Part shown: piece after piece, positions 1 to 64,000 of the stretch | Numbering within the stretch: the stretch's first letter is position 1 | Layout of the letters: each line of letters begins with the position of its first letter | Origin: a virus | Lineage: Duplodnaviria > Caudoviricetes | Virus record (IMG/VR): IMGVR_UViG_3300044712_000786 | Span: 128,001-192,000 of that record | Length of the DNA: 64,000 bases | Direction: 5' to 3' (one strand) | Translations under genes and position numbers: made by a program | The notes under the pieces: model-generated | What the model saw: the letters and a program-made list of their open reading frames with translations, nothing else | What the model was told of the DNA's origin: nothing | Database searches by the model: none

Positions 1-124
1 TACGATTGAGAATAGAGATAGTCGCCCAGACGGAGACAATTACAGGCACGCAATAAAGCATTACCAGACGCATGGATGACAATGCGCCATCCTTAGTCTC
101 TTGGAAAAACTCTAGAATTCTCAT
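1..124 (-). CDS. partial small membrane protein (holin-like), runs off the window edge
   Basis: Manual translation MRILEFFQETKDGALSSMRLVMLYCVPVIVSVWATISILNR; hydrophobic segment after LSSMRL. Confidence 0.4.
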   Translation of the reverse strand, partial: MRILEFFQETKDGALSSMRLVMLYCVPVIVSVWATISILNR

Positions 125-303
125 GCAATTTTATGAAATTCAATGATTTTCGCTACCTTAAAAGACCTAACGCCATGTTTATAAGCATAAACCGTGACCC
201 TGTCCCCGTCAGAGCTAATAGGATGACTTACCCTATAGCTATGTATTTGACCATTAGCCTTTCTATATTTAAGAAAGTAATTAGATGTCTGTGGAATATC
301 CAT
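121..303 (-). CDS. tiny stand-alone WYL-like protein
   Basis: YRKANGQ..Y.V.HP....V.VYAY..GVRSFKVAKI resembles the WYL pattern. Confidence 0.4.
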   Translation of the reverse strand: MDIPQTSNYFLKYRKANGQIHSYRVSHPISSDGDRVTVYAYKHGVRSFKVAKIIEFHKIA

Positions 304-341
304 ATTCTAATTATTGATGTCTTTTAGGATTTTGTCAACAT

Positions 342-614
342 TCATTTTTCAATCCAAGGGTTTTCAAGGGGTAAATTAGTAAGGACTTCCTCCTTAACAC
401 CTATTTCCCTATGCGCCCGACATACAGAGCACCAACCGCAGGGTTTGGGAGTGGGGTCTTGTTCTTGCGCCCCCCATCTTATCTGAGGACTAAAATTGGG
501 ACACGAAATACTAGATATAATAGACCTAAGTCTATTCACTTCATTTTTAAGTTCAGTTAGGGACTGTTCCATAAATAATATCCACGTTGGACAACGATAT
601 AAAATATCACCCAA
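342..614 (-). CDS. hypothetical protein
   Basis: ORF track, co-oriented with neighbours. Confidence 0.45.
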   Translation of the reverse strand: MGDILYRCPTWILFMEQSLTELKNEVNRLRSIISSISCPNFSPQIRWGAQEQDPTPKPCGWCSVCRAHREIGVKEEVLTNLPLENPWIEK

Positions 615-732
615 GCTTGTCTCCGAAATTCAAAAGTATAAGTAATTCCTCCAGCATTATGGAGCTTCATTATATTTTCCTGACTTAAGTTCTTATGACT
701 AAAAAAAGAAGTTAGAGGCTCACGAAGGCTTT

Positions 733-927
733 TCATTTTTTAGGAGGCTTAGAATGGTAATTGGCTATGTAGTTAATAGAACACACAGCGCCCGAAACAA
801 TAAGAGCAGTCGCCGCAAATGTGCATACAAACATTAAAAGCTCTTTACTTTGAGCCAAAATTATTACTGCTATGCTGATAATAAGAATAGCGATTATCGA
901 GGCTACTACGTAAGCTAAGTAAATCAT
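733..927 (-). CDS. small membrane protein
   Basis: Two hydrophobic helices. Confidence 0.6.
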   Translation of the reverse strand: MIYLAYVVASIIAILIISIAVIILAQSKELLMFVCTFAATALIVSGAVCSINYIANYHSKPPKK

Positions 928-1172
928 TTATTCTCCAAAATTACAGAATTAGTTTTAAAATATGTGTTAGGGTTGTTCCAAAAATCAAATCTACTACCCG
1001 CGTATGTTTGGATATACCAGCTAGACCATGCAAGTAAAAATATAACAGTCAATACAGCCGCACTAAATTGTACTTCCTTATTACTGTTTATTACTATAAG
1101 GAGATAAACAATAGCTGCAAGCGTAGCGCAACTAACTATTGTCCAAAATACAACTAAAGCTAATATTAGCAT
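924..1172 (-). CDS. small membrane protein
   Basis: Two hydrophobic helices; overlaps neighbours. Confidence 0.6.
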   Translation of the reverse strand: MLILALVVFWTIVSCATLAAIVYLLIVINSNKEVQFSAAVLTVIFLLAWSSWYIQTYAGSRFDFWNNPNTYFKTNSVILENK

Positions 1173-1483
1173 AATTTAAAATACTCCTTTAGATACAAAC
1201 AAATTGCCATCGGCATAGAGAGAGTTTTAACCATTATTCCTTCTTCGGTTATAGTTACTAATCCTTCTTCCATACTAAAGGTAGGCTTGCACCCCTTCAT
1301 AATACCCATTTCCAGAATATACAAGGCATCTGTATAATTATCATGGAAAGAAGGAACAGAACAGACATACTTATTATCATTAAAGACAACCGCACCATCT
1401 GAAATTAGCTTAATATGCTCATTCTCCCTGAGGGCTCCCATAACCCTTTCGTAAAGTAGAGCATCAAGTTCGTTAGTGTTCAT
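1166..1483 (-). CDS. phage ABA-sandwich (BC1872)-like protein
   Basis: ELDALLYERVMG...PSF..NY.DA..ILE...PMAICL pattern. Confidence 0.45.
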   Translation of the reverse strand: MNTNELDALLYERVMGALRENEHIKLISDGAVVFNDNKYVCSVPSFHDNYTDALYILEMGIMKGCKPTFSMEEGLVTITEEGIMVKTLSMPMAICLYLKEYFKLC

Positions 1484-1637
1484 ATTTAATTAACTGAATA
1501 TCAGGAATAAGTATAGGAAGTCTGTCTCTAACCTCCGACCAGACCACCAACACAGGCTCTAATTTTAGATGATAAATTAATTTTTCATAACTGAGAAGTT
1601 GACACATTCCGCGCTCGAAAAGAAAACGTCTATTCAT
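1473..1637 (-). CDS. hypothetical protein
   Basis: ORF track; start moved to ATG overlapping upstream stop. Confidence 0.4.
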   Translation of the reverse strand: MNRRFLFERGMCQLLSYEKLIYHLKLEPVLVVWSEVRDRLPILIPDIQLIKYEH

Positions 1638-1797
1638 GATTGAACCTTTCAATGAGATTTGGTATAAAGAGACCCCACCAAACCTTAAACTCAATTTGAG
1701 ACCCAACTACGTAGCGCCTGTTCATATCGGAAAGACAGGCTTTTTCCCATGCCGCAAAGCTCGGATTTTCCCTCAACTCGATTCTACACGAATTCAT
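1630..1797 (-). CDS. hypothetical protein (55 aa, not in ORF track)
   Basis: Manual translation MNSCRIELRENPSFAAWEKACLSDMNRRY... Confidence 0.4.
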   Translation of the reverse strand: MNSCRIELRENPSFAAWEKACLSDMNRRYVVGSQIEFKVWWGLFIPNLIERFNHE

Positions 1798-1918
1798 CTA
1801 ATTAAATGATACTAGATTTTTTTCGTGTGTCAATCGGGAATCGGCTCATGTTTTGCCAGAGCTTCCCAAATTTTAAACCATCGGCTTTCTGTCCAATCTT
1901 GCACATAATAGATTACAC

Positions 1919-2173
1919 TTAGTCAAGTTCTATTAAAGCCTCATATTCGGGAGTTTCTCTATAAGGAGAGCAGTCTCGCATTGCTTTTAAACAACGCCTA
2001 AGCGAATCGACTGCTTTTCCCGTCTTATTCTCAATAAAACACTCCATTCCAACTAGTTCTAAGATTTTGACAGGAAATACTTCGCTATCTACATTCCGCT
2101 CAACTATATCCGCCCAGTGTGGCGAGCAAGCCTGTATCATCTTAAACTCTTTTTCAGAATAATCAGCTTTCAT
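1919..2173 (-). CDS. hypothetical protein
   Basis: ORF track; start MKADYS just downstream of tRNA-like RNA. Confidence 0.6.
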   Translation of the reverse strand: MKADYSEKEFKMIQACSPHWADIVERNVDSEVFPVKILELVGMECFIENKTGKAVDSLRRCLKAMRDCSPYRETPEYEALIELD

Positions 2174-2177
2174 ATAG

Positions 2178-2271
2178 TGGCGCAAACGGAGGGATTTGAA
2201 CCCACATTAGGCGTTATCCAATTACGGTAGTTTCGTGCCCAAAGTTTAGGAAACTTTGCCGATACGTTTGC
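2178..2271 (-). ncRNA. tRNA-like RNA lacking a D arm, CCT (Arg) anticodon loop, enlarged variable region
   Basis: Acceptor GCAAACG/CGUUUGC-G-CCA, T arm GUGGG-UUCAAAU-CCCUC, stem AAAGU/ACUUU with loop UUCCUAA; no D stem. Confidence 0.65.
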
Positions 2272-2272
2272 A

Positions 2273-2716
2273 TTAATCTATAATAATCTTTTTTTCTACC
2301 CTCATCGCCTTATCAATCATGAGCCTTCCCAATACGGTAGGATTGGGGTGGCTAATTGACCAATAGTGAGGGCGCAACTCATGTCCATAGGCTAGATTCA
2401 GAAACAAGCAAATAGCCCCGCTACGGCTAATTCCAGCCGCACAATGAACCGCGAAATTATCTTCCTTATTCCTTTCGACAAAGTCAACAATTTCATGGGC
2501 TTGCTCGCGGGAAATAGGATTTAGGAAACATCCATCGTAAAAGGTTTTATCTTTTACGTCAGAAAATCTCAGACGCAATAACTTGTCCGAAGGGATTTCT
2601 CTTTCGTTTAAAATAGGATAATAAGCCCCCGCTTCCTCGTTAATGGAAATAACGGCCCATCCCTTGGGGGTTCCCTCTTCCTCTACCTGATATGCTGAAT
2701 AATTAAATGCTTTCAC
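2273..2716 (-). CDS. protein tyrosine/dual-specificity phosphatase-like
   Basis: VHCAAGISRSGA (HCX5R) motif. Confidence 0.8.
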   Translation of the reverse strand: MKAFNYSAYQVEEEGTPKGWAVISINEEAGAYYPILNEREIPSDKLLRLRFSDVKDKTFYDGCFLNPISREQAHEIVDFVERNKEDNFAVHCAAGISRSGAICLFLNLAYGHELRPHYWSISHPNPTVLGRLMIDKAMRVEKKIIID

Positions 2717-2751
2717 TTCTCAAATATACCGACTATTTTTTAAAAATCAAT

Positions 2752-2788
2752 AAAAAAAATCCCCCGAATGGCAGAAACCATTGAGGGC
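2752..2788 (-). terminator. intrinsic terminator
   Basis: Hairpin CCCUCAAUGG-uuucug-CCAUUCGGGG followed by U tract on minus strand. Confidence 0.55.
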
Positions 2789-2844
2789 ATAGTAAGCTAA
2801 TGAAACACGCGGAACGAAGGTTGTGTGACCTTCTAAATTAGCTC

Positions 2845-3141
2845 CTAACTAAATTCTCCCATATCTAAGATATCATACAAGAGCTTAAGCGTTCTATTTG
2901 AGTCTCTTTCAAACTTAGAGGATGTATCAATAAAACCTAACGTTTTGATAAAGCTCGCTACTCTCTCGATGTCTTCTAGTGGAGTTTTCATAAACGGTCT
3001 ATCATCATTTAGACAGTCCCAGAAAAAGTCGGCCACTTTAGATACGGATTTTCGGGTTCTATAATAGAAAATTTCATTATTAGCTAGACAGTCTAGCTCA
3101 TCTAAATATGAATTGATAAATTCAAGGTCTTTTTGTTTCAT
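2845..3141 (-). CDS. hypothetical protein
   Basis: ORF track. Confidence 0.6.
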   Translation of the reverse strand: MKQKDLEFINSYLDELDCLANNEIFYYRTRKSVSKVADFFWDCLNDDRPFMKTPLEDIERVASFIKTLGFIDTSSKFERDSNRTLKLLYDILDMGEFS

Positions 3142-3326
3142 GCTTCTATTGCCATTTCCATTTGATACTGATAGTAAGCTACTTCATTAACCGCCGACTG
3201 AATCAACTTTTTGTCATCTGTAGCTATTCCGCTCTTATAGTATCTGAAACTTAACAAATCTAGAGCATCCTGAGATATCTCTACGTTGATGTTTACCGAC
3301 TTTGTACGGGACGCATTTTTTTTCAT
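3138..3326 (-). CDS. small hypothetical protein (possibly ribbon-helix-helix)
   Basis: ORF track; beta-strand then helix pattern; start codon lies inside an ACAGC hairpin. Confidence 0.5.
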   Translation of the reverse strand: MKKNASRTKSVNINVEISQDALDLLSFRYYKSGIATDDKKLIQSAVNEVAYYQYQMEMAIEA

Positions 3327-3346
3327 TTATTGGCTGTTAGCGTCCC
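3305..3346 (-). ncRNA. stem-ACAGC(A/C)A hairpin element, dispersed copy
   Basis: GGGACGC-UAACAGCCAA-A-rich-AUGCGUCCC-GU. Confidence 0.65.
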
Positions 3347-3353
3347 AAATCAG

Positions 3354-3659
3354 TTAAACAACAACTAACGGATTACTGGGAACGACAATGTCATATTCAT
3401 CTAGAGCCGTGCATGGATTGCTTAGCCAACCTTCTGTTTGAGAGCTAATCCATTGAGTTTGTTCTTCATTCAGTTTACTAAATGATGGTACGCCCCAAGA
3501 ACTGGAGCCGAACTTTTCACTAAACAAACCAATACCAGCTAGAGACCGAATCTTTCTTTGGTGTTTGTTCAACCACGCAACGACTTTCTTAAAAGTTTTT
3601 GTTTTATCGCCTTTATAATCGGATATTCTCATATCCCAATCATAGGGAAGATTTAACAT
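3354..3659 (-). CDS. hypothetical protein
   Basis: ORF track. Confidence 0.6.
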   Translation of the reverse strand: MLNLPYDWDMRISDYKGDKTKTFKKVVAWLNKHQRKIRSLAGIGLFSEKFGSSSWGVPSFSKLNEEQTQWISSQTEGWLSNPCTALDEYDIVVPSNPLVVV

Positions 3660-3916
3660 TCAGTCAACTCATGAATTGCGCTTCCGCAATCGGAACAAAT
3701 TTCTTTCGTAACCCCTTTATCTCCAACGGTATAGGTAACAGCTTTACAGCATTTGCTTCGGGGCCTTTTCTCTACAAGCATGGAGTTGATATCCTTTAGG
3801 CTCTCCAATAGCCCAGCAATCTCATGCATAAACGATGACTCTAACTCCCGAGTCACTTTTGAATGGAAACCACTCAGCCCAGCTAGGCTTTTCGGTTTTT
3901 TGTTCTTTCGGGTCAT
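3653..3916 (-). CDS. hypothetical protein with CC..CxxC
   Basis: ORF track. Confidence 0.55.
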   Translation of the reverse strand: MTRKNKKPKSLAGLSGFHSKVTRELESSFMHEIAGLLESLKDINSMLVEKRPRSKCCKAVTYTVGDKGVTKEICSDCGSAIHELTEC

Positions 3917-4061
3917 AAATATATGCGCCTACGGAAGTCATGCCGACTACCACGCCATCCATTACGGTTTCCCTTTGGATGACTCCGTCTTTGTTTATTT
4001 CTCTAATTACTTTGCCCTTGCGATAGAGCGATACATCATCGAACATACCTAATTCTAGCAA
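3822..4061 (-). CDS. hypothetical protein
   Basis: ORF track; overlaps next ORF by ~95 nt. Confidence 0.5.
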   Translation of the reverse strand: MLELGMFDDVSLYRKGKVIREINKDGVIQRETVMDGVVVGMTSVGAYIYDPKEQKTEKPSWAEWFPFKSDSGVRVIVYA

Positions 4062-4076
4062 GGCTTATGAAAACTG

Positions 4077-4661
4077 TCAATAAAAAGTTCTCAACATTAA
4101 GATGACATCCCAAGCATCATCTATAGCTCTATGAGTATAATCGGGGGTGTATATCTTAGCCCTAGCCTTACATTCTCCCGTGCTGGGGACAGCGTAGTCA
4201 GTCTTGAAGTTCATAAACATTGGACCGGGGTCCAATATAGTATGTCTAAATCGACACATTTCCATGAAATGAGGCAATTTCTGTAGAAACTGCGCGTCAA
4301 ACCCCCCGAAGTTCTTTCCCGCTGCTGTATAAGGCAACTCTATATTATTGTTTTTAAGAAATAGCTTAAAATATTTAGCTACTTCGCCTTCCCTTAAGAC
4401 GGTGATTCCAGAAGGGGATACTAATTGACCGTTTTCATCCCTCTCGGCTTCAGCTATCTCTTTCAAAACCTCCGCATTCATTGCTAAAGCCGCAGGGGTT
4501 CCAAAGTAGTTATCCCTCCAAACCAAACAATGAAATTTAGGACATTCCTCTAAGGAAAGCTTCTTCTCAGTATCTTCTACAATCGCGCCAATTTCTAACA
4601 AGTTATGCTCTTGGGGGTTTAGTCCCGTCATTTCGCAATCAATACTAATGTAAATCATCAA
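4077..4661 (-). CDS. DEDDh 3'-5' exonuclease (oligoribonuclease-like)
   Basis: SIDCEMTGL, GKNFGGFD, HRAIDD motifs. Confidence 0.85.
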   Translation of the reverse strand: MMIYISIDCEMTGLNPQEHNLLEIGAIVEDTEKKLSLEECPKFHCLVWRDNYFGTPAALAMNAEVLKEIAEAERDENGQLVSPSGITVLREGEVAKYFKLFLKNNNIELPYTAAGKNFGGFDAQFLQKLPHFMEMCRFRHTILDPGPMFMNFKTDYAVPSTGECKARAKIYTPDYTHRAIDDAWDVILMLRTFY

Positions 4662-4833
4662 ACCTTTCCGATAGAAACCTTCTAGCTTCTGTTATCTCTT
4701 CCTGTTTTTTCTGAATTTGTTGACCGATAGAATAAGAATCAGAAATTTTACCGCGCTCTAAAAGCCATTTAAATGCTTTAATGTCTTCTTCTCGCTTCTG
4801 GATAAAAGTTCTGAGTAATAGTTGATTAAGCAT
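4645..4833 (-). CDS. hypothetical protein
   Basis: ORF track; start after tRNA-Cys. Confidence 0.55.
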   Translation of the reverse strand: MLNQLLLRTFIQKREEDIKAFKWLLERGKISDSYSIGQQIQKKQEEITEARRFLSERFDDLH

Positions 4834-4836
4834 AGA

Positions 4837-4913
4837 TGGAGACGCAAGTTGGATTTGCACCAACGAATAGCAAGGTTGCAGCTTGCTGGTTTAGACTACT
4901 CACCCATTGCGTC
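4837..4913 (-). tRNA. tRNA-Cys(GCA)
   Basis: Anticodon arm GCAAG-CUGCAAC-CUUGC, CCA encoded. Confidence 0.9.
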
Positions 4914-4920
4914 CTGAAAA

Positions 4921-5919
4921 TTACTTCAAAACAAGAAGTTGCGTGCCAGCAACCAAATTTCGGTTGAGGCTAGTAGACTGGATAAAGACATGCCACTTGC
5001 CATGACTAGCAGGGTCTACTTGGATTTCGTAATCGGGCAGACCGAGCATATCTCGCGCATTAACGCCAGAATATACCTTCGCCGTTACTTTATCCTGAAT
5101 ACATACCTGTTTGTAAGCTTGAACCTTCTCGGGCTTAGTAATTTGGTAGTAAGCCGAACCTTTGACGTAAGGCTTTCCAGTCCAACTTTCTACGAAGCTC
5201 TTGATATCCTTCTTCTTACTAACAGGGAAAATCTCATATTGGTGAGTCTTTAGCTCATCCAAATTCCGTTTGACACTAGTTGTCGATAGGCTGCTAGCGT
5301 CAAGATTAAAAAGATTCTTTGTACTGCGAACTCCAGTGCTACGAGCCCTCATAAAGGAAGTCGTAACTGTAGTCATAACGTCACCGATATCGTTCATACC
5401 CTTGGCGGTAGTGTCCCAAGTCATTACATTACCGGCGGGGAACCCACAAGCTTTAGCTTGCTTAACTCCATATTCATTGGGGACCATTACGGACACGGTC
5501 CAATTATCCTTGAGTTGAGAAATCGCTTTCTTTAATTGAGGTTCCTTGTTCCGACTAGCATTCTCTTCGCCATCGGTAATAGCAATCAAAAGAAACGCAT
5601 GGTCTCCATAGAGTTGAGGCGTCTGCTCAAGGTCAGAGATTGCTTGCATCGTCCCATCGATAAGCTTGGTATTGCCATTAGTATAATAATGGTCTTTAAT
5701 CCTAGGGAGCCTCAATACATCCATATCGTATACTAGCGGCTCTACGCTGCTATTAAACAAATAAATTGAAACCCGTGTTTCTTGGTCAGTTTCTTTAGAG
5801 CTTTTGGCTAATTGAGCTACGTGAGTGTCAATGACTTTAATGGTTTCGTCCTTGATGCTGCTCATCGAACCGCTCGCATCTACAACCAAAGCTACGTGAT
5901 TGATAAGATTTTGAATCAT
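4921..5919 (-). CDS. von Willebrand factor A domain protein
   Basis: MIDAS DASGSM ... T ... ITDGEEN. Confidence 0.85.
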   Translation of the reverse strand: MIQNLINHVALVVDASGSMSSIKDETIKVIDTHVAQLAKSSKETDQETRVSIYLFNSSVEPLVYDMDVLRLPRIKDHYYTNGNTKLIDGTMQAISDLEQTPQLYGDHAFLLIAITDGEENASRNKEPQLKKAISQLKDNWTVSVMVPNEYGVKQAKACGFPAGNVMTWDTTAKGMNDIGDVMTTVTTSFMRARSTGVRSTKNLFNLDASSLSTTSVKRNLDELKTHQYEIFPVSKKKDIKSFVESWTGKPYVKGSAYYQITKPEKVQAYKQVCIQDKVTAKVYSGVNARDMLGLPDYEIQVDPASHGKWHVFIQSTSLNRNLVAGTQLLVLK

Positions 5920-5925
5920 ATCCCA

Positions 5926-5953
5926 ATTCTAAAAAGAATTTTTGAAAAGTCAA
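5926..5953 (-). promoter_or_regulatory. sigma70-like promoter
   Basis: TTGACT-N16-TAGAAT; same geometry recurs at 12378, 14193, 23246, 28046. Confidence 0.6.
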
Positions 5954-6176
5954 CGTTAAAAACCAAAGGGCTGACTAAGAAGCGCCCCGCTATTGGAGAC
6001 CCGATATCGTTGAAGTCTGCCTTCCCTTTCCCATACCCCTGACAATTGAGGGGCAACCCCAGTTAAATAATCCCTTCCCTCTAAAACAAATGTATCTAAA
6101 TCGGCTTGCCCCGTAGGAAGCGAGTGCAAACGATTCATATAATTACCTTGGGAGCCGCTGATATACATACTCTTTA

Positions 6177-6413
6177 TTACACCTTACAGGGGCATGTATC
6201 CTTTTCGGGATTAACCCCCTTACCACAAACTGGACAAACCCACCCCTTTTTAACGGCAAATGGATAAACGGGATGTATATCTTGAGCCAAGCCCCCAACT
6301 GTCGTATTATAACAGCTATAACACAAATTTTTTCCCTCAAAACAATACAAGGCCGAAGTGAGATTCCCGCAACGAGAACAGGCAAACTTAAATATACTAT
6401 CGTTATCTTTCAT
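6177..6413 (-). CDS. Cys-rich zinc-finger protein
   Basis: Multiple CxxC motifs. Confidence 0.6.
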   Translation of the reverse strand: MKDNDSIFKFACSRCGNLTSALYCFEGKNLCYSCYNTTVGGLAQDIHPVYPFAVKKGWVCPVCGKGVNPEKDTCPCKV

Positions 6414-6756
6414 ACAACTTAGCTAGACCATTTTTCAACAGTTCATCATTCAAGTTAGTAGAAGAACCATTAGAATCATAGTAAACTTCAGCTAGATAGC
6501 GCCCAAAGGCGTCTGCTTTGAAAGTTTGGATAACAACCAACTTATTCAAAACCGTATTAACTACGTAAGACTTACCTAGGAGGGCTCTTTGCTTATCCTC
6601 GGCGTTAGAACTCGTTAACTCCCAAGTATTTATGCGATTCAGCCGCAGACGAAGAAGCATCTTTATCTTAAATCCTACATCTACTTCCGCGTCTACCGTA
6701 TCGCCGTCTACTACATTAGTTATTAAAGCCTTGTATAAATATGCTGGTTGAACCAT
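6403..6756 (-). CDS. thermonuclease (SNase-like)
   Basis: VVDGDTV, LRLNRINTWE, DAFGRYLAEV, LLKNGLA. Confidence 0.85.
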   Translation of the reverse strand: MVQPAYLYKALITNVVDGDTVDAEVDVGFKIKMLLRLRLNRINTWELTSSNAEDKQRALLGKSYVVNTVLNKLVVIQTFKADAFGRYLAEVYYDSNGSSTNLNDELLKNGLAKLYER

Positions 6757-6764
6757 GCATAAAA

Positions 6765-6995
6765 TTACACGCGCAATGGGGCGAAACCCGTAAAATCTAA
6801 CCCATTATGCAATAACTCGTCCCAATAACCTTCAGAGTCTTTATAAATGATTCTCTTAGGGCCGAATCTATTAATGACTTCTTTAACTACCCATTCAGCA
6901 TCATTAGTAACGCTTATGTTTCCTAAATCCAAATCCTCAATATAAACGATATTAGCGGTATCGTTGACTACCTTGAAATCAGCATGGGGTTTCAT
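6765..6995 (-). CDS. hypothetical protein
   Basis: ORF track. Confidence 0.65.
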   Translation of the reverse strand: MKPHADFKVVNDTANIVYIEDLDLGNISVTNDAEWVVKEVINRFGPKRIIYKDSEGYWDELLHNGLDFTGFAPLRV

Positions 6996-7185
6996 TGGGA
7001 TAAATTTTCGCTCCGCTATGTTCCAAAATGTAAGCGGTATAACAGGGCACGCAAAGCTCTTTGTAATTCCAGATGGTATGAAAATTGTCGCCCGTTATGT
7101 TGTTTTCTACCCCACAATCAATCTTATACGAAGATACTTCATCCCTAGTATGGCAAACGTCGCATTCGAGAATAATGTGCTTCAT
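6979..7185 (-). CDS. hypothetical CxxC protein
   Basis: ORF track. Confidence 0.55.
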   Translation of the reverse strand: MKHIILECDVCHTRDEVSSYKIDCGVENNITGDNFHTIWNYKELCVPCYTAYILEHSGAKIYPNETPC

Positions 7186-7427
7186 ATCGTCTCAATATTA
7201 TTAGGAATAGGTCCAACTTCTCGACCAACTTGCTCGTTCCAATCTTTGTTTATTTCGTCTAATTTGTCCGCTAAAGCCCTGAGTAACCACGCAACAAAAC
7301 AACCGCCTTGATTAGGCGGGGGCCAATAATAAAAATATCCATCTACATCTTTTAGAAAATCGCCTATATAAGCCGTTTCAACGAATACTTGATAACAGCT
7401 ATCGGAATCTTTCTCAAGCCTTAACAT
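7182..7427 (-). CDS. hypothetical protein
   Basis: ORF track. Confidence 0.65.
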   Translation of the reverse strand: MLRLEKDSDSCYQVFVETAYIGDFLKDVDGYFYYWPPPNQGGCFVAWLLRALADKLDEINKDWNEQVGREVGPIPNNIETI

Positions 7428-7431
7428 AAAA

Positions 7432-7506
7432 TGGTAGCAGCAGAGGTACTCGAAACCTCAGGGAAAACAGCCTTATGAAAGCCGCCCGTCACCTAGACTT
7501 GCTGCC
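7432..7506 (-). tRNA. tRNA-Met/Ile2(CAT)
   Basis: Loop UUCAUAA, acceptor GGCAGCA/UGCUGCU-A-CCA. Confidence 0.75.
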
Positions 7507-7706
7507 AGTTTTTTCAGAGAGTTGTCTACTTGCTGCATCGCCCAATCTAGCTTAGACTCGTCCATTTTTTCAACAACGTCCTCTATACTAAGTTCTAAAT
7601 TCTTGTGAGAGTACATTCGTTTAAATACCATCTGATGCCCCTCGGGGAGTTGGCGCAACCCATTTAAAATAGTATCTCTCGCAAAACGCTGCAAAGATTC
7701 GTTCAT
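7473..7706 (-). CDS. hypothetical protein (3' end overlaps tRNA)
   Basis: ORF track. Confidence 0.6.
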   Translation of the reverse strand: MNESLQRFARDTILNGLRQLPEGHQMVFKRMYSHKNLELSIEDVVEKMDESKLDWAMQQVDNSLKKLAASLGDGRLS

Positions 7707-7811
7707 TACTCCAAGTCTACCAAATCTTTTTCCTCTGTCAATCCCTGATTTATCAGTTTTACAAAGGATTCCCTTAATTTCCTTCGGACCTTTTGATTAG
7801 CCTTTTTTTTA

Positions 7812-8072
7812 TTAAATTTTTTCTGAAGTCTCGCTTCCCTTCTCATCGTTTCCTCCTTTAATTTGGACTTCAATGGGATTATCCAAGAAAATAGTTTGCT
7901 TCTTCTTTTTACTTAGCCCTGAACGACGTTCATAAGCGACAATAAAAAGCCTGCCTTCATTATCTATTTTGAAGACAGGCTTAACTCTATCCTTGGCGAT
8001 AAGTTTCTTAAGATGATTCTTCACGCTTATATTATAGCGTGGAGCAGATATTTTGTCTACGGAACTATCCAA
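7812..8072 (-). CDS. hypothetical protein
   Basis: ORF track. Confidence 0.5.
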   Translation of the reverse strand: MDSSVDKISAPRYNISVKNHLKKLIAKDRVKPVFKIDNEGRLFIVAYERRSGLSKKKKQTIFLDNPIEVQIKGGNDEKGSETSEKI

Positions 8073-8506
8073 ACAGCATTAATTTTATCAAGCTTCTTAT
8101 TATAGCTATAGACAATGTTCGTCCAAGGGCCTACTTCATAAGACCCTACGGTAAAAGCATTTGAGCCAACGGGACGGCACCAGAATTTATATGTCCCGCT
8201 GGGAACGCTTTTGGCTAGCAAATTGACAAAAGTAAAATTAGTAATTGACTGCCCGTTAACCCTTAAGAACTGAAATGTCCCAGTGGTATTAGGCAGAGCA
8301 GGGTCTTCATCCAGAATTTGACCCGCTACCAAGTTTGTGGTAGTAACCGCTACAACATTAGTGCTCGAAACCCCAATATCATACCCGAGAACGGTATAAC
8401 TAGAATCTACATACTTCTCCCAACTTAATAGGGATTTAGAAGTAGCTGTTTGCGCAAACGCACTAAAACCAGCCAAAAGACAGACGGTAAATAGTAACTT
8501 TTTCAT
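8057..8506 (-). CDS. secreted beta-rich protein
   Basis: Signal peptide MKKLLFTVCLLAGFSAFA; Thr/Asn-rich. Confidence 0.7.
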   Translation of the reverse strand: MKKLLFTVCLLAGFSAFAQTATSKSLLSWEKYVDSSYTVLGYDIGVSSTNVVAVTTTNLVAGQILDEDPALPNTTGTFQFLRVNGQSITNFTFVNLLAKSVPSGTYKFWCRPVGSNAFTVGSYEVGPWTNIVYSYNKKLDKINAVWIVP

Positions 8507-8525
8507 AAACTTTATTACACTAAAA

Positions 8526-8600
8526 TGGTCCGGTAGTCTGGATTTGCACCAGAACAGTTCCCTTCACAGGGGAAGATGCTACATTACATCACGTACCGGA
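8526..8600 (-). tRNA. tRNA-His(GTG), U-1:A73 type
   Basis: UUCCC-CUGUGAA-GGGAA; 5' U pairs with A73. Confidence 0.85.
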
Positions 8601-8695
8601 TAAATCGGGAAGGAGTTATCAATTCCCCGCTGACTCAGTCGGCTTTTCAAGGGCCTTATATAGATGATAAGTCTAAGTTTCTGTATGCTAAAGCT

Positions 8696-16176: not shown

Positions 16177-16252
16177 TGGAGGCTCAGGTTGGAATTTCAC
16201 CAACGTCAGTCAAGTTAACGGCTTGATGCTCGAATGTCTGAGCTACTGAGCC
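16177..16252 (-). tRNA. tRNA-Asn(GTT), second copy
   Basis: UCAAG-CCGUUAA-CUUGA; U73. Confidence 0.8.
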
Positions 16253-16394
16253 AATATTAAATCTCGAATCCATCTTAAATGGACTACTTGGCTTTCAAGA
16301 TTTTTAAAAGCAATTACTACATCACGAGAAGTTAAATAATTCATCGGATGATAACAAAAATCATCCCTCACGCGCACTACCTGATATAGGTGTT

Positions 16395-16583
16395 TCATAA
16401 TTGTTCCCAATATAGTTCTTTGGGGTCCTTGGTCAATTCCATAATCCTCTCTAGGATTTCCTCCCTTGTCTTTCGTCTAGCTCGCCCCTTTTTGACCCCG
16501 TCCTTGGAGTTACTACAAATAGGGCACTTATCAGAATTATGCCGCTTGTTTTGATGTTTAGGGGGTTTACCGTAGGGTTTCAT
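16395..16583 (-). CDS. small basic protein
   Basis: MKPYG...CPIC...KGRARR. Confidence 0.6.
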   Translation of the reverse strand: MKPYGKPPKHQNKRHNSDKCPICSNSKDGVKKGRARRKTREEILERIMELTKDPKELYWEQL

Positions 16584-16756
16584 ACAGAAGCCTCTGCCCC
16601 CACTAGAGCCAAAGCTAAGCTTCCCACGGGCTCCCCAGCTTGCTTAATAACTCTTCTTAGATGGTCCGCTACCTCTTTACATGCTTCCTGCTCAGCGGCA
16701 GAAAGCTGAGAAATAAGACCTTTAATAATTAAAACAGTTTCTTGTTCACTTGTCAT
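16580..16756 (-). CDS. hypothetical protein (58 aa, not in ORF track)
   Basis: Manual translation MTSEQETVLIIKGLISQLSAAEQEACKEVADHLRRV... Confidence 0.55.
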   Translation of the reverse strand: MTSEQETVLIIKGLISQLSAAEQEACKEVADHLRRVIKQAGEPVGSLALALVGAEASV

Positions 16757-16760
16757 AAAA

Positions 16761-16836
16761 TGGTAGGCATGGCAGAAATTGCATCTGCATAAAACAATTT
16801 CGAAGATTGGTGCCTAATCTATTCGGCCACATGCCC
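16761..16836 (-). tRNA. tRNA-Arg(TCG)
   Basis: CAAU-CUUCGAA-AUUG, CCA. Confidence 0.85.
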
Positions 16837-16851
16837 ATAAAATTTAAAACG

Positions 16852-16958
16852 GGGATTTCACTAATGTTCCATTAAAAAGTGTGCTGCCAATTACACTACC
16901 GGGGCATAAGCGCCCCAGAGAGGACTCGAACCTCTACTTCCTTCATCATGTCTATCCC
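16852..16958 (-). ncRNA. YrlA-type Y-RNA-like RNA enclosing a circularly permuted tRNA domain
   Basis: Order T arm - acceptor 3' strand - GCUUAU loop - acceptor 5' strand - D arm, inside a GGGAUAGAC...AGUGAAAUCCCC stem. Confidence 0.7.
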
Positions 16959-16961
16959 TAT

Positions 16962-17044
16962 GGAGGATTTCACTAAACGGGACCGTCGCCCCTCGTTCTA
17001 CCCTCTTTCTCGCTTGTAAGGCGAGCGAGTAATAATCTATCTCC
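16962..17044 (-). ncRNA. paralogous Y-RNA-like scaffold carrying a UAC anticodon-like hairpin
   Basis: GGAGAUAGA...AGUGAAAUCCUCC; inner CUCGC-CUUACAA-GCGAG. Confidence 0.6.
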
Positions 17045-17056
17045 ATTTAGCTAAAG

Positions 17057-17131
17057 CATCCCAGACAGGAGTTGCACCCATATAAATCTTGGTTCGTAGC
17101 CAAGTGCCTAATCTATTCGCGCCACTGGGAT
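17057..17131 (-). tRNA. tRNA-Arg(ACG), CCA not encoded
   Basis: CUUGG-CUACGAA-CCAAG. Confidence 0.85.
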
Positions 17132-17139
17132 AAATCACA

Positions 17140-17204
17140 AGCCGCTATCGATGTTCCGCCCATAATAGCCAGTTATCAGGGCAATCAATAGAACACTAAC
17201 GGTT
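17140..17204 (-). ncRNA. hairpin-closed spacer RNA
   Basis: Nested stems AACCGUUA/UAGCGGCU, UGUUC/GAACA, GCCC/GGGC. Confidence 0.4.
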
Positions 17205-17223
17205 AAATATAAAACAATAAAAG

Positions 17224-17505
17224 TCATAATGGTTCATTAAACATCTTCTGAAGAGCTTCCAAAGTAATCTCTTGCCTCGAAATCTCGCGCCAATGAAGGT
17301 CGCTTATCGGTTCACTCTTATTACCGTAACCAGCTTGAGTTTCAATCTCAACTATGAAATACTTAGCTTTTGATTCGTCCGAACAAGCTCTTTCAATAGC
17401 TTTATCTAAAACTCCCCAGTGACCCCTTTCGACGTATTTATACAAGAAAACTACGGTGTCTTTGTCGCCTTGTATCTCGACCCGCTTGATGTTGATTAAG
17501 TCCAT
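17224..17505 (-). CDS. hypothetical protein
   Basis: ORF track. Confidence 0.6.
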   Translation of the reverse strand: MDLINIKRVEIQGDKDTVVFLYKYVERGHWGVLDKAIERACSDESKAKYFIVEIETQAGYGNKSEPISDLHWREISRQEITLEALQKMFNEPL

Positions 17506-17509
17506 AAAT

Positions 17510-17583
17510 TGGTTGCGGTTTGTGGAGTTACACCACCCCCCTAGCTTATGAGACTAGGATGCAATTACTTACACCTTCCCGCA
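17510..17583 (-). tRNA. tRNA-Met(CAT), initiator-like acceptor
   Basis: UGCGGG.../CCGCA-A-CCA; loop CUCAUAA; lacks the three G-C pairs of the anticodon stem. Confidence 0.7.
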
Positions 17584-17586
17584 AAT

Positions 17587-17675
17587 TGGTGCGAGCGGTA
17601 GGATTTCCACCTACGGCGTAGCTTTCGCTAGACGGCTTAAAAGGCCGTTTCCTTCGTGTCCTCGGTCACGCTCGC
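17587..17675 (-). tRNA. tRNA with TTT (Lys) anticodon and long variable arm
   Basis: ACGGC-CUUUUAA-GCCGU; V arm UAGC-GAAA-GCUA; 89 nt. Confidence 0.8.
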
Positions 17676-17680
17676 GTGTG

Positions 17681-17734
17681 CCCATCCTTGACTCGCGTCT
17701 TGTCTTCAACACCACCTTGTTAAGACGGGATGGG
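17681..17734 (-). ncRNA. 54-nt three-way-junction spacer RNA
   Basis: CCCAUCC/GGAUGGG closing stem, GUCUU/AAGAC and GAC-GCGA-GUC hairpins. Confidence 0.5.
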
Positions 17735-17735
17735 T

Positions 17736-18176
17736 TTAAATTAACGTATCATTAAAAATATCTGCCGTTAGGTAATCTGCCGCTATATTGAACTTTCCTT
17801 TTCTCTTAGCCTTTTCGATACGTAGAGAAATACCTGACTTAAAATCTTTTGCAAAACTAGACTTAATATAGTAACAGTTTTGATTCTCTGGACAATAGAC
17901 GGCAATCGCATCTATATCACTAAAATCAATTGTTTTAGCTTTCCAACCTTGGGTATTAGTAGAAATACTTCGTAGTGGAATAACTATTGAACCATTCACC
18001 AATCCGACATATTTTACTGATAATCTCGCTAACTTTCCATTTGCACTAATAGCTATAAGGTCAAAAGGTAAATGTTCAGAAATTGGCAATGCTACTTTAA
18101 TGCCTTTACGGTCTAAATCAGCGATTACTTGAATTAATCCAGTATCGCCCTTCTCTTTAGTTATGGCCTTTGTCAT
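17736..18176 (-). CDS. PD-(D/E)XK endonuclease (PDDEXK_5-like, putative homing endonuclease)
   Basis: KGDTG...DL..KG..VALP..EHLPFDLI...SVKY. Confidence 0.75.
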   Translation of the reverse strand: MTKAITKEKGDTGLIQVIADLDRKGIKVALPISEHLPFDLIAISANGKLARLSVKYVGLVNGSIVIPLRSISTNTQGWKAKTIDFSDIDAIAVYCPENQNCYYIKSSFAKDFKSGISLRIEKAKRKGKFNIAADYLTADIFNDTLI

Positions 18177-18233
18177 AACTATTATTACACCAGAATACGC
18201 AACTAGTGTAGTTTAATTTATATTAAATAATTA

Positions 18234-18308
18234 TGGGTCCCCCTCAGAGACTCGCACTCTGTTTCACTAGTTTACAGGACTAGGCATCACTATCAATGTT
18301 TAGGGGGC
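18234..18308 (-). tRNA. tRNA-Thr(TGT)
   Basis: CUAGU-CCUGUAA-ACUAG; G1.A72 mismatch. Confidence 0.8.
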
Positions 18309-18313
18309 AAAAT

Positions 18314-18400
18314 TGGTGCGTCGTGTGAGTAACGCTCTCACTCGCCCCCGAAGGGGAACGGGGTTACAGCCCGTCTAGCCTCTTTAGCCTCTACCGACGC
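18314..18400 (-). tRNA. tRNA-Tyr(GTA)
   Basis: ACGGG-CUGUAAC-CCCGU, long V arm, A73-CCA. Confidence 0.88.
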
Positions 18401-18409
18401 ATTAAAAAA

Positions 18410-18565
18410 TTAAGGTATAAGTAACAAATGATGATATTCAAGAACGTTTCGAATTGTCTGAGCTAAACTTAAACCGCACACGCCTTCCCGTTGACCCTCT
18501 TCCCACTCTTCGATTGTTTGTGCGATTAATTTAGTAATATCATCCCATGTATTTGGATTTTCCAT
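18410..18565 (-). CDS. hypothetical protein (51 aa, not in ORF track)
   Basis: Manual translation MENPNTWDDITKLIAQTIEEWEEGQREGVCGLSLAQTI... Confidence 0.5.
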   Translation of the reverse strand: MENPNTWDDITKLIAQTIEEWEEGQREGVCGLSLAQTIRNVLEYHHLLLIP

Positions 18566-18569
18566 AAAA

Positions 18570-18803
18570 TTAGTTAGAACCGGAAATCAGCCAACGGTCC
18601 TTTAATTCCTTAAACTTAGCTTTCATTGCAAATTCATCGTCTGGATAAGCGTGTCTAGCGGCAAGTAAAGCTAATTGGACGGTAAGCTTATGACGTAATT
18701 CGTCTAGGGTCCCATCCACTCTATAATGTGGAAACTCTCTTATCTCTTCATTAGTCAACAAACGGTCGTCGTCTGTTAATACCATGCTCATAGTTAACTT
18801 CAT
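18570..18803 (-). CDS. hypothetical protein
   Basis: ORF track. Confidence 0.6.
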   Translation of the reverse strand: MKLTMSMVLTDDDRLLTNEEIREFPHYRVDGTLDELRHKLTVQLALLAARHAYPDDEFAMKAKFKELKDRWLISGSN

Positions 18804-18806
18804 AAA

Positions 18807-19100
18807 CTAAGAATTTAAGGCTTTAATATGTTTTACTAACCACGAAGTATGAATAGTCTCAGAAGTAAAACCATTTTGCCATTTTACTATTGCATATTCT
18901 CCGTAACAATAGTGATTATCTTGGAGGTTTAAGTTTGTAACTTCGCCAGTTAAATTATTTTGATGAATTTCTCTATATTGCTCTTTATCATACTGCTCAC
19001 CATCATACAGCATAGAAGCCCACTTATGCTCTAATTTAACCGTGTCTCCCACTTGTAAACCAGAAGTTTTCATAGACCAGAACGGTTGTCTTGAAACCAC
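18807..19100 (-). CDS. hypothetical SH3/KOW-like protein
   Basis: LQVGDTVKL...GEV...AIVKW. Confidence 0.55.
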   Translation of the reverse strand: MVSRQPFWSMKTSGLQVGDTVKLEHKWASMLYDGEQYDKEQYREIHQNNLTGEVTNLNLQDNHYCYGEYAIVKWQNGFTSETIHTSWLVKHIKALNS

Positions 19101-19264
19101 TTAATAATCTGTATAACTTGAGGATTCTCGGAGTCCACACAATCAGGTAAGATACCTTGAGCTATAAGGAACCCCATAGAGCCCTTGCAATCTTCTTTGG
19201 AAGGAAAAGCCCCAACGAAGTCCTTAGTCGTTTCTTCTATTACCTGTTCTTGCAATGATTTCAT
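19070..19264 (-). CDS. hypothetical protein
   Basis: ORF track. Confidence 0.55.
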   Translation of the reverse strand: MKSLQEQVIEETTKDFVGAFPSKEDCKGSMGFLIAQGILPDCVDSENPQVIQIIKWFQDNRSGL

Positions 19265-19271
19265 ATTAAAT

Positions 19272-19338
19272 TGGTCGCCCTTGCGGGTCTCCCGCTTCTC
19301 CGCTCAATAGCGGTATCCTTAATTTAGACGATTGGGCG
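19272..19338 (-). pseudogene. degenerate tRNA (no assignable anticodon)
   Basis: ACCA end, Glu/Gln-like D arm, 6-nt anticodon loop, 4-nt T loop. Confidence 0.55.
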
Positions 19339-19368
19339 ATTAAATTGGTTTAGCGCTCTCCCATAAAT

Positions 19369-19436
19369 TGGAGCCCCATCGGATATTGCAATCCGCACGC
19401 TTGTTTACCGAACAAGACTAGGCACTTGCACAGGGC
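19369..19436 (-). tRNA. D-arm-reduced tRNA-Thr(GGT)
   Basis: 68 nt; CUUGU-UCGGUAA-ACAAG; no D stem. Confidence 0.65.
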
Positions 19437-19730
19437 TTACATAAACATTTTTCCTATAAGTCTAATTTCTAAAATACTCACATGGATAGTATTTCTAATA
19501 TCAGGTTGAACCATCAAGAAACGGCCTAAATGAAAAGAGGGTTCATCATAGAATCTGCTAATTTTATCCCAAAGTTGTGGAACAATGCACTTAATATTTA
19601 AAGATTTCATTTTTTATAGGGCTACCCAAAACTGATATATATAAAGGTAATCTAATATCAATTACTTCCCTAAGATGAACATAGATTATTCTAGGCAGTT
19701 GAAAACATGAAGTAGTAAGACTGACCTTTT

Positions 19731-21020
19731 TCATTTATTCAACTCAAATCCATGAATCTTAAACCTATGTTGAACTTCATCCCAAACCGCATTCAATACA
19801 GCGGGGTCTTCATGAACTTTCCCGTTATGAACATCAGGATGAATAGCCTTAATTCTCTCCATGTATTTTTCCTTAGCCAGCTTTAAAACATCTTTATGTT
19901 CCATTGGACGGCTCCAAAAACGATGACGCTTGTTAGGCCCCGCCCGAAGTCTCCCCTGAATCGTCTTTCCATTCCTGCCATACATATGGCTAGGCTGGTT
20001 CATATCGTTCTTTTTCAGTCCTAAGTATCTGAGCATCATGGTAATACTGGCAGTCTTGGGATTAATCTTATTAACTTCTATCGGTTTTTCATCATCCCCG
20101 TATTCCTTACTTTCCTTTTTCTTGAAGGATTCTACGGCAACCGAATCAGAAAGCTTGCTTTTCCTAATAGACTCGATATATTCACCTAAAGACTTAATAG
20201 AGTCTTGAGCGTCATCTATGGCAGACTTCATTTCTTGGAGAGAATCTATAGGAGCCGTTTCGAACATAGCTTCGAATTTTTTGGCATCTACAGATAAAAG
20301 ATTATCGAGAAATGCATTCGTTTTTATTAAAAACCTCTTAATAGAATACGTCCCATTAAATAGACGAAGCCTATTTGTCTTATCAGCGTCAACGCGAATG
20401 TCCTTCTCTCTAACTGTCACCGCTATTAATTTTCTCGCCTCATCAATAGAACATCGATTTGTGCTAATAGTGTTAGCAAGTTTTACTTGTTCTTCTTTGG
20501 GAATACCCACGAGTAAAGAGCAAATATAATAACTAAGCCGATTTCCTTCGGAAACCATAGGGCCAGCCAACTTTTGAACATCAGGCTCCAAAGTAAGAAT
20601 TTTAGCGACTAAACACACCCAACTTTGAGACCTACCTAATTTTTCTCCGATTTCGCGCTGGCCTACCTCTAACTCTAGAAGGTGCTCGATAGATTGGGCA
20701 ACCTCTAGGGGGGTAAGAGTATCTCTTTGTAAATTCGTAGTAAGAGACAAGAATAACTGCTCTACTTCCGTTTCTACACGTTTTACGACAGCATCTATAT
20801 TCTTGTAACCTAGCTCCTTACATGCGGCAAGACGCTTCTTTCCGTCAATTAATTCGAAAAATTCTCCTTCGTCATCTATAGGTTTTACTATGATAGGAAC
20901 ATTCAAACCATATTCATCTATGCTGTGTATCAATCCATTTAGAGAATCCTGATTAATGAATTGGCAAGGATTATTTGCAAATTGGCGAATGTTATCGATT
21001 TGGATAGACTTGATGTCCAT
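19731..21020 (-). CDS. ParB/Spo0J-family protein with C-terminal J-domain-like segment
   Basis: GLNVPIIV..ELIDGKKR, ENLQR-like TNLQRDTLTPLE, HTH; C-terminal IKAIHPD. Confidence 0.8.
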   Translation of the reverse strand: MDIKSIQIDNIRQFANNPCQFINQDSLNGLIHSIDEYGLNVPIIVKPIDDEGEFFELIDGKKRLAACKELGYKNIDAVVKRVETEVEQLFLSLTTNLQRDTLTPLEVAQSIEHLLELEVGQREIGEKLGRSQSWVCLVAKILTLEPDVQKLAGPMVSEGNRLSYYICSLLVGIPKEEQVKLANTISTNRCSIDEARKLIAVTVREKDIRVDADKTNRLRLFNGTYSIKRFLIKTNAFLDNLLSVDAKKFEAMFETAPIDSLQEMKSAIDDAQDSIKSLGEYIESIRKSKLSDSVAVESFKKKESKEYGDDEKPIEVNKINPKTASITMMLRYLGLKKNDMNQPSHMYGRNGKTIQGRLRAGPNKRHRFWSRPMEHKDVLKLAKEKYMERIKAIHPDVHNGKVHEDPAVLNAVWDEVQHRFKIHGFELNK

Positions 21021-21062
21021 TGTTTAAAAATATCAGAAATTTTACGGAACACAAGGAAAAAT

Positions 21063-21140
21063 TGGTGCGGTACGTCGGACTTGCACCGACCTTATTTCAG
21101 TTTGGAAGACTGACGCCATAACTATCTAGGCGACTACCGC
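21063..21140 (-). tRNA. tRNA-Gly(TCC)
   Basis: UCAGU-CUUCCAA-ACUGA, CCA. Confidence 0.88.
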
Positions 21141-21147
21141 ATTAAAT

Positions 21148-21221
21148 TGGTAGGGCATTTCGGTAACGCTCCGAGACACTAACTTTGTAGGAGTTAGTCA
21201 ACACCTTGGTTGCCATGCCCT
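21148..21221 (-). tRNA. tRNA-Val(TAC)
   Basis: UAACU-CCUACAA-AGUUA, A73-CCA. Confidence 0.8.
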
Positions 21222-21504
21222 AATGTAAATCAAAAGAAAAATAGGCTTTAGAACCAACTTCTTTATAAGCCTCTATTGGAAGAAAGTAAACGCCCAACAA
21301 TTTAGCAATAACTAAGCCTAAGTCTTTCTTATTGACTCTAAAACAAAAGGATTGATTATCATTAGTGCGTTCATTCCAATCTACGAATTCTAGCGATGGA
21401 ATTCTTGCTAAGCATCTTTTTATATCAGAGTGACATCCGCCCCATCCATAATCACAACCATCACTCCAACTATCTAACTTATAATCAGATTTAAATACTT
21501 TCAT
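21220..21504 (-). CDS. hypothetical protein
   Basis: ORF track; start moved. Confidence 0.55.
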   Translation of the reverse strand: MKVFKSDYKLDSWSDGCDYGWGGCHSDIKRCLARIPSLEFVDWNERTNDNQSFCFRVNKKDLGLVIAKLLGVYFLPIEAYKEVGSKAYFSFDLH

Positions 21505-21507
21505 AAA

Positions 21508-21583
21508 TGGTATCCCCGACTGGACTCCCACCAGTAATCTTCTCCTTAGAAGGGAGTGGCTTTAGTAATTTAGCTACGGGGAC
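21508..21583 (-). tRNA. tRNA-Arg(TCT)
   Basis: CUCC-CUUCUAA-GGAG, CCA. Confidence 0.88.
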
Positions 21584-21591
21584 TTAAAAAA

Positions 21592-21859
21592 ACTAGAGAT
21601 TGCTTTTACGCTAAAGACCAGAACATTGTACTTCTGTCTGCCGCTTCTTACTCGGTAGCCCTTAGCCGACTTTACGGCTAGCTCCACGCTTTCATCCCTT
21701 CCGCGAAGGCTCTTACATCCTATTATTAGCTACTAACAGGGTAGGAGAAATCCCTCGTATCGGATTTCGGGGTCATCCTGCGGTTAATTCCGCTCAGGTT
21801 CGTGCGAGAAGGACGAGTCACTTATCATGGATGGCTGTTTCTGAGCCTACCACTCTAGT
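21592..21859 (-). ncRNA. ~270-nt structured RNA with ends resembling 23S rRNA H43/H44
   Basis: CUAGAG/CUCUAG closing stem; GGCUCAGAAACAGCCAUCC and GCGUAAAAGC; several internal hairpins; no ORF. Confidence 0.7.
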
Positions 21860-22052
21860 TTAAAATTGTATGGTATTAGTTCAGGCTTTTACTGCTCTAT
21901 AATGATACGCTCCACCCATAACGGTTAAGCATGAAGCTGAGCTTTCTGTTCTCGAACAAATTGTGCCCGAAGTGAGGACTCTTACCCCAATTTACGTTGC
22001 ATCCCTCGGGCTAAGTGCAACCTGCTTTCTGTTCACGCAACATATGGAAGAT

Positions 22053-22128
22053 TGGTGGACACAGGCGGGTAACGCTCCCGCTTCTCACTCCTTGCAAGGG
22101 AGGCACATCACTTTTCTGTCACTGGCCC
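22053..22128 (-). tRNA. tRNA-Ala(TGC)
   Basis: CUCC-CUUGCAA-GGAG; G3:U70. Confidence 0.85.
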
Positions 22129-22142
22129 AAAATTATTGTTAC

Positions 22143-22171
22143 TTGCGCGGGGAATAACCGTGTAATATAAT
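22143..22171 (+). promoter_or_regulatory. promoter for the antisense HNH gene
   Basis: TTGCGC-N17-TATAAT. Confidence 0.5.
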
Positions 22172-22173
22172 AT

Positions 22174-22545
22174 ATGAGGCATAGCCCTATAAAATTACTT
22201 TGCGCGTTTTGTAAAGAATCTTTTACTCGACCACTGTCTAAGTTAAAAAATAGTAAATCAAAAATATACTTTTGCTCTCGTCATTGTAAAGACGAGGCTC
22301 AAAAAATAAAGAATAAATTTACCGATATCCACCCATCGCATTACGGAACAGGCTCTTGCAAAGAAACATATAGACGCATTGCTCTAGAAAACCTTCCTCA
22401 TAAATGCAATCGTTGTGGTTACAATAAATTACTAGGCGTATTAGCAGTACATCATAAAGATAGAGACAAATCAAATAATCTAGTTAGTAACTTAGAAATT
22501 CTTTGCCATAACTGTCATGCCGAAGAACATATTCTAAACGATTAA
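22174..22545 (+). CDS. HNH endonuclease with zinc-binding N-terminus
   Basis: CxxC, YFCSRHC, VHHKDRDKSNN...NLEILCHNCHAEEH. Confidence 0.85.
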   Translation: MRHSPIKLLCAFCKESFTRPLSKLKNSKSKIYFCSRHCKDEAQKIKNKFTDIHPSHYGTGSCKETYRRIALENLPHKCNRCGYNKLLGVLAVHHKDRDKSNNLVSNLEILCHNCHAEEHILND

Positions 22546-22548
22546 AAT

Positions 22549-22641
22549 TGGTACTCCCCGTAGGTAACGCTCCTACACACGGCACTCATCTAGTGCGACT
22601 TGGGCTTATAAGGCCCACGATTCTCTTTGAATTAGGGGAGC
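22549..22641 (-). tRNA. tRNA with TAT (Ile) anticodon and long variable arm
   Basis: UGGGC-CUUAUAA-GCCCA; V arm GCACU-AGAUG-AGUGC; 93 nt. Confidence 0.8.
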
Positions 22642-22650
22642 AAAAAATTA

Positions 22651-22710
22651 CCATCAGGCCATGGTTTACATTACCATCTTTAAGACTTACGGTTTGTATC
22701 GTCCTGATGG
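22651..22710 (-). ncRNA. hairpin-closed spacer RNA
   Basis: CCAUCAGG/CCUGAUGG 8-bp terminal stem; contains GUAAGUCUUAAAG. Confidence 0.45.
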
Positions 22711-22716
22711 ACAAAT

Positions 22717-22790
22717 TGGAGCACTATATCGGTACTGCCCCGACTTATCCAGATTGGCAATCTGATGCATCACTTTTATGCTAATAGTGC
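22717..22790 (-). tRNA. tRNA-Gly(GCC)
   Basis: CAGA-UUGCCAA-UCUG, U73-CCA. Confidence 0.88.
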
Positions 22791-22796
22791 TGAAAA

Positions 22797-22870
22797 TGGT
22801 CCGATATGTCAGAATCGCACTGACCCCACAAGTTCCCAAAACTTGCATGCTACTTCAACACCTATATCGG
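22797..22870 (-). tRNA. tRNA-Pro(TGG)
   Basis: CAAGU-UUUGGGA-ACUUG; C1-G72, A73. Confidence 0.88.
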
Positions 22871-22879
22871 AGTGTAAAT

Positions 22880-22963
22880 TGGTAGGCGTAGAGAGACTTG
22901 CACTCCCAAGGCTTCATGGTCCTAAGCCATGCGACTCTGCTATTCGTCCTTAACCATACGCCC
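22880..22963 (-). tRNA. tRNA-Leu(TAG)
   Basis: CAUGG-CUUAGGA-CCAUG; short V region, long D region. Confidence 0.82.
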
Positions 22964-22978
22964 ATTAAATAGTTTCCT

Positions 22979-23034
22979 GAGGATTTCACTCACTTTGTTC
23001 CTTCCCTTTCGTGCCCTACTCGGGAGTCTATCTC
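22979..23034 (-). ncRNA. minimal third copy of the Y-RNA-like scaffold
   Basis: GAGAUAGAC...GGAAC...AGUGAAAUCCUC. Confidence 0.55.
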
Positions 23035-23099
23035 ATTCCACTAGGTTAACCGATTCAAGAGAAGGGGAGCGCACAATGCTGCTCAACCCCTCAAATCAG

Positions 23100-23240
23100 T
23101 AGATAGTTAGTTAACCTCTAAGATTACTTTATCGCCAATCTGGTTCTGCATTATCACAGGCATAACACCAGTTGACCAATCACCTTTTTTGTCGCACTTG
23201 GGAAAGCATGATGGAGTTTGCTTAAACCCAACTCTATCTA
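23100..23240 (-). ncRNA. ~140-nt hairpin-closed RNA at the head of the tRNA operon
   Basis: UAGAUAG/CUAUCUA ends; starts just after promoter 23246-23273. Confidence 0.45.
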
Positions 23241-23245
23241 TCTAA

Positions 23246-23273
23246 ATTCTATCAAACATTTTAACTAAGTCAA
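23246..23273 (-). promoter_or_regulatory. sigma70-like promoter of the tRNA cluster
   Basis: TTGACT-N16-TAGAAT. Confidence 0.6.
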
Positions 23274-23283
23274 CTCAAACCAA

Positions 23284-23310
23284 CAAAAAAGCCCACTCTT
23301 TCGAGTGGGC
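23284..23310 (-). terminator. intrinsic terminator
   Basis: GCCCACUC-GAAA-GAGUGGGC-UUUUUU. Confidence 0.85.
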
Positions 23311-23434
23311 TCCTTATACTATGTTCTCCATCCTACGGCCCACTCAAGATATCTGGATAGAGAAATGACGGTTCCCACCCCGATTGGGTAGAATTCGCGT
23401 CACACACTGTTAAAATACTTTTCACTCTATTTAA

Positions 23435-23462
23435 ATCTTACACGCAATTTCGAAAAATTCAA
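23435..23462 (-). promoter_or_regulatory. sigma70-like promoter driving a ~140-nt sRNA/leader
   Basis: TTGAAT-N16-TAAGAT. Confidence 0.5.
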
Positions 23463-23496
23463 GAACTTTTTTTGAAAATCTTTAAACCATTCAAAA

Positions 23497-23838
23497 TCAA
23501 GATGTTACGGCTAAACTTTTCTTATCTTCTTCCCTGTCTTTAAGGGTTTTCCACGTTTTACCAGTATGTTTTCTCACCCGATTGCACAAATCATCGTAGG
23601 TTTCTTGGGTCCCACCAGCGATAAAGTAACCACAATCGAATTCTTCCTCAACACACATATCATCAATGACTTGCTGTAAAGGAATCCTCATATCACATTG
23701 AAAGACAAGTTCTTCGTTCTCGTAAAGCTCGTGCCATTCCTCGCCAAGCCTCTTAGAGAAATCCCAACTGTAATCATAGCCCAGTTCTTTAAAAAACTTT
23801 GCAAAATCACAATCGGTATTAGTCGTTAGTGGGTTCAT
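23497..23838 (-). CDS. hypothetical protein
   Basis: ORF track. Confidence 0.6.
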   Translation of the reverse strand: MNPLTTNTDCDFAKFFKELGYDYSWDFSKRLGEEWHELYENEELVFQCDMRIPLQQVIDDMCVEEEFDCGYFIAGGTQETYDDLCNRVRKHTGKTWKTLKDREEDKKSLAVTS

Positions 23839-24278
23839 TGTCCGATTTCTTGAACCAGCTTGGCAATCTCAATAGCCCTGCGCTGCTCGGGGCTGACAAG
23901 GGCATTAACGCGCTCTTCCAGCTTGGCTAGCTCATCACGCTTAGACTTGATTCTAAGACCGTTAAGGCGGGTCTGAATGTCGAAAACCCACTGCTCATAA
24001 GTAAACCCAAGCCACTTAAAGGGGGCTTCATTACCTTTTAAGCCTAACGCAGCTAAGGACTGATTATAAGCAGCCGCCTTAAAGGTAAGAAAAGCGTGAA
24101 TTTCCACCAACTGCTCTAGCTCTCTAACGGTCTGTATATTAACGCTAGCATTACTATTTGGGTCAAATCTAAAAGAACAGTTTGTAGCCCAAGAAGGGCG
24201 CTCCGCATTTCCAATTTGTTGCTTCTTATCTTCTACCTTCTTAAGAAGGTCTAGAACCAGCTTGTCGGTATTGTCCAT
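23835..24278 (-). CDS. conserved phage hypothetical protein
   Basis: W.TNCSF...; LEERVNALVSPEQRRAIEI. Confidence 0.7.
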   Translation of the reverse strand: MDNTDKLVLDLLKKVEDKKQQIGNAERPSWATNCSFRFDPNSNASVNIQTVRELEQLVEIHAFLTFKAAAYNQSLAALGLKGNEAPFKWLGFTYEQWVFDIQTRLNGLRIKSKRDELAKLEERVNALVSPEQRRAIEIAKLVQEIGQ

Positions 24279-24282
24279 ATGT

Positions 24283-25431
24283 TTAGTGTAGTAATTCTCT
24301 TAACGACTGAATACATTGCTCTTTGCCGTTTTCAAAAATAATATAAAGATTAAAAAATTTCAAACTCTGCATATATTCGAGGGAATGGGAAGTATTTCTT
24401 TGATAACTTGTCCAGCCAGAGACACGAGGATTTTGTAAAACTTCACCCGTATCTTCTTTAAGACAAGTAGAGCCCTCATTATTTAGTAAGAAGCCCTTAA
24501 ATACATAAGTTCCTTTTCCAGTCTCATTATTAACTTCGTAGCCAGTCTCAACGCTAATACCCGCCTCACCGTAGGTCTTCGAATTTTTATCCCTCAAACA
24601 AAAATAAGTAGAACGTTTCGGGGTGATATAATAATCCCATTTCTTTTCTGTGCTGGGGTCAAAATCAACGGGACGAAACTCATACTTCACGATTTTATTG
24701 GCGTAAGCATGGCTATTAAACTTTTCTACTAATTCAGCTAAATTACTTACGGGAACATCGGAATTAGGCTCCGAAAGAAACTCAACGGAAGTTTTATAAA
24801 AGAATGACTCCCCGTCATTATCTGTAAAAACTAATACTTTTGACTCCTGTCTTGACCCAACTTTTGAGTAATACTTGCCTTTATACTCATACCAATTAAA
24901 GCGCCCAATAAAGATAACGTCCCCCTGTCTCTTAGTCTTGTAAGAGATACCAGCTACCAAATCTTTAGCTTTGACTTTCTTAGCTAATCCAGACGTATAT
25001 TTAACTGCTTTCTGATACTCTTCGCTAGTAGTGGGCAATAAGACTAATTCGGGGCCTACCCAAGCATAAACAAACTGACCGATTAAGCCTCTCTTTAAGC
25101 AGTTAGTATGCATTAAAATACCAATTAAGTTCTCAGTAGTAACCTCGAACTCAAAGCCTCTGGGGTCATGAACCCGAATCATAGTTCGGGTAGAGCTAAA
25201 CCATTCGCCGTTGTAGCGCTTAATATCCTTATTAATCGTAAAGCCTTCTGTAGGAACGTTTTCGAATTCCTCGGGCTCTATCTTTTTGTCTCTCCAAGAC
25301 TCCCAGCTTTTCTCTTTACGGAGCTTACCTTTTTCATCATAATAGATGACGTAAGCAAGCTTACCCGTAAAGGTTCCCTGTCGTTCTTGAAACCCAACTT
25401 TGATTTTGGGCGCTACAAAGACGTTGCTCAT
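24283..25431 (-). CDS. conserved large-phage hypothetical protein
   Basis: KLAYVIYYDEKGKLRKEKSWESWRD...RVHDPRGFEFEV; start moved to MSNVF. Confidence 0.75.
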   Translation of the reverse strand: MSNVFVAPKIKVGFQERQGTFTGKLAYVIYYDEKGKLRKEKSWESWRDKKIEPEEFENVPTEGFTINKDIKRYNGEWFSSTRTMIRVHDPRGFEFEVTTENLIGILMHTNCLKRGLIGQFVYAWVGPELVLLPTTSEEYQKAVKYTSGLAKKVKAKDLVAGISYKTKRQGDVIFIGRFNWYEYKGKYYSKVGSRQESKVLVFTDNDGESFFYKTSVEFLSEPNSDVPVSNLAELVEKFNSHAYANKIVKYEFRPVDFDPSTEKKWDYYITPKRSTYFCLRDKNSKTYGEAGISVETGYEVNNETGKGTYVFKGFLLNNEGSTCLKEDTGEVLQNPRVSGWTSYQRNTSHSLEYMQSLKFFNLYIIFENGKEQCIQSLRELLH

Positions 25432-25772
25432 GTGATAATCAGTCCCTTGCGGAACCAACCAAACTTATTCATTTGCTCTTCGTCAAGAGTAAAAATCTCA
25501 TTACCCTTGCCAATTAAAAGCATAGTACAGTTCTTAGCCCTGAGAGTCTCGCCGTAGCGATTCGCAATTTCGCGCAAAGCCAAAGCTAGATTCACGTCTA
25601 CCTCTTCCGTAGTCATCCTAAGGAAGATAATCGAGTTTTCTTTAATGTCATCGACATTAACTATCTTTGCCACTTCCATCTTCAGAGTTTCGGATAGTTG
25701 AGGCGTTTGTTCAACGACTGCTTCGGGTTTAGCCGCAGGAGTCACAATATCTGTATCGTCTTGTAGTCCCAT
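25428..25772 (-). CDS. hypothetical protein
   Basis: ORF track. Confidence 0.6.
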   Translation of the reverse strand: MGLQDDTDIVTPAAKPEAVVEQTPQLSETLKMEVAKIVNVDDIKENSIIFLRMTTEEVDVNLALALREIANRYGETLRAKNCTMLLIGKGNEIFTLDEEQMNKFGWFRKGLIIT

Positions 25773-25792
25773 AAATTAAAAAAATGAAAAAA

Positions 25793-25872
25793 AGAGCCAA
25801 GCCAGCACTATGAACGGCATAATAACTAACCAAAAAACAATTATTATTATTTTCTCGGATGTACTTGGCTCT
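25793..25872 (-). ncRNA. long hairpin RNA/terminator directly downstream of the Ro-like gene
   Basis: AGAGCCAAGU/GCUUGGCUCU 10-bp stem, ~60-nt AU-rich loop, 3' U tract. Confidence 0.55.
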
Positions 25873-25876
25873 ATGT

Positions 25877-27352
25877 TCACACAGTCACTTTGTTATAGCG
25901 TTCCTGACCAATAACTTCCATCATCGTGTCATAAGGGGTAAAGTTCTTACCCGATAGGACGGTTTTAAAGATAGAGGGAGAGAAACCACTAACTAAGGTT
26001 GCTCCGCGCTCATCCATTTCAACGGGCGATTGACCCGTATTAACTCTAGCGTCCAAGTTCCAAAATACAACATGAGGAACCTTGTATCCAGCCTTATCAA
26101 ACTTTTGCTTGATAGTCTCGAAATTACTCTTGCTATTATTGTCGCAAGCCTTATCGAACTGCATATCAGACAGGATATACAATACGTCAGGCATTTCCTT
26201 CTTAGGAACCTTATTCGCTACAGCAGCATTCAGAATCAAATCAAACGCAGCCTGTAAGTTAGTGTTTCCACCCCAAGGGGCACGCATTACGTTCAAAACC
26301 CGCTCAGTTAAAGAACTTCCTTGCACTTGCAATAAGCTAGGGCTAGCCTCGAAAGTAATGAAGTGATTCTTGAAGAAACCCTCAATTCTTTCTGCCATAT
26401 AGATGCCTAGACCAACACTAACCAACATCGGCTGTCCAGCCATAGAACCCGAAACGTCTACCAAGCAGAGACCATTGTGAGGATTCTCTTCTAAGTAGTT
26501 AGGCAAAGCCCTCCACTGCAACTCAACAGTAGGGTCTACTCCAGACTGAGCCTTTTGGACTAGCTCATGAGGATATAGCACAGACGCATTAATCTTAGCT
26601 TCGCCCGTAGCTACCTTACCAAGGTAAGCAGTATAGCCAATCGGGTCATGCTTGCCGAAAGCCTTTCGATAAATCATGCTGGCGCGAGAAGGAACAGACT
26701 CATAGTCAATCTCGTTCCAATTCTTGGAAGACATCTTTACTTCAACCACGTTAAGGTATTTCCTTAAGGAAGTAAGCATCTTGCGATAAGTCTTAGGAGA
26801 CATATCCAAAGCCTTCATAAGCTTCTTAGCAATAAGAGCCTCCGAAGAACCCTCAGAAGGCATCCACTTAGCCAACAGGGAAATAGCTTCCCCCTTCTTC
26901 ATAAGCTTCAAATCAGCTTTAACTTGCTTAACTAAGAACGAGGTAACTTCATCCTCTACCTTAGTGCCAAATAAGCAAAAAAGGTCATCAAAACGACCAA
27001 ATTCGGCTACATTAGCCAAGTTTCGAACAACAATTTTGGGATTGTTATTCGCCAACCAGCTTAGCATAGTGCGAAAAGCCTTGCGTTGTCCTTGACCCCC
27101 GCGAACATCACGGAAGTAAAAGGCAATCTTAGTAGCTAGCAACTTATCTTCGTTGAAAGCGTTGGAGAATAAGCTCAGAACATTAGCTTCGGGGGTATTT
27201 CGCAATGCGCCACCCAAGGCAAAGAAATCAACCAAGCTGCTCTTAGAAGTCGAAGGAGTGATAGCTCCATTTTCGGTTTGAGTCATAGTGTGAATCTTAG
27301 TAACGGTCTTAGGTGCCTTACTGTTCTTAATAGCTTTAATTAGTTTGCTCAT
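25877..27352 (-). CDS. DUF2828-type TROVE/Ro60-like protein with C-terminal vWA domain
   Basis: TENGA..LVDFF..., FYFRDVRGGQGQR, LLAKWMP, KINASVLYPHELV, MIDAS DVSGSM, ILSDMQFD, FWNL. Confidence 0.85.
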   Translation of the reverse strand: MSKLIKAIKNSKAPKTVTKIHTMTQTENGAITPSTSKSSLVDFFALGGALRNTPEANVLSLFSNAFNEDKLLATKIAFYFRDVRGGQGQRKAFRTMLSWLANNNPKIVVRNLANVAEFGRFDDLFCLFGTKVEDEVTSFLVKQVKADLKLMKKGEAISLLAKWMPSEGSSEALIAKKLMKALDMSPKTYRKMLTSLRKYLNVVEVKMSSKNWNEIDYESVPSRASMIYRKAFGKHDPIGYTAYLGKVATGEAKINASVLYPHELVQKAQSGVDPTVELQWRALPNYLEENPHNGLCLVDVSGSMAGQPMLVSVGLGIYMAERIEGFFKNHFITFEASPSLLQVQGSSLTERVLNVMRAPWGGNTNLQAAFDLILNAAVANKVPKKEMPDVLYILSDMQFDKACDNNSKSNFETIKQKFDKAGYKVPHVVFWNLDARVNTGQSPVEMDERGATLVSGFSPSIFKTVLSGKNFTPYDTMMEVIGQERYNKVTV

Positions 27353-27362
27353 ATTTTTATCC

Positions 27363-27423
27363 GAGACGCATTTTGTATGCGAGGTTTGTTAACCTTGTTT
27401 TTTTAGTTTGCTGTTAGCGTCTC
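27363..27423 (-). ncRNA. stem-ACAGCAA hairpin in the leader of the Ro-like gene
   Basis: GAGACGC-UAACAGCAA...AUGCGUCUC; ends 10 nt before the ATG. Confidence 0.75.
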
Positions 27424-28038
27424 ATTTTCAATACTAACAGGAATTTTTACTTTGTCAACGGCTTTGCTAGGCCAAAAATACGGTAAATCATCTTTTTCGC
27501 CCCAACCAAACTTTAGATACCAATTCTGGCCAATAGTAATTCCATTCTCACTACAGAAATGCTCTAGTTTCTTAACGTGCATCTGGTCTAGCTTGTTTTT
27601 ATAGGGATAGCCGTTTGCTTCAAGCCAATCGTTTATTTTTTTAATTTTTAATTTCGTCTTGATGGCAGCGCAAACAGAGTCGTAACGTCCCTTAAATAAA
27701 AGCTTACTACGGTGCGAAGAATGAAATCTATCGTCTCCCAACCACCAAGGGGCTATGCCCATCCAAGATTTAGAAACTTCGTTCTTGAAAAATTCAACAT
27801 ATTCTTGGACCTGAATACCCCTGCTAAGAGCTTCCTCCGCAATAGCTTTGCCATAAGAGACAAGAAAGCCTCCATGACCCCTCCACTGGACACAACAAGG
27901 ATGATTCTTCCAGCCCTCGGATTTACCCGTAATAGTGTAGAAAATTTCTTTAGCTTCAAAGACTTGTTTAGTCAGCCTTTGGTTATCGAGGCACTTCGCA
28001 GACTCCGTAAAAGATTCTAGGGGTAAAAACGTATTCAC
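27403..28038 (-). CDS. pyrimidine dimer DNA glycosylase family protein (DenV/MSMEG_6728-like)
   Basis: MNTFLP...CLDNQRL.KQ..E....GW.NHP...W; HRSKLLFK. Confidence 0.8.
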   Translation of the reverse strand: MNTFLPLESFTESAKCLDNQRLTKQVFEAKEIFYTITGKSEGWKNHPCCVQWRGHGGFLVSYGKAIAEEALSRGIQVQEYVEFFKNEVSKSWMGIAPWWLGDDRFHSSHRSKLLFKGRYDSVCAAIKTKLKIKKINDWLEANGYPYKNKLDQMHVKKLEHFCSENGITIGQNWYLKFGWGEKDDLPYFWPSKAVDKVKIPVSIENETLTAN

Positions 28039-28045
28039 TACCCCT

Positions 28046-28073
28046 AATCTAGCGGAATTTTTTGAGAAGTCAA
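28046..28073 (-). promoter_or_regulatory. sigma70-like promoter
   Basis: TTGACT-N16-TAGATT. Confidence 0.55.
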
Positions 28074-28240
28074 GGATTACGGATGTCGAACATACTTACT
28101 TCTATAACGAATTCATTTCTTTTGACAAGAAAAGTATCTTCGTTTTTAACTCCAACGACTTCCCCCGCCCAATCCCCTTCGGGGTCAACAACTTTTACGA
28201 GTTTTCCCAACATGCGGGAATTCGCCTGATTTTTATTCAT
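28070..28240 (-). CDS. hypothetical protein (56 aa, not in ORF track)
   Basis: Manual translation MNKNQANSRMLGKLVKVVDPEGDWAGEVVGV... Confidence 0.5.
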   Translation of the reverse strand: MNKNQANSRMLGKLVKVVDPEGDWAGEVVGVKNEDTFLVKRNEFVIEVSMFDIRNP

Positions 28241-29550
28241 CAGACGTTTTTACACGCTTTTTCTGTATCTAGTAGCCAATTTTTATCTTCGGGAGTAGGT
28301 CCCTTAGAGGTTACTAAGACGGGCGTTTCCAAATAGTTAGCTATAAAACTAATTATATCTGTATTACCCAACTCAACATATTTGGGTTTACTACCATTCA
28401 TTCTCTCGGTAAGGTGGCTTTGATAAGCAATATTGGTAGTAGGAGACGAATGAAGCTCCCACTCAACCTTATCATAATAGCTGAGACATATCTTCCAACT
28501 CTTCTTTAATGAAAGCTTATCTAAATGAGAAATAGCCAAGTAGTCTATCCCCCCATTTACCTCCATACAGTAAGCTAGTAGATTTAAGTCCAGCCAACCG
28601 ACTCTAAATCCACCTTGAAACTCATTTTTCTTGTTAAAATCATCGGGCAAAATATCCGTAAGCTGTTCATCTTCAGTAACTAACGGACCAGCGCCATGCC
28701 GAGTTGTATAAGCCCTCGTAATTCCTATTGTTTTCTTAGGATATGTCCAATCGCATCCCTTCAAAATCTCTTCCGCATTCTTAGAGGTAACAGTAGTCCA
28801 AGTAGTATGAGGAAAGAACCCAAAGTTTTCGTCTATTCCTATCCCTTGTGCCGCTTCGAATATAGGATGTTCGGAAGTTTTGACTAACAAGCCTGACATT
28901 TCATCATCAAGCAAAACAACGCTATTGGCAACGGTTTTATAATTACTTATTAAATCCTCTAAAGACAACTTGAAAGTATTGAAATTCTTATCATTTTTAC
29001 TAACCTTAGAAGCTAGCTCGAACATCCTAGACCTAACTCCTATCAGCTTCTCCATTAGTAAAGTGGGACTCTTAATATCCTTGAACCTCAAAACGAGATT
29101 GGGGTTGCTAAGAAAGTCTTGCATAGTGGCACCAATACCCATGCCGCAAGAACCGTGTCTTCCATCCCCCCGACTATTCTCTAAAATCCTATTATAAGCT
29201 TTATGAAAAGGGGTTGTTATCAAAGCCTCTTCATGAATAAACATTCTCTTGAAGCAATCGGTAATACCCAATTCTTCTAGCTTTTGATTTTCTACCAACA
29301 AGCCAACTGGATTAATTAATACATGTTTTGAAAGCAGGGTCCTAGTTCCAGCTACTAAAGTCCCGCTTCCAAATTGAGAAAAAACATGCGTTTTACCATC
29401 TGATAAAACAACCCTATGAGCACATTGGCTTCCCCCACTATATCTAACTACTAAATTAGACTTGTATTTGCGGACTAGGGAATCTACGAAAGTTCCCTTG
29501 CCACAATCGCCAAATCCACAATCTACCGTTATAAAAGCACAATTAGCCAT
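28240..29550 (-). CDS. purA: adenylosuccinate synthetase-like protein (divergent PurA family)
   Basis: GFGDCGKG, VRYSGG, FEAAQG, TTWT, YTTRHGAGP, FRVGWLD; start moved to MANCAF. Confidence 0.8.
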   Translation of the reverse strand: MANCAFITVDCGFGDCGKGTFVDSLVRKYKSNLVVRYSGGSQCAHRVVLSDGKTHVFSQFGSGTLVAGTRTLLSKHVLINPVGLLVENQKLEELGITDCFKRMFIHEEALITTPFHKAYNRILENSRGDGRHGSCGMGIGATMQDFLSNPNLVLRFKDIKSPTLLMEKLIGVRSRMFELASKVSKNDKNFNTFKLSLEDLISNYKTVANSVVLLDDEMSGLLVKTSEHPIFEAAQGIGIDENFGFFPHTTWTTVTSKNAEEILKGCDWTYPKKTIGITRAYTTRHGAGPLVTEDEQLTDILPDDFNKKNEFQGGFRVGWLDLNLLAYCMEVNGGIDYLAISHLDKLSLKKSWKICLSYYDKVEWELHSSPTTNIAYQSHLTERMNGSKPKYVELGNTDIISFIANYLETPVLVTSKGPTPEDKNWLLDTEKACKNV

Positions 29551-29555
29551 ATTTT

Positions 29556-29591
29556 TAAAAAAGGGCGGGTCTCTTTCGAAACCCGCCCCCA
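29556..29591 (-). terminator. intrinsic terminator between vWA and purA-like genes
   Basis: GGGCGGGUUUC-GAAA-GAGACCCGCCC-UUUUUU. Confidence 0.75.
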
Positions 29592-29619
29592 CCAACATGC
29601 ACAACTAACCCAACCTCTA

Positions 29620-30627
29620 TTACACGCGGGTAACAGAATCTTTTTTAGTGCCCTTGGGCAACTTACCAGAGACTTTAGCAACTTTTTTAACCGACTTGCT
29701 GCTAGTAACCTTAGCCAAGGCTGAAGAAGAACGGTCAACCGCTCCAGCATCAGCACCAATATCCTTAAGGTCATCCTTGATATCCTTGATATCATATCCT
29801 TCGGATAATCCGATTGTAGATACGATAAACTCAACAATATCTTCAGGGGTAGCCAATTTGAGGAAGTTCTGACCCATGAGTTTCTTCATGGTGTCATTGA
29901 CATGCTTGTTATTGAAGTAGCTTCCTCCTTCGGGCATAATCCAAAAAACCTCATACTTCTGTTGAAGCTCTTGGAGAATACTCTCTGTCGAAATTGCTTC
30001 GCTTACGTCATCCCCAATGATAGACTTAATCTCAGTATACTTGACTTTAGCGTAAGGAGTTTCGTCCCCTATGATAAAAAGATATCCCTTGTCTCCACGC
30101 TTCTCTAAACAGTCAAGTTCGGTATGGCGAGCCATGTAATACATAGCTAGTTCATAGCTTTCTGTTTGCTGACCGCCTCCACCCCCTTCTTTATAAATCA
30201 GGGTTAGCCAATCGACCATTTCATTTCCCGCCTCGAATTGGCCAATCTGGAGAGGCGCAGCATCACAAGTGGCGTCACCAATAGCCCCAAATAGAATTTG
30301 AGGGTCCTCTACGTAGCCCTTTTTAACGAGGGCAGACATAAGAGAGTTAAGCTTGGTGGAGAAAAGAACAGGTAAAGTATTCATAGAGCCCGTTACGTCA
30401 AATAGCACGGCTATAGCACGGCTATTAGGGTGCTCTTTACTATCCCTTGACTCTCGAACGTTTTTACCCGCCGAATTTAACTTCGAAGGGTCTAATTTTT
30501 CGTGAACAGCCGCAGCAGCCTTACCGCTCCGAATGTCGCTGTCATGAGTAAACATATCTGTTCCAGTAGAGCTATGATAGCTCACTCTTGCAGTATATGT
30601 ATCACCGTCATATGATGTATGTCCCAT
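29620..30627 (-). CDS. vWA domain protein (MG.tsY-type)
   Basis: FDVTGSM, AIGDA..D..PLQ.GQFE, GGGGGQ..ESYEL, FIIGDE. Confidence 0.85.
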   Translation of the reverse strand: MGHTSYDGDTYTARVSYHSSTGTDMFTHDSDIRSGKAAAAVHEKLDPSKLNSAGKNVRESRDSKEHPNSRAIAVLFDVTGSMNTLPVLFSTKLNSLMSALVKKGYVEDPQILFGAIGDATCDAAPLQIGQFEAGNEMVDWLTLIYKEGGGGGQQTESYELAMYYMARHTELDCLEKRGDKGYLFIIGDETPYAKVKYTEIKSIIGDDVSEAISTESILQELQQKYEVFWIMPEGGSYFNNKHVNDTMKKLMGQNFLKLATPEDIVEFIVSTIGLSEGYDIKDIKDDLKDIGADAGAVDRSSSALAKVTSSKSVKKVAKVSGKLPKGTKKDSVTRV

Positions 30628-30628
30628 A

Positions 30629-31717
30629 TTATTTTATTTCTAGTTTTCTAAATTTTCTATCACCGTAAAGAGCCGTTAAAATCTTCTGAAAATCCTGATA
30701 TAGTTCCCAAACATCTTGGCTTCTATGCTTATAACCTAAGAAACACGCCTTAAGCAATCCTCTTATAGCCCTCGGAACCGAATTAGGAACCTGTTTCGTG
30801 CTCGGGTCTCCCCCAAGCAGTGCTACCATACAAGTAGCAGCACTATACAAATCATAACCGAAATTTGCTACAAGTCCAGTCAAAATTTCAGGAGCGCAAT
30901 AGTCCTTATAATCAGGGCAGATGGCCCTTATTTTGTCCCCGACTTTGACGGAATGAGACCATCCAACTATAACACCATTATGAACTTCCGTATCGGTTAT
31001 ATCCCCCGACTTGATAATAATATGCGATGGATTTAATGCCCCGTGGACGACGCCAGCTTGATGAGCACAGAGCAAACCAGACAGAGTTCTATTAAACATC
31101 CAAGCAGCATCCCTAGGGTCAATCCCATTAGGGTAGTTGTCCAGAACTTTTTGTAAAGAGTAGTAGCCTTCATGCTTATCTAAAACGTTAACTTGTAATT
31201 TGACTTTATTTGAATCTTCTAATACAAATGAATCTCTTAGAACGGGAATATGTCTTAATACCTTTAAATCTTTAGAGGGCGACTCATTCCTTATCCAGTT
31301 TAGGATACTTGCCTCGTTGCGAAGCAAATCATTACTAGATGGGCTACGAGAAATTTTAACCAAAACCCCCTGCTTAGTATCAAAAATATCTGAAATATCC
31401 CCCGACTCGAAAAGAGTGGTAATGTTGTAAGTGCTTGTTTTGGAAGATATTACGACTTCTTCAGAAAGGACATTCTTATTTCCATAAGTACCATCCTTTA
31501 CTTTTTGTTCGGCTTGTTCTAAAAACTTACCCAAAAGAGTAAAAGCTTCATGCGCGAGATTTTTATCTGAGCATAAATCAGGATGGACTTTTTTAGCCCA
31601 ATCTCTATAAGCTACATCTAGCGACTCATTCTGTGGGACTTCCAATTCCCCAAATACATCCTCAGGGCAGGTTGCCTTTTGAAGGTCTTTGAATAATTTT
31701 TTGACTTTAGCAGACAC
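30629..31717 (-). CDS. J-domain plus kinase-like (probable pseudokinase) protein
   Basis: AKKVHPD; LRNEASIL; VVHGALNPSHI; YCAPE; DLYSAA. Confidence 0.8.
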   Translation of the reverse strand: MSAKVKKLFKDLQKATCPEDVFGELEVPQNESLDVAYRDWAKKVHPDLCSDKNLAHEAFTLLGKFLEQAEQKVKDGTYGNKNVLSEEVVISSKTSTYNITTLFESGDISDIFDTKQGVLVKISRSPSSNDLLRNEASILNWIRNESPSKDLKVLRHIPVLRDSFVLEDSNKVKLQVNVLDKHEGYYSLQKVLDNYPNGIDPRDAAWMFNRTLSGLLCAHQAGVVHGALNPSHIIIKSGDITDTEVHNGVIVGWSHSVKVGDKIRAICPDYKDYCAPEILTGLVANFGYDLYSAATCMVALLGGDPSTKQVPNSVPRAIRGLLKACFLGYKHRSQDVWELYQDFQKILTALYGDRKFRKLEIK

Positions 31718-31733
31718 TACCCAAGTCTAGCAA

Positions 31734-31949
31734 TTATTTTTTGGAAGTCAACCGCTTAAAATCCTTTTCGTAAATGAAACCGTAATCAATACAAAAAAGC
31801 CCTTTATTTGTGACCGTAGCGACTGCAAAACAGGGAAATTCCTCTGGTTCTAATAGAGAATCCTTATGTGGGACATCGGCTATGCGATTTTCCATTATGG
31901 TTTTGAATTCGAGCCACTTTTTTTTATTTTTTAAAAATTTAAGGTTCAA
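31734..31949 (-). CDS. hypothetical protein
   Basis: ORF track. Confidence 0.55.
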   Translation of the reverse strand: MNLKFLKNKKKWLEFKTIMENRIADVPHKDSLLEPEEFPCFAVATVTNKGLFCIDYGFIYEKDFKRLTSKK

Positions 31950-32292
31950 CTTTCAGCCCCCGCGTAGTCCTTATTTTTGCCTTAGGAATAGACCAGTAAA
32001 CTTCATTAGAAGGTGGCGCTTCGTCGCCAAATGAACTATAAGCTACTACTACAAAATAATAAGTGGGTCCATAAACCAATCCACCAACAGCCGTATTTGT
32101 CACATTTCCTACATCCAATCTATTAGTATTTTGGCCGCTTTGATAGCCCCAGCAAAGATAATAGCCTGATACATTAGCGCTCGGACTAGGCTTCCACCCA
32201 AGCCTTACGTTAGGATTAGTCGTATCTATTACTGGCTCAGCTAGAACAGCTAACGACAGCCACAATAAAACAAATAATATTCTACACTTCAT
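31939..32292 (-). CDS. secreted fibronectin type III protein
   Basis: Signal peptide; LGWKPS..VSGY..WG...GL..G.TYYFVVVAY...SNEV. Confidence 0.8.
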   Translation of the reverse strand: MKCRILFVLLWLSLAVLAEPVIDTTNPNVRLGWKPSPSANVSGYYLCWGYQSGQNTNRLDVGNVTNTAVGGLVYGPTYYFVVVAYSSFGDEAPPSNEVYWSIPKAKIRTTRGLKVEP

Positions 32293-32584
32293 TTTCCAGA
32301 AACTCTACGTAAACATTTCCATGGCATAAATCGGGGGCGCAAAAGCAGCCCAATCTCTTACCCTTAAGCTCTATTACACGTTTTCTGAAAGCTGAATCTT
32401 TCTCTATTCTCTCTAAGAAGTCTTTCTTAAAGGCGGCTATAGCAGACGCTCTATCATGGACCGTCCGACATATCCGACAATATCCTATGGGATGGGGATT
32501 ACCGTAATATCCATCTTGCCCCTTTCCCGCTCGCCCAATATAAACATCATATGGGGCGAACCTAAGATTAACGACAGTAGTCAT
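32282..32584 (-). CDS. DUF4326 family protein
   Basis: YDVYIGR...GNP...LKGKRLGCFCAP..CHG. Confidence 0.85.
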   Translation of the reverse strand: MTTVVNLRFAPYDVYIGRAGKGQDGYYGNPHPIGYCRICRTVHDRASAIAAFKKDFLERIEKDSAFRKRVIELKGKRLGCFCAPDLCHGNVYVEFLENEV

Positions 32585-32835
32585 TAGAAGGACATAGGTT
32601 TGACTATTTTCCCCTCAAAATAGGGGTCTGGAATTCTACACCAATAAGTTCCTTTACAGTCTTTCTTGGTTATCTGAAAACAGAACTCTTCGTTGTTAGC
32701 CCAAAGCTTTCCTTTGGCTCTAGTAACTTCTAAAACACATGGAGTGTGTTCTCCCTTATCCGTATACCAATAAAACCCTATAGAATCAGGAATTGTGTTT
32801 ATCATTTCTAACCGATAATGTGTTTCCATTCCCAT
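32584..32835 (-). CDS. hypothetical protein
   Basis: ORF track. Confidence 0.55.
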   Translation of the reverse strand: MGMETHYRLEMINTIPDSIGFYWYTDKGEHTPCVLEVTRAKGKLWANNEEFCFQITKKDCKGTYWCRIPDPYFEGKIVKPMSF

Positions 32836-32870
32836 ATTTTATAAAAACTTTTTACAAATACAAGATGAAA

Positions 32871-33161
32871 TTAAGACTTCCAATCTTCCCCCTCGTTAAG
32901 GTCGGGTAATTTTTTATCTAAAAAGTTCAGCATTTTATCCGCTGGACTAGTCTGTTTAGGTCGAAAATACCACCCCACGATATTTTTAGTAAAAATAAAA
33001 ACATCAGGAGTTGGCTTTACATAGAAAGATGGGTCATCTTTTCCGTTCTTGATGGCTTGCCTTAGAATCTCTTCATGCTTCTCTTTGTCATCAGCAAAAA
33101 TTGTAAGTGGAATAAAATTTCCATTTAACAATATAATCATGTCTATAATTTCTTTTTTCAT
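32871..33161 (-). CDS. hypothetical protein
   Basis: ORF track; GEDWK end. Confidence 0.6.
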   Translation of the reverse strand: MKKEIIDMIILLNGNFIPLTIFADDKEKHEEILRQAIKNGKDDPSFYVKPTPDVFIFTKNIVGWYFRPKQTSPADKMLNFLDKKLPDLNEGEDWKS

Positions 33162-33162
33162 G

Positions 33163-33408
33163 TTATCCTATATGATGTAGTCCTAAAGCCCCAAAATCGG
33201 ACTTTATACTAGCAAATTCCTTCTCGTGCCGATACATCCAATCCTCTATCTCCTTAAGCCTCAATTCGATAGAGAGGGCATCTTTACGTGCTCTATAATC
33301 TTTATAGGCTCCTTCTTCTTTTCTAGACTCACATTGAGAACACTTCCCATTGACATGCATAGTAATCTTACTACAATCGTGACAATGCCAATATTTTACG
33401 TAAGCCAT
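33163..33408 (-). CDS. hypothetical CxxC protein
   Basis: ORF track. Confidence 0.55.
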   Translation of the reverse strand: MAYVKYWHCHDCSKITMHVNGKCSQCESRKEEGAYKDYRARKDALSIELRLKEIEDWMYRHEKEFASIKSDFGALGLHHIG

Positions 33409-33612
33409 TTATTCCTTTACTAATTTGAGTTCTCGGGTGACCTTAAGCCCAGAATCGATTATTTGATAAATATGAATAGAGTCCAAGGGCGTTTCGGGAT
33501 GAATATTTTCTTCAAGATACTCTAATACATTATCCTCTGATACAAGCACGTAAGACGTAGTATCATCCCAATCGTTACAAACTACATATTCCTTTGACTG
33601 CTTACTTGACAT
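33409..33612 (-). CDS. hypothetical protein
   Basis: ORF track; start moved. Confidence 0.5.
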   Translation of the reverse strand: MSSKQSKEYVVCNDWDDTTSYVLVSEDNVLEYLEENIHPETPLDSIHIYQIIDSGLKVTRELKLVKE

Positions 33613-33880
33613 GTTTTTTGATTGCTTTTTTGATTTCATTTTGACAAAGTTCAAAGTAAGTAGTATAGTCTTCTTCGCTTTCCGCTTCCTCGGGCTGTTC
33701 GAAGTTTAGATGTTGGACAGTTCCACCAAAATACTCAACTATGCCGCTCATGTATTCGGTCCTAAAGTCCCCATCGTTTTCATGGATATAATCTACTAGC
33801 TTTTCCCCATCTTCCGAAACAAAGAAGGTCCCCCAGCACGCATGAAACATCCACAATATTTTTAGTTTATTTTTTGACAT
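33602..33880 (-). CDS. hypothetical acidic protein
   Basis: ORF track. Confidence 0.6.
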   Translation of the reverse strand: MSKNKLKILWMFHACWGTFFVSEDGEKLVDYIHENDGDFRTEYMSGIVEYFGGTVQHLNFEQPEEAESEEDYTTYFELCQNEIKKAIKKHVK

Positions 33881-34592
33881 AAAGCTTCTTTAACCTATGA
33901 GGGGTAACTTTTGATACTCTCCACCCCTTGTGAGCTAATAACAGTCCTAGAGCCGCCTTTCTAAATCCGCTATAATCTACGTTTTTATCAATTGCTCTAG
34001 CTATTTCAGCTATATTATCAGAGCTAACATTCTTACGCCCCTTTTTGAAAGTAACCACATATTTGCGTCTTTCTGGTTTCACATTTTTTGGGCGATTTCC
34101 GCTTAAGAACAAGCCTGCATAATAAGGTATCTTGCCATCTAGTAACATCTTAATCTTAGTAGGAGACTTGCCGTATTCTTTACAAAACTTGATAAAATTG
34201 TCAAATTTATATGTATGACCATTAATATCCTGAAGCCAGTAAGTGACTTTAGGTATCGGCAAGTGCCACCCCTTATGGTGGAACCTTTTACCATTAAGAA
34301 TGTCTGCAAAATGGAACCTAGCATTCCTTCCCAGTTTTACGCTCTTACAGAACTTAGTAATTGATTTGGCGCTAATTACTCGACCATCTTTAAAGTTCTG
34401 TAGAGTGACGGGTTTACTATTCAACTCACTCGTATATTTAACGTGGCATTCTTTACATTTATGTTTCTTAGCACGAGGAATATAGGCAGTCTTCGCTTCT
34501 TTTACCTCCCCGCATAAGTCGCACATGAAAATGTGAACCTTATTTGGGTTCTTACGAGTAGCTGTTAGTGGAATATAACTCTTAATATACAT
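33867..34592 (-). CDS. basic protein with repeated NUMOD1-like DNA-binding modules
   Basis: CxxC/HxCxxC, then three ..F.....FC....L......L.G......GW repeats; no catalytic nuclease motif seen. Confidence 0.55.
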   Translation of the reverse strand: MYIKSYIPLTATRKNPNKVHIFMCDLCGEVKEAKTAYIPRAKKHKCKECHVKYTSELNSKPVTLQNFKDGRVISAKSITKFCKSVKLGRNARFHFADILNGKRFHHKGWHLPIPKVTYWLQDINGHTYKFDNFIKFCKEYGKSPTKIKMLLDGKIPYYAGLFLSGNRPKNVKPERRKYVVTFKKGRKNVSSDNIAEIARAIDKNVDYSGFRKAALGLLLAHKGWRVSKVTPHRLKKLYVKK

Positions 34593-35468
34593 CTACACTT
34601 TCCTATTCTTAAACTTAATTTCTAAGAGCCCGTCCTTAGTCTCTGTTTGAGCGTCAATAAACATAACTGGATATTTACCCTTTACTAGCTTATAGATTTG
34701 ATTGTAAATATACCTTATTTCCCATTCGGCGTGTTCACTAGTCCTATTTTCTATAGTATGTCTGAGCGAACGAATGTTCAAGGTTACACCCATTTCATTG
34801 CTTTGACCGTTGGGAAGCATCCGCCTCATGGCACTCGTCAGCTTCTTCTTAAGAGCGAATTCCTTTACTTGTTCAATGCCCAAACGCTCTTCCATTCTCT
34901 TATACCAGCTTTCGAGATATTTTCTCGCCTCTTCCACTAAATCATAAGCTGGCTCTAGGATAGGGTCAATAACGACATTTAAAACGTCGCTCCTGACATA
35001 GCGCCCAGAAGTTTGAGAGAAGGCTGTTCCTACCCTATGGCGAACCAATTCATGAGTAAAAATCCTGCTACAGTTTGTTACCATGAAGTTCAGGTTACAG
35101 TGCTCTAAAACACTCCCATGCCCACTATCTAAAATACCTATTATATTGTTATAAATATCCCTAGTCTTAGAGATATTCTTATTCTTTTTCGTGGTTAGGG
35201 AAGAATAGCAAGCTTTAGCATAGAAGCTACATAGAATCTCTCCCCCATTTAGTCCTCTATCTTGGGCTTCCTTTATATCTTGAAGAAATTCAAGCTGGTC
35301 AGTGTCAGTTAAATACTCTGTTAGGGCATCTAAATCTACGGCTGTATAGCCTATAAAATATGTTTTCGGTAATACAAAGTGTTTATTCATTCTCCAATTT
35401 ATTTCTTCAAAGCCGTTTCGATATTTTGTATAATCAGTTTTCCGCCACTTATCGCCTTTTCCATTCAT
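34593..35468 (-). CDS. thyX: flavin-dependent thymidylate synthase
   Basis: GHGSVLEH; RHRVGTAFSQTSGRY (RHRX7SXR); start coupled to upstream stop. Confidence 0.92.
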   Translation of the reverse strand: MNGKGDKWRKTDYTKYRNGFEEINWRMNKHFVLPKTYFIGYTAVDLDALTEYLTDTDQLEFLQDIKEAQDRGLNGGEILCSFYAKACYSSLTTKKNKNISKTRDIYNNIIGILDSGHGSVLEHCNLNFMVTNCSRIFTHELVRHRVGTAFSQTSGRYVRSDVLNVVIDPILEPAYDLVEEARKYLESWYKRMEERLGIEQVKEFALKKKLTSAMRRMLPNGQSNEMGVTLNIRSLRHTIENRTSEHAEWEIRYIYNQIYKLVKGKYPVMFIDAQTETKDGLLEIKFKNRKV

Positions 35469-35659
35469 TTTAATACTAGTAAAATAACAAGATAGATAAT
35501 CCAAACAATAGCCATGGGGAAGAACCAGAAGAGCCTGAATATCATTCCAAAATCAAAGTCGCCAGAACGCTGATAGGGGCGAAACATCTGAAATAGGAAG
35601 AATAGCGTAACCCCAAGGACTAAAGCTAAATGCCAAGATAACATATTAGTAGGACGCAA
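35465..35659 (-). CDS. small membrane protein
   Basis: Two hydrophobic helices. Confidence 0.6.
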   Translation of the reverse strand: MRPTNMLSWHLALVLGVTLFFLFQMFRPYQRSGDFDFGMIFRLFWFFPMAIVWIIYLVILLVLK

Positions 35660-36734
35660 TCTTTAGGTTTCTTACTGGGAAACTGACCGTATTAGTAGAA
35701 GTCAAGGGTGGCGTATAAGATATTTCTGTCGCATAATCGCTTTCTAATACTTCTCCAACTACGGCAGTTACAGTAAAATAATATTGGACTCCACGAATCA
35801 AATTCTGGACCGTGAACGGATTTGACATAGTATCCAATGATTGTGAGTATGAACCAGTATGAGTGCCACAGTAAACACGATACGAGGTTAGGTTAGGGTC
35901 AACATTATAATTCCATGCTAGGGTAACTTCACCAGCATCGTTTGAAGGCTCATTCTGCTTGGCAATGACCTTAAAGAACATCATGGGGGCATTAATATCA
36001 AAATTCGCTGAATTAGTAACAGTATTAGTTAAAAAAGCCCAATTTAAGAAATTGGTAGTCGTAAAGATATCGTAAGTAGAATTAATCTCTGGGCTCCAAT
36101 TTAATAAGACCTTCGTTTTCTTGGGGGGTGGAGACGATGGAATATAACTGAATACACTAAAGGTATCAACGTCAAAGAAGTATGCTTGATTTGCGTGGGT
36201 ATAGACAGTCACAAAAGGGCGACCCTCGCTCAAAGAGGTATCCGTTACATTCGCAACAAGTGTCCCGTCAAGATACGTCTTTATATTGGAGTTGGTGGCT
36301 TCTACCCTTATGGTGTGCCATTCCGTTCCGACGCTGGCGAAATATTTAGTATCGAGAACTTCCCAAGTATCCCAGTTGGAATATTTCTCTAAAGTGATTC
36401 TACCATCGATAGAATCTCCATAGATGCACATGCTATAGTTTGCTCCATTGGTGGAATTCAGTCTTACGCCAATTCCAGCGCAATAGCCGAGAGTATTAAA
36501 CCTAACCCTTGCCTCAACCGTATAGTTGCTGTAAGAGCTATCGAGATACATGTAAGAGAAACCATCGGGAACAGTCCCTCTAAGCATACCATCTGTGATA
36601 GACCAACTCCCAGCGGTATTACTCCATCTAGACGTATTAGCGTCTGTAGAGAAATCATCGTAATATAAATTATTTGTAGCCGCTGACAGTTTAAACGCTA
36701 CAAGAAGAGCAGATAATGCAATAACTTTTTTCAT
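35646..36734 (-). CDS. secreted LamG/DUF1080-like beta-sandwich plus FN3 protein
   Basis: Signal peptide; YTVEARV, WHTIRVEA...YLDG; TNFLNW motif; C-terminal FN3. Confidence 0.75.
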   Translation of the reverse strand: MKKVIALSALLVAFKLSAATNNLYYDDFSTDANTSRWSNTAGSWSITDGMLRGTVPDGFSYMYLDSSYSNYTVEARVRFNTLGYCAGIGVRLNSTNGANYSMCIYGDSIDGRITLEKYSNWDTWEVLDTKYFASVGTEWHTIRVEATNSNIKTYLDGTLVANVTDTSLSEGRPFVTVYTHANQAYFFDVDTFSVFSYIPSSPPPKKTKVLLNWSPEINSTYDIFTTTNFLNWAFLTNTVTNSANFDINAPMMFFKVIAKQNEPSNDAGEVTLAWNYNVDPNLTSYRVYCGTHTGSYSQSLDTMSNPFTVQNLIRGVQYYFTVTAVVGEVLESDYATEISYTPPLTSTNTVSFPVRNLKIASY

Positions 36735-36964
36735 AAATTTCCATCAAAAACACAATCGCAGGGAACATATTCATTAGTTCTTATATTAATACCAATATGG
36801 CCCCGTCCATGACACTTTTTACAATTATCCTTAGGCTCTCTCTTAAGCTTTACTAGCTTTCCCTTTTCTTTCCCTAGGGAGACGTTAAGCTCTTTTAGTT
36901 TTTTGAGCTTATCCGCAGCCTCGTCATCTTCTATGACAATGATTCGTCCTGTTCCAGTGTCCAT
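36731..36964 (-). CDS. hypothetical protein with CxxCxGxG
   Basis: CKKCHGRG...PCDC. Confidence 0.6.
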   Translation of the reverse strand: MDTGTGRIIVIEDDEAADKLKKLKELNVSLGKEKGKLVKLKREPKDNCKKCHGRGHIGINIRTNEYVPCDCVFDGNL

Positions 36965-36984
36965 ATCAAATATTATGGGTAATT

Positions 36985-37557
36985 TTACGGATTGGCAAGA
37001 CTTTGTTTTGGGATTAAAACAGCCTTTGTATAATCTGGCTCATACATAACTAAATTATAATTTATCTCATTAAAATGATTTATAGCTGCTTTTAACTCTT
37101 CTATTCCCTTAAAACTCTCATAATCAAAATCTTCATAAGAGTTTTCGGATATGCGCTGTAACTCATTATCTATATCGAAGTTACAGAAGTGTATCTTGTT
37201 ACAAGCCCAGACGTATTCTGGGATATCGCACTCTTCATATTCGCAAAGCTCTAGAAAAGAATCCAAGTTCTCAGAAAAGTTGTTATTCCATCCTAGACCA
37301 TCGCAGTAAACCCATCCGTCCCAAGAAGTTACCTTTTCAGCCTTTTCAAATCGAGCCTTTTCTCTATCCTCCCGCTCCTTTTCTATACAAGGGCGACATT
37401 GGAAGTATCCTTTTTCACAAATAGTTCCACATTTGCACTTCCTAGGAGAACAACACTCTTCCGCCTGTTCTTTAGTTCGAGCTACGATACGGCATTTCTC
37501 GCAGTAATAAATACCAGCGGACTTACCGTCTTGGTGATATAATTCAATTGCGTTCAT
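36985..37557 (-). CDS. Cys-rich hypothetical protein
   Basis: Several CxxC motifs. Confidence 0.65.
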   Translation of the reverse strand: MNAIELYHQDGKSAGIYYCEKCRIVARTKEQAEECCSPRKCKCGTICEKGYFQCRPCIEKEREDREKARFEKAEKVTSWDGWVYCDGLGWNNNFSENLDSFLELCEYEECDIPEYVWACNKIHFCNFDIDNELQRISENSYEDFDYESFKGIEELKAAINHFNEINYNLVMYEPDYTKAVLIPKQSLANP

Positions 37558-37864
37558 TATTTTTTGAAATACAGTATTCTCCGTTTGTTAATCGATAAAT
37601 CTGAGCATTAAAACAATCCAACATCTTATCTCTTCTTTCTAGAAACCGCTTATACTCTTCATCATTAGGGTCAGTCGTATAAAAATAATATTGACTAAAA
37701 AAGCCATTTGGATATTTATTAGGAAAAGTCACAGAAAAGCATACGATATCATACTTCTTACATAAATCATTTAGTTCTTTTTGTTTTTCTATTACTTCTG
37801 CGCTAACATCATCAAAATCATCGGTATTGCCCGAACCCATTCCATAAATGTAATTTATTTGCAT
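37544..37864 (-). CDS. hypothetical protein
   Basis: ORF track. Confidence 0.55.
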   Translation of the reverse strand: MQINYIYGMGSGNTDDFDDVSAEVIEKQKELNDLCKKYDIVCFSVTFPNKYPNGFFSQYYFYTTDPNDEEYKRFLERRDKMLDCFNAQIYRLTNGEYCISKNNERN

Positions 37865-38853
37865 ACAATCCAGTCACTATTTTTAAAACATTTTAAATCT
37901 TTGCCTCCTGCGTAGCTAATTCCAGAGGCTATTCCGTCTCTAATCTCTTGCATTCTTTGATTAATAGTAGAAGAAGAGTCTAATTCAATAGCAAATCCCT
38001 CTACATTAGATTTAGATTGTGTAGCTTCATACGAAGTAGAGCCCCTATAAAGCTTCTTATTTCCGACTTTCTTAGCTGGGGAATCAGAGCACGAAGCGAA
38101 AAGCCCCCCGCACATAACCATATCTGCTCCAGCTACTAGAGCTTTATTAATATCCCCTATATCTTCAATACCCCCATCGGCTATTATAGGAATTTGAGGA
38201 TGCATAAAATAAGCATTCTGCGATACTATGTTTTGCACACATGAAAACATCGGCATGGAAAACCCAGTCTTCATCTTAGTGCTGCAAATACGTCCAGAGC
38301 CTATTCCCACCTTAACGGCATCAGCGCCAGCTTTTACTAAAAATCTGTATCCTTCGTAAGTGGCTACATTGCCAGCTATTACCTTAGTTTCTGGGAAGTT
38401 TTTCTTAATATATTCTATCCTTTTGGCTACCTTAATATGATGGCCATGGGCAACATCAATGGTAATAAAATCAACTCGGTATGATTCAGACTTTATGAGA
38501 CTCAAGATTTTTTGGGTGTCTTCGTTTACTCCAGTGCTAATACTAATCAAGGGCAAGTCTAACAAGTTAGCCATACATACTAACTTATAAGTAACATCTT
38601 GTTGTAGTTGTCCACTCGCTATAATCTCTCTTAACTCGGGAGGATTAAAACGATGCATGATATAAAAATATCCGCTTTCCGACAGTTCTTTAGCAACATC
38701 CTCATTTATAACATCTTGCATGTTAGAAGGAACAACGGGAAGGTTAAATAAAAAGTCACAGAAACTTGCTCTAGTATCCGCTAGAGACCTAGAAGGAAGC
38801 TCGGAATACTTCGGTATCAATAAAACGTCTTTATAATTTAGATTATACTCCAT
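37855..38853 (-). CDS. guaC: GMP reductase
   Basis: DVLLIP, FITIDVAHGH, AGNVAT, KVGIGSGRICST, IIADGGI, no CBS domains. Confidence 0.88.
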   Translation of the reverse strand: MEYNLNYKDVLLIPKYSELPSRSLADTRASFCDFLFNLPVVPSNMQDVINEDVAKELSESGYFYIMHRFNPPELREIIASGQLQQDVTYKLVCMANLLDLPLISISTGVNEDTQKILSLIKSESYRVDFITIDVAHGHHIKVAKRIEYIKKNFPETKVIAGNVATYEGYRFLVKAGADAVKVGIGSGRICSTKMKTGFSMPMFSCVQNIVSQNAYFMHPQIPIIADGGIEDIGDINKALVAGADMVMCGGLFASCSDSPAKKVGNKKLYRGSTSYEATQSKSNVEGFAIELDSSSTINQRMQEIRDGIASGISYAGGKDLKCFKNSDWIVCK

Positions 38854-39194
38854 TATTTGTCTCCTAACATAATCGTCTTGTCGGGAAAAACTATACTTAC
38901 ACGATTTTGACGAAGCTCATCTTTTAAAATTTCCGCTAGCTCAACCGCCCGTTCGTAGATAACTTGTTCTGTAACAGGAAATCTAGGATAATTTATTAAA
39001 CCAACTATTACTCCATCCTCGTATCCATCCTTATAATAGAACTTAGTAGGAGTTACAGTAACACATAAACCAATTTTATTAACAAATTTCCAACAAAGTT
39101 GTTCCGCGAAAGTTAGCGCATATGTGGTTCCATCATATCCTTCTTTTAAACCACAGTAAATAGTAGCAGTATAAGTTTTACAAGTGTGCATCAT
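38853..39194 (-). CDS. conserved hypothetical protein
   Basis: GLCVTVTPT..Y..G.EDGV.VGLINYPRFP. Confidence 0.7.
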   Translation of the reverse strand: MMHTCKTYTATIYCGLKEGYDGTTYALTFAEQLCWKFVNKIGLCVTVTPTKFYYKDGYEDGVIVGLINYPRFPVTEQVIYERAVELAEILKDELRQNRVSIVFPDKTIMLGDK

Positions 39195-39694
39195 ACATTA
39201 AATACCTTTCCATCGTTAAATCCTTCTAAATTAAGGGTTTGTGAAACCGCATATATTGGAATGTCAGCTTCCTGAAACATAACGGAAGCATACCCGACAG
39301 ACTCTTTCCAAGCAGAAGACTCCATATCTGGCCATTGGCTATGAATATAGATATCTTTTATTCCAGCGTTAATAATGCTTTTTGCACAATTATGACAAGG
39401 AATACCTTGAGTATAGAGAGTCGCTCCCTCCGTTGATACCCCAAGCCTAGCTGCATTTAAAATAGAATTTGTTTCGGCGTGACAAACGAAAATTTGCTTT
39501 AATTCTCTGTTCTCATATCTGCTTAATTCGTCTTTAACTTTTCTAGGAAACCCATTATAGCCCTCAGAGAATATAGAATTGTTTTTTACTAAGACGGCTC
39601 CTATTTTCGTCCTCGGGTCTTTAGACTTCAAAGCAATTAAATAAACGTGTCGCATGAAGAGTTCATGCCAAGACATTCTCTTAACTAAATCCAT
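39191..39694 (-). CDS. dCMP deaminase
   Basis: SKDPRTKIGAV, GYNGFP, CHAE.N, PCHNCAK. Confidence 0.92.
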   Translation of the reverse strand: MDLVKRMSWHELFMRHVYLIALKSKDPRTKIGAVLVKNNSIFSEGYNGFPRKVKDELSRYENRELKQIFVCHAETNSILNAARLGVSTEGATLYTQGIPCHNCAKSIINAGIKDIYIHSQWPDMESSAWKESVGYASVMFQEADIPIYAVSQTLNLEGFNDGKVFNV

Positions 39695-39782
39695 TATCTA
39701 AAAATAACAAGATATTAAGGATATGTCAATGGTTTGATAGTACTTTATTAATAAAGACTATATTAAGCGCCCTATCAACATT

Positions 39783-39813
39783 CCTACCCCCTGCCCAAAC
39801 CCCCCCTCCCCCC
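39783..39813 (-). other. G-quadruplex-forming tract in a ~490-bp intergenic region
   Basis: Minus strand GGGGGG-A-GGGGGGG-TTT-GGG-CA-GGGGG-TAGG. Confidence 0.6.
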
Positions 39814-40187
39814 ATTAGTAGACTTAATGAGGCGAAAGAGAGTAAACCCTAGGCGTATAGTTTTTTTATTAGTAAAGCAATAAAAATACTGAATCTCACT
39901 TTATCCTCTCCGCCTACAAGCTATTTGCCTGCCCCTTAGAGAGTTGTCTTTATTTTACCTCGCGACCATATAGCTTCCCATGGAACCTTCCCTCGGTTCC
40001 AGCCAAATCTGACGAGTCAAAGCCTCAGTTTTGTTTAAGCTGTCTTCGGGAAACAGCGCGGTTCATTTACAACCGCTTTAAAAGAACAAAAAAATGCCGC
40101 AATCTTTTTTAAACAATTACGGCATTTGTGATATCTGACATTCAAGCTATTCTTACACGCACTTAAGGAAAATCCAAGAGAATTTTT

Positions 40188-40697
40188 TTAACTCCTAGAA
40201 TGTCCCCATCCTCCTTCTGCTCTCTGGCTATCGGATAATACGGAAACTTCTTCAAAATTTACGTCCTCGTATTTTCTAAAGATAATTTGAGCTATGGCAT
40301 CGCCAGCTTTGACTTCCCACATGTCGCTAGAGCCAAAATATCTGTCTATAGAGACATTTGTATAATCATCTTTAGCAATGGCGGATAACCAAGATTCCAG
40401 CCATCCCCTACCATTCAGATTGACCGCTACAACCCCCACTTCTCCCCTGTAGCCAGAATCAATCACGCCAGCTAGGATATGTATGCCTCGTTTAGCGGCA
40501 TGGCCGCTTCTATCGCAAATCTTGCCATAGTATCCTTGGGGAATTTCTACGGCTATCCCAGTGGGAATAATTTTTCTCTCAAATGGCGCTAGCTTAAAGC
40601 CTTCTGGGGTAAACAAATCATATCCAGCGTCACCCTCCTTAGCTTTTTCGGGGCAACGTGCGTTTGAATGTTTTTTTAAAAAATTTATCTTAAGCAT
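40188..40697 (-). CDS. dut: trimeric dUTPase
   Basis: AGYDL, DRSG, GVIDSGYRGE, AQII, R..GGWG motifs. Confidence 0.93.
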   Translation of the reverse strand: MLKINFLKKHSNARCPEKAKEGDAGYDLFTPEGFKLAPFERKIIPTGIAVEIPQGYYGKICDRSGHAAKRGIHILAGVIDSGYRGEVGVVAVNLNGRGWLESWLSAIAKDDYTNVSIDRYFGSSDMWEVKAGDAIAQIIFRKYEDVNFEEVSVLSDSQRAEGGWGHSRS

Positions 40698-40932
40698 CGG
40701 CTAGTTTATAAATTTTTGAAGGAGCGCCCTTAAAGCCAGTTCTATTTTCTACGAAAACAAGAACTCCTTTATTAATGTCTTTATTAATACGGACTTGGAT
40801 GCCTACTTTCGACAATTTGACCCCTTGTTTTAAAAGGTATTGTTCGGCCTCGTTCACGGTAAATGGAACATCAGGCCACTGAATGTTTGCGGGTCTACGA
40901 CCCCTTTGTTTATTTAATAAAGTTTCACTCAT
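40690..40932 (-). CDS. small winged-helix-like DNA-binding protein
   Basis: RGRRP, FTV..., G.L......G..GAPSKIY. Confidence 0.5.
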   Translation of the reverse strand: MSETLLNKQRGRRPANIQWPDVPFTVNEAEQYLLKQGVKLSKVGIQVRINKDINKGVLVFVENRTGFKGAPSKIYKLADA

Positions 40933-41005
40933 ATTATTAAATTAATAGATATTTGGCTGTCCATCAAGCTTTTTTAGAAAAAAAAGATTAGACAGCTATA
41001 ATGTA

Positions 41006-41404
41006 ATGATGACTACAATAGAATCTTGCTCAAAACTTTATGAATGGTTCGCTAAAAACGATACATTTTCTTTAAAAAATCTAAAAGACATTGCTCATGT
41101 TTCGGATAACCCATCTGCTGACGAAGCATCTATCTTATCTGCCCTGTCTGAATTTGACAAATTGGGATTAGTTATTTGTCAAAAAGTCAAGGACGAAAAC
41201 TATTGGGTTTTAAAAAGGCCGTTTTCTAGCATGGAGCAAACAGTCAACATCTCCGCAAATACCGCGCTTAGCTTAGCAAACTTCATCAATGAAATTTGTG
41301 ACTACAATAAATCAACTGAAAACTATGCGAATCCCTTGGAGATTAGAGAGAGGGATATTCAGTTTCTTTTGTATTTATTAAATGAAAAAGAGGAAGAAAA
41401 ATAA
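41006..41404 (+). CDS. hypothetical protein
   Basis: ORF track; first gene after strand switch. Confidence 0.65.
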   Translation: MMTTIESCSKLYEWFAKNDTFSLKNLKDIAHVSDNPSADEASILSALSEFDKLGLVICQKVKDENYWVLKRPFSSMEQTVNISANTALSLANFINEICDYNKSTENYANPLEIRERDIQFLLYLLNEKEEEK

Positions 41405-41445
41405 CTAATTGACAAGAAATACAAAACGTTTATACGCTAATTAAA

Positions 41446-42069
41446 ATGATTAAAGTCATTGGTATCGGTGGAGTAGCTCGGTCTGGTAAAGATACTTTAT
41501 GTAAGTATCTGCAAGATAAATTTCCAGACTATATTACTCGCTTTGCGTTAGCGGATGAATTAAAACTAGATTTGAATGAATTTCTAAAGTCCAAAACCAA
41601 TATCTCCGCATTTACTGTTGACCCGAAAGAGAAGACTCTAATAAGGGACTTACTAGTTGCCTATGGCAAAATTAAGAGAGAGCAGTCTCAGGGGAGATAC
41701 TGGACATCCTTGTTACAGCCTAAAATAGACGAATGTATTAGAAATGGCGGGGTTGCTGTTGTCACAGATATTCGTTATGACTTTTATCCCGAAGATGAGC
41801 TATTTTGGCTTCTGAACGTTAATCGTGGAACATTCATCCATGTTACTAGAACTGATGAAGCGGGTCAGATAATTTCGCCCCCCAACAAGGATGAGGAAAT
41901 TAATAACCCTAAGCTCATGGCTAAGTGTAATTATCAGATAGTTTGGCCTACTTTTAAACAATCCTCTGATTTGGATTATTTTGTTAACAATAAGTTGGGG
42001 ACACTACTGAGTAATTTGAGTAATCAATATGGACAATTCAAGCAAAGAGTTACCCGCCAACTCCAATAA
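41446..42069 (+). CDS. deoxynucleoside monophosphate kinase-like P-loop protein
   Basis: GIGGVARSGKDT, FALADELK, VTDIRY. Confidence 0.78.
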   Translation: MIKVIGIGGVARSGKDTLCKYLQDKFPDYITRFALADELKLDLNEFLKSKTNISAFTVDPKEKTLIRDLLVAYGKIKREQSQGRYWTSLLQPKIDECIRNGGVAVVTDIRYDFYPEDELFWLLNVNRGTFIHVTRTDEAGQIISPPNKDEEINNPKLMAKCNYQIVWPTFKQSSDLDYFVNNKLGTLLSNLSNQYGQFKQRVTRQLQ

Positions 42070-42442
42070 AAAAGAAGTCTTTATTTTTGTTAGAAAGCCT
42101 ACTCGACCCGTCTTTCTTAGAGAAAGCTTTCTAGATGATGAAAAAACAAGAGCCCTTAATCAAAAAGGGTGGATGTTTACCTTGAATCTAGTTAAAAATA
42201 TTAAAGAAAATAGAACCGCCGCCTCCATAATGATTTATGACGTAGACTTAGTAGAAAAACCCACAGCACAATTTTATTCTATATCTAATACGGAAGAAAT
42301 GAATGCGGTATTAGCGGTTCCAAACAACATGTTTGAACCATTTGAAAGTGATGTATTTACGATTAATGGAAAATACAATGATATAGAAGTGGGAAAGCTT
42401 ATTGAAGAATGGACTATAGCAAATTCTCAGACGCAGAACTAA
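42029..42442 (+). CDS. hypothetical protein
   Basis: ORF track. Confidence 0.6.
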   Translation: MDNSSKELPANSNKKEVFIFVRKPTRPVFLRESFLDDEKTRALNQKGWMFTLNLVKNIKENRTAASIMIYDVDLVEKPTAQFYSISNTEEMNAVLAVPNNMFEPFESDVFTINGKYNDIEVGKLIEEWTIANSQTQN

Positions 42443-43002
42443 TAGAAGACATCCAGAATAACGCTTCTAGTGATAGTCTTAAAGAACTAACTAGCAGATA
42501 TTCCCCCGTTTGTTACAAACTATACGAGAGGTTTTCTTCTAGATTAGGTCAAAAAGGCTATTATTCAAAGGATTTTGACTCAGATAAAGACTATTTGATT
42601 TGGAAAGCGGCGTCTTCTTATGAAAAGGGAAAATCTAAATTTATTACTTGGCTGTGGGTTGGAGTAGTCTTTCATTTTAAATCGGTCTTAAGGAAGAGGC
42701 GTCATTTAGTGTCTATTGATTCTGATGAGCTAATATCTAAAGCTGAGTCTATTAGCTATAATCCCGATATGGAAGATGGAACAGAGGAATACGTTTTATC
42801 AATATTGGACAAACTTAACGATAAGCGTGTAAAGACTATCTACCAAATGAGATACTTTAATAAAGAAAATAGAGAAGCTCCTTGGAGAGAAATCGCAAAG
42901 GAACTGGATTTAAGCATTCAGGGGGCTATTAATATACATAAATCCGCTAAGAAATATTTGAAACACGCATTGACAAGGGAAGAAAACATTACTAATATTT
43001 AA
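42409..43002 (+). CDS. sigma-70-family factor (regions 2 and 4)
   Basis: SYEKGKSKFITW; MRYF...WREIAKEL.LS.QG. Confidence 0.75.
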   Translation: MDYSKFSDAELIEDIQNNASSDSLKELTSRYSPVCYKLYERFSSRLGQKGYYSKDFDSDKDYLIWKAASSYEKGKSKFITWLWVGVVFHFKSVLRKRRHLVSIDSDELISKAESISYNPDMEDGTEEYVLSILDKLNDKRVKTIYQMRYFNKENREAPWREIAKELDLSIQGAINIHKSAKKYLKHALTREENITNI

Positions 43003-43004
43003 AT

Positions 43005-43316
43005 ATGGCTAATACATTTGATAAAAAAAGAATCGGCTCTATATGGGCTAAGAAAAGCAAAGCTGGAAATGATTATTTTTCTGGGCTAATTGAAGTCGAT
43101 GGAAAAGAAGTCAACTTCATTGCTTTCTCTAACAAAACTCCTAACGGTCCTTCTAGCCCCGCTCATTTTATTTATGAGTCGGACCCTCTCCCCCCAAAGG
43201 AATCTAAGGGCGCTCCTACGACTGTGACGGGCAAGACGAAACCCGCTAAGGCTAAACCCGCTGCCCCTGCTGCTGAACCTGCTGCACCTTCTGAAGCTGA
43301 CGAAACTCCGCTATAA
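43005..43316 (+). CDS. DUF736/SSB-like small OB-fold protein
   Basis: RIGSIW.K.SKAGNDYFSG; Pro/Ala-rich acidic tail. Confidence 0.6.
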   Translation: MANTFDKKRIGSIWAKKSKAGNDYFSGLIEVDGKEVNFIAFSNKTPNGPSSPAHFIYESDPLPPKESKGAPTTVTGKTKPAKAKPAAPAAEPAAPSEADETPL

Positions 43317-43317
43317 T

Positions 43318-44403
43318 ATGTCCAAATTTGCATTAAACGTCCCTATTAATTCGGTTTCTTTTGGAAACGTCTCCATAGCTATTTTAAGGGAGCTTTTCAA
43401 TAGAGGCGAGACTCCTTCGGTCTTTCCTATCTCTTCTGTGGACATTTCTACTCAGAAACCCGATGAAAATTTTAATAGAACCCTGCAAATTTGCTTGGAT
43501 AAAGCTCCCAGTTCTCATAGTAGAAAAACCCCCATTTTTAAGCTGTGGCATTTAAATGGGGGCTTTGAGTCTTTCAGTGACAAACAGGTTTTGATGACCT
43601 TTTATGAGTTGGACTCTCCCACCAAGGAAGAGATTAACATCATTAACAATAATCACAAAGTATTAGTTACTTCCGAATACTGTAAGCGAGTATTTGAAGA
43701 CGTAGGTCTGACCAATGTGGAATATGTGCCTTTAGCTTTTGACAGCTATAACTTTGGGGTAAAAGAACGCAAGCGTTTTAGTGACGATAGGATTGTTTTT
43801 AATCTAGTTGGTAAATTCGAGAAAAGAAAAAATCACGTTCCTGTCATTCAGTCTTGGCTAAAGAAATACGGAAATAATCCTAAATATTATTTGCAGTGCG
43901 CCATCTATAATCCGTTTCTAAACCCAGAACAAAACCAAAGCGTTATTGCTCAGCTTCTTGGAGGGAAAAGATACGGGAATATTGAGTTTCTTAGTTCTAT
44001 GCAGAGTAATGAGCTATATAATGAATACCTTAACTCTGGACATATTATATTGGCTATGAGCGGGGGTGAAGGTTTCGGACTACCAGAATTCCATTCTCTC
44101 GCTCTAGGCAAACATGCGGTAGTGCTTAATGCTCATGCCTATAAGTCTTGGGCTAACTCTAGTAACGCAGTCATGATTCAACCTTCGGGCAAAACCCCAG
44201 TCTATGATAATGTGTTCTTCCAACAAGGTAGTCCCTTCAATCAGGGAAGCACCTTCATTTTTAATGAAGACGCCTTTATCGCTGGATGCGAAGCGGCTGT
44301 AGAGAGGTTCCGCTTACATCCCGTTAATACTGAAGGACTTAAGCTACAAGAAGAATTTACTTATTCGAAAACGGTAGATAAGATTTTAAAAGCTTTTAAT
44401 TAA
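43318..44403 (+). CDS. GT-B (GT4-like) glycosyltransferase
   Basis: VGKFEKRKN; SGGEGFGLPEFH. Confidence 0.85.
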   Translation: MSKFALNVPINSVSFGNVSIAILRELFNRGETPSVFPISSVDISTQKPDENFNRTLQICLDKAPSSHSRKTPIFKLWHLNGGFESFSDKQVLMTFYELDSPTKEEINIINNNHKVLVTSEYCKRVFEDVGLTNVEYVPLAFDSYNFGVKERKRFSDDRIVFNLVGKFEKRKNHVPVIQSWLKKYGNNPKYYLQCAIYNPFLNPEQNQSVIAQLLGGKRYGNIEFLSSMQSNELYNEYLNSGHIILAMSGGEGFGLPEFHSLALGKHAVVLNAHAYKSWANSSNAVMIQPSGKTPVYDNVFFQQGSPFNQGSTFIFNEDAFIAGCEAAVERFRLHPVNTEGLKLQEEFTYSKTVDKILKAFN

Positions 44404-44404
44404 C

Positions 44405-44779
44405 ATGCCCTCGTATACTTATGAGAATCCCCTTACTGGGGAAACTAAAGATATCGTTCAGAGAATGAACGACCAGCATACCTATTTTGAAAATGGGGTT
44501 GAGTGGAAAAGGGTTTTTACTAAGCCTCAAGCTGCCATAGATACCCACATAAATCCCGAATCATCAAGGGATTTCGTAGATAAGATGGGGAGAAAAAAAT
44601 GCACGCTTGGCAACATGCAGGATGAATCGGCTGTCTTAAGTCAAAAACGAGAGAAGACGATGGGAAAGGACCCAGTAAAAGAGAAGTATTACGATAGCTA
44701 CAGCAAGAAGCGAAAAGGGCGTCCTCATCCAGACCTTATTAAGAAAAAGACTTCCTCCACAATCGAAATCGAACTTTAA
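44405..44779 (+). CDS. FmdB-like zinc-ribbon-derived protein lacking Cys
   Basis: MPSYTYENP.TGE...I.Q.M. Confidence 0.55.
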   Translation: MPSYTYENPLTGETKDIVQRMNDQHTYFENGVEWKRVFTKPQAAIDTHINPESSRDFVDKMGRKKCTLGNMQDESAVLSQKREKTMGKDPVKEKYYDSYSKKRKGRPHPDLIKKKTSSTIEIEL

Positions 44780-44869
44780 TACACTAATTTTAAAGAACGA
44801 TTTTTTATTAAGTAAATTTTTCTATTTTTTCTCACGAGGTATCGTCTCGTGATGTAATTTCCTATTACC

Positions 44870-47011
44870 ATGAATAAAGATATTGTAAGTTTTGCGGACG
44901 AGATTTCGAATTTCATTTTTACCAGTAAATATAGTCGCTTCAACGAGAAGCTTGGAAGAAGAGAGACTTGGGAAGAAACCATAGGGCGTCTTGAGGACAT
45001 GCATTTAAGAAAATATTCTTATCTAAGTGACGAAGACAAACAAAAAATAAAATGGGCTTTTGATTTGGTCAGGGCAAAAAGAATTATCCCCTCTATGCGC
45101 TCTTTGCAATTCGGGGGAAAGGCCATTGAAGCTCATGAGCTTAGGCTATACAACTGCTGTATGCGTCATATAGATTCTATCCGCTCTTTTGCGGAAGTTA
45201 TGTATGCTTTATTAGCTGGCTGTGGTGTAGGTATTGGACTTTCCAAATATTTTTTGAAAAGACTCCCAGATTTAGTTAACGCTGATGATAAAACTGGCAC
45301 AGTATTAACCTATGTTATTGAGGATGATATAGAAGGATGGTCTGACTCAGTTGAAGCTCTTCTTAATTGTTATTTTAGAAATACACCCTATACGGGGAGG
45401 AAGATAGTATTTGATTATTCTAGAATTCGTAAAAAGGGGGCAATTCTAAAAACTGGTGGAGGTAAAGCTCCCGGTTATCGAGGTTTAAAGAATACACATA
45501 CTAAAATTAAGAAGCTGCTTGACCATATTATAGAAGATAAAGGCCAAATCAGGCTTAAGTCTATTGACGCTTACGATATTTTAATGCATTGCGCTGACGC
45601 TGTCTTATCGGGGGGAATTCGAAGAAGCGCCACTAGCGTAATGTTTGATGCTGATGATATGGATATGATGGATGCTAAAACGATGCTTAAAGCATCTAAG
45701 CATTCATTTATAGAAAAAGATGGCACGGTAACCTTAGGGGGCGTAGATTATCAACTTTATGTTTATAAAGTAATAGTAGACGGGCTATCATATGAAGTTA
45801 AGCTTAAGGAGTTTGAAGTAGATAATTTAAAAAAGAACGGTTTAATTAGTTGGCTCCATATACATCCGCAGCGTGGACGCTCTAATAACAGTGTTACTCT
45901 ACTAAAAAGCGCTATTACTAAAAGTAAACTAAAGGAAATTATTGAACGCACTCGACAATTTGGGGAACCGGGATTTGCCCTAGTCACTCATATTCATCAA
46001 CTTCTAAATCCATGCTTTGAGATATCCACTATTCCAGTTACCTCGGATGGGGTTTGCGGAATGCAAATGTGCAATCTAACAAGCGCTAATGGGGCTCTAA
46101 TTGACACGGTGGAAAAATTTAAAGAATGCGTAGAAGGAGAAGCAATTTTAGGGACTCTTCAGGCGGGGTATACTCATTTTCCTTACTTATCTAAAGCGGC
46201 TGAAGAACTAACCTCCGAAGAAGCCTTATTAGGGTGTTCTTTGACGGGTATGATGGATAACCCAGATATATTATTAAATCCCGAGAACCAGAGGGAAATG
46301 GCAAATCTGGCAGTTAAGACTAATCAAATTTGGGCTAAAAAGCTTGGGATAAATCCAGCAGCTAGAGTTACTTGCAACAAACCTGAGGGCACGGGAACAT
46401 TAGCTCTTAGTCAAGGGGAAACATTCGTAGCTTCTGGCATACACCCCCATCATGCCCCTAAATACTTTAGGAGGGTTCAGGCTAATACCACAGACCCAGT
46501 TTATAAGTTTTTCAAAAAGCTTAATCCCCATGTGTGCGAAGCTTCGGTTTGGTCCGCTAATCATACTGATGATGTGATTACATTCCCCATAGAAATTAAG
46601 AAAAAGGCTATATTTAAGAATGACCTGTCCGCAATTGAACATTTAAAATTTATTAAATCAACTCAACAAAATTGGGTCATTTACGGCATAAGCCCTAGCA
46701 ACAAAAAAATAATAAGTCATAACGTAAGTTGCACAGTTATTGTTAGAGAAAACGAGTGGGATAAAGTAATTGACTACTTATTTGATAATAAAGAGTTTTT
46801 TACTGCCGTATCTTTTATTTCCGCCAGCGGAGACAAAGATTACCCTCAGGCACCCATGGAAGCCGTTGTAAACGAACAAGATGAAAAGCGGTGGAACGAC
46901 ATAATTTCTAACTTTAAACATGTCGATTATACCAAACTGAAGGAAGAAGAAGACAATACTACTTTAGCTCAAGAAGGAAGTTGTTACGGTGGAGCTTGTC
47001 AAATTATCTAA
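44870..47011 (+). CDS. nrdJ: class II (adenosylcobalamin-dependent) ribonucleotide reductase, monomeric RTPR type
   Basis: KYSRF...RRETWEE, LYNC, NPCFEI, KPEGT, C-terminal CYGGAC. Confidence 0.88.
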   Translation: MNKDIVSFADEISNFIFTSKYSRFNEKLGRRETWEETIGRLEDMHLRKYSYLSDEDKQKIKWAFDLVRAKRIIPSMRSLQFGGKAIEAHELRLYNCCMRHIDSIRSFAEVMYALLAGCGVGIGLSKYFLKRLPDLVNADDKTGTVLTYVIEDDIEGWSDSVEALLNCYFRNTPYTGRKIVFDYSRIRKKGAILKTGGGKAPGYRGLKNTHTKIKKLLDHIIEDKGQIRLKSIDAYDILMHCADAVLSGGIRRSATSVMFDADDMDMMDAKTMLKASKHSFIEKDGTVTLGGVDYQLYVYKVIVDGLSYEVKLKEFEVDNLKKNGLISWLHIHPQRGRSNNSVTLLKSAITKSKLKEIIERTRQFGEPGFALVTHIHQLLNPCFEISTIPVTSDGVCGMQMCNLTSANGALIDTVEKFKECVEGEAILGTLQAGYTHFPYLSKAAEELTSEEALLGCSLTGMMDNPDILLNPENQREMANLAVKTNQIWAKKLGINPAARVTCNKPEGTGTLALSQGETFVASGIHPHHAPKYFRRVQANTTDPVYKFFKKLNPHVCEASVWSANHTDDVITFPIEIKKKAIFKNDLSAIEHLKFIKSTQQNWVIYGISPSNKKIISHNVSCTVIVRENEWDKVIDYLFDNKEFFTAVSFISASGDKDYPQAPMEAVVNEQDEKRWNDIISNFKHVDYTKLKEEEDNTTLAQEGSCYGGACQII

Positions 47012-47032
47012 TACAGGTGTAATATTATACAC

Positions 47033-47659
47033 ATGTTAGATAAGTTAAAGAATTTTTTCTTTAGTAAATTAAGCCGTTCTTTAGGCTTCCAAATGTTTTT
47101 TGTTTGGGCGCTCATATCGATGGCTCATTTTCTATATGAAAAACTTTACGAAACTAACGAGAAATACATAGATGACTTATTTTCTGGAGTAATTGTTTTA
47201 TTTGCTTTGTCTTCTATAGGTATTTTTAATCTATTGAGAGTCAATCATTTATTACAAATAGAACTTAAGAAAAGTCAAGAATTGGACGAATTAAAACTAT
47301 TCTGTAATTCAATACCAGAAATAGGATTTATTCTAAATCCAGACGGGGCAGTTATTTATGTCAATAGAAGATGGACAGATTTTACTGGTCTCGACCCTTC
47401 CGAAGCTTTAGGTTGGAAGTGGCGCGATATAATCCATCCAGAGGAACGTGACCACGTTGTAAGTATCTGGGCAGCACATACTTATAAGAAAACGGACTTC
47501 AGGACAGAGCACCGAGTTAGAGATAAAGACGGGAAGTATTCTTGGTTCTTGGCTAAAGCAAGACCTATAATAGGGGATGATGGAAAAGTCCTAAAATGGT
47601 TTGGGACATTATCCAACATCCAAGATTATATGGAAGAGAAGCAAACCTTTTCGCCTTAA
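47033..47659 (+). CDS. two-TM membrane protein with a PAS/PAC domain
   Basis: YVNRRWTDFTG..WRDIIHPEE...EHRVR.KDG.Y.WF..A.P..G.V.KWFGT. Confidence 0.85.
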   Translation: MLDKLKNFFFSKLSRSLGFQMFFVWALISMAHFLYEKLYETNEKYIDDLFSGVIVLFALSSIGIFNLLRVNHLLQIELKKSQELDELKLFCNSIPEIGFILNPDGAVIYVNRRWTDFTGLDPSEALGWKWRDIIHPEERDHVVSIWAAHTYKKTDFRTEHRVRDKDGKYSWFLAKARPIIGDDGKVLKWFGTLSNIQDYMEEKQTFSP

Positions 47660-47661
47660 TT

Positions 47662-48015
47662 ATGGAAAACGATATTTCTAATAGAGTAGATGTTCTAGAA
47701 TCTGGTCAAGGACAAATTCTTCAAATTCTTCAAAAAATTGAAAAAAGACTTATTGGTAATTTGGAAGAAGATAAACCGGGACTTATTGATGATGTAAGGG
47801 TTCTACGTAAAACAATGGAATCAATTGATACTAGAATTATGAATATAGAGCGAGCTAACTTAATAAATAGAATCCAAACGCTAGAAACCGAGATTCAATC
47901 TCTTTCGACTAAAGTCGCAGAGCTAACTAAGTATCGTTTCATGGTTTACGGCGGTATCCTAGTAGTCGCCTTTATATTTAATAAAGCTTGGGATTATATT
48001 CAAAAGATAATTTAG
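47662..48015 (+). CDS. coiled-coil protein with C-terminal TM (holin/XhlA-like)
   Basis: Heptad repeats then hydrophobic helix. Confidence 0.55.
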   Translation: MENDISNRVDVLESGQGQILQILQKIEKRLIGNLEEDKPGLIDDVRVLRKTMESIDTRIMNIERANLINRIQTLETEIQSLSTKVAELTKYRFMVYGGILVVAFIFNKAWDYIQKII

Positions 48016-48028
48016 TGTAATCTTAGGT

Positions 48029-48811
48029 ATGAAGATTGCATTAATTTTAGCCCTCGCTCTTTCTATGCCTTTAGTTGGTTGCGTGCCTAGCCGTATTAAA
48101 GGCGGAACGGTAGAACATTATTCTACAACTGGCTCTAAAACGGTTCTCGTCCAGTCTGATGACCCTAAGGAAAGGTCTATGATAGATGGGGCATCTGAAA
48201 AATCTACAGAGTTCGTAATTCCCGCTGGAAGCGTTGTACAGCTTGAAGTGCCCCAAACTGTCCAATCTACCCCAAAGACTATTTTGAATTCACCCAAGGC
48301 TAAACCTAGCTCAGTAGCTATGCCCCCAGTGCCTACCCCCCAAGTTATGAATGTCGTTCTTGCTTCCAACGCTGTGATGAAGACTTCTTCTAGGGATAGT
48401 ATGAAAACGGTTTCGGGAGCGGCCCAAAAGAACGTAATTGGAGAAATGGGAGCTAAACTAGCTTCTTTAAGACCCGTCCAATTTGTGGGCGTTGCTTTAT
48501 TGTTATTTGGTCTAGCTTCTATGTTTTGGCTACCCTTAAGGGCGATTGTCGGTTCTCATACCACTAGTTTAGTTATTGCAGCTACGGGACTTGGGCTTAT
48601 CGTCCTCCCTATTTTAATCGTGGGAAACGAGGTATTAATCCTTTTGATTGGATTGGGTTGTGCCGCAGGCTATTTCTTTGTCTATCGCTATTCTCAAGCG
48701 TCTACCAAAGCCAAGGTTTATAAAGATTTTATTGACCTAAATGGTAATAAAGTAGATGACCGTTTAGAAAAACCTGAAGAAAAAGTAGAAACTTCCGCTC
48801 CAAAAGTGTAA
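48029..48811 (+). CDS. membrane lipoprotein
   Basis: Lipobox LVGC; three C-terminal TM helices. Confidence 0.6.
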   Translation: MKIALILALALSMPLVGCVPSRIKGGTVEHYSTTGSKTVLVQSDDPKERSMIDGASEKSTEFVIPAGSVVQLEVPQTVQSTPKTILNSPKAKPSSVAMPPVPTPQVMNVVLASNAVMKTSSRDSMKTVSGAAQKNVIGEMGAKLASLRPVQFVGVALLLFGLASMFWLPLRAIVGSHTTSLVIAATGLGLIVLPILIVGNEVLILLIGLGCAAGYFFVYRYSQASTKAKVYKDFIDLNGNKVDDRLEKPEEKVETSAPKV

Positions 48812-48916
48812 GATATAGTAGACATTGACATATAAAATAGTAGGTCACAGACCGAAAAACTAAACCTCCCCCGTCAATGCAGTTCCAAAAGAATTAATTG
48901 GGGGAGCTTTTTTCTC

Positions 48917-48945
48917 TTGAAATCTCTCTAATAGCCTTTTATAAT
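48917..48945 (+). promoter_or_regulatory. sigma70-like promoter of the glycan cluster
   Basis: TTGAAA-N17-TATAAT after a terminator-like hairpin. Confidence 0.6.
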
Positions 48946-48950
48946 AGGGT

Positions 48951-49328
48951 ATGGTTATTAATGTAACAAAACCCGAAAGGCATGAAAAAGCTTGGGGCTG
49001 GGAAGATTGGATTATTAATTCAAGTCTATTCGGTTATTGTGGCAAAATACTTCATTTCCATCAAGGGGGAAAGTTTAGCCTCCACTTTCATAACATTAAA
49101 CATGAAAGTTGGTATGTTATTAGCGGCTCATTCAATTTAATTACAATTGACCCAGATAATGCTGAAAAGCGGATTACTTTTATTAAAAAAGGAGATTGTA
49201 TTATAATTCCTCAATGCCACCCTCATCAGTTAGAGGCTCTAGAAGAGTCTGAGATTTTTGAATGTTCTACCATTCATTATGAAACGGATAGCTATAGAAT
49301 AGAAAAAGGGGATAGTCAGAAACTCTAA
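48951..49328 (+). CDS. cupin (sugar isomerase-like)
   Basis: KAWG.E.W, SLHFH..KHESW, H.L.ALE. Confidence 0.8.
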   Translation: MVINVTKPERHEKAWGWEDWIINSSLFGYCGKILHFHQGGKFSLHFHNIKHESWYVISGSFNLITIDPDNAEKRITFIKKGDCIIIPQCHPHQLEALEESEIFECSTIHYETDSYRIEKGDSQKL

Positions 49329-49336
49329 TTAATTTC

Positions 49337-50128
49337 ATGAAAATCAGTATCTATAGCACGGCCTTTAATATAGTCAAACATAACTTTGATTATATGGGGG
49401 CTATTCGAAACTGGCTATTCTTTGCGGACGAAGTGGTTATCGCAGTGAATACCTCGACTGATAATACTCTTGAGGTTTTACGGAACAGTGTCCCCGATAA
49501 TGTTAAGCTGGTCCCTACGGAGATTTCTTACGATGACCCTCTTTGCTATGGTAAAATAGAAAACTCAGCTTTACAAGCCTGTTCTGGAGATATCTTAATT
49601 CAGCAAAATTTAGACGAGCGTTTGAGCGCCGACAAAGAAACTCTAGTAAATCTATGCTTGATTTTACTAAATCATCCTCAATATTATTCCTATTTTGTTC
49701 CGACTATTGATTTATTTGGGGATACTAACAAATACATTAATATAGGAAGGAAGTGGTATATTCATAAGCGTGGGTTAAAGCGCGGAGCAGTTAATTTTGG
49801 ATTAAAAACTAATGGTCGCCCCGATTATAATAAGACCAGCACTGATGAACTTACAGATTTCCAAGGTAATTTATTACCTACATACCCACTAATTACAGAC
49901 TTATCTTTAGAAAATTTAAAAGCATATCAGGAAGCAGGATATCCTCTAGTTTTTCATTTAGGTTATCTTAATTTAAATGACCGCTTAGAGAGGGCTATAT
50001 GGTGGAAAGATTTTTGGAACAAAGCGACTGGTGGAGACGAAAATACTCATCCTACTAAGATGGAAGAATTAGTCAATAAATCAGTTTTTAATCACGAACT
50101 CAAATTATGGCCAGCAATTACGATTTAA
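49337..50128 (+). CDS. GT2-like glycosyltransferase
   Basis: ADEVVIAV..STD.T; NLDER. Confidence 0.75.
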   Translation: MKISIYSTAFNIVKHNFDYMGAIRNWLFFADEVVIAVNTSTDNTLEVLRNSVPDNVKLVPTEISYDDPLCYGKIENSALQACSGDILIQQNLDERLSADKETLVNLCLILLNHPQYYSYFVPTIDLFGDTNKYINIGRKWYIHKRGLKRGAVNFGLKTNGRPDYNKTSTDELTDFQGNLLPTYPLITDLSLENLKAYQEAGYPLVFHLGYLNLNDRLERAIWWKDFWNKATGGDENTHPTKMEELVNKSVFNHELKLWPAITI

Positions 50129-50889
50129 ATTTATGTGTTTTTATTACTACCAGAGGCCATTATGGTAGAAAAGACATTTATAAGACATCCGTTCCTAATC
50201 TATTTAGCAAAATAGAAAAGTCCTTTTTCAAAGATAGGATAGTCCATATTAAGCGTTTTGACGGCGATGATGACGTATATCGGGAGATGTTTCAATTTTT
50301 CTTCGCGATGGGCTTTTATATTATTGAATCTAAATATGAGTCTTCAGGTAAAGAGTTAGCTGTCTACCATAACGAATATCAGAAGGATATTGTAAAGATG
50401 TTTGAGAATGAGAGGGTTCAGTCTAACGAATTCTCTCTTTGGTTCGAAGACGATTGGATTATTAAGTATAAGGAGCGGTCTTTAGACTCTTATTTGACTC
50501 ATGGGTGTTCGTCATTGAGAAAAAACAAAGACTTGTTATCAGTCAGGATTAACTGTGAAGCCCCAGAAAGTCCAGATAAAACCGTCCGTTACGATGAATA
50601 TCTTCTTCTTCAAAACGTAAACTATACACAATGGGGACCTACCTTCACTTTTCAGCCGACTATTATAAGAAGCAGGGACGCGATGCTAGCTTATAGGATT
50701 ATTCAAGAAAATCAACAATCGATTGGACATCTTCATATAGAGCTACAGTCTGGATTAGGATTTAAACGTCTAAGTCGTAGTAATACTCCTTTCGCCTTTT
50801 ACGATATGGACAAATTAAGGTGCTTCCATATCGGTTCGTCGCCATTTGAACAGACCTTAGATAACGAGGGAAAATTAGTATGCCAATAA
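50107..50889 (+). CDS. putative GT-A glycosyltransferase
   Basis: WFEDDW; FTFQP. Confidence 0.55.
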   Translation: MASNYDLNLCVFITTRGHYGRKDIYKTSVPNLFSKIEKSFFKDRIVHIKRFDGDDDVYREMFQFFFAMGFYIIESKYESSGKELAVYHNEYQKDIVKMFENERVQSNEFSLWFEDDWIIKYKERSLDSYLTHGCSSLRKNKDLLSVRINCEAPESPDKTVRYDEYLLLQNVNYTQWGPTFTFQPTIIRSRDAMLAYRIIQENQQSIGHLHIELQSGLGFKRLSRSNTPFAFYDMDKLRCFHIGSSPFEQTLDNEGKLVCQ

Positions 50890-51695
50890 TTCTTGTGACA
50901 GGAGGGGCTGGATTTTTAGGCCAAGCTCTAGTAGACAAACTTTATAAACTAGACTGTACAGTAAGGGTTATGTCTCGTAATGAAAGTAGTCTTAATAACT
51001 TAAAGGTTAAATATCCCAAGGTAGAATTGTTCTGCGGGGATGTTTCGGATGAATATTCCGTTAAGAACGCTTGCAGAGGGGTAGACTCGCTTTTCCATCT
51101 AGCTGCTTTTAAGCACGTATCTCTAGCCGAAAAGTTTCCAATGGAATGTATAAAGTCTAACGTCATAGGGAGCTTGAACCTATTAAAGGAGAGCGTCAAT
51201 CAGAAGATGAGGCGAGCCTTTTTTGTTAGCACAGATAAGGCATTTACTTTAAAAGGTAATTATAGCATATCTAAATTCCTAATGGAACAAATGGTCAGAG
51301 AATACTCTACCCTGAATCCAGATACGACTTATCAAATAATTCGGTTTGGTAACCTATTATACTCTTCTGGTTCTGTCCTATGCTACTGGAAGGATGAATT
51401 ACTTAAGGGTAGAGATATTAAACTTACTGACCCCGAAGCGGTTAGATTCTTCTTATCTAAGGAGCAAGCCGTTGATTTCATTTACAAACAAATGGATAGC
51501 GAAGAGTTTCTAACTAGCCCTAAAATAAAAAGTGTTAAGATGGGCAGGTTAGCCCAAGCGATGATTAAGAAATATAATCCCAATCAGTCTTACAAGATTA
51601 TAGGCTTGCAAGCTGGGGAAAGTCTAAGCGAAAAGATTAATGAAGAAAACACTTACGAGGAATATACAGACGAAGAGATATTTTCGATGATATAA
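50880..51695 (+). CDS. NDP-sugar 4,6-dehydratase/epimerase (PseB/CapD-like)
   Basis: TGGAGFLG, HLAAFKHV, VSTDKA, Y..SK, RFGN...S.GSV. Confidence 0.85.
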   Translation: MPIILVTGGAGFLGQALVDKLYKLDCTVRVMSRNESSLNNLKVKYPKVELFCGDVSDEYSVKNACRGVDSLFHLAAFKHVSLAEKFPMECIKSNVIGSLNLLKESVNQKMRRAFFVSTDKAFTLKGNYSISKFLMEQMVREYSTLNPDTTYQIIRFGNLLYSSGSVLCYWKDELLKGRDIKLTDPEAVRFFLSKEQAVDFIYKQMDSEEFLTSPKIKSVKMGRLAQAMIKKYNPNQSYKIIGLQAGESLSEKINEENTYEEYTDEEIFSMI

Positions 51696-51770
51696 ATATC
51701 AACGAATTCATTGACATATCCCCAAAACATGCGGATAATAAAATAGTGGGCATTTACAATTTAGGCAACT

Positions 51771-52535
51771 ATGGAAAATAACGTAATAAATTATTGTCAG
51801 GAGACTAAGTCAATTAATACATTAACTATAGATGGGGAGAAGGTATGTATTATGACATTTTACGGGGACGGAGGAAGGCAAGCTCAAGAAATTGAGAGAC
51901 ATAAGAAAGTGATGGAATATCAACAAAAGGTATTTAGGCACTTCAATATCCCCATTAACTACGTATACAACAACTTCAATTATTATAATTTTGGTCAGAT
52001 ATTAGATAGTTTCGTTCAAAATACCGCGAATCTCGTAGATTATTGGATTCACTTTGATATTGACGCTATTCCTTTAAGGATGGAAGTCATTCGCGAAATT
52101 TATAATAAAATCAAGGATAAAAAAACTATTTGGGGAATAGCCTCTCAGTCGAACCACATTATTAAAGCAAACGGAACCAAGCAACACGCATATTGTAATT
52201 CTGCTGCTTTTGGTCTAGCCTCCGACTTCTGGAGGAAACTCGGACAGCCTAGCTTTCACCATACTGATAGGGGCGACGTAGCAGAAGAAATTACATGGAG
52301 GGCTCAAGAATTGGGATATAGTATCGACCTAGTCTATCCGAAGTCTTCGGAAACATTGACTGAAGAAGAGAAGACGAAGTATGGGGTAGCCCCCTTCTCT
52401 GATTTGGATAATGGGTTTAGATTTGGTATGGGAGGCACGTTTTCTGATATGGTTTATCACGCTACAGTTCAAATCGTACCCAGAAGCACTGATTTATTTG
52501 TAGCTAAATGTGAAGAAGTAATGAGGGGTAATTAA
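51771..52535 (+). CDS. putative glycosyltransferase
   Basis: HFDIDAIPL DxD motif. Confidence 0.6.
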   Translation: MENNVINYCQETKSINTLTIDGEKVCIMTFYGDGGRQAQEIERHKKVMEYQQKVFRHFNIPINYVYNNFNYYNFGQILDSFVQNTANLVDYWIHFDIDAIPLRMEVIREIYNKIKDKKTIWGIASQSNHIIKANGTKQHAYCNSAAFGLASDFWRKLGQPSFHHTDRGDVAEEITWRAQELGYSIDLVYPKSSETLTEEEKTKYGVAPFSDLDNGFRFGMGGTFSDMVYHATVQIVPRSTDLFVAKCEEVMRGN

Positions 52536-52536
52536 T

Positions 52537-53175
52537 ATGGGAGCAATACGAAATATCCCCAACCTAAGAAATCTAGTAGAGTCTAGTGGAAGCACGGTTT
52601 TTATTGAGACTGGCGCTGGATACGGAACTGGGATTTTCACGGTCCTGCCTTTCGCCCTTAATAATATTCTCTCTGTCGAGATAGACCCCAATCAGACTAA
52701 TCTACTAAATGCTTTCTTTAGGTTTGATTCACGAGTCAAAGTATTCAATGCCACAAGCAAACAGTTCCTCGAAAAAATAATTCCTCAACTTGGGGATAAT
52801 ATTAAAGCGTTTTTTTTCCTTGACGCTCATTTCCCTTTAGCCGATTTCGGCATCAAGGATTTTGACGAAGAAAAGGATGAAGACCTGAGGATGCCGCTCT
52901 GGGACGAGTTAAACGTTATTAGAAGCTTTCAACGCAATAATGATACTATCCTCATAGACGATATTAGTCTTTACGATGACTCAGATAGGGCTTATGAAGA
53001 TGACCATAAGAAGAAGCCTATAGCTCACAAGCTATTACCTAAAAAACATCGAAATTATCTTATTAACATTATAGAGTTATTCAGGGGGACTCATAGCGCC
53101 GAAGTTTTAACCCAAGAACAAGGGTATCTATTACTAAAGCCTAAAGCTGCTAATTATTCAATTCGACCATTCTAA
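52537..53175 (+). CDS. class I SAM methyltransferase-like
   Basis: FIETGAGYG, SVEID, FFLDAHF, ILIDD. Confidence 0.7.
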   Translation: MGAIRNIPNLRNLVESSGSTVFIETGAGYGTGIFTVLPFALNNILSVEIDPNQTNLLNAFFRFDSRVKVFNATSKQFLEKIIPQLGDNIKAFFFLDAHFPLADFGIKDFDEEKDEDLRMPLWDELNVIRSFQRNNDTILIDDISLYDDSDRAYEDDHKKKPIAHKLLPKKHRNYLINIIELFRGTHSAEVLTQEQGYLLLKPKAANYSIRPF

Positions 53176-53176
53176 T

Positions 53177-53587
53177 ATGCAAATAATACATTTAAAAGAC
53201 CAACCCGCTCATAATGATGAAAGAGGGGAAATCCAAATGATTTTGGAATCGTGTGAGATAGGGAGCATTAGTAGAATAGCTAGTAATGTTGACTCTTCAC
53301 GAGCGAGACATTATCATCCAGCAGATTACCACTGGTGCGAAGTTATAGAGGGATGCGTAGAATATTACGAGCAGTTTTACAATGGGCGTTTTGATGAGCC
53401 AGTATTACTGAAAACTCTCCATAAGGGGGACATCTTTTTCACGCCTCCTATGAATAGCCACGAAATGATTTTCCCATGCTATACCGTTCTCAATTGCTAT
53501 TCACATTTGCCTAGAGTCCAATCTAATTACGAAAAGGAGACTATCCGATTCAGTCACTCCCTAAGGGACTTATATTATAAAAAATGA
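53177..53587 (+). CDS. cupin (WxcM/FdtA-like sugar isomerase)
   Basis: DERG; RARHYH. Confidence 0.7.
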   Translation: MQIIHLKDQPAHNDERGEIQMILESCEIGSISRIASNVDSSRARHYHPADYHWCEVIEGCVEYYEQFYNGRFDEPVLLKTLHKGDIFFTPPMNSHEMIFPCYTVLNCYSHLPRVQSNYEKETIRFSHSLRDLYYKK

Positions 53588-54189
53588 AACGATATTCCGA
53601 GCAAGGCCAAGACGTATTCGTCAGCAGCTTAATAAAGGATGGTTTTTTTCTAGATATCGGCTCTAATGGACCGATATCTGGTAATAACACTTATCTACTA
53701 GAGTCGTATGGATGGAATGGGTTAAGCGTCGATTTAAACAGGATTGGGGGATGGGACCAAAGAAGAACCAAGTGCATTGAATTAGATGCTACGAAAGTTA
53801 ATTGGTTAGATTTTCTAGAGAACAATAACGTTCCTAAAATCATAGACTATTTATCCGTGGATATCGACCATGCTAATATGCATGTCATTAATAATTTTCC
53901 ATTTGATAAATATCAATTCAAACTAATGACTTTTGAGACTAATCAATGGGCTTATTTGAATTGGGGAGGGGAATGGCTACCATTGCAAGAAGCTAGTCTA
54001 AAAGCCTTAGGTAAATATCCTCAATACACTAGAATAGTATCCAACTTGATGTTTGAGGGGCGAGCTTTTGAGGACTGGTGGATTAACAAAGAGCATTTCC
54101 CCAGTTCCATTACCTCACTGAATTTAAACGAGATAGATTGGAGAGACGCTGTAACTCAAATCTGCGAAGCTTCAAAACAATATGTCTAG
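53584..54189 (+). CDS. FkbM-like methyltransferase
   Basis: YSEQGQD, FFLDIG, NNT..LE..GWNG, IDYLSVDID. Confidence 0.8.
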   Translation: MKRYSEQGQDVFVSSLIKDGFFLDIGSNGPISGNNTYLLESYGWNGLSVDLNRIGGWDQRRTKCIELDATKVNWLDFLENNNVPKIIDYLSVDIDHANMHVINNFPFDKYQFKLMTFETNQWAYLNWGGEWLPLQEASLKALGKYPQYTRIVSNLMFEGRAFEDWWINKEHFPSSITSLNLNEIDWRDAVTQICEASKQYV

Positions 54190-55399
54190 CATACAAAAAA
54201 GTCACTGTAGGTTATGTGGGGGTAAGCTTGCGCCGATATTAGACTTTGGTCATTCAACCCTAGCTAACGAACTAAGGAGCAATAAAGAACAAGTTCAAGA
54301 AGAGTATCCGCTGGTAATTTGTAAGTGCGAAAATTGCGATAGCGTTCAACTCAAGCATACTGTAGACCCCAAAGTTCTTTTTGCTAATTATAGTTATGAA
54401 TCTAGCGCTGGTTTAGATGTCCATTTTAAGGAATACGCCGAACATACTTTTGACCTTTTAGACTTAAATAAAGATAGTTTTGTCGTTGGGATAGGTGGTA
54501 ATATTGGGCAATTAGAAAAACATTACCAGAATTTAGGGTGCAAAGTCCTCAATATCGAACCAGCAGAGAACATTGCTAATAAATCTTTCCAAAACGGGGT
54601 AAAAACAGTTTGCGCATTTTTTAATGAAAGTTTGGCGGAAGATATCGCTGTTCGCTATGGAAAAGCCGATGTCATTACCTCTAATAACTGTTTTGCTCAT
54701 ATTGATAACTTAACGGAAATTTTGAGTGGAGTTAAATCTTTACTTAGTCCATCTGGATTTTTCATTTTTGAAAATGCTTATCTATTGGATACTGTTAGAA
54801 ATACGGACTTAGGACAGTTTTATCATGAACATTTATTTTATCATTCAGTAAAACCGCTTAAGCTATTTTTTGAAAAGAATGGGTTAAAGTTAGTTAAAAT
54901 AGAATATAATCAAGTTCAATGTGGCTCTTTTAGAATTTATGCGACTCATGATACTCATGATGTTGAGTTCGATGATTCTATTTTTACCGCTATACAGACG
55001 GAAGAGGCAATGAACTTATACGACCCATCGACCTACTCACGTTTTTCTAATAAAATTTTAGACATCAAGAATCGTTTAGAAGTATTATTTGATAACATAT
55101 ATTGCGATAGACAGAGAATATGCATGTATGGAGTTCCAGCAAAGGCTGTCCTTATTCTTAAGCTATTCAATTTATCGAAATATGTCCTTTATGCCATTGA
55201 GGACGCCCCGAATAAAATAGGCAAATATGTGTCTGGAACTAATATAAAGATTTACGATTCTTCGTATTTTAAGGAAAATCCAGTAGAAATTTGTTTCGTG
55301 GGTGCCTATAATTTCGCTAATAGTATTATTAATAAGAATAGTTGGTATAAAGGAGCTTGGATAGTTCCCCTACCCAATGTTTTAGTCGTAAACCCATGA
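54182..55399 (+). CDS. NDP-sugar C-methyltransferase
   Basis: CRLCG...C..C..VQL; NNCFAHI; FYHEHLFY; YGVPAKA. Confidence 0.85.
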   Translation: MSSIQKSHCRLCGGKLAPILDFGHSTLANELRSNKEQVQEEYPLVICKCENCDSVQLKHTVDPKVLFANYSYESSAGLDVHFKEYAEHTFDLLDLNKDSFVVGIGGNIGQLEKHYQNLGCKVLNIEPAENIANKSFQNGVKTVCAFFNESLAEDIAVRYGKADVITSNNCFAHIDNLTEILSGVKSLLSPSGFFIFENAYLLDTVRNTDLGQFYHEHLFYHSVKPLKLFFEKNGLKLVKIEYNQVQCGSFRIYATHDTHDVEFDDSIFTAIQTEEAMNLYDPSTYSRFSNKILDIKNRLEVLFDNIYCDRQRICMYGVPAKAVLILKLFNLSKYVLYAIEDAPNKIGKYVSGTNIKIYDSSYFKENPVEICFVGAYNFANSIINKNSWYKGAWIVPLPNVLVVNP

Positions 55400-56313
55400 A
55401 TAAGAAGCGAGTCGTAATTACTGGTGTAGCTGGTTATATTGGAACAGAGCTTACTAAGCTTTATTCTAGAGATACAAGTTGCGAAGTTGTGGGCGTAGAT
55501 AACCGATTTATACCCGAACGAGTTGCTTGGATGTCTGAGCATGGCATTAAGTTCATTGAAAAAGACTTGTTTTCTATTAGGTCTATCCTAGCTGAAGCAG
55601 ATGTAGTTATTCATTTAGCTGGCGTAACCGATGTTGCTTACGTGTCTACTCAAGCTAATCCAGAGCAAGATGCATTAATCAGAAGGATAGGTATAGATGG
55701 AACGATGGAAGTTATACGTAATACTTCTGATGATTGTAAAATTATCTTCCCCTCTACCCATGTCATCTTTGAAGGGCTTCAAAAGGAGACCCTGAACATA
55801 GGAGAAGATTTTCCCCCATGTCCCGTGTTATGTTATGCCTCTGTAAAGCGAGAGAATGAAAAACAGTTACTAGATAGTAAAAAGAATGTTTCTATTCTCC
55901 GTCTGGCATCTGTTTATGGTTACAATGAAAACATGAGGACAAAAATAGTAGGAAATCTCTTTGCTAAAATGGCTTCCCAAAATACTCCCATTAAGCTATT
56001 CGGGGGCGGGGTTAATTATAAACCATGTGTAGGAGTCAGGGATGTAGCTAGACTCATGAAGCGTTGCGAAGAGTCATATTTTTGTCGCCCAGTTATCTAT
56101 AATGTTGTAAATGAGAATCTTAGGGTAAAAGAAATCGCAGATATTTGCAAGAAATATAATTCGCAACTAGATGTCCAAGTTACCGATGACGAAGTTCCTA
56201 ACGCTGGATATACTCTTTCTAATAAGAAGCTTCTTGATTCTGGATTTGTATTTGAGCAAAATATCGATAAGGAAATCCATAACATGATATATCTCTGGAG
56301 GAATCATGGATAA
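55396..56313 (+). CDS. NAD-dependent epimerase/dehydratase
   Basis: TGVAGYIG, IHLAG, Y..VK, LRLASVYG. Confidence 0.85.
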   Translation: MNKKRVVITGVAGYIGTELTKLYSRDTSCEVVGVDNRFIPERVAWMSEHGIKFIEKDLFSIRSILAEADVVIHLAGVTDVAYVSTQANPEQDALIRRIGIDGTMEVIRNTSDDCKIIFPSTHVIFEGLQKETLNIGEDFPPCPVLCYASVKRENEKQLLDSKKNVSILRLASVYGYNENMRTKIVGNLFAKMASQNTPIKLFGGGVNYKPCVGVRDVARLMKRCEESYFCRPVIYNVVNENLRVKEIADICKKYNSQLDVQVTDDEVPNAGYTLSNKKLLDSGFVFEQNIDKEIHNMIYLWRNHG

Positions 56314-57082
56314 AATAAGCGTTCTAGTTCTAGATTATAATAGGCCAATCGAAACAGAGCTTTGCCTAAACAGTATTAAAAATTACTGCAAAGTCCCCCA
56401 TGAAGTAATCTATTTATGCAACGGGAGTGATAATAGTGATTATGCATTCGACTTCTACAAGAGAGGATTGATAGATAAGTTAATAATTAATAAAGAAAAT
56501 AATGGAGGGGGATTCGGAACAGTTCAACTAGTTAATAATTCATTTAATAAATATATTTTATGGATTGAATGTGATTGCGAGCTACAAGCTACTATAGAAG
56601 AAGAAGGATTAAATAGTCTCATTAAGGCTTTACAGTCCGATTTTGCTTGCATTGATTTAACTGGGGGTATTTGTGGATTTAATATCTATTCTGGAAGATG
56701 CTTCTTTATGGATAGAGAAAGATATAATTCAATTAAAAAGGATGAAAATGGGGTCTATGGGGGTCCCGGTCCCTATAACTCTACTAGATATTTGGAATCA
56801 TTTATCCAAGAGTATTTCAAGAATAACGGTCTTAAGGTTGGTCATGTCACGGGATTGATTAAAGATAATGGTAAATGGAGTATAAGGCAAGTGGGCGACG
56901 GTATTTATAGACATAGGTGTGATACCAAACAGATGTATATCATTAAAACTCCCACTTATATGACGGAAGAATATCCCCCGTTTGATAAAGATTTAGAGTG
57001 GCCGAATGTATTGGCGGGAAAATGGATAGACGGAGAGATACCCTTGAAATGGAAAAACCTTAGCTTCCAATATTGGAAATAA
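56306..57082 (+). CDS. GT2 glycosyltransferase
   Basis: VLDYNRP, NGSD, N.GGG.G, IECD. Confidence 0.75.
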   Translation: MDKISVLVLDYNRPIETELCLNSIKNYCKVPHEVIYLCNGSDNSDYAFDFYKRGLIDKLIINKENNGGGFGTVQLVNNSFNKYILWIECDCELQATIEEEGLNSLIKALQSDFACIDLTGGICGFNIYSGRCFFMDRERYNSIKKDENGVYGGPGPYNSTRYLESFIQEYFKNNGLKVGHVTGLIKDNGKWSIRQVGDGIYRHRCDTKQMYIIKTPTYMTEEYPPFDKDLEWPNVLAGKWIDGEIPLKWKNLSFQYWK

Positions 57083-57083
57083 T

Positions 57084-57752
57084 ATGAATAAAGATACTTT
57101 AATAACTTATCTAAAACTTCTCCCTCGCCCGTTTATGGGCGGCATTGCCTATGATAAAGGGTATGGCACGGACGGAAAAGATGTTTTTAATCTTAGGGAT
57201 ACTTGTATAGACATGATGAAAGACTTGGAAGCATCCATCCAGCCCAAAGAGATACTCGAATTTGGAACGCAAGGGGGGTGTTCTGCATGTCTTTTCCTTG
57301 CTCTAACTAAGGCTAACCTGACATCTATTGATTTGTGCAATGGAACTGGAAATGTGGAGTGGGACTTTAGTTATATTGACTACGGTGTCTTAGATGATAG
57401 ACCGGGAATGAAGGAGATTATTAGAGTCTTGAATATACTATTTCCTAGCAGATTCAGATTTATAGCTGGAAGCTCTTATGGAGAAGAAACCATTAATAAA
57501 TATAACGACAGGAATTATGACTTACTTTTTGTTGATGGAGACCATTCTTTTGAAGGCTGTAGAGCAGACTGTCAGACTGCCGTAAGATTAAATATTCCAT
57601 GGGTGTTAGTAGACGATTACACATCCTCCGAAGTAATTCGTTCCGCCTGTGGTATACCAGAGTTGGAAATATTTAAAATTTACGAGAATATTCATAATTT
57701 TGCAAACATAGGAATAGCTCTTTTTAGAAATAAAAACTATGTATCAAGGTAA
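57084..57752 (+). CDS. class I SAM methyltransferase (Methyltransf_24-like)
   Basis: ILEFGT..G.S; LFVDGDHSFEG; VDD. Confidence 0.8.
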   Translation: MNKDTLITYLKLLPRPFMGGIAYDKGYGTDGKDVFNLRDTCIDMMKDLEASIQPKEILEFGTQGGCSACLFLALTKANLTSIDLCNGTGNVEWDFSYIDYGVLDDRPGMKEIIRVLNILFPSRFRFIAGSSYGEETINKYNDRNYDLLFVDGDHSFEGCRADCQTAVRLNIPWVLVDDYTSSEVIRSACGIPELEIFKIYENIHNFANIGIALFRNKNYVSR

Positions 57753-58485
57753 GTTAGAGTCTATTATTGTTTCATTTGGATGCTTGGATTTATTATCGAT
57801 AACCCTGCCTTTAAGTTTAAAAGAGTTAGACCATATTATAATAGTCACGAAAGAGGAAGATAAGGCAACCATAGATTATTGTCTATCTCTAAATTCTCCT
57901 ATTATAAGTATTATTAGAACTGATGCGTTCAATTATGACGGTGCCGTATTCAATAAAGGACTAGCTATAGCCCTCGCAATGAAGCATTTGAAATACTCTG
58001 ATTGGATGATTACTCAGGATACGGATATTATTATGCCCGAAGGGTTTAGGGAAAAATTCTTTAGCTTACCGCCGAACACAGAATATTTCTATGGAATGCG
58101 GAGAATTAATATAGATACGAGGGAAGACTATGAGGCATATCTAAACGGAAAAAAGAGTCTCTCTGAGTTTGTTTGTTATAGGGGGAGCGGCTATGGCTAT
58201 TGGTCTTGTGCTAATTATAAATCTTCAATTTACCAAGAATTACTAAAGAAATGGAATGGGCTTGGATATCCTTATTGGGTAAAAGAAGCAAGGGAAATAG
58301 ACTGGCTGTGGCGAAACAACTGGGGACAGCGAGACTTTAACCCCCCATTCGTAAGATATCCAGAAGACCATTTTGTAGAAAATCAAGATTTTGATACTGG
58401 ATTATATAGAGAACTGCCATTTAGATGCATACATTTAGGTATAGCGGGTAAAAATCACGAGACAAGAACTACGGAATTATTTTAA
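57739..58485 (+). CDS. GT-A glycosyltransferase
   Basis: FNKG.A; DTDI. Confidence 0.7.
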   Translation: MYQGKLESIIVSFGCLDLLSITLPLSLKELDHIIIVTKEEDKATIDYCLSLNSPIISIIRTDAFNYDGAVFNKGLAIALAMKHLKYSDWMITQDTDIIMPEGFREKFFSLPPNTEYFYGMRRINIDTREDYEAYLNGKKSLSEFVCYRGSGYGYWSCANYKSSIYQELLKKWNGLGYPYWVKEAREIDWLWRNNWGQRDFNPPFVRYPEDHFVENQDFDTGLYRELPFRCIHLGIAGKNHETRTTELF

Positions 58486-58486
58486 A

Positions 58487-59347
58487 ATGAATAGTAAAAT
58501 TTACATCGGTCTAATAACCAGTAATGGACAATCGAAAAACCTCGAAGAACTAACTTCGGTCTATCATTATTTTGACGGAATTGCGGCCACTTATCACATT
58601 AACGAAGGCGAAGCGGTAGACGATGGTCATCTCATTTTGAATGTAAGAAAGGGAAATGGATTTGTGGTGAAGCGAGAGTGGTATGGCGACCATTCGCGCT
58701 CAATGAATGAGTTTTTGTTAAACCCTAAAATTAGATTGGGCGACTGGATACTATTAAGAGATAGTAGCGAAAGAATTAGCATCCCGTTCGCGAGGCAAAT
58801 AAAAATGTTTGTTAAGCAGTTAGAGGCGAACAATATTAGAACCGTTTATCAATATTCTAAATGTCTGATGTTTATGAAGTGCGAGCATCAATATTTTAGG
58901 GGAACCCCTCATTGGGGTCTTCAGGGCGCAAGGGGTGAAGCTATAGCAATTGAGAATCTTCAAGGTTTCTCTCGGGATGAAGATTATTGCTATAGCACTC
59001 GTGTTACTAACAGAAGCGAGGATACTTTTGTAGCTCACGTTCTTCGTTATTACCTTTACGATTCTAGTAATCATTTACTTTTAGGGAGAGAGTCCAAACT
59101 AGAAGAATTCAGGGCTCATGACGAAACAAGGGTCCGTTTTAAATATTACATAGAAAAGGAATTGAATATTGAACCTACGGAAAAGGGTCTACTAGCATAT
59201 TTAAAGAATAACCCTTTAACCAATAAGTTAAAGGATTTTATCAATTTCGAACCTATATTAAACGATTTCTATTGTTACTATATTCTTAATCATAATATCG
59301 CTGATGTGATAAGCCGCAGGAATAGTAATAAAATGTTTTTTGTCTAA
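58487..59347 (+). CDS. putative glycosyltransferase
   Basis: Position in cluster; W...RDS.ER. Confidence 0.5.
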   Translation: MNSKIYIGLITSNGQSKNLEELTSVYHYFDGIAATYHINEGEAVDDGHLILNVRKGNGFVVKREWYGDHSRSMNEFLLNPKIRLGDWILLRDSSERISIPFARQIKMFVKQLEANNIRTVYQYSKCLMFMKCEHQYFRGTPHWGLQGARGEAIAIENLQGFSRDEDYCYSTRVTNRSEDTFVAHVLRYYLYDSSNHLLLGRESKLEEFRAHDETRVRFKYYIEKELNIEPTEKGLLAYLKNNPLTNKLKDFINFEPILNDFYCYYILNHNIADVISRRNSNKMFFV

Positions 59348-60162
59348 TGATAAAAGCTATAGGAACCTTACATGGTCTTTTCGGAGACCTAGTCATGACA
59401 ACTTCCGCTCTTAAGTCTTTTAAGAGGCTCTGTCCACGCTCGCATTTTACTTTTGCGGTATCTAACAGGCACGCAAGCATTCTTCCCCTATTCGAGAAGC
59501 ACCCATTAATCGATGCTTTCCATGTATGGGAGGGCGATGATTATGGGCTTACGGATAATGATAAGAAACATGTTTTTGACAATAATTTCGATATATTTTT
59601 CGACCCATTCCCTAAGCATACTTCCCCAGATTGGTATAATAGGTTTCACTATCTGGAAGAGACTGCTTTAATGCTTGGTTTGGCTCCCGAAATTAATCCA
59701 ACATGTTATCTGACTAAGTGGTTTGACTTAGAGCCCTCTTATAAAAAATGCGTTGCCCTGTCGGTTTTTCCCAGCCGCTCTAAAAATACTACTAAGACCT
59801 TATCCGTCGAGAAATGGAATGAAATAGTCGCCTATCTAAAATCTCTAGGCTATCGATGCATACAATTAGGGGGGATATATGACTTGCAAATAGAAGGCGC
59901 TGAGAAGCCAGAATTCGATTTCGTCCAAGCGGCTCAATGTTTATGTTCCTGCGATTTTCAGATTACAACTGACACTTCATGGGCATGGATAGGTTCGGCT
60001 TATAGAACCCGCACAATTGGATTCTATACTTGTGATTATGTTGATATTCAGACTCCTTGGTCTCATTGTCCACCCAACGCTAATGCTAAATATTTTTGGG
60101 TTAAGCGTTTTTCCGATGCTACGCCTAGCGATATTATTTCTTCTATTATTTCGTCCGTATGA
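59347..60162 (+). CDS. GT9 (heptosyltransferase-like) glycosyltransferase
   Basis: GDLVMTT..L, ITTDTS. Confidence 0.75.
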   Translation: MIKAIGTLHGLFGDLVMTTSALKSFKRLCPRSHFTFAVSNRHASILPLFEKHPLIDAFHVWEGDDYGLTDNDKKHVFDNNFDIFFDPFPKHTSPDWYNRFHYLEETALMLGLAPEINPTCYLTKWFDLEPSYKKCVALSVFPSRSKNTTKTLSVEKWNEIVAYLKSLGYRCIQLGGIYDLQIEGAEKPEFDFVQAAQCLCSCDFQITTDTSWAWIGSAYRTRTIGFYTCDYVDIQTPWSHCPPNANAKYFWVKRFSDATPSDIISSIISSV

Positions 60163-61085
60163 AAATAACAGCTTTAGGAGCAGAAAACTATATTAATCAA
60201 ATTCAGAGGATAAGGGATGGACTTGAGGAAGTTTCTAGCTCTATCGCTTCAGAATATAGGCTTATTTATTGTAATGACCCCTCTGTATATGATTCTTCTT
60301 TCATCGGGGAGTCAAATACGAAAGTCATTTATAATGTTCTAGATTTGCCCCCGCATTTAATGTCGGGCGAACGCTATGACTTATCTCGTTATCCATATAT
60401 TAACCATCGCTGGAGAAGGGATTTCCAACCGAATGAATTAGCGTCGAAATTGGCTCACTGTCATGCAGTTACGTGTATTTGCGATGAGGTAAAATGGCAA
60501 TTAAAGAATTGGTGTAAAATAGATGCAACAACAATTTATAATCCAATTAAAGATGTCTCCCACTTGGACTTATCTGAAGATAGAAAGATAAGAAATCCCA
60601 AAGGGAAACCATATAAATACCTTTATGTAGGGAGAGCTAATGACATTAATAAAAGATTCCATATAGTTCGTGAAACCATGTGTCAGTTGGGCGAGTCCCC
60701 TGATTTGTTAGCGGTAGTTGGTTCTGAAAATCCCGGTTGGGGAGATTACTATGGCGTAATAAGCGATGAACATCTAGAGATATTCTATAATTCAGTTCAA
60801 TTTTTATTCTTCCCTTCTGCATTTAAGTCGATTGGACTTCCAGCCTTAGAAGCGGTAGTAACCAAATGTATTCCTATTGTGTGCGAAGATGACCCGACAA
60901 CTGCCGAGTTCTTTAATGAAATTGGAGTATCTCCAGACCCCCGTATTATAGCGCAGACAATCAATAATGAAGAATGGTTAAAAAACGCCCGACATTTCGT
61001 AGAAAAAAACAGTCATTTATACCATAATAAATTTAATAAGATACAAATTGCTCGAAATATTCTAAGCGTATTTAATAGTTTATGA
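60159..61085 (+). CDS. GT4-like glycosyltransferase
   Basis: YVGRA..NKR; FPS.F..IGLP.LEA. Confidence 0.75.
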   Translation: MKITALGAENYINQIQRIRDGLEEVSSSIASEYRLIYCNDPSVYDSSFIGESNTKVIYNVLDLPPHLMSGERYDLSRYPYINHRWRRDFQPNELASKLAHCHAVTCICDEVKWQLKNWCKIDATTIYNPIKDVSHLDLSEDRKIRNPKGKPYKYLYVGRANDINKRFHIVRETMCQLGESPDLLAVVGSENPGWGDYYGVISDEHLEIFYNSVQFLFFPSAFKSIGLPALEAVVTKCIPIVCEDDPTTAEFFNEIGVSPDPRIIAQTINNEEWLKNARHFVEKNSHLYHNKFNKIQIARNILSVFNSL

Positions 61086-62239
61086 ATTATAATTGGCCGT
61101 TAAATGTTAACAATTTCTCTTTGTTAGATAGGGCGAAGATTGCCCTTTTTTTCCTTCAAGAGAATCAGTGGACTCAGGGGAATTACGTCCAAAAGTTCGA
61201 AGAAGAAATGTCTAAATTTGTAGAGTCTTCCTATGCAGTATTTGTATCTAGTGGCTCAACAGCTAACTCGCTATTAGCTATGTATCTGAAGGATAAGGAC
61301 TTCAGTAAGAAGGAAATCGTTTTCCCTTCTACTACTTGGATTACTTCTGTAGCTCCATTTATTAGAGAGGGATTTATTCCTAAGTTTGTAGATATTACGT
61401 TATCTGATTTCTGTATGGATTTAGATAAACTCAATGAATATCTATCAGTTAATGCCAATAAAGTAAGGTGCGTTTTTCCTACTTCCTTATTAGGGTTCTC
61501 TCCTAATATGAACAAGCTGCAAGGAATTTGCGAACATTATGGGGTAGAATTGATGATGGACAACTGTGAAAATACGTTGGGCGGTTTTGCAGGCAGAAAT
61601 ATATCTTCTTTTACTACCTCTACTACAAGCACTTACTTTGGTCATCAGATACAAAGCGTAGAGGGTGGTTTTGTATTTACTAACTCTAAAGAGCAATACG
61701 AGTATTTCTTAATGGCTAGAAACCATGGCATGGTACGTTCTTTGCCCCTCAAAGCGCAATACGAATACCGTAACGAAGATGTTGACTCAAGATTCGATTT
61801 TCATTGTCTGGGCAGTAACTTTAGGAATACTAACATTAATGCTTTCATTGGTCTGCTAGACCTGAAGCGAGCGGGAGAATATAAAAAGAGAAGAGTTAGT
61901 CTATACAGCGCTCTCGAAAGAACGCTACATAGGGGTAAGTTTATTTATCCTCTCCTAGACTGTAATCATGTTCCATTTTGTATTCCTATAGTCGCTTCTA
62001 AAGGTAGCGAACTCCAAACGAAGGAACGAGCCATTTTACATTGTGACATGGCGGGGATAGAGAACCGCCCGATTATTTCGGGTAATTTGCTAAGACAAAC
62101 CTGTTTTAAGAGATTTGGTAACAAAGAAGATTACCCTAATAGCGAACATTTACATAAATGTGGGTTCTATGTAGGACTGCATCCCAAACTAAAAGAACAA
62201 CAAATTATTGACCTTGCCGATTTCCTAAACAGTTTATGA
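61082..62239 (+). CDS. DegT/DnrJ family PLP enzyme with His in place of catalytic Lys (ColD/E1-like 3-dehydratase)
   Basis: SSGSTAN, DNCE, STYFGHQIQSVEGG, RNHG, G.N.R, RPIISGN. Confidence 0.8.
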   Translation: MNYNWPLNVNNFSLLDRAKIALFFLQENQWTQGNYVQKFEEEMSKFVESSYAVFVSSGSTANSLLAMYLKDKDFSKKEIVFPSTTWITSVAPFIREGFIPKFVDITLSDFCMDLDKLNEYLSVNANKVRCVFPTSLLGFSPNMNKLQGICEHYGVELMMDNCENTLGGFAGRNISSFTTSTTSTYFGHQIQSVEGGFVFTNSKEQYEYFLMARNHGMVRSLPLKAQYEYRNEDVDSRFDFHCLGSNFRNTNINAFIGLLDLKRAGEYKKRRVSLYSALERTLHRGKFIYPLLDCNHVPFCIPIVASKGSELQTKERAILHCDMAGIENRPIISGNLLRQTCFKRFGNKEDYPNSEHLHKCGFYVGLHPKLKEQQIIDLADFLNSL

Positions 62240-62988
62240 AAATAGGTTTACTGTGCTGTTTCTATAATTGTGCCGAAGACGTAGATAAGTTATTAGCCCC
62301 TTGGCGTAATATATCTAATTGTATAATTTCGATTGTTCATGGTCAGTTTAAAGAGTATCACGATTTAGGTTATCCAGACGAGGATATAGCTACAATAGAA
62401 AAACTTAAAGTAACTCCCTGTAATTATTTATATGTTCAGAATGGAATTTATGAATCAGAAGCGGAAATAAGAGATAAAGGACTACGGTATCTAATTTCGC
62501 AAAATGTTGATATTGTTATACTTATAGACAGCGATGAATTTTACACCGAAGATAATGTAAAAGGCATCCTTAGTTATATCGAACATCCAGATAATGATTT
62601 GTACGCATGGTATTCTATTAATTTTAAAAACTATGTCTTCGATTGTAAACAATGGCTTGATGGATTTCATCCTCCTAGGGTTTTTAGAACTAAATATAAC
62701 TCCATTGCTATAGATAGGTTTTATTGGGATAACGATATACTTTATAAAAACGGTGAGATAAAATGTAACTACAAGGATTTGCCTAGTAAAGAAATACCTA
62801 AGAGAGTAGCTCATGTCAAGCACATAACATGGACTCACGAAAACGGAAAGAAAAAAGTAGAATACCAAAACAGACATTTCGGGACCTGTTCTTACAGATG
62901 GGATGAACAAAGCAAACAACTTGCGTTCAATGAAGATTATTACTTGAAAAACCGACTTCCCTTACCTATAACCAAGACAGATGATTAA
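62236..62988 (+). CDS. GT2-like glycosyltransferase
   Basis: LIDSDEFY. Confidence 0.7.
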   Translation: MKIGLLCCFYNCAEDVDKLLAPWRNISNCIISIVHGQFKEYHDLGYPDEDIATIEKLKVTPCNYLYVQNGIYESEAEIRDKGLRYLISQNVDIVILIDSDEFYTEDNVKGILSYIEHPDNDLYAWYSINFKNYVFDCKQWLDGFHPPRVFRTKYNSIAIDRFYWDNDILYKNGEIKCNYKDLPSKEIPKRVAHVKHITWTHENGKKKVEYQNRHFGTCSYRWDEQSKQLAFNEDYYLKNRLPLPITKTDD

Positions 62989-63340
62989 AGTTTCAATTGA
63001 TGAGGGCTCAGCTTTCGATATGCTAAGTATCATAGCAGTCAAAAGCCAGAAACAATTAAAGCCAGATAAGGACTTAGAGAACTTATTTAATCTTCTTTAT
63101 TCCGAAATCATGCTGCAAATCGGTCCTCAAAAAATCAGGGATGTCATTGATAGTCAAGAATATAGAGAGTTAATCGAGACTAACGCAAAAATTTTTACTT
63201 TAGTAGACGAAGCTAAACATGATAGAGTCGCCGCCAGTTTAGTTGATAGAGTTAATCATCAGAGATATTTATTAAAGAAAGCAATACAGAATAGGTTTTT
63301 TACAGAAGAATTAACGGAGAAAAAATTTGGATATGAATAA
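62981..63340 (+). CDS. hypothetical protein typical of phage glycan clusters
   Basis: FDML.I..VK...N..R...K..I. Confidence 0.6.
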   Translation: MIKVSIDEGSAFDMLSIIAVKSQKQLKPDKDLENLFNLLYSEIMLQIGPQKIRDVIDSQEYRELIETNAKIFTLVDEAKHDRVAASLVDRVNHQRYLLKKAIQNRFFTEELTEKKFGYE

Positions 63341-64000
63341 GAAAGTAATCATAACGGGCGTTACTGGTATGGATGGGTCTCACTTGGTAGACTATCTTTT
63401 AGAGAATACTCAGCATGAACTTTTCGGTATTGTGAGAAGGTGCTCTAAACCTAACTATACCAATCTGCAACACAACTTAAATAATCCACGGCTTCATTTA
63501 GTGACGGGGGATTTATCGGATTCTGTATCGATTGATAATATTGTCAAAAAAATTCAACCAGACTATTTTGTTAATTTAGCTTCTCAATCGTTTGTAGGTT
63601 CAAGCTGGGAAATCCCAGAGCAGACCTTTGATGTAACCGCTGGTGGAGTTATTAGAACGCTAGAGGCCGTTCGTAAAAATGCTCCGAATTGTCGCTATTA
63701 CAACGCTGGTTCAAGCGAGGAATTCGGGGATGTAATTACTTGTCCCCAAGACGAAACGCATCCCTTGCGCCCGAGAAGTCCTTATGGCGCTGCTAAAGCG
63801 GCTGCTAGACTATTGGTAAAGGTCTACCGAGAATCTTACAATTTGTATGCTATTCAGGGAGTTTTATTTAATCATGAAGGAACTAGAAGGGGTCTAGAAT
63901 TCGTTACTAGAAAAATTACCCATGGGGTAGCTAATATAGCATTGAGTTATGATAACTATGCTCCTATAGAATTAGGCAATGTGGACTCCCAAAGAGATTG
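63333..64000 (+). CDS. gmd: GDP-mannose 4,6-dehydratase, partial (runs off window)
   Basis: Manual translation MNKKVIITGVTGMDGSHL...NLASQSFVG.SW..P...YNAGSSEEFG...PRSPYGAAK...FNHEG.RRG.EFVTRKI. Confidence 0.93.
   Translation, partial: MNKKVIITGVTGMDGSHLVDYLLENTQHELFGIVRRCSKPNYTNLQHNLNNPRLHLVTGDLSDSVSIDNIVKKIQPDYFVNLASQSFVGSSWEIPEQTFDVTAGGVIRTLEAVRKNAPNCRYYNAGSSEEFGDVITCPQDETHPLRPRSPYGAAKAAARLLVKVYRESYNLYAIQGVLFNHEGTRRGLEFVTRKITHGVANIALSYDNYAPIELGNVDSQRD

Follow-up and report, generated by a model that had tools for sequence, protein, structure and literature searches.

A near-complete phage tRNA set that probably uses an A18-G55 elbow in place of G18-U55

A tRNA array for all 20 amino acids

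The 64,000-nucleotide stretch analysed here (the window) derives from the complete, 203 kb genome of an uncultured phage and carries, on the minus strand between positions 4837 and 22963, 35 cloverleaf tRNA genes that represent 20 of 20 amino acids and serve nearly all codon boxes. As in other large phage tRNA arrays, the genes form a one-strand cluster among small ORFs. The counts come from a hand-curated table, each motif of which was verified by string search, and in this table 34 of the 35 tRNAs have G at position 55. An earlier, sequence-only reading had described about 35 tRNAs for all 20 amino acids, almost none with T-Psi-C, and this description is borne out; the sole canonical member, a tRNA(CAU) with a GG D-loop and a TTC T-loop, was absent from its list. 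The features are as follows, in window coordinates.

2178-2271, minus: tRNA mimic; acceptor stem, CCA, TTC loop; long hairpin replaces D-arm
4837-4913, minus: tRNA-Cys(GCA); A18/G55, U54-A58, U73
7432-7506, minus: tRNA(CAU), the one canonical member; G18G19 and U55; not initiator-like
8526-8599, minus: tRNA-His(GTG); G55, D-loop register ambiguous, U-1:A73
8901-8984, minus: tRNA-Leu(TAA); A18/G55, short variable arm, enlarged D-arm
8992-9069, minus: tRNA-Leu(CAA); A18/G55, short variable arm
9706-9791, minus: tRNA-Ser(GGA); A18/G55, G54-G58
9793-9878, minus: tRNA-Ser(CGA); A18/G55, G54-G58
9883-9974, minus: tRNA-Ser(TGA); A18/G55, A54-U58
10462-10551, minus: tRNA-Ser(GCT); A18/G55, G54-G58
11265-11339, minus: tRNA-Ile(GAT); A18/G55, swapped A19-U56, C33
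11346-11420, minus: tRNA-Phe(GAA); A18/G55
11520-11594, minus: tRNA-Glu(TTC) a; A18/G55
11691-11765, minus: tRNA-Glu(TTC) b; A18/G55, A54-U58
12022-12100, minus: tRNA-Lys(CTT); A18/G55
12638-12713, minus: tRNA-Gln(CTG); A18/G55
13067-13134, minus: atypical tRNA-Thr(CGT)-like gene, outside the 35; reduced D-arm, 6-nt G55-type T-loop
13438-13513, minus: tRNA-Glu(CTC); A18/G55, C54-A58
14231-14308, minus: tRNA-Gln(TTG); A18/G55
14390-14464, minus: tRNA-Asp(GTC); A18/G55
14579-14730, minus: tRNA mimic; G18G19 and TTC; larger domain replaces anticodon arm; no CCA
14946-15020, minus: tRNA-Trp(CCA); A18/G55
16094-16167, minus: tRNA-Asn(GTT) a; A18/G55, A54-U58
16177-16252, minus: tRNA-Asn(GTT) b; A18/G55, swapped U19-A56, C33, U73
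16761-16836, minus: tRNA-Arg(TCG); A18/G55
16847-16960, minus: YrlA-type permuted tRNA mimic; T-arm, closed acceptor hairpin, D-arm; GG and TTC
17056-17131, minus: tRNA-Arg(ACG); A18/G55, no encoded CCA
17510-17584, minus: tRNA-Met(CAT); A18/G55, swapped A19-U56, weak acceptor stem
17587-17675, minus: tRNA-Lys(TTT); A18/G55, swapped C19-G56, long variable arm, Leu-like body
18234-18308, minus: tRNA-Thr(TGT); A18/G55, C33
18314-18400, minus: tRNA-Tyr(GTA); A18/G55, A54-U58
19369-19436, minus: atypical tRNA-Thr(GGT)-like gene, outside the 35; reduced D-arm, C33, 6-nt G55-type T-loop
21063-21140, minus: tRNA-Gly(TCC); A18/G55
21148-21221, minus: tRNA-Val(TAC); A18/G55, A54-U58, C33
21508-21583, minus: tRNA-Arg(TCT); A18/G55, swapped C19-G56
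22053-22128, minus: tRNA-Ala(TGC); A18/G55, G3-U70, A54-U58
22549-22641, minus: tRNA-Ile(TAT); A18/G55, long variable arm, A54-U58
22717-22790, minus: tRNA-Gly(GCC); A18/G55, G54-G58
22797-22870, minus: tRNA-Pro(TGG); A18/G55
22880-22963, minus: tRNA-Leu(TAG); A18/G55, short variable arm, enlarged D-arm

Degenerate tRNA-like genes, several of them of the G55 type, lie at 10559, 12903, 13067, 19272 and 19369.

All 35 genes have four stems and a 7-nt anticodon loop; CCA is gene-encoded in 34, and the identity bases are mostly isotype-correct (U73 in Cys, G73 in Ser, G3-U70 in Ala). In these respects, and in their 7-nt T-loops, purine 57 and paired 19:56, they resemble the canonical elongator tRNA (RF00005), which differs in having G18G19 and U54-U55-C56 where 34 of the 35 have A18/G55. 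At position 33, U occurs in 31 of the 35 and C in four. Standard tRNA finders under-count such a set: ARAGORN recovers 16 of the 35 and the Rfam gathering cut-off 13. A structure-based finder returned 25 matches in the first 25 kb and none in three shuffles, and hence the tRNA signal is not due to chance. No initiator tRNA is encoded in the set, so the phage would still depend on host tRNA; the canonical tRNA(CAU) was considered for this role and rejected, as its stems do not fit. There is also no sign of a recoded genetic code, since table 11 yields normal genes and the set holds no suppressor tRNA. The Anabaena trn operon (PMC8421152) is a similarly compact and nearly complete spare tRNA set; changes to the T-loop, G18 or U55 go unmentioned in its report, and the present set lies in a phage genome.

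Covariation in the elbow

The G55 tRNAs carry A18 instead of G18 in the D-loop (the register of tRNA-His is ambiguous), a change that the sequence-only reading had overlooked. With positions 18 and 19 assigned by hand, 19 and 56 are complementary in 35 of 35 tRNAs, and purine 57 is kept; the five tRNAs without C56 each carry the complementary base at 19. Positions 54 and 58 co-vary as U-A, A-U, G-G or C-A, with U54-A58 replaced in 12 of the 35, all of which lack U54. The sequence YGNRA is found in 23 of the 34 G55 loops (22 with U54-A58, one with C54-A58), and the remaining 11 are A54-U58 or G54-G58 variants. The six A54 loops (Glu, Asn, Tyr, Val, Ala, Ile-TAT) and three Ser T-loops read as described earlier, and a fourth Ser tRNA (GCT, 10462) also has G54/G55/G58.

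A survey of 1579 non-redundant viral tRNAs served as the blind test of the hand-assigned positions. Within its C56 subset, the 18/19 dinucleotide was GG in 888 and AG in five of the U55 tRNAs, and GG in two and AG in 432 of the G55 tRNAs; tRNAs without C56 had the predicted dinucleotide in 73 of 86 cases. Since A18 accompanies G55, 19:56 remains Watson-Crick and 54:58 covaries, the elbow appears to have been rebuilt rather than lost.

The T-loops of the FMN and cobalamin riboswitches follow the same YGNRA sequence, and their intercalating A bonds the sugar edge of the position-2 G (10.1101/2022.12.26.521914). The phage loops share the position-2 G and the position-4 purine, U or C as first base with A as fifth, and a putative intercalating A; they differ in that the receptor would be the tRNA D-loop, with position 3 forming the 19:56 pair, and in the presence of A54-U58 and G54-G58 versions. 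By analogy with the riboswitch structures, A18 would intercalate between 57 and 58 and bond the sugar edge of G55, so that the molecule would keep its L-shape and its exposed face at 19:56, and pseudouridine 55 would be dispensable. In library selections from the Steinberg laboratory, G54-G58 was reportedly recovered in functional suppressors. We consider it highly likely that the genes yield functional elongator tRNAs with an alternative elbow, A18-G55 for G18-U55. No description of A18/G55 in a natural tRNA was found in the literature open without subscription. Textbooks treat G18 and U55 as invariant in tRNA; an alternative elbow that shows nearly perfect covariation, is present in every isotype and provides the sole detected tRNA for some amino acids in small bacteria would turn this invariant into a choice between two solutions.

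These results also bear on the earlier proposal that the set has moved away from host elbow recognition. The targets of TruB and TrmA/TrmFO are indeed lost, but the elbow appears rebuilt and the exposed 19:56 pair is retained. This pair is contacted by the ribosome and other elbow readers (PMC4810234), and because it stays paired, evasion of T-boxes, which read it, or of the ribosome was rejected as unlikely. Decaying pseudogenes or non-decoding look-alikes might be suspected from the low ARAGORN and Rfam scores, the four C33, a few stem mismatches and the degenerate genes listed above. The compensatory changes at 18/55, 19/56 and 54/58, however, together with intact stems, encoded CCA and mostly correct identity bases, point to selection on the fold and leave decay a most improbable explanation.

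Descent and distribution of the A18/G55 tRNAs

Stem comparisons indicate that conversion took place within isotypes. Judged by its stems, a tRNA has its closest U55 counterpart in the same amino acid in 10.3 of 25 cases here (1.4 by chance) and in 83 of 200 pooled cases (10 by chance). The phage tRNA-Asp(GTC), itself A18/G55, shares 34 of 35 stem and discriminator positions with the tRNA-Asp of Bacillus phage MrDarsey, which has the canonical G18/U55. The idea that the whole set was recruited from a single G55 ancestor was rejected, isotype identity being kept.

G55 also prevails in related phages, where the sequence-only reading had suggested looking: in five terminase-related phages it occurs in 21/27, 23/35, 28/30, 8/9 and 39/43 tRNAs (66-93%), fractions that are biased upward because these phages were found via G55-seeded patterns. 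Across phage arrays, the G55 fraction is continuous from 0 to 100%, most arrays being mixed; five cultured phages checked (14-29 tRNAs) have U55 throughout and no G55. In cells, Saccharibacteria bin G032 has A18/G55 in its only detected Cys, Trp and Tyr tRNAs and bin G033 in its only detected Phe, Trp and His tRNAs, from which we infer that the design very probably decodes. A Verrucomicrobiaceae bin holds a G55-rich array adjoining an HNH endonuclease of the same family as one encoded just outside the window. A18/G55 is confined neither to this phage nor to phages, as cellular tRNA sets have it; what is distinctive here is the near-complete conversion of a 20-amino-acid set.

The two elbows might be equivalent, with A18/G55 fixed nearly neutrally by compensatory drift and by inheritance or movement of whole arrays. 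The continuum of G55 fractions, the minority of cellular tRNAs with A18/G55, and the recurrence of the HNH family alongside G55-rich arrays, both in other phages and in the Verrucomicrobiaceae bin, are consistent with this. Two substitutions would nevertheless be needed per isotype, in some 30 separately descended isotypes and all in the same direction, and mimics in the same array retain U55; we regard such drift as unlikely. The HNH endonuclease itself was rejected as a G55-linked gene, its family also adjoining canonical arrays in cultured phages.

Possible drivers of the conversion

TruB and TrmA/TrmFO act on U55 and U54, and tRNAs for Ile(UAU) and Arg(UCG), both in the set, sidestep the need for TilS and TadA. 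A18-G55 could have been selected because its elbow would be stable in the absence of TruB, TrmA/TrmFO or TrmH, allowing a big pulse of phage tRNA to mature without host enzymes. The TruB substrate motif requires U54-U55 (PMC7912444), so the claim that the targets of these enzymes are lost stands; furthermore, 12 of the 35 tRNAs additionally lack U54, 34 CCA ends are gene-encoded, and no phage-encoded TruB was found. Independence from modification is nonetheless rather doubtful as the driver, since TruB is present in a Saccharibacteria bin whose core tRNAs include A18/G55 and in the Verrucomicrobiaceae bin with the G55 array, and the cultured phages with 14-29 tRNAs are all U55.

A defence nuclease, also proposed earlier, is a plausible driver. 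The type III CRISPR Schlafen effector CbCash cleaves tRNAs of E. coli, 28 in all, mostly within the T-loop and adjacent to U55, and single U54 or U55 mutations abolish cutting, U55G not being named among the mutants in the passages covered (PMC13462974). U55, the base that CbCash requires, is G in 34 of the 35 tRNAs here. The A18/G55 swap would delete the U55 that is read by broad-spectrum host-defence T-loop nucleases, of which CbCash is the type example; as such a nuclease would hit most tRNA types at one motif, only near-whole-set conversion, isotype by isotype, would sustain phage translation. The authors of the CbCash study (2026) leave open whether phage tRNAs are targeted. Phage tRNAs known to resist nucleases (van den Berg 2023, PMC10264068; rescue from PARIS and retrons, PMC11464382, PMC11555353) are likewise changed at the defence-nuclease site; those cases reportedly involve the anticodon loop of one tRNA or a few, whereas here the tRNA core would have changed throughout an entire set, to counter a nuclease with broad activity on T-loops.

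Against escape, the U33-C34 tRNAs here keep the UC motif before which CbCash also cleaves some anticodon loops (PMC13462974), and no initiator tRNA is encoded; partial use of A18/G55 in free-standing cells and the mostly mixed phage arrays are not required by a pure escape model. Working A18/G55 tRNAs driven by escape from U54/U55-reading nucleases such as CbCash is the explanation that we favour, tentatively and as a serious possibility. Its most far-reaching form appears questionable, namely that a clade of 170-210 kb phages has placed a near-whole 20-amino-acid set on a riboswitch-type A18-G55 elbow to resist Cash/Schlafen-type T-loop nucleases, with canonical-elbow mimics as decoys, and so holds a natural nuclease-proof, near-orthogonal set.

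The nuclease might instead be the phage's own, destroying host tRNAs that the resistant set then replaces. The 20 of 20 amino acids, the nearly complete codon boxes and the many small ORFs without a family would suit such a takeover, but no Schlafen domain was found in the phage or its five relatives, no tRNase family appears among the top Pfam matches of ~165 ORFs, in lists of up to 25 families, and the HNH endonuclease is the only protein common to several G55-rich arrays. With no initiator tRNA, and with the phage's own TTC RNAs exposed to cleavage, a takeover is very improbable.

Escape of phage tRNAs from T-loop-cutting Schlafen defences becomes directly testable with this set, and as a one-genome panel for 20 amino acids it suits testing which enzymes really need U55. 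A18/G55 tRNAs could also provide scaffolds that need neither TruB nor TrmA.

Neighbouring genes and tRNA mimics

The terminase matches those of cultured phages at only ~25%, and PurA and RNR matches were uninformative for host prediction. No Shine-Dalgarno signal was found in the phage, which hints at a host group not using Shine-Dalgarno. No usable Atlas match was obtained for the 391-aa protein at 24283. A CCA-adding enzyme and RtcB were likewise looked for among the phage proteins, and neither was found.

The mimics at 2178, 14579 and 16852 all carry TTC, as the sequence-only reading had stated. Non-decoding mimics with U55 number five in this genome, and six tRNA-like elements in related phages likewise retain it. 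This retention speaks for nuclease escape as the driver; against it, the mimics were partly found via an Rfam model that favours TTC, and the window also holds several degenerate tRNA-like genes with G55. The element at 16847-16960 aligns over its full length to YrlA (RF02553), with a permuted T-arm, a closed acceptor hairpin and the D-arm inside a closing stem, but scores 22.1 bits against a gathering threshold of 69. No Ro60/Rsr partner was found: the DUF2828 protein encoded at 25877-27352 does not match solved Ro structures in sequence, though PHROGs assigns it as RNA-binding.

The tRNA array and its elbow

A structure-based finder combined with hand curation places 35 cloverleaf tRNA genes, covering all 20 amino acids, on the minus strand at 4837-22963. 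The finder returned no matches in shuffled sequence, while the automatic tools ARAGORN and Rfam report 16 and 13 tRNAs, respectively. CCA is gene-encoded in 34 of the 35 genes, and G55 is present in 34/35, the sole exception being the tRNA(CAU) at 7432, which has U55 and retains a GG D-loop. The D-loops of the G55 tRNAs read A18-G19 instead of G18-G19, with positions 18 and 19 placed by hand and the register of the His tRNA ambiguous. Base 56 is not C in five genes, all of which carry a complementary base 19 (A19-U56 twice, C19-G56 twice and U19-A56 once), and the 54:58 pair is U-A in 23 tRNAs, A-U in seven, G-G in four and C-A in one. The G55/A18 observation is real: the sequence-only reading described the G55 set and its T-loop classes correctly, as the hand-curated table shows, but overlooked the matching A18 change in the D-loop. 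Its statement that three tRNA mimics retain TTC also holds:

2178-2271, minus strand, tRNA mimic with a TTC T-loop
14579-14730, minus strand, tRNA mimic with a TTC T-loop
16847-16960, minus strand, tRNA mimic with a TTC T-loop

The phage genome is complete, at 202,704 bases with direct terminal repeats (the window being its bases 128001-192000), and encodes a terminase, portal, lambda-type tail genes, RIIA, a class II ribonucleotide reductase and DnaB, as well as a canonical Leu(TAA) tRNA beyond the window at genome position 85127. It has no near cultured relative, its terminase being ~25% identical to those of cultured phages, and its upstream regions are AT-rich and lack a Shine-Dalgarno signal.

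Covariation and distribution among viruses

Since 18 and 19 were placed by hand in the window, the rule was then tested blind on 1579 non-redundant tRNAs from two motif scans of viral contigs, with 18/19 assigned by D-loop position alone. Among the tRNAs with C56, U55 is accompanied by GG in 888 cases and AG in five, and G55 by GG in two and AG in 432; where base 56 is not C, the predicted 18/19 pair was found in 73 of 86. Because both scans started from G55 motifs, the overall G55 share is inflated; the covariation is unaffected. G55 was seen in all 20 isotypes, its share per array ranging from near 0 to 100% across these G55-seeded arrays. Five records with terminases 42-63% identical have G55 in 21/27, 23/35, 28/30, 8/9 and 39/43 tRNAs, and a high share therefore looks like a trait of this phage lineage, the relatives' arrays having been found with the G55-seeded scans. 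Near-neutral fixation of the design in the lineage is an explanation that we regard as unlikely. The tRNA arrays of five cultured phages that were checked contain no G55, and Arthrobacter phage Amigo has one A18/G55 tRNA, a tRNA-Tyr. In the related phage G003, one U55 tRNA has the amber anticodon CUA (contig L454, about 7080-7155).

For the origin of the swap, the nearest U55 relative of each window tRNA was sought using stems and discriminator only. This relative shares the amino acid in 10.3 of 25 window tRNAs, versus 1.4 by chance, and the window Asp gene equals the canonical Asp tRNA of Bacillus phage MrDarsey at 34/35 stem and discriminator positions, yet has A18 and G55. The swap was therefore made separately for each isotype, at two changes each, and not through anticodon recruitment from a single odd gene.

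A probable riboswitch-type solution and its use in cells

A tRNA has residue 18 intercalated between 57 and 58 and paired with pseudouridine 55, and its 19:56 pair forms the flat face that elbow binders, the ribosome among them, contact (PMC4810234). The FMN and cobalamin riboswitches have YGNRA T-loops in which the intercalating base, nearly always an A, is bonded to the sugar edge of the position-2 G (10.1101/2022.12.26.521914). We infer that the A18/G55 tRNAs use this same module, which would retain the L-shape without TruB, an enzyme that requires U54-U55 in its substrate (PMC7912444). On this reading, evasion of the T-box, as suggested by the sequence-only reading, is unlikely, as is evasion of the ribosome. 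Selection of A18/G55 for independence from tRNA modification seems to us somewhat unlikely.

Two Saccharibacteria bins, G032 and G033, give 38-41 Rfam tRNA matches. The sole detected Cys, Trp and Tyr tRNAs of G032, and the sole detected Phe, Trp and His tRNAs of G033, are A18/G55, although both bins are incomplete and a canonical copy could be missing. Because these are the sole tRNAs detected for several amino acids, the A18/G55 design does appear, indirectly, to decode. Decay of the tRNA genes is scarcely credible as an explanation. TruB is present in G032. A Verrucomicrobiaceae bin has dispersed core tRNAs that are almost all canonical, along with a clustered array in which most tRNAs are G55. 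In the bins examined (Saccharibacteria and Verrucomicrobiaceae), cellular tRNAs thus do not have G55 as their norm, and a G55 norm in host tRNAs, which would have counted against the sequence-only reading, was not seen there.

Why a whole set might be converted

The Schlafen protein CbCash, an effector of type III CRISPR, cleaves 28 E. coli tRNAs, chiefly just 5' of U55, and its cutting is lost on a single mutation at U54 or U55; the authors leave open whether phage tRNAs are targeted (PMC13462974). A broad nuclease of this kind, recognising one conserved motif, would favour conversion of every isotype, and escape from a T-loop nuclease such as CbCash is the leading, if tentative, explanation of the whole-set change. 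Five mimics in this genome, and six in relatives, retain U55, which fits a pressure acting on decoding tRNAs, although a model that favours TTC supplied part of the mimics and there are also some degenerate G55 genes. Against escape, there is no link to a host, the U33-C34 tRNAs of the window still carry the secondary motif that CbCash reads in the anticodon loop, the phage set has no initiator tRNA, and cells use the design too. A phage-encoded nuclease, to which the phage's own set would be resistant, is very improbable: no Schlafen was found in the phage or five relatives, and no tRNase family is among the Pfam matches listed for ~165 ORFs.

The literature searched, largely open-access, yielded no paper describing natural tRNAs with A18/G55. 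This window adds the near-total conversion of a 20-amino-acid tRNA set, a lineage in which such conversion appears usual, the isotype-by-isotype origin of the swap, the contrast with the U55 mimics, and a named nuclease, CbCash, against which escape can be tested.

Unusual genes and elements in and around the array

17587-17675, minus strand, long-armed tRNA with a Lys(UUU) anticodon; closest canonical relative Leu(TAA), 29/35 stem positions
8901-8984, 8992-9069 and 22880-22963, minus strand, Leu tRNAs; short variable arms in 3/3, enlarged D-arms in 2/3
11265, 16177, 18234, 21148 and 19369, minus strand, genes with C33 replacing the near-universal U33
13067-13134 and 19369-19436, minus strand, Thr-like genes; both with a reduced D-arm and a 6-nt T-loop in a 5-bp stem
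19272-19339, 10559-10650 and 12903-12990, minus strand, tRNA-like genes with CCA, their arms shrunken or scrambled; anticodon loop of 4 nt and very small T-loop in the first
15062-15273, 27-nt repeat present in four copies within the tRNA cluster (spacings 58, 61 and 66); similar to a small CRISPR-like or hairpin array
21590-21861 and 14470-14575, minus strand, structured non-coding elements with closing stems; no Rfam family at gathering score
25877-27352, minus strand, DUF2828/DUF7788 protein adjoining the array; RNA-binding according to PHROGs
28240-29604, minus strand, divergent adenylosuccinate synthetase; best matches ~42-44%
43318-63340, plus strand, extended sugar-modification cluster with glycosyltransferases, a C-methyltransferase, an epimerase and a DegT aminotransferase
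L007:7205-7843, minus strand, HNH endonuclease directly before the window; homologues next to the tRNA arrays of four other phages and of the Verrucomicrobiaceae bin

The tRNA with the Lys(UUU) anticodon could be Leu-charged and misread Lys codons. Long variable arms are found on Lys(TTT) and Ile(TAT) tRNAs instead of on the Leu tRNAs, whose D-arms are similar in related phages. An ATG lies at most nine bases past the 3' end of 15 of the 35 tRNA genes, often opening a small ORF, and tRNA processing may make mRNA ends at these sites. The DUF2828/DUF7788 protein is a possible partner of the YrlA-like mimic at 16847-16960, and the array of Bacillus phage MrDarsey is likewise flanked by a DUF2828 gene.

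Follow-up and report, generated by a model that had tools for sequence, protein, structure and literature searches.

Genomic context of the locus

The window analyzed here is a stretch of 64,000 nucleotides. It covers bases 128001-192000 of a virus record of 202.7 kb, which has direct terminal repeats and was obtained from rhizosphere metagenomes. The G+C content of the phage is 37-41%. A dense tRNA array spans 2181-22963 on the minus strand; 16 tRNAs were called in it by ARAGORN, and further ones were added by Rfam and a custom cloverleaf script. RNA1, the subject of this study, is flanked by tRNA-Arg(ACG) and tRNA-Arg(UCG) on the same strand and shares a terminal frame, here termed the handle, with RNA2 and RNA3. 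The main features are listed below, with bit scores from the covariance model R1 described further on.

17056..17131, minus strand: tRNA-Arg(ACG), 11 nt upstream of RNA1
16962..17044, minus strand: RNA1, s1-type handle RNA, recognized by R1 built without it (21.8 bits); orthologues found
16851..16958, minus strand: RNA2, s2-type, handle with T arm, loop-closed acceptor stem and D arm (25.5 bits)
16761..16836, minus strand: tRNA-Arg(UCG), 14 nt downstream of RNA2
21148..21221, minus strand: candidate tRNA-Val(UAC) of the phage, folded by the script with 7/7 acceptor pairs and an encoded CCA
22978..23035, minus strand: RNA3, third handle copy with a different insert (51.3 bits); the insert stem of its L082 orthologue covaries

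Between RNA1/RNA2 and the flanking tRNAs, no promoter- or terminator-like sites were found. A blastn search of the region against deposited phages gave no match, and among public sequencing runs no RNA run is listed as holding it. The stretch 16713-17177 was present in one other rhizosphere run with zero differences, so that there is no variation to read.

Architecture of RNA1

RNA1 runs from 17044 to 16962 on the minus strand, with the termini GGAGAU-AGA ... AGUGAA-AUC-C-UCC. Its elements are, in 5' to 3' order:

17039..17044, minus strand: 5' strand of P1, GGAGAU; GAU invariant in the family, P1 covariation in alignment A2
17036..17038, minus strand: junction strand AGA, invariant in alignment A2
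17027-17031 and 16999-17003, minus strand: P2 helix of 5 bp (UACUC/GGGUA), carrying the anticodon arm
17009..17025, minus strand: anticodon arm CUCGC-CUUACAA-GCGAG, loop at 17014-17020; exact tRNA-Val 17-mer, with a homologous stem in the L483 orthologue
16995..16998, minus strand: junction GAAC (conserved as GAAY in the family and s1 alignments)
16979..16992, minus strand: P3 hairpin GGGGC-GACG-GUCCC, the mark of s1-type RNAs, between GAAC and AGUGAA
16969..16974, minus strand: junction AGUGAA (GUGAA invariant in the family and s1 alignments)
16962..16968, minus strand: 3' strand of P1, AUC-C-UCC, with a conserved bulged C at 16966; column invariant in 11 members

An earlier note on this DNA had described the central hairpin as a perfect anticodon arm of 5 bp and 7 nt, and this was confirmed at 17025->17009, where it matches the arm of tRNA-Val(UAC) exactly. 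No other hairpin on the minus strand of the window combines a perfect 5-bp/7-nt form with U33, R37 and UAC. The arm is flanked by G (17026) and AAAGA (17004-17008). The claim that RNA1 carries only this hairpin had to be given up, since the RNA also contains P2 and P3. The closing stem that the note had drawn was corrected to include the bulged C.

ARAGORN called no tRNA at RNA1, and the Rfam tRNA model (RF00005) gave only a 14-bit match (E 8.8) spanning RNA1 and part of RNA2. RNA1 has no cloverleaf, acceptor stem, D arm or T arm and is not chargeable. In nearest-neighbor folding, the family fold amounted to -18.7 kcal/mol compared to -24.7 for the minimum free energy structure. P3 formed with a pairing probability of 0.98-1.0. 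The outer stem was disfavored, with a closing-stem probability of 0.04, because GAGGGU (17005-17000) competes for AUCCUC.

The handle family

RNA2 starts 3 nt past RNA1 and has the termini GGGAU-AGA ... AGUGAA-AUCCC. Common to both RNAs are 5' (G)GNGAU-AGA and 3' AGUGAA-AUC-C-NCC, and in the whole 202.7 kb of the genome the full handle pattern is found at three sites only, each on the same strand as the tRNAs. RNA2 has no anticodon arm; its handle stands where the anticodon loop would be. The D, T and acceptor parts ascribed to this neighbor in the earlier note were seen in its alignment to YrlA.

Relatives were obtained by pattern scans of viral contigs, of which the first two yielded mostly chance matches; true relatives were left after filtering for closing-stem pairing. 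Scans of viral and metagenome contigs for an RNA1-type pattern (AGAAC with a 10-30 nt gap) gave chance matches only. Eleven family members, with RNA1 and RNA2 left out, formed alignment A2, in which GAU-AGA, GAAC, GUGAAAUC and the bulged C are invariant. Closing-stem covariation was 0.49 versus 0.17 in shuffles, and none of 500 shuffles scored as high, which upholds the proposal that RNA1 repeats the outer stem of RNA2. Furthermore, 79% of the closing-stem cells were paired, versus 59% in shuffles and 31-42% with the partner slid. The insert helix is bounded directly 3' of AGA and directly 5' of GAAC.

A covariance-model search of phage genomes, as suggested before, was productive. Model R1, built from the 11-member alignment without RNA1 and RNA2, matched only RNA1, RNA2 and RNA3 in the phage genome and found 1-6 copies per record in 13/13 pattern-holding records (this genome and 12 others). 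The score of RNA1 corresponds to an E value of 0.028 genome-wide and is marginal. RNA1 itself has the GAU/AUC closing stem, the bulged C after AUC and the outer pairs that covary in the family, as well as AGA ... GAAY ... (A)GUGAA around the insert helix. Every handle copy checked lies inside a phage tRNA array on the tRNA strand. No handle was found by R1 in five actinomycete genomes.

The handle comprises a closing stem formed by the two ends of the RNA, with invariant G-C, A-U and U-A pairs and a bulged C, and a purine-rich junction. It holds a variable insert helix, P2, and s1-type RNAs have the GACG-loop P3 in addition. Rfam at permissive thresholds returned nothing for RNA1 or RNA3, and no description of the handle was found in Rfam or in the literature searched. 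Inspection of the junction by eye established neither a hammerhead nor a 5S rRNA nor a kink-turn, and no ribozyme or 5S family appeared at E <=10. Even if its inserts are relics, the handle remains a strongly conserved RNA junction that is not catalogued. No protein family was shared among the handle-bearing arrays, the sole signal being an artefact of ORFs antisense to tRNAs, and the search for a binding partner of the handle RNAs found none.

The s1-s2 tandem and its orthologues

Of the two handle RNAs that form a conserved tandem in the phage tRNA operon, RNA1 is the upstream one (s1). Orthologues were found when viral contigs were scanned for long inserts and for hairpins with a GACG loop. 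The tandem is kept in at least four phage lineages (the window and three others), with a spacer of 2-10 nt:

This window: s1 17044->16962, s2 16958->16852, spacer 3 nt
L504 (G419): s1 1506-1592, s2 1595-1720, spacer 2 nt
L483 (G420): s1 2373->2257, s2 2253->2134, spacer 3 nt
L492 and four identical contigs (G421, G422): s1 992->858, s2 847->735, spacer 10 nt

RNA1 shows what defines the s1 subtype: its P3, with a GACG loop, is placed between GAAY and GUGAA, and a mimic of the s2 type follows 2-10 nt downstream. The s2 RNA is a mimic of T arm, closed acceptor stem and D arm in each lineage. In the four s1 RNAs, the P3 stems (GGGGC/GUCCC, GUACC/GGUAC, GUCUC/GAGAC, and GCUC/GAGC) are 100% paired, three of five pairs are changed in a compensatory manner, and the GACG loop is invariant.

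The s1 inserts differ considerably. The insert of L483 is composed of a D arm, the arm CUAGC-CGUGAAG-GCUGG (5 bp, 7 nt), a variable loop and a T arm, and it aligns to tRNA positions 8-63 with 20.1 bits. In L492, a short hairpin, CCC-GUUUA-GGG, separates a D arm from a T arm, and L504 has a single long hairpin with the loop AAUUGA. The stem of the RNA1 arm is homologous to that of L483, with a compensatory A-U/C-G change at 29:41. Because of this homology and the fuller inserts of the orthologues, we read RNA1 as a reduced, acceptor-less tRNA body in which only the anticodon arm was kept.

At the anticodon position, the loops are CUUACAA in RNA1, CGUGAAG in L483, GUUUA in L492, and AAUUGA in L504; RNA1 and L483 agree in three of seven letters. 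Judged from these sequences, the Val loop is specific to the lineage of the window. In the earlier note, homologues with a changed 7-nt anticodon-like loop were to count as a refutation; the three orthologues are of this kind, which speaks against a Val-specific role, and an action specific to the Val anticodon is quite unlikely.

A split or permuted tRNA composed of RNA1 and RNA2 was also considered and rejected, because the orthologous s1 and s2 RNAs of L483 and L492 each have their own D and T arms.

tRNA pieces on the handles of relatives

Beyond the tandem, handles of relatives carry a range of tRNA pieces. The insert of G004:177728-177788 is a tRNA body covering positions 6-65 and scores 39.4 bits, above the Rfam tRNA cut-off. 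A T arm alone is found in G004:172431-172508 and a T-loop-like hairpin in L040:3611-3671. The insert of L040:5018-5135 and L031:13137-13257 consists of a hairpin and a T arm, with stems that covary between the two, and RNA2-like modules in relatives combine a T arm, a closed acceptor stem and a D arm. Since such varied pieces (tRNA body, D/anticodon-like/T arms, T arm, T+acceptor+D) sit on the same handle, the earlier formula of one scaffold with interchangeable tRNA parts is right as a description. Many inserts of the family are not tRNA-like, for example the UGACGA loop of the B family and the insert of RNA3. GACG-loop hairpins were also seen as P2 insert in B and B' members.

Identity of the anticodon arm

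The 17-mer CUCGC-CUUACAA-GCGAG occurs exactly in genomes of at least 120 species, almost all of them Actinomycetota; the genera include Micromonospora, Actinoplanes, Nonomuraea, Actinomadura, Frankia, Geodermatophilus, Modestobacter, and others. Among the matches listed, 108 of 120 loci show tRNA hallmarks on both sides of the 17-mer, and ARAGORN identified it as the anticodon arm of tRNA-Val(tac) in nine of ten loci tested. The identity to tRNA-Val ends exactly at the arm borders, and the 1-nt and 5-nt flanks in RNA1 are spaced as they are next to the anticodon arm of a tRNA. Since the sequences are identical, the RNA1 hairpin is to be regarded as a true tRNA-Val(UAC) anticodon arm. Within the phylum, the arm is restricted, with exact copies in 4 of 401 evenly sampled Actinomycetota genomes.

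Given the loop CUUACAA, it is not very unlikely that the 5-bp stem would match that of some real tRNA-Val. The identity of the 17-mer therefore shows tRNA origin rather than a proven host. Taken together as a single claim, the identity, architecture and tRNA origin of RNA1 can be held with high confidence. The exact arm could serve as a defined substrate for tests and may also hint at the host, pointing to actinomycetes of the Micromonospora, Actinoplanes, Nonomuraea, Frankia, and Geodermatophilus type.

The phage terminase is 25-28% identical to terminases of Firmicutes phages, which is a distant likeness only, and the ribonucleotide reductase was uninformative. The actinomycetes with the matching tRNA-Val arm have a G+C content far above that of the phage. 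The body of RNA2 was compared to five actinomycete genomes sharing the Val arm; there was no tRNA match with up to three mismatches, and a copy of the tRNA of these actinomycetes was rejected as its source.

The 17-mer is also found in tRNA-Val genes of phages (L447, L450, and L452). L450/G418 is a complete 169-kb phage, and its tRNA-Val has an odd GGCAGUA T loop in common with tRNAs of the present phage. The candidate tRNA-Val(UAC) of the present phage, for which there was neither an ARAGORN nor an Rfam call, has the arm UAACU-CCUACAA-AGUUA, with C33 and a stem unrelated to that of the RNA1 arm.

Relation to Ro60 and Y RNAs

One gene of the phage bears on a possible link to Ro60:

25877-27352, minus strand: ORF of 491 aa with DUF2828 and DUF7788, Ro60-like by AF2 model

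The AF2 model of the DUF2828 ORF (pLDDT 85) shows a Ro60-like ring and a vWA domain. In the PDB, it is matched best by Ro60/Rsr, along its whole length (1yvr, E 7e-8, TM 0.57; further matches are 2i91, 2nvo, and the phage Ro60 9l5y). In the literature searched, DUF2828 received incidental mentions only. The handle RNAs could thus be Y-RNA-like partners of this protein, with the bulged-C closing stem binding the ring and the inserts tethering or baiting other factors, as YrlA/YrlB do for Rsr. This would agree with the YrlA layout of RNA2 and with the occurrence of known Y RNAs in sets with one tRNA-like member (PMC4201824). Partial tRNA modules are likewise on record: Deinococcus Yrn1 has an "anticodon arm" of 5 bp, and YrlB of M. 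smegmatis has a T arm (PMC4201824). Additionally, DUF2828 is present in three of four complete handle-bearing genomes (G000, G004, and G422) and in none of nine complete unrelated large phage records (Fisher test, p about 0.014, uncorrected for relatedness).

Several results speak against such a partnership. G003 is complete and has a handle, but neither DUF2828 nor TROVE; conversely, the handle was absent from all 80 DUF2828 loci (gene +/- 10 kb) and from all 50 whole DUF2828-bearing phage records, 21 of them complete. The distance from handle to DUF2828 is 3-9 kb here (9 kb for RNA1); in G004 and G422, it amounts to about 25 kb or more and about 150 kb, whereas Y RNAs of Salmonella and Deinococcus lie within about 2 kb of a Ro60 (TROVE) gene (PMC4201824). 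No such gene lies within that distance here, and TROVE (PF05731) is absent from this genome and from the 12 other handle-bearing records. The Ro-binding motif of YrlA, GNCGAAN0-1G, is absent as well, the stem and junction reading GGAGAUAGA / AGUGAAAUCCUCC. RNA2 matches Rfam YrlA (RF02553) weakly, with 22.1 bits against a gathering cut-off of 69, and RNA1 gave no match at E <=10; the tRNA-like domain of YrlA (T arm, acceptor-like stem-loop, D arm) is present in RNA2 and missing in RNA1. On balance, a Y-RNA-like partnership with the DUF2828 protein is improbable, and the idea of Ro-tethered baits put forward in the earlier note has come out weak.

Proposed function and alternative explanations

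RNA1 is most likely a non-chargeable mimic of a tRNA part. The best explanation overall, offered tentatively and at just short of an even chance, is that the tandem handle RNAs serve as non-chargeable tRNA-part mimics. The RNA1/RNA2 pair would be transcribed together with the tRNAs, as suggested by the lack of promoter- or terminator-like sites between them, and released through processing of the flanking tRNAs. The handle would provide a stable, closed end, and the inserts, as non-chargeable copies of tRNA parts, would compete with real tRNAs for a tRNA-reading factor, a candidate for which is a tRNA-cleaving defense nuclease or a tRNA-modifying or tRNA-binding protein. We infer such a competitor or decoy action with more doubt than belief. 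It would fit the view of phage tRNAs as a counter to tRNA-cleaving defenses, in some cases via anticodon-loop changes (PMC10264068, PMC11555353). It would also fit that RNA1 bears a canonical arm, in contrast to the tRNA-Val candidate of the phage itself with its C33 loop.

A more elaborate version, which is rather improbable, would see in the tandem a two-piece RNA anti-defense device of jumbo phages, whose handles show complementary non-chargeable parts of host tRNAs. Here, these parts would be the exact host tRNA-Val(UAC) anticodon arm on the one hand, and the elbow and sealed acceptor stem on the other. TRNA-cleaving immune nucleases might be soaked up in this way while altered C33 tRNAs of the phage sustain translation.

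A number of observations count against the explanation by tRNA-part mimics. The loop letters at the anticodon position differ among the orthologues, many inserts are not tRNA-like, and the closing stem of RNA1 is thermodynamically disfavored. A phage of 37-41% G+C with a distant, Firmicutes-leaning terminase stands opposite an actinomycete arm, the exact arm was present in only 4 of the 401 evenly sampled Actinomycetota genomes, no binding partner was found, and no protein family is shared among the arrays.

Among the alternatives, the handle together with P3 may be the working part, protein-binding or stabilizing, and the insert a mere spacer derived from an ancestral tRNA body, the perfect Val arm of RNA1 then being a leftover with no anticodon-related role. 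The range of orthologue inserts from a full D+anticodon+T body to a plain hairpin, with variable loops, would be expected in this case, as would the confinement of invariance to the handle and the GACG loop and the return of GACG-loop hairpins as P2 insert in B and B' members. A 17/17-nt identity to arms of living tRNA-Val is unexpected for a relic, however; moreover, compensatory changes maintain the insert stems (RNA1/L483; L040 versus L031), and tRNA-like inserts recur in several independent arrangements, which leaves a relic insert somewhat unlikely. Alternatively, the free arm could act on regulation by pairing with GUA codons on the ribosome or with a Val T-box specifier, or by occupying the anticodon-binding domain of ValRS, and thereby tune host translation or the expression of aminoacyl-tRNA synthetases. 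The exact arm with its tRNA-like 1-nt and 5-nt flanks would suit this, and the s1 RNA of L483 combines an anticodon-like arm and elbow with no acceptor end; in T-box riboswitches, an arm and elbow without an acceptor would bind stem I without signaling "uncharged". Against this stands the variation of the loop letters among orthologues, and a regulatory mimic is highly improbable. Finally, the 17-mer might be a coincidental hairpin or the att-site core for a host tRNA-Val gene. Phage integration into tRNA genes is common, and in two of the six viral contigs holding the 17-mer (L449 and L451) it lies outside any tRNA. The identity stops at the arm ends, whereas att cores usually run to the 3' end of the tRNA; the hairpin stands where a conserved RNA has its insert, with a homologous arm at the same place in an orthologue, and direct terminal repeats are present in the genome. 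Both chance and a remnant of recombination are barely credible.

Comparison with known systems

The closest known kind are the YrlA/YrlB Y RNAs (RF02553; Chen et al., 2014, PMC4201824), the defining features of which were not found here. In both cases, small RNAs form a bulged stem from their two ends, the stem bears tRNA-derived parts, which in RNA2 are the T arm, the closed acceptor stem and the D arm, and the RNAs come in sets of two or more, which in the handle RNAs, too, would be processed from one precursor. Unlike YrlA/YrlB, the handle RNAs have no GNCGAAN0-1G, no TROVE gene and no adjoining Ro60 gene; they have the junction AGA / GAAY...GUGAA, are located inside tRNA arrays and score far below the Rfam cut-off. 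What this study adds is the exact match of the arm to tRNA-Val, the conservation of the s1-s2 tandem together with the covariation of P3, and a set of tests bearing on Ro.

Phage tRNAs share with RNA1 their location in the same arrays and, according to PMC10264068 and PMC11555353, the anticodon loop as the contested site. The tRNA-Val candidate of the phage itself has the altered loop (C33), and RNA1 the canonical one. In contrast to phage tRNAs, RNA1 is neither a tRNA nor chargeable, and its role as competitor is a proposal. The current reading of phage tRNA arrays is that they counter tRNA-targeting immunity; if the proposal is true, a conserved, non-chargeable RNA pair would add a second, RNA-decoy layer to the tRNA conflict.

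Read from the sequence alone, the junction might be likened to a kink-turn, in which a bulge is followed by tandem sheared G.A / A.G pairs between a canonical and a non-canonical helix: the GA/GA letters are suitably placed, GAU-A-GA / GA-A-AUC could form A.A, G.A and A.G pairs beside a Watson-Crick stem, and the first insert pair is mostly C-G. The would-be bulge (GAAC, linker or hairpin, AGU) comprises 10-30 nt, compared to 3 nt in a kink-turn.

Engineered tRNA scaffolds consist of a tRNA body with an insert in place of the anticodon arm and are used for the expression of recombinant RNA. The handle RNAs would resemble them in having a stable closed framework, tRNA-like processing and the display of an arbitrary helix, and the topology of RNA2 is identical. 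They differ in being natural and in having the handle as framework, with RNA1 displaying the anticodon arm itself. If this holds true, the handle would be a natural modular scaffold for RNA display.

Handle RNAs and their inserts

Within RNA1 (17044-16962 (-)), the handle RNA of the window whose insert is a tRNA-Val(UAC) anticodon arm, a near-repeat of the 5' handle was found: GAGGGU-AGA at 17000-17008 (-) resembles GGAGAU-AGA at 17036-17044 (-). In the predicted minimum free energy fold, the internal repeat is paired with the 3' strand AUCCUC, and it could provide an alternative conformer or a switch. The repeat was not found in the RNA1 orthologue of lineage L504.

The RNA1 arm recurs in a tRNA gene of another virus. 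The tRNA-Val(UAC) at L450:9420-9495 (-), from the complete 169-kb phage G418, has the same anticodon arm, and the handle is absent from this genome. An unusual T loop, GGCAGUA, is common to this tRNA and the tRNA-Gly(GCC) of the window phage. The shared RNA1-type arm and the shared T loop suggest a common phage tRNA lineage.

The G004 phage bears both the handle and the gene for the Ro60-like protein DUF2828. In its tRNA array, L309:1576-1631 (-) matched Rfam Dicty_Class_I_RNA with 34.9 bits (cut-off 41.5); this match probably represents the ACAGCAA-handle RNA family. The insert of a further handle RNA, L309:1501-1577 (-) (G004:42630-42706), also contains the heptamer CUUACAA. Here the heptamer lies in an internal loop beside the insert helix P2, whereas in RNA1 it forms the hairpin loop.

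A hairpin with a GACG (or UGACGA) loop was found at L154:4917-5001 (-) and L142:7685-7767 (+), and as P3 of all s1 RNAs, the upstream RNAs of the handle tandems. As it recurs both as the P2 insert in members of subgroups B and B' and as P3 in s1 RNAs, it may be a separate recognition module.

The insert loop of RNA3 (22978-23035 (-)), AGUA-G-GGCA-C-GAA, reads as a bulged-G arrangement of the sarcin-ricin or loop E-like kind, with GNNA as the capping loop. At L082:3645-3690 (+) the loop is kept, while the insert stem covaries (UCCC/GGGA vs CCG/CGG). The loop is also similar to GAGAGUAGGGAAC of E. coli 5S rRNA.

The handle 3' strand, GAAC-N3-6-AGUGAAAUC (e.g., window 16962-16998 (-) and L188:820-886 (-)), likewise resembles positions 44-60 of E. 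coli 5S rRNA (GAAC-UCAGA-AGUGAAAC). However, the 5' partner strand is absent, and Rfam searches with two stretches returned no 5S family at E up to 10. The likeness may be a coincidence.

tRNA genes

In three tRNAs of the window array, the anticodon loop has C33 rather than U33. Directly after RNA3 lies a gene resembling tRNA-Leu(UAG), which received no call by ARAGORN or Rfam. The phage arrays of the B family contain a tRNA whose anticodon loop is 8 nt long (anticodon 'ctct' according to ARAGORN), a possible four-base decoder.

Positions and features of these tRNA genes
16177-16252 (-), tRNA-Asn, loop CCGUUAA, C33
18234-18308 (-), tRNA-Thr, loop CCUGUAA, C33
21148-21221 (-), tRNA-Val, loop CCUACAA, C33
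22880-22963 (-), tRNA-Leu(UAG)-like, long variable arm, encoded CCA
L031:9467-9542, 8-nt anticodon loop (ARAGORN)
L040:2645-2720, 8-nt anticodon loop (ARAGORN)
L154:5562-5637, 8-nt anticodon loop (ARAGORN)

Follow-up and report, generated by a model that had tools for sequence, protein, structure and literature searches.

A candidate phage RNA mimic of the GTPase-associated centre of 23S rRNA, encoded beside a tRNA-Arg gene

Introduction

Why should a phage carry, within a long minus-strand series of tRNA genes, a non-coding RNA whose two ends read like a functional centre of the ribosome? The locus that raises this question belongs to a 202.7-kb virus with direct terminal repeats, obtained from a rhizosphere metagenome assembly, and the stretch of it analyzed here (the window) is 64,000 nucleotides long. 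An earlier note, made from the sequence alone, had proposed that this RNA rebuilds the GTPase-associated centre (GAC) of 23S rRNA, i.e., the 58-nt uL11/thiostrepton domain (E. coli nt 1051-1108), with its helices H43 and H44. If this is true, phages copy a functional centre of the ribosome, going beyond tRNAs, and there would be an unrecognised battleground of infection around uL11, the translation GTPases, RelA signalling and toxins aimed at H43/H44. A classic RNA-protein model system would also have a natural, compact and self-closing form, and a gap would be filled in Rfam and in the annotation of phage genomes.

Location and limits of the element

The letters quoted in the earlier note for 21592-21859 match the minus strand exactly. 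A covariance model built from other phages (model R1, described below) sets the limits of the RNA, hereafter the GAC-mimic, at 21591-21860 of the minus strand, i.e., 270 nt, and finds it in single copy in this phage genome. No ORF of at least 40 aa overlaps it. It is flanked by an A/U-rich spacer on one side and by a tRNA on the other: tRNA-Arg(UCU), at 21508-21583 of the same strand, begins 8 nt past the end of the GAC-mimic. The G+C content is 0.49, versus about 0.40 around it. The folding energy is unremarkable when compared with shuffled sequences (z = -1.6), so stability by itself is ordinary and the case for the GAC-mimic is comparative.

Resemblance to 23S rRNA

The E. coli sequence 1051-1108, as given in the earlier note, proved letter-perfect against rrlH of strain MG1655. 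The H43 word of the GAC-mimic is identical in 16 of 18 positions to nt 1062-1079 of that rRNA, and the H44 11-mer in 10 of 11 to nt 1090-1100. With up to two mismatches allowed, the 64-kb window contains the 18-nt H43 word a single time, and it is absent from all of 100 shuffles; BLAST of the same word against E. coli rRNA gives only E = 0.9. The H44 11-mer alone is not significant (three matches in the window versus 1.1 expected). It sits 218 nt downstream of the H43 word in the same orientation, and the complement of the 5' flank comes immediately after it. Model R1 matches this copy end to end (positions 1-155 of 155) with 40.9 bits and E 1e-8, versus about 70-113 bits for typical family members, and in the E. 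coli rrn operon it gives a single match, at 23S nt 1048-1111, with 46.9 bits. The model alignment and the comparison with the family, therefore, bear out that H43, H44 and the enclosing helix are rebuilt in rRNA order by a non-coding phage RNA.

Concerning a possible identity with a characterised family, no full match was obtained. Rfam 15, applied at the gathering score and with E values up to 10, gave nothing on the GAC-mimic when run on the window, and no family either at the loci of 13 other members. GOLLD and ROOL were rejected on the same ground, as no covariance-model match to them appeared in Rfam 15. An LSU rRNA gene or fragment was also rejected, since nothing ribosomal was found beyond the equivalents of nt 1051-1108 and there was no LSU match at E up to 10. 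Other ribosomal sites were looked for in the interior of the element by BLAST against E. coli rRNA, and the short 23S and 16S matches were at chance level and non-collinear. A sarcin-ricin-loop pattern is absent from this copy and from the 94 family stretches screened.

Anatomy of the copy in the window

All the coordinates in this section are on the minus strand. The 5' strand of the closing helix (21853-21860; RNA nt 1-8), which occupies the place of the end of H42 in 23S rRNA, is complementary to the 3' strand (21591-21598; RNA nt 263-270), with AACUAGAG base-pairing to CUCUAGUU. The H43 analogue (21828-21852; RNA nt 9-33) has the base UGG/CCA, the stem GGCU/AGCC and the loop CAGAAAC. In it, the A1067 equivalent is at 21842, two atypical residues, C1066 and A1071, are at 21843 and 21838, and the stem pairs 1057-1081 and 1058-1080 are preserved by compensation. 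The junction and the 5' strand of lower H44 were located by the model alignment and the family profile at 21820-21827 (RNA nt 34-41). The sequence of this part, UGAUAAGU, is the family consensus UUAAAGAGU minus one base; it retains the equivalents of A1088, G1089 and U1090, and has A in the place of G1087.

The next part is a lineage-specific insert of about 204 nt (21616-21819; RNA nt 42-245), bounded by GAC and GUC. The earlier note had put this large insert at the junction of H43 and H44, a placement that has to be corrected: in the family alignment the insert interrupts the 5' strand of H44 between the U1090 equivalent and the UUUA/UUUG linker, a position that is the insertion point of the whole family. 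It is predicted to be multi-branched, with a candidate hairpin CCG-AGUAAGAAG-CGG. The linker between the insert and the H44 hairpin is UUUA (21612-21615), as in 9 of 80 family members, the family consensus being UUUG. The H44 hairpin, GC-GUAAAA-GC (21602-21611; RNA nt 250-259), contains the A1095 equivalent at 21607 and is followed by AAU (21599-21601), which stands at the 1101-1103 equivalents and replaces the ACA of the family. With respect to the 3' signature of the family (UUUG, GCGUAANAGC and ACAC), the GCGUAANAGC hairpin is present and both the linker and the trinucleotide that follows the hairpin are changed, which makes the copy deviant, though still recognisable. Forcing the GAC architecture on this RNA costs just 1.3 kcal/mol above the minimum free energy.

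A family of phage elements

Scanning of IMG/VR with the H43 word yielded more than 118 contigs, and nearly all of the matches listed display the hairpin, then UUAAAGAGU, then non-ribosomal sequence and, 11-324 nt further on, GCGUAANAGC. Thirty phage elements, none of them from this genome, were aligned, and model R1 is the covariance model derived from that alignment. When RNAalifold was run on the same 30 elements, the closing helix, H43 and the H44 hairpin all emerged in its prediction, and 10 of 17 pairs had compensatory changes. In IMG/VR, model R1 gave 84 matches in loci found through H43 and 85 in loci found independently by the 3' signature. The family has at least 158 distinct members in IMG/VR, with lengths of 57-433 nt and a median of 198, the copy in the window (270 nt) being at the upper quartile. 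No description of such an RNA came up in searches of the full-text literature, and in our view the family represents a novel type of phage RNA.

Some carriers are cultured phages. Unannotated copies, confirmed by the model, are present in Pseudomonas phage pf16, between tRNA-Asn and tRNA-Pro, and in Cronobacter phage GAP32 and Xanthomonas phage XacN1, in both cases between protein genes. Their positions are 29415-29605 of the minus strand of KU873925.1 (pf16), 289514-289759 of JN882285.1 (GAP32) and 150357-150590 of the minus strand of AP018399.1 (XacN1). BLAST also indicates Serratia phage BF, several Erwinia jumbo phages, Aeromonas phage 4_4572 and Pseudomonas phages Astolliot and UNO-G1W1. 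The proposal thus lends itself to direct testing in cultured phages of Pseudomonas, Cronobacter, Xanthomonas, Serratia, Erwinia and Aeromonas, whose copies had gone unannotated.

In 185,579 prokaryote genomes, the 3' signature was found in just 57 stretches, which is about the chance expectation, and model R1 confirmed 34 elements in 33 of those stretches, mostly from metagenome bins. By this measure, the family is essentially viral. The elements of gammaproteobacterial phages bear the family signature and not the host-type H44 sequence, which argues for descent within phages under selection over repeated capture from hosts. Three cultured Clostridia-type isolates, Flintibacter muris DSM 110149, Clostridiaceae bacterium strain 9 and Bacterium D16-76 (loci L488, L449 and L494), have model-confirmed copies on large contigs.

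Covariation and conservation of residues

The covariation of the homologues, which the earlier note had suggested as a check, was evaluated in an alignment of 84 sequences. In the paired columns, 95.3% of the cells pair, versus 71.1% after shuffling, and the covariation score is 0.573, versus 0.129 for shuffled alignments and at most 0.12 for slid controls. The closing helix displays double compensatory changes in 8 of its 8 pairs across the family, its sequence itself being arbitrary. All four Watson-Crick types are seen at the pair 1058-1080, and the basal helix of the insert covaries across the family too.

Concerning tertiary structure, the contacts of the 58-nt domain, which we take from its crystal structures to include U1060, A1088, the pair 1082-1086 and the juxtaposition of 1056 with A1103, have counterparts in the family. 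U1060 and A1088 show no variation (155 of 155), the isolated pair 1082-1086, which lies outside the model, alternates between U-A, C-G and A-U, a purine is found at 1056 opposite A1103 in 71 of 84 sequences, and G1087 pairs with the stand-in of C1102 in 73 of 84.

As each of the two samples fixes one loop by construction, loop conservation was scored in the opposite sample. Both loops, on whose conservation in homologues the earlier note had made its reading depend, are kept: A1067 in 56 of 70 elements found via H44, and A1095 in 75 of 80 found via H43. In the H44-found sample, the remaining 14 members have G, C or U at 1067, position 1068 is always a purine, and there is no variation at G1071 or C1072. 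In the H43-found sample, G1093 and A1098 are conserved in 80 of 80 and U1094 in 79 of 80, and position 1097 is free, like in rRNA. Just ahead of G1091, the columns of this sample read UUUG almost without variation, a signature absent from rRNA.

These data bear on another explanation of the locus, namely a decaying captured fragment of rRNA or a chance resemblance. The poor BLAST value of the H43 word and the modest folding z-score are what one would quote for it. The compensatory changes in every pair of the closing helix, the UUUG linker and ACAC signature common to phages of unrelated hosts, the confinement of the resemblance to the 1051-1108 equivalents without any LSU match, and the failure of the H43 word to appear in shuffled windows all count against it; for the family it is refuted, and its probability seems to us next to nil.

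A divergent copy and its search for relatives

On comparison of sequences, the copy in the window is to be regarded as a divergent, atypical member of the phage GAC-mimic family. Its H43-like hairpin, with a loop of the GGCUUAGAAGCAGCC type, has the changes U1066C and G1071A, at positions where U1066 and G1071 are invariant in 70 and 68 H44-ascertained elements, respectively. This copy also lacks one junction base and the purine at 1056, and the pair G1087-C1102 is converted to A/A. Relative to 23S rRNA, the differences of this copy are C1066, A1071, A1087 and one junction base fewer. Considering the low model score together with the changed invariant positions, the missing junction base and the A/A combination, it seems reasonable to interpret that this copy may bind less well or may have drifted. 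As one of the most deviant members of the family, it is useful for asking which residues truly matter. Metagenome rRNAs with the C1066/A1071 loop do exist; there A1071 is combined with a pair A1091-U1100, which is absent from this copy.

Only two members, L020 and L072, are similar to this copy, and their inserts are unrelated to its own. When the GAC-mimic and the region upstream of it were compared by BLAST with 50,697 phage records, nothing matched, and the exact H43 word of this copy had no match in IMG/VR. A pattern for the lineage-specific 3' motif produced 117 new loci, almost all chance matches, and in none of them was there an H43-like hairpin upstream. Of 120 cases from a scan of metagenomes with the H43 word of this lineage, 102 were genuine rRNA genes, and no relative of the GAC-mimic was among the 120. 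Thus, in these searches no homologue of the 204-nt insert was found.

Four kb from the GAC-mimic, at 25877-27352 of the minus strand, there is a gene for a 491-aa protein with the domains DUF2828 and DUF7788 (E 1e-44 and 2e-50). This protein has only one relative in IMG/VR, with 44% identity. The related phage contig found through it, a 41%-complete fragment, gave no match with model R1.

Genomic context and transcription

A tRNA gene lies at 300 nt or less from 84 of the 158 elements, and in 84 of 84 it has the same orientation as the element; in 70 the distance is 100 nt or less. There is no tRNA within 300 nt of the other 74, nor within 2 kb of 57, some of these loci being truncated. The earlier note had suspected a tRNA-associated class of large phage RNAs; its membership in a tRNA-associated class is supported, and in view of the Rfam 15 results this class is neither GOLLD nor ROOL. 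No protein cluster occurs in more than 6 of the 158 loci, so that the elements have no constant neighbour among the proteins, as would suit an RNA acting by itself.

This context invites the interpretation that the RNA is a module of the tRNA operon with a role in structure or processing, in which a very stable GAC fold would serve as a folding unit, a nuclease block or a spacer that aids tRNA maturation or stability, with no ribosomal ligand. The strict co-orientation and closeness to tRNA genes, the lack of a partner protein gene nearby and the free variation of the inserts agree with it. Nevertheless, a stable fold alone would need no particular residues on the surface of the loops, and yet A1095 is kept in 75 of 80 elements and G1093 and A1098 in 80 of 80 despite the divergence of the sequences. 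Neither would such a module be expected in the 74 loci with no tRNA within 300 nt (57 of them with none within 2 kb, some loci being truncated) or between the protein genes of GAP32 and XacN1. We consider it unlikely.

Concerning the tRNA genes themselves, the 14 tRNAs called by Rfam at 4840-22963 of the minus strand all have G55 in the T loop, which is of the UGCAAAU type in place of UUCGAAU. Their D loops lack the usual GG, and they score low, at 29-56 bits. In structures of the EF-Tu ternary complex on the ribosome, the elbow of the incoming tRNA has A1067 of H43 stacked on it. It could then be imagined that the free GAC, alone or with uL11, binds or sorts phage tRNAs or ternary complexes, and both the residence of the family among tRNA genes and the coincidence, in this phage, of G55 T loops with an unusual H43 loop would suit such a tRNA-directed RNA. 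On the other hand, the tRNAs beside other family members score normally (60-73 bits), so the G55 T loop is a trait of this phage and the odd elbow is no trait of the GAC-mimic family. Also, the ribosomal contact with the elbow is weak without the rest of the A site, and there is no covariation evidence for this reading, which thus appears distinctly improbable.

Another RNA of the same strand, at 22053-22128, is a 76-nt cloverleaf-like molecule missed by ARAGORN and by the Rfam tRNA model. Its acceptor stem contains the pair G3:U70 and one bulged U, its anticodon loop carries UGC (Ala), its T loop reads AGCGUUA, and its ACCA end is encoded. A 21-mer of it was not found in IMG/VR. Between 74 and 85 nt of this RNA are common to contigs of four sequencing runs, two of them metatranscriptomes, the flanks being different, and one wastewater RNA contig matches it perfectly. 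The contigs of two RNA runs and of a second DNA run cover 22051-22136 only and do not reach the GAC-mimic.

A scan for promoters was not above chance (11 sites versus 6.7 +/- 2.4). The promoter-like sites 22164-22193 and 22263-22290 of the minus strand might start a transcript comprising the cloverleaf-like RNA, the GAC-mimic and tRNA-Arg. A strong terminator-like hairpin with 13 pairs and a U run is found upstream of these two sites, at 23286-23315 of the same strand.

RNAs that look like rRNA have classically served as leaders, e.g., the L10 and L1 leaders, and this precedent is the reason to consider a cis-acting leader of ribosomal-protein type, i.e., an rRNA look-alike in an mRNA, where binding of the ribosomal protein represses translation. 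However, the next gene downstream is a tRNA gene and not a coding sequence, no ribosomal protein gene is nearby, the uL11 gene is absent from the genome, no Rfam leader matches, and there is no conserved downstream ORF across the 158 loci. A ribosomal-protein leader was accordingly rejected as the identity of the element, and we consider cis action of this kind very improbable indeed.

Proposed role

Having considered these alternatives, the interpretation that we find somewhat probable is that the GAC-mimic is a small RNA of a phage family, a free-standing copy of the GAC, transcribed and processed with tRNAs and acting in trans as a mimic of the ribosomal site. The sequence comparisons themselves show the fold, the membership in the family, the conservation and the genomic context: a self-closing copy of the uL11/thiostrepton domain that many large phages maintain under selection, and whose position and orientation suit expression and processing together with tRNAs. 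It would be co-transcribed with the neighbouring tRNA genes and released by the tRNA-processing enzymes. As tRNA-Arg starts 8 nt after the GAC-mimic, an RNase P cut at the 5' end of the tRNA would trim the 3' side of the GAC-mimic. The released RNA would adopt the authentic tertiary fold and act as a molecular mimic, with the variable insert projecting from H44; this insert is dispensable for the core, as the smallest members have none (e.g., L013, of 60 nt, and a few others).

Host uL11 would be the most likely ligand. It is the simplest candidate, because conservation is strongest at the residues on which its binding fold depends and no uL11, RelA/SpoT or Macro domain gene was found in this phage genome; in the absence of a phage uL11, any protein partner of this kind would be host-derived. 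Binding of uL10, which the earlier note had also envisaged, seems unlikely from the sequences, since the substitute of H42 has no conserved sequence and only covaries. The relaxed character of A1067 (not A in 14 of 70) speaks against a strict need for the contact with factors and thiostrepton. An alternative ligand could be something directed against this site, e.g., a Tre23-like toxin that modifies rRNA. The benefit for the phage would be that ribosomes in the infected cell are spared or altered. As a precedent, Tre23, a T6SS toxin that blocks EF-G, ADP-ribosylates H44 at nt 1095-1098 (PMC8661411), and ADP-ribosyltransferases also act in anti-phage defence, as reported for CmdTAC (PMC11618068). 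A decoy against a site-directed toxin is plausible in principle. To our knowledge, however, no defence system attacks the H43/H44 site, and uL11 is very abundant, so that a sponge for it would need expression at the levels of tRNAs.

A bolder version of the trans-acting mimic is a new RNA anti-defence, produced at tRNA-like levels, in which the GAC copy would absorb an effector that disables H43/H44 (a Tre23-like ADP-ribosyltransferase or a nuclease) or would strip uL11 and so block the RelA-dependent stringent response. We hold this as a possibility well short of an even chance.

Comparison with known systems

The family resembles the GAC of 23S rRNA in the order of the elements, in the H43 loop and stem and in the H44 loop, as well as in U1060/A1088, the covarying 1082-1086 pair and the juxtaposition of purine-1056 with A1103. 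Unlike the ribosomal domain, it is phage-encoded, adjoins tRNA genes and is free-standing, being closed by a short helix, arbitrary in sequence, where 23S rRNA continues into H42 and domain II; after U1090 it has an insert that ranges from 0 to about 320 nt, it contains the UUUG linker, and it has A for U at 1101.

With ribosomal-protein leaders such as that of rplJ (Rfam L10_leader), the family shares the nature of an extraribosomal RNA that imitates the rRNA site of a ribosomal protein. Those leaders are cis-acting, loose imitations located in cellular mRNAs upstream of the regulated gene, whereas the GAC-mimic is viral, a near-literal copy, and has no coding gene next to it. Like GOLLD and ROOL, it is a phage-borne non-coding RNA in or beside tRNA arrays, but it is far smaller (57-433 nt) and has a recognisably ribosomal core. 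As examples of phage RNAs that imitate an RNA of the host or of a defence system, it may be compared with pseudo-ToxI of phage PhiTE (PMC3475682) and with phage tRNAs, of which those replacing the tRNAs cut by host anticodon nucleases share with the GAC-mimic the location in tRNA arrays. Nevertheless, pseudo-ToxI imitates an antitoxin RNA and phage tRNAs work as tRNAs, while the GAC-mimic imitates a ribosomal domain that is not swappable into the ribosome.

Variation of inserts and copy number

Within the variable insert there may be a conserved docking motif. In the window, the 13-mer CGAGUAAGAAGCG, at 21644-21658 of the minus strand, is identical in the otherwise unrelated insert of locus L118, and could form the candidate hairpin with the 9-nt loop mentioned above. 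G(G/A)GUAAG motifs related to it were found 20-45 nt ahead of the UUUG linker in 16 of 55 inserts, versus about one expected.

A second insertion, in the 3' strand of H43 just past the stem that closes the loop, occurs in L378, L395, L397 and L430. With insertions in both H43 and H44, the core tolerates expansion at two sites. The contig of L020, whose element at 2095-2506 is the member closest to the copy in the window, also has a tmRNA (117 bits) about 0.8 kb downstream. Two GAC-mimic copies per contig were seen in L051, L374 and L470, and those of L051 (5125-5361 and 5442-5707) are in tandem, 80 nt apart.

Follow-up and report, generated by a model that had tools for sequence, protein, structure and literature searches.

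A phage DUF2828 protein with a predicted Ro60-like fold is genomically linked to a family of small RNAs, its candidate partners

Introduction

Ro60 and its Y RNAs form a classic, still poorly understood RNA-surveillance particle, in which Ro60 holds Y RNA on its outer surface and takes up single-stranded RNA ends in its central hole. To date, all tracing of the pairing has started from proteins recognised by the TROVE model: Ro60 or Rsr and Y RNAs are encoded side by side in Deinococcus (Yrn1) and in Salmonella and Mycobacterium (YrlA/YrlB; Chen et al. 2014, PMC4201824), the Ro60 of Thermus phage phiLo binds two adjacent Yrl RNAs, Yrl1 and Yrl2 (PMC12135203), and it was by way of TROVE-annotated proteins that YrlA, the canonical Y RNA of bacteria and phages, was tracked down (PMC4201824). 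Here we ask whether a DUF2828-type gene in a large phage genome, with a structured RNA on either side of it, encodes a further protein of the Ro60 kind and, if so, which RNA would be its partner.

The phage genome is a 202,704-bp IMG/VR record with direct terminal repeats, and rhizosphere and soil metagenomes contain its DNA; no RNA run was listed as containing it. The window, by which we mean the whole stretch of DNA analysed, comprises 64,000 nucleotides (bases 128001–192000 of the genome). Its first 23 kb hold a large tRNA array on the minus strand, in which ARAGORN identified 16 tRNA genes and Rfam a few more, and the DUF2828 gene with its adjacent hairpin, hp5, lies just upstream of this array in the direction of transcription. 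When the locus was compared by megablast with 50,697 phage records, nothing matched.

Results

A predicted Ro60-type ring in a separate sequence family

The DUF2828-type gene named in the original prediction is real. It is an open reading frame on the minus strand (25877..27352) encoding 491 amino acids, in which DUF2828, a TROVE-like helical ring, is combined with DUF7788, a vWA domain with a MIDAS. Both domains scored far above their curated Pfam cut-offs (DUF2828, PF11443: 152.9 bits, cut-off 29, E = 1.5e-44; DUF7788, PF25043: 171.7 bits, cut-off 27, E = 1.8e-50), and on these profile matches we assign the protein to the DUF2828/DUF7788 family. It also matched PHROG 850, ‘RNA-binding protein’, over its full length (E = 7e-146), and the MIDAS residues of the vWA domain (D299-x-S301-x-S303, T364 and D396) were invariant in 121 homologues. 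Its closest protein relatives are at most 53% identical, and the family is present in 711 phage records, some annotated ‘Ro-like RNA binding protein’, with Listeria phages P100/A511, Felix-O1-like coliphages and cluster L mycobacteriophages among the carriers. More than 6,000 homologues are present in metagenomes.

The AF2 model of the protein (pLDDT 92, pTM 0.90) consists of a helical-repeat ring followed by a vWA domain, and structure comparison aligned it over its whole length to solved Ro60 structures. The best 13 PDB structure matches were all Ro60 or Rsr, including the Ro60 of Thermus phage phiLo, and the top structure matches among Swiss-Prot models were Ro60, p80 and TEP1. Sequence identity to Ro60 was 9–16%, and PDB sequence and profile searches did not return Ro60, which was found by structure comparison only. 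Pfam TROVE (PF05731) was absent among the matches of the protein at E ≤ 0.01, which separates it from Ro60/Rsr (TROVE plus vWA), and a six-frame search of the whole genome gave no TROVE match at E ≤ 1. Judged by its predicted structure, the protein is Ro60-like in fold and domain order, with the Ro-like ring that the claim of a Ro60/TROVE-like gene presupposed, yet it represents a separate sequence family, since neither Pfam TROVE nor any PDB chain matches it in sequence, and its homology to Ro60 rests on structure. Neither RtcB (PF01139) nor an Rnl2-type ligase (PF09414) was found in the genome, which distinguishes this phage from Ro60 systems with repair partners and leaves the suggestion of a link to RNA repair without support here.

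Six handle RNAs, five of them within the tRNA array

Upstream of the gene, the original prediction had placed the fifth of a set of ACAGCAA hairpins. This hairpin, hp5 (27363..27423, minus strand), was confirmed and ends exactly 10 nt before the ATG, but the count was incomplete, as a sixth copy lies at 3308–3346. hp5 has a perfect 7-bp stem (GAGACGC/GCGUCUC) with UAACAGCAA directly after the 5′ arm and an A-rich loop of 47 nt that contains an inner hairpin, and its folding was more stable than that of all shuffled sequences (z = −4.1; 0/200 shuffles as stable). We refer to RNAs with this 7-bp helix and adjoining ACAGCAA as handle RNAs.

Four handle RNAs, detected by a script and by covariance models, form a tandem array on the minus strand (15026..15269) within the tRNA array: hp1 (15213–15269), hp2 (15151–15203), hp3 (15093–15142) and hp4 (15026–15084). 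They measure 50–59 nt and share 7-bp stems, UAACAGCAA or CACAGCAA, and a CUGUU tail, with short conserved spacers between the units and unrelated loops; a divergent tRNA-Trp-like gene lies immediately next to hp4. The sixth copy, hp6 (3308..3346, minus strand), is minimal, with the stem GGGACGC/GCGUCCC, UAACAGCCA and a 25-nt loop that includes the motif, and scored 60.6 bits with model R1. The script and two covariance models agreed on a genomic total of exactly six, each on the minus strand and five of them inside the tRNA array at 10–24 kb from the gene; the positional part of the proposed link to tRNAs is thereby borne out. The lowest score among the six was that of hp5 (R1: 43.3 bits, E = 8.5e-8; R2: 41.8 bits, E = 2e-7), which carries GGAU after the 3′ arm where the family has UGUU.

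All stem positions paired in the six copies (100%), the stem sequences differ, and compensatory changes were present in five of the seven pairs, although this pairing count is partly circular in that the copies were chosen partly for having a stem; the tests in other phages described below are not circular. Bare ACAGCAA was not enriched in the window (10 found versus 6.6 expected), and it is the stem and motif together, not the bare 7-mer, that are non-random. Four DNA runs that we mapped contributed short same-strain fragments with one coding A>G difference, which did not bear on the stems.

A putative sigma-70-like promoter, recognised by consensus only (27431..27458, minus strand; TTGACA-16 nt-TAGTAT with an extended −10 TG, 10/12 consensus matches), precedes hp5 and predicts a transcription start at ~27423–27425, the first base of the hp5 stem. 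Because of this placement of +1, hp5 may serve both as the 5′ leader of the gene’s own mRNA and as a partner RNA. The upstream Pyr_excise open reading frame (27403..28038), which encodes a pyrimidine-dimer glycosylase domain, shares its final 7 codons with the 5′ arm and motif of hp5. Position alone is compatible with both a partner RNA and a cis-regulatory leader, and a hairpin that runs from the predicted +1 to 10 nt short of the ATG is what would be expected if the handles were cis-acting elements of the DUF2828 mRNA, either an autoregulatory operator or a ligand-sensing leader, and hp5 were simply 5′ UTR.

The handle RNA family accompanies the gene across diverse phages

We searched 81 IMG/VR loci centred on homologues with 40–50% identity using model R1, which was built from the six copies of this genome only. 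There were 179 matches, 176 on the gene strand, and in nearly all of these unrelated contigs the motif lay beside the gene. Most matches were at −600 to 0 of the gene, commonly in tandem runs of two to four, and some were just after the gene. Plain ACAGCAA on the gene strand was concentrated in the three upstream 300-nt bins (113, 47 and 28, 188 in total), compared to 0–14 in other bins and a total of 1 on the opposite strand of the same three bins. Strict handles, defined by the exact 7-mer and six paired positions since a one-mismatch pattern gave ~125 background matches per strand, numbered 204 on the gene strand versus 16 on the other, and 163 of them, distributed over 64/81 loci, were within 900 nt upstream. 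Five phage genomes that are complete or nearly so (1.31 Mb in total) gave 15 matches, of which 12 were at most 3 kb from the gene.

The reverse search gave a consistent picture. One handle variant with its complementary arm was searched in all viral contigs and found in 59 stretches, versus ~1 expected by chance; the DUF2828 gene was present in 41 of these and on the motif strand in 40 of the 41, and in the gene-less remainder the motif was mostly at the edge of the short stretch examined. The exact tandem-spacer pattern had 0 matches in viral contigs. The co-occurrence of motif and gene, which had been put forward as a check of the original prediction, hence holds across very diverse phages, and the motif was not found widely without the gene.

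In a set of 55 copies drawn from diverse phages, stem positions were paired in 99.5% of cases, with G-U pairs occurring, and compensatory changes were observed in all 7 pairs (109 double changes versus 24 in shuffles). The 55-copy alignment was fitted to the model, and controls with slid partners dropped to 31–53% paired. Covariation and G-U pairs fit an RNA from the gene strand rather than a DNA repeat.

Handle RNAs were also identified in cultured phages. Listeria phage P100 has three copies just upstream of gp165, ending in CUGU, and one upstream copy each was present in Enterococcus phage EF5 and Campylobacter phage NCTC12673. In mycobacteriophage Aegeus, the gene annotated ‘Ro-like RNA binding protein’ is followed by three copies and then by a canonical terminator; these copies overlap an annotated small ORF. 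A single copy lies ~500 nt downstream in each of the Felix-O1-like coliphages garuso and Bas63, in the spacer between tRNA-Met and tRNA-Asn, and the T4-like phages Ci1 and Aeh1, which have the gene, showed no handle within ~3 kb.

These distributions bear on whether the handles act in cis. Copies within 600 nt upstream on the gene strand in most loci would suit such elements, as would the position of hp5. Against this, copies also occur downstream of the gene (the three in Aegeus, and those in loci L028, L013, L049 and L020) and remote from it (five of the six here, 10–24 kb away in the tRNA array, and three in genome G001), the loops of tandem units are unrelated, the spacing between hairpin and start codon in other phages is anywhere from ~20 to 110 nt, and the members of the nearest Rfam family are small RNAs that occur free and in abundance (PMC7919456). 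We therefore consider an exclusively cis-acting role unlikely. Autoregulation may occur, but we do not favour it as the principal function, because the position of the copies relative to the start codon varies and many copies lie outside leaders; trans-acting partner RNAs fit the variable distance and the downstream and remote copies better than a dedicated translational operator.

A more general explanation is that the hairpins are processing or stability signals of long tRNA-mRNA transcripts, for example for RNase entry or blocking, or else DNA repeats, with no specific tie to the Ro60-like protein. The five copies in the tRNA array, the abutment of hp4 on a tRNA-like element and the tandem units with their short conserved spacers could be read in this way. 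Yet the association with the gene persists across phages of Listeria, Mycobacterium, Campylobacter and E. coli hosts, most whole-genome matches (the 12/15 above) are beside the gene even though these genomes are rich in tRNAs, a single-stranded 7-mer kept across host phyla is unexpected for host RNase sites, and the strict strand bias together with the G-U pairs favours RNA over a DNA repeat, which makes this explanation quite improbable.

Because the RNA family adjoins the gene in very different phages, the handle RNA is probably the protein’s RNA partner. A second, sequence-divergent family with a predicted Ro60 fold, carried by more than 700 sequenced phages, travels with its own easily recognised class of small RNA, which is missing from genome annotations and is not in Rfam as a phage or bacterial family. 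Annotation of the gene was already known, and the RNA family and its pairing with the protein appear to be undescribed in the searchable literature: open-access papers on DUF2828, on phage ACAGCAA and on Ro-like proteins with tRNA did not describe the RNA family, and published function reports on DUF2828-type proteins did not describe handle RNAs.

Other candidate partner RNAs at the locus

The terminal-stem RNA that had been noticed right after the stop codon is likewise a real element (25786..25872, minus strand; structure at 25793–25872, then U7). It begins 5 nt past the stop codon, the next gene lies 20 nt beyond it, and it is composed of a 10-bp long-range stem (AGAGCCAAGU/GCUUGGCUCU) with two sub-hairpins. 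The whole element folds stably (z = −4.1; 0/200 shuffles as stable), and its 3′ half alone folds weakly (z = −1.6). The stem has 5–6 G-C pairs followed by U7, as in a G+C stem with a U run, but encloses 60 nt rather than the 3–8-nt loop of a compact hairpin, and a terminator scan did not list it. As a stable stem with U7 in the interval between the stop codon and the next gene, the element is most simply explained as a terminator of the gene; this is also its most likely identity, although it would be an atypical one. We found no paralogue in the genome, no relative in ~140 fetched loci other than low-complexity BLAST matches, and no Rfam family match.

Y_RNA (RF00019) and YrlA (RF02553) matched neither hp5 nor the downstream element at E ≤ 10, and neither matched hp1–hp4. 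For the downstream element, the term ‘Y-like scaffold’ used in the original prediction therefore has no support beyond general shape: the element exists, but it stands outside the family, without relatives and without a match to any Y RNA model. Separately, we considered whether it was a degenerate handle RNA and rejected this (best R2 score 3.4 bits with filters off).

The true partner could nevertheless be this downstream element, or a YrlA-like permuted-tRNA candidate at 16847–16960, instead of the ACAGCAA hairpin. The downstream element adjoins the gene and has a long 5′/3′ stem, a search of 181 nt with the Rfam YrlA model gave a full-length alignment to 16847–16960 that includes the T-arm, the D-arm and a closed acceptor (22.1 bits, E = 0.01), and the DUF2828 protein is the sole Ro-like protein of a genome without a canonical TROVE gene. 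The YrlA match is, however, far under the 69-bit threshold and not significant at genome scale, weak YrlA matches also appeared in 13/14 control genomes, and YrlA was unmatched in nine homologous loci at E ≤ 0.1, while the downstream element lacks relatives (140 loci and the genome) and Rfam matches and has the U7 of a terminator. We regard either element as a very doubtful substitute for the handle RNAs.

The handle RNAs themselves share with functional Y RNAs a small size, paired 5′ and 3′ ends and a position beside a Ro60-type gene. They differ in matching neither the Y_RNA nor the YrlA model, in having no GNCGAA-type motif, in that their conserved part is a 7-bp stem with single-stranded ACAGCAA, and in being shorter, at about 40–90 nt.

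Resemblance to dictyostelid Class I RNAs

No family in Rfam 15 reached its threshold on any of the six copies. The only aligning family was RF01414, dictyostelid Class I RNA, which aligned full length to hp1–hp4 (25.4–29.1 bits, E = 0.001–0.01 in a small search; the gathering value of 41.5 bits was not reached) and did not match hp5. Class I RNAs are abundant free small RNAs of ~60 nt in which the two ends pair in a short stem, the 5′ arm is followed by a conserved motif of 11 nt, and the interior varies (PMC7919456); they start with AAG, end with CUGU and have clustered genes (Kjellin et al. 2021, PMC7919456), and they were concluded to be unique to dictyostelids (PMC7919456).

Phage handles and Class I RNAs have in common the terminal stem, a motif ending in ACAGCAA after the 5′ arm, a variable A-rich interior, a length of ~60 nt, an (A)AG start, a CUGU end and clustered genes. 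The described Class I features (6-bp stem, ...ACAGCAA, CUGU, about 42–65 nt) are all present in hp1–hp4; in hp5 the stem and motif are present and the tail is GGAU instead. Published Class I RNAs differ from the phage handles in being eukaryotic, in having a DUSE promoter and in that their known direct binder is the RRM protein Rnp1A. Four proteins are reported to co-purify with one of them, DdR-21 (Avesson et al. 2011).

We tentatively raise the possibility, which we hold to be less probable than its converse, that phage handles are of the same kind as Class I RNAs and perhaps homologous to them, with DUF2828-type proteins as the conserved partner. The two would then belong to an old second Ro/Y-type ribonucleoprotein of phages, bacteria, giant viruses and eukaryotes, which in phages displays look-alikes of tRNA anticodon arms, possibly as decoys or adaptors against tRNA-directed defences. 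If so, Class I RNAs would be a branch of a widespread ribonucleoprotein and not a dictyostelid invention tied to multicellularity. Should the likeness reflect common ancestry or a shared partner, the published view of dictyostelid uniqueness would need revision.

A proposed ribonucleoprotein at the interface with tRNA biology

On balance, we think it probable that the Ro60-type DUF2828 protein and the handle RNAs form a Ro/Y-like ribonucleoprotein, with hp5 as one of six partner RNAs. By analogy with Ro60 and Y RNA, the protein would recognise the invariant handle, that is the 7-bp helix and single-stranded UAACAGCAA, in RNAs that would be released from longer transcripts. The interior between the handle arms varies, and the variable loops, some with the shape of a tRNA anticodon arm, may engage other factors. 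The handle is a defined candidate binding element that experimentalists can mutate, and phage tRNA arrays become tied to the proposed particle.

The loops point to tRNA biology in particular. Of the 55 handle loops, 17 include a hairpin whose own 7-nt loop has the form of an anticodon loop, with U at position 2 and a purine at 6, versus 3.4 expected from shuffles. Recurrent examples include CUGUUAA and, in hp4, CUGAUAA, in which the anticodon positions read GUU (Asn) or GAU (Ile); the same sequences form the anticodon loops of bacterial tRNA-Asn(GUU) and tRNA-Ile(GAU).

Additional evidence comes from Escherichia phage JohannRWettstein (Bas63), whose gp130 is a homologue of the protein studied here (38% identity over 471 aa, E = 2e-105), encoded, like the gene of the window, next to a tRNA array. 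Expression of gp130 by itself, whether from a plasmid or from T7, is enough to counter the ppl defence (PMC11482910). Together, the anticodon-form loops, the position in the tRNA array and this anti-defence phenotype suggest that the protein and handles could act at the interface of phage tRNAs and host tRNA-directed enzymes, in tRNA biology or in counter-defence. The gp130 phenotype was obtained with the protein alone, a difference from the arrangement proposed for the window’s protein, and the phage RNAs may be dispensable for the anti-ppl phenotype. Handle RNAs nevertheless offer a concrete candidate for the working partner of this anti-defence protein. The authors of the Bas63 study guessed that some annotated tRNAs might be Y RNAs (PMC11482910); the Bas63 handle RNA, AGACCGU-UUACAGCAAU...ACGGUCU, is located in an unannotated spacer rather than in an annotated tRNA.

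tRNA-like features of handle RNAs and the tRNA array

Among the 55 handle RNAs from diverse phages in alignment A3, which share a 7-bp stem closing both ends and an ACAGCAA motif after its 5′ arm, about a third carried an anticodon-arm look-alike in the loop (17 of 55 vs. 3.4 in shuffles), defined as a stem of 4–7 bp capped by a 7-nt loop whose second position is U and whose sixth is a purine. The loop CUGUUAA was recurrent, occurring at four loci, and in the phage genome under study a look-alike was found in the tandem hairpin hp4 (UUCAU-CUGAUAA-AUGAA; window 15026–15084). At L027, a locus fetched from another virus, one handle RNA (2843–2907) runs on into T-arm-like sequence, CAGGUUCGAGUCCUG, and could represent a handle joined to a tRNA-like body.

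The last tandem hairpin in the window is directly followed by a tRNA-Trp(CCA)-like gene (14946–15020, minus strand), which is divergent and encodes its own CCA end. It was called by ARAGORN at a relaxed threshold only and not with default settings, and was unmatched by the Rfam tRNA model at E ≤ 1. Within the same tRNA array, a YrlA-like element flanked by two tRNA-Arg genes (16847–16960, minus strand) aligned over its full length to Rfam YrlA (RF02553), including the T-arm GAGGUUCGAGUCCUC, a loop-closed acceptor-like stem, the D-arm and the terminal stem. Its score was 22.1 bits vs. a threshold of 69, which did not reach significance at genome-wide scale, and weak YrlA matches were found in 13 of 14 control genomes.

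Protein genes in the array and around the Ro-like gene

The tRNA array is interrupted by protein genes, all on the minus strand. Their products are a second vWA protein, TerF-like and unrelated to the Ro-like protein (4921–5919), an exonuclease of the RNase T type (4077–4661), a calcineurin-like phosphoesterase (9037–9660) and a PD-(D/E)XK endonuclease (17736–18176). Upstream of the Ro-like gene, also on the minus strand, lie genes for a protein that carries a pyrimidine-dimer glycosylase domain at its N terminus (27403–28038), an adenylosuccinate synthetase (28240–29604) and a weak protein-kinase/DnaJ-like protein (30629–31717).

Handle RNAs in other viral contigs

The handle variant used to search viral contigs was also present in two labelled as giant-virus MAGs, IMGVR GVMAG-M-3300017963-53 (L090, 124–713) and GVMAG-M-3300023174-155 (L136). 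In one of them the handle occurs as three copies in tandem, and the 11-kb stretch examined contains no DUF2828 gene; the other has a single copy, with a DUF2828 gene 1.8 kb away on the opposite strand. Mycobacterium phage Aegeus has three tandem handle RNAs (L086, 3942–4143), flanked by the Ro-like gene on one side and a canonical terminator on the other. These overlap gp61 (3945–4088), which is annotated as a 'hypothetical protein' and may be a mis-called ORF.
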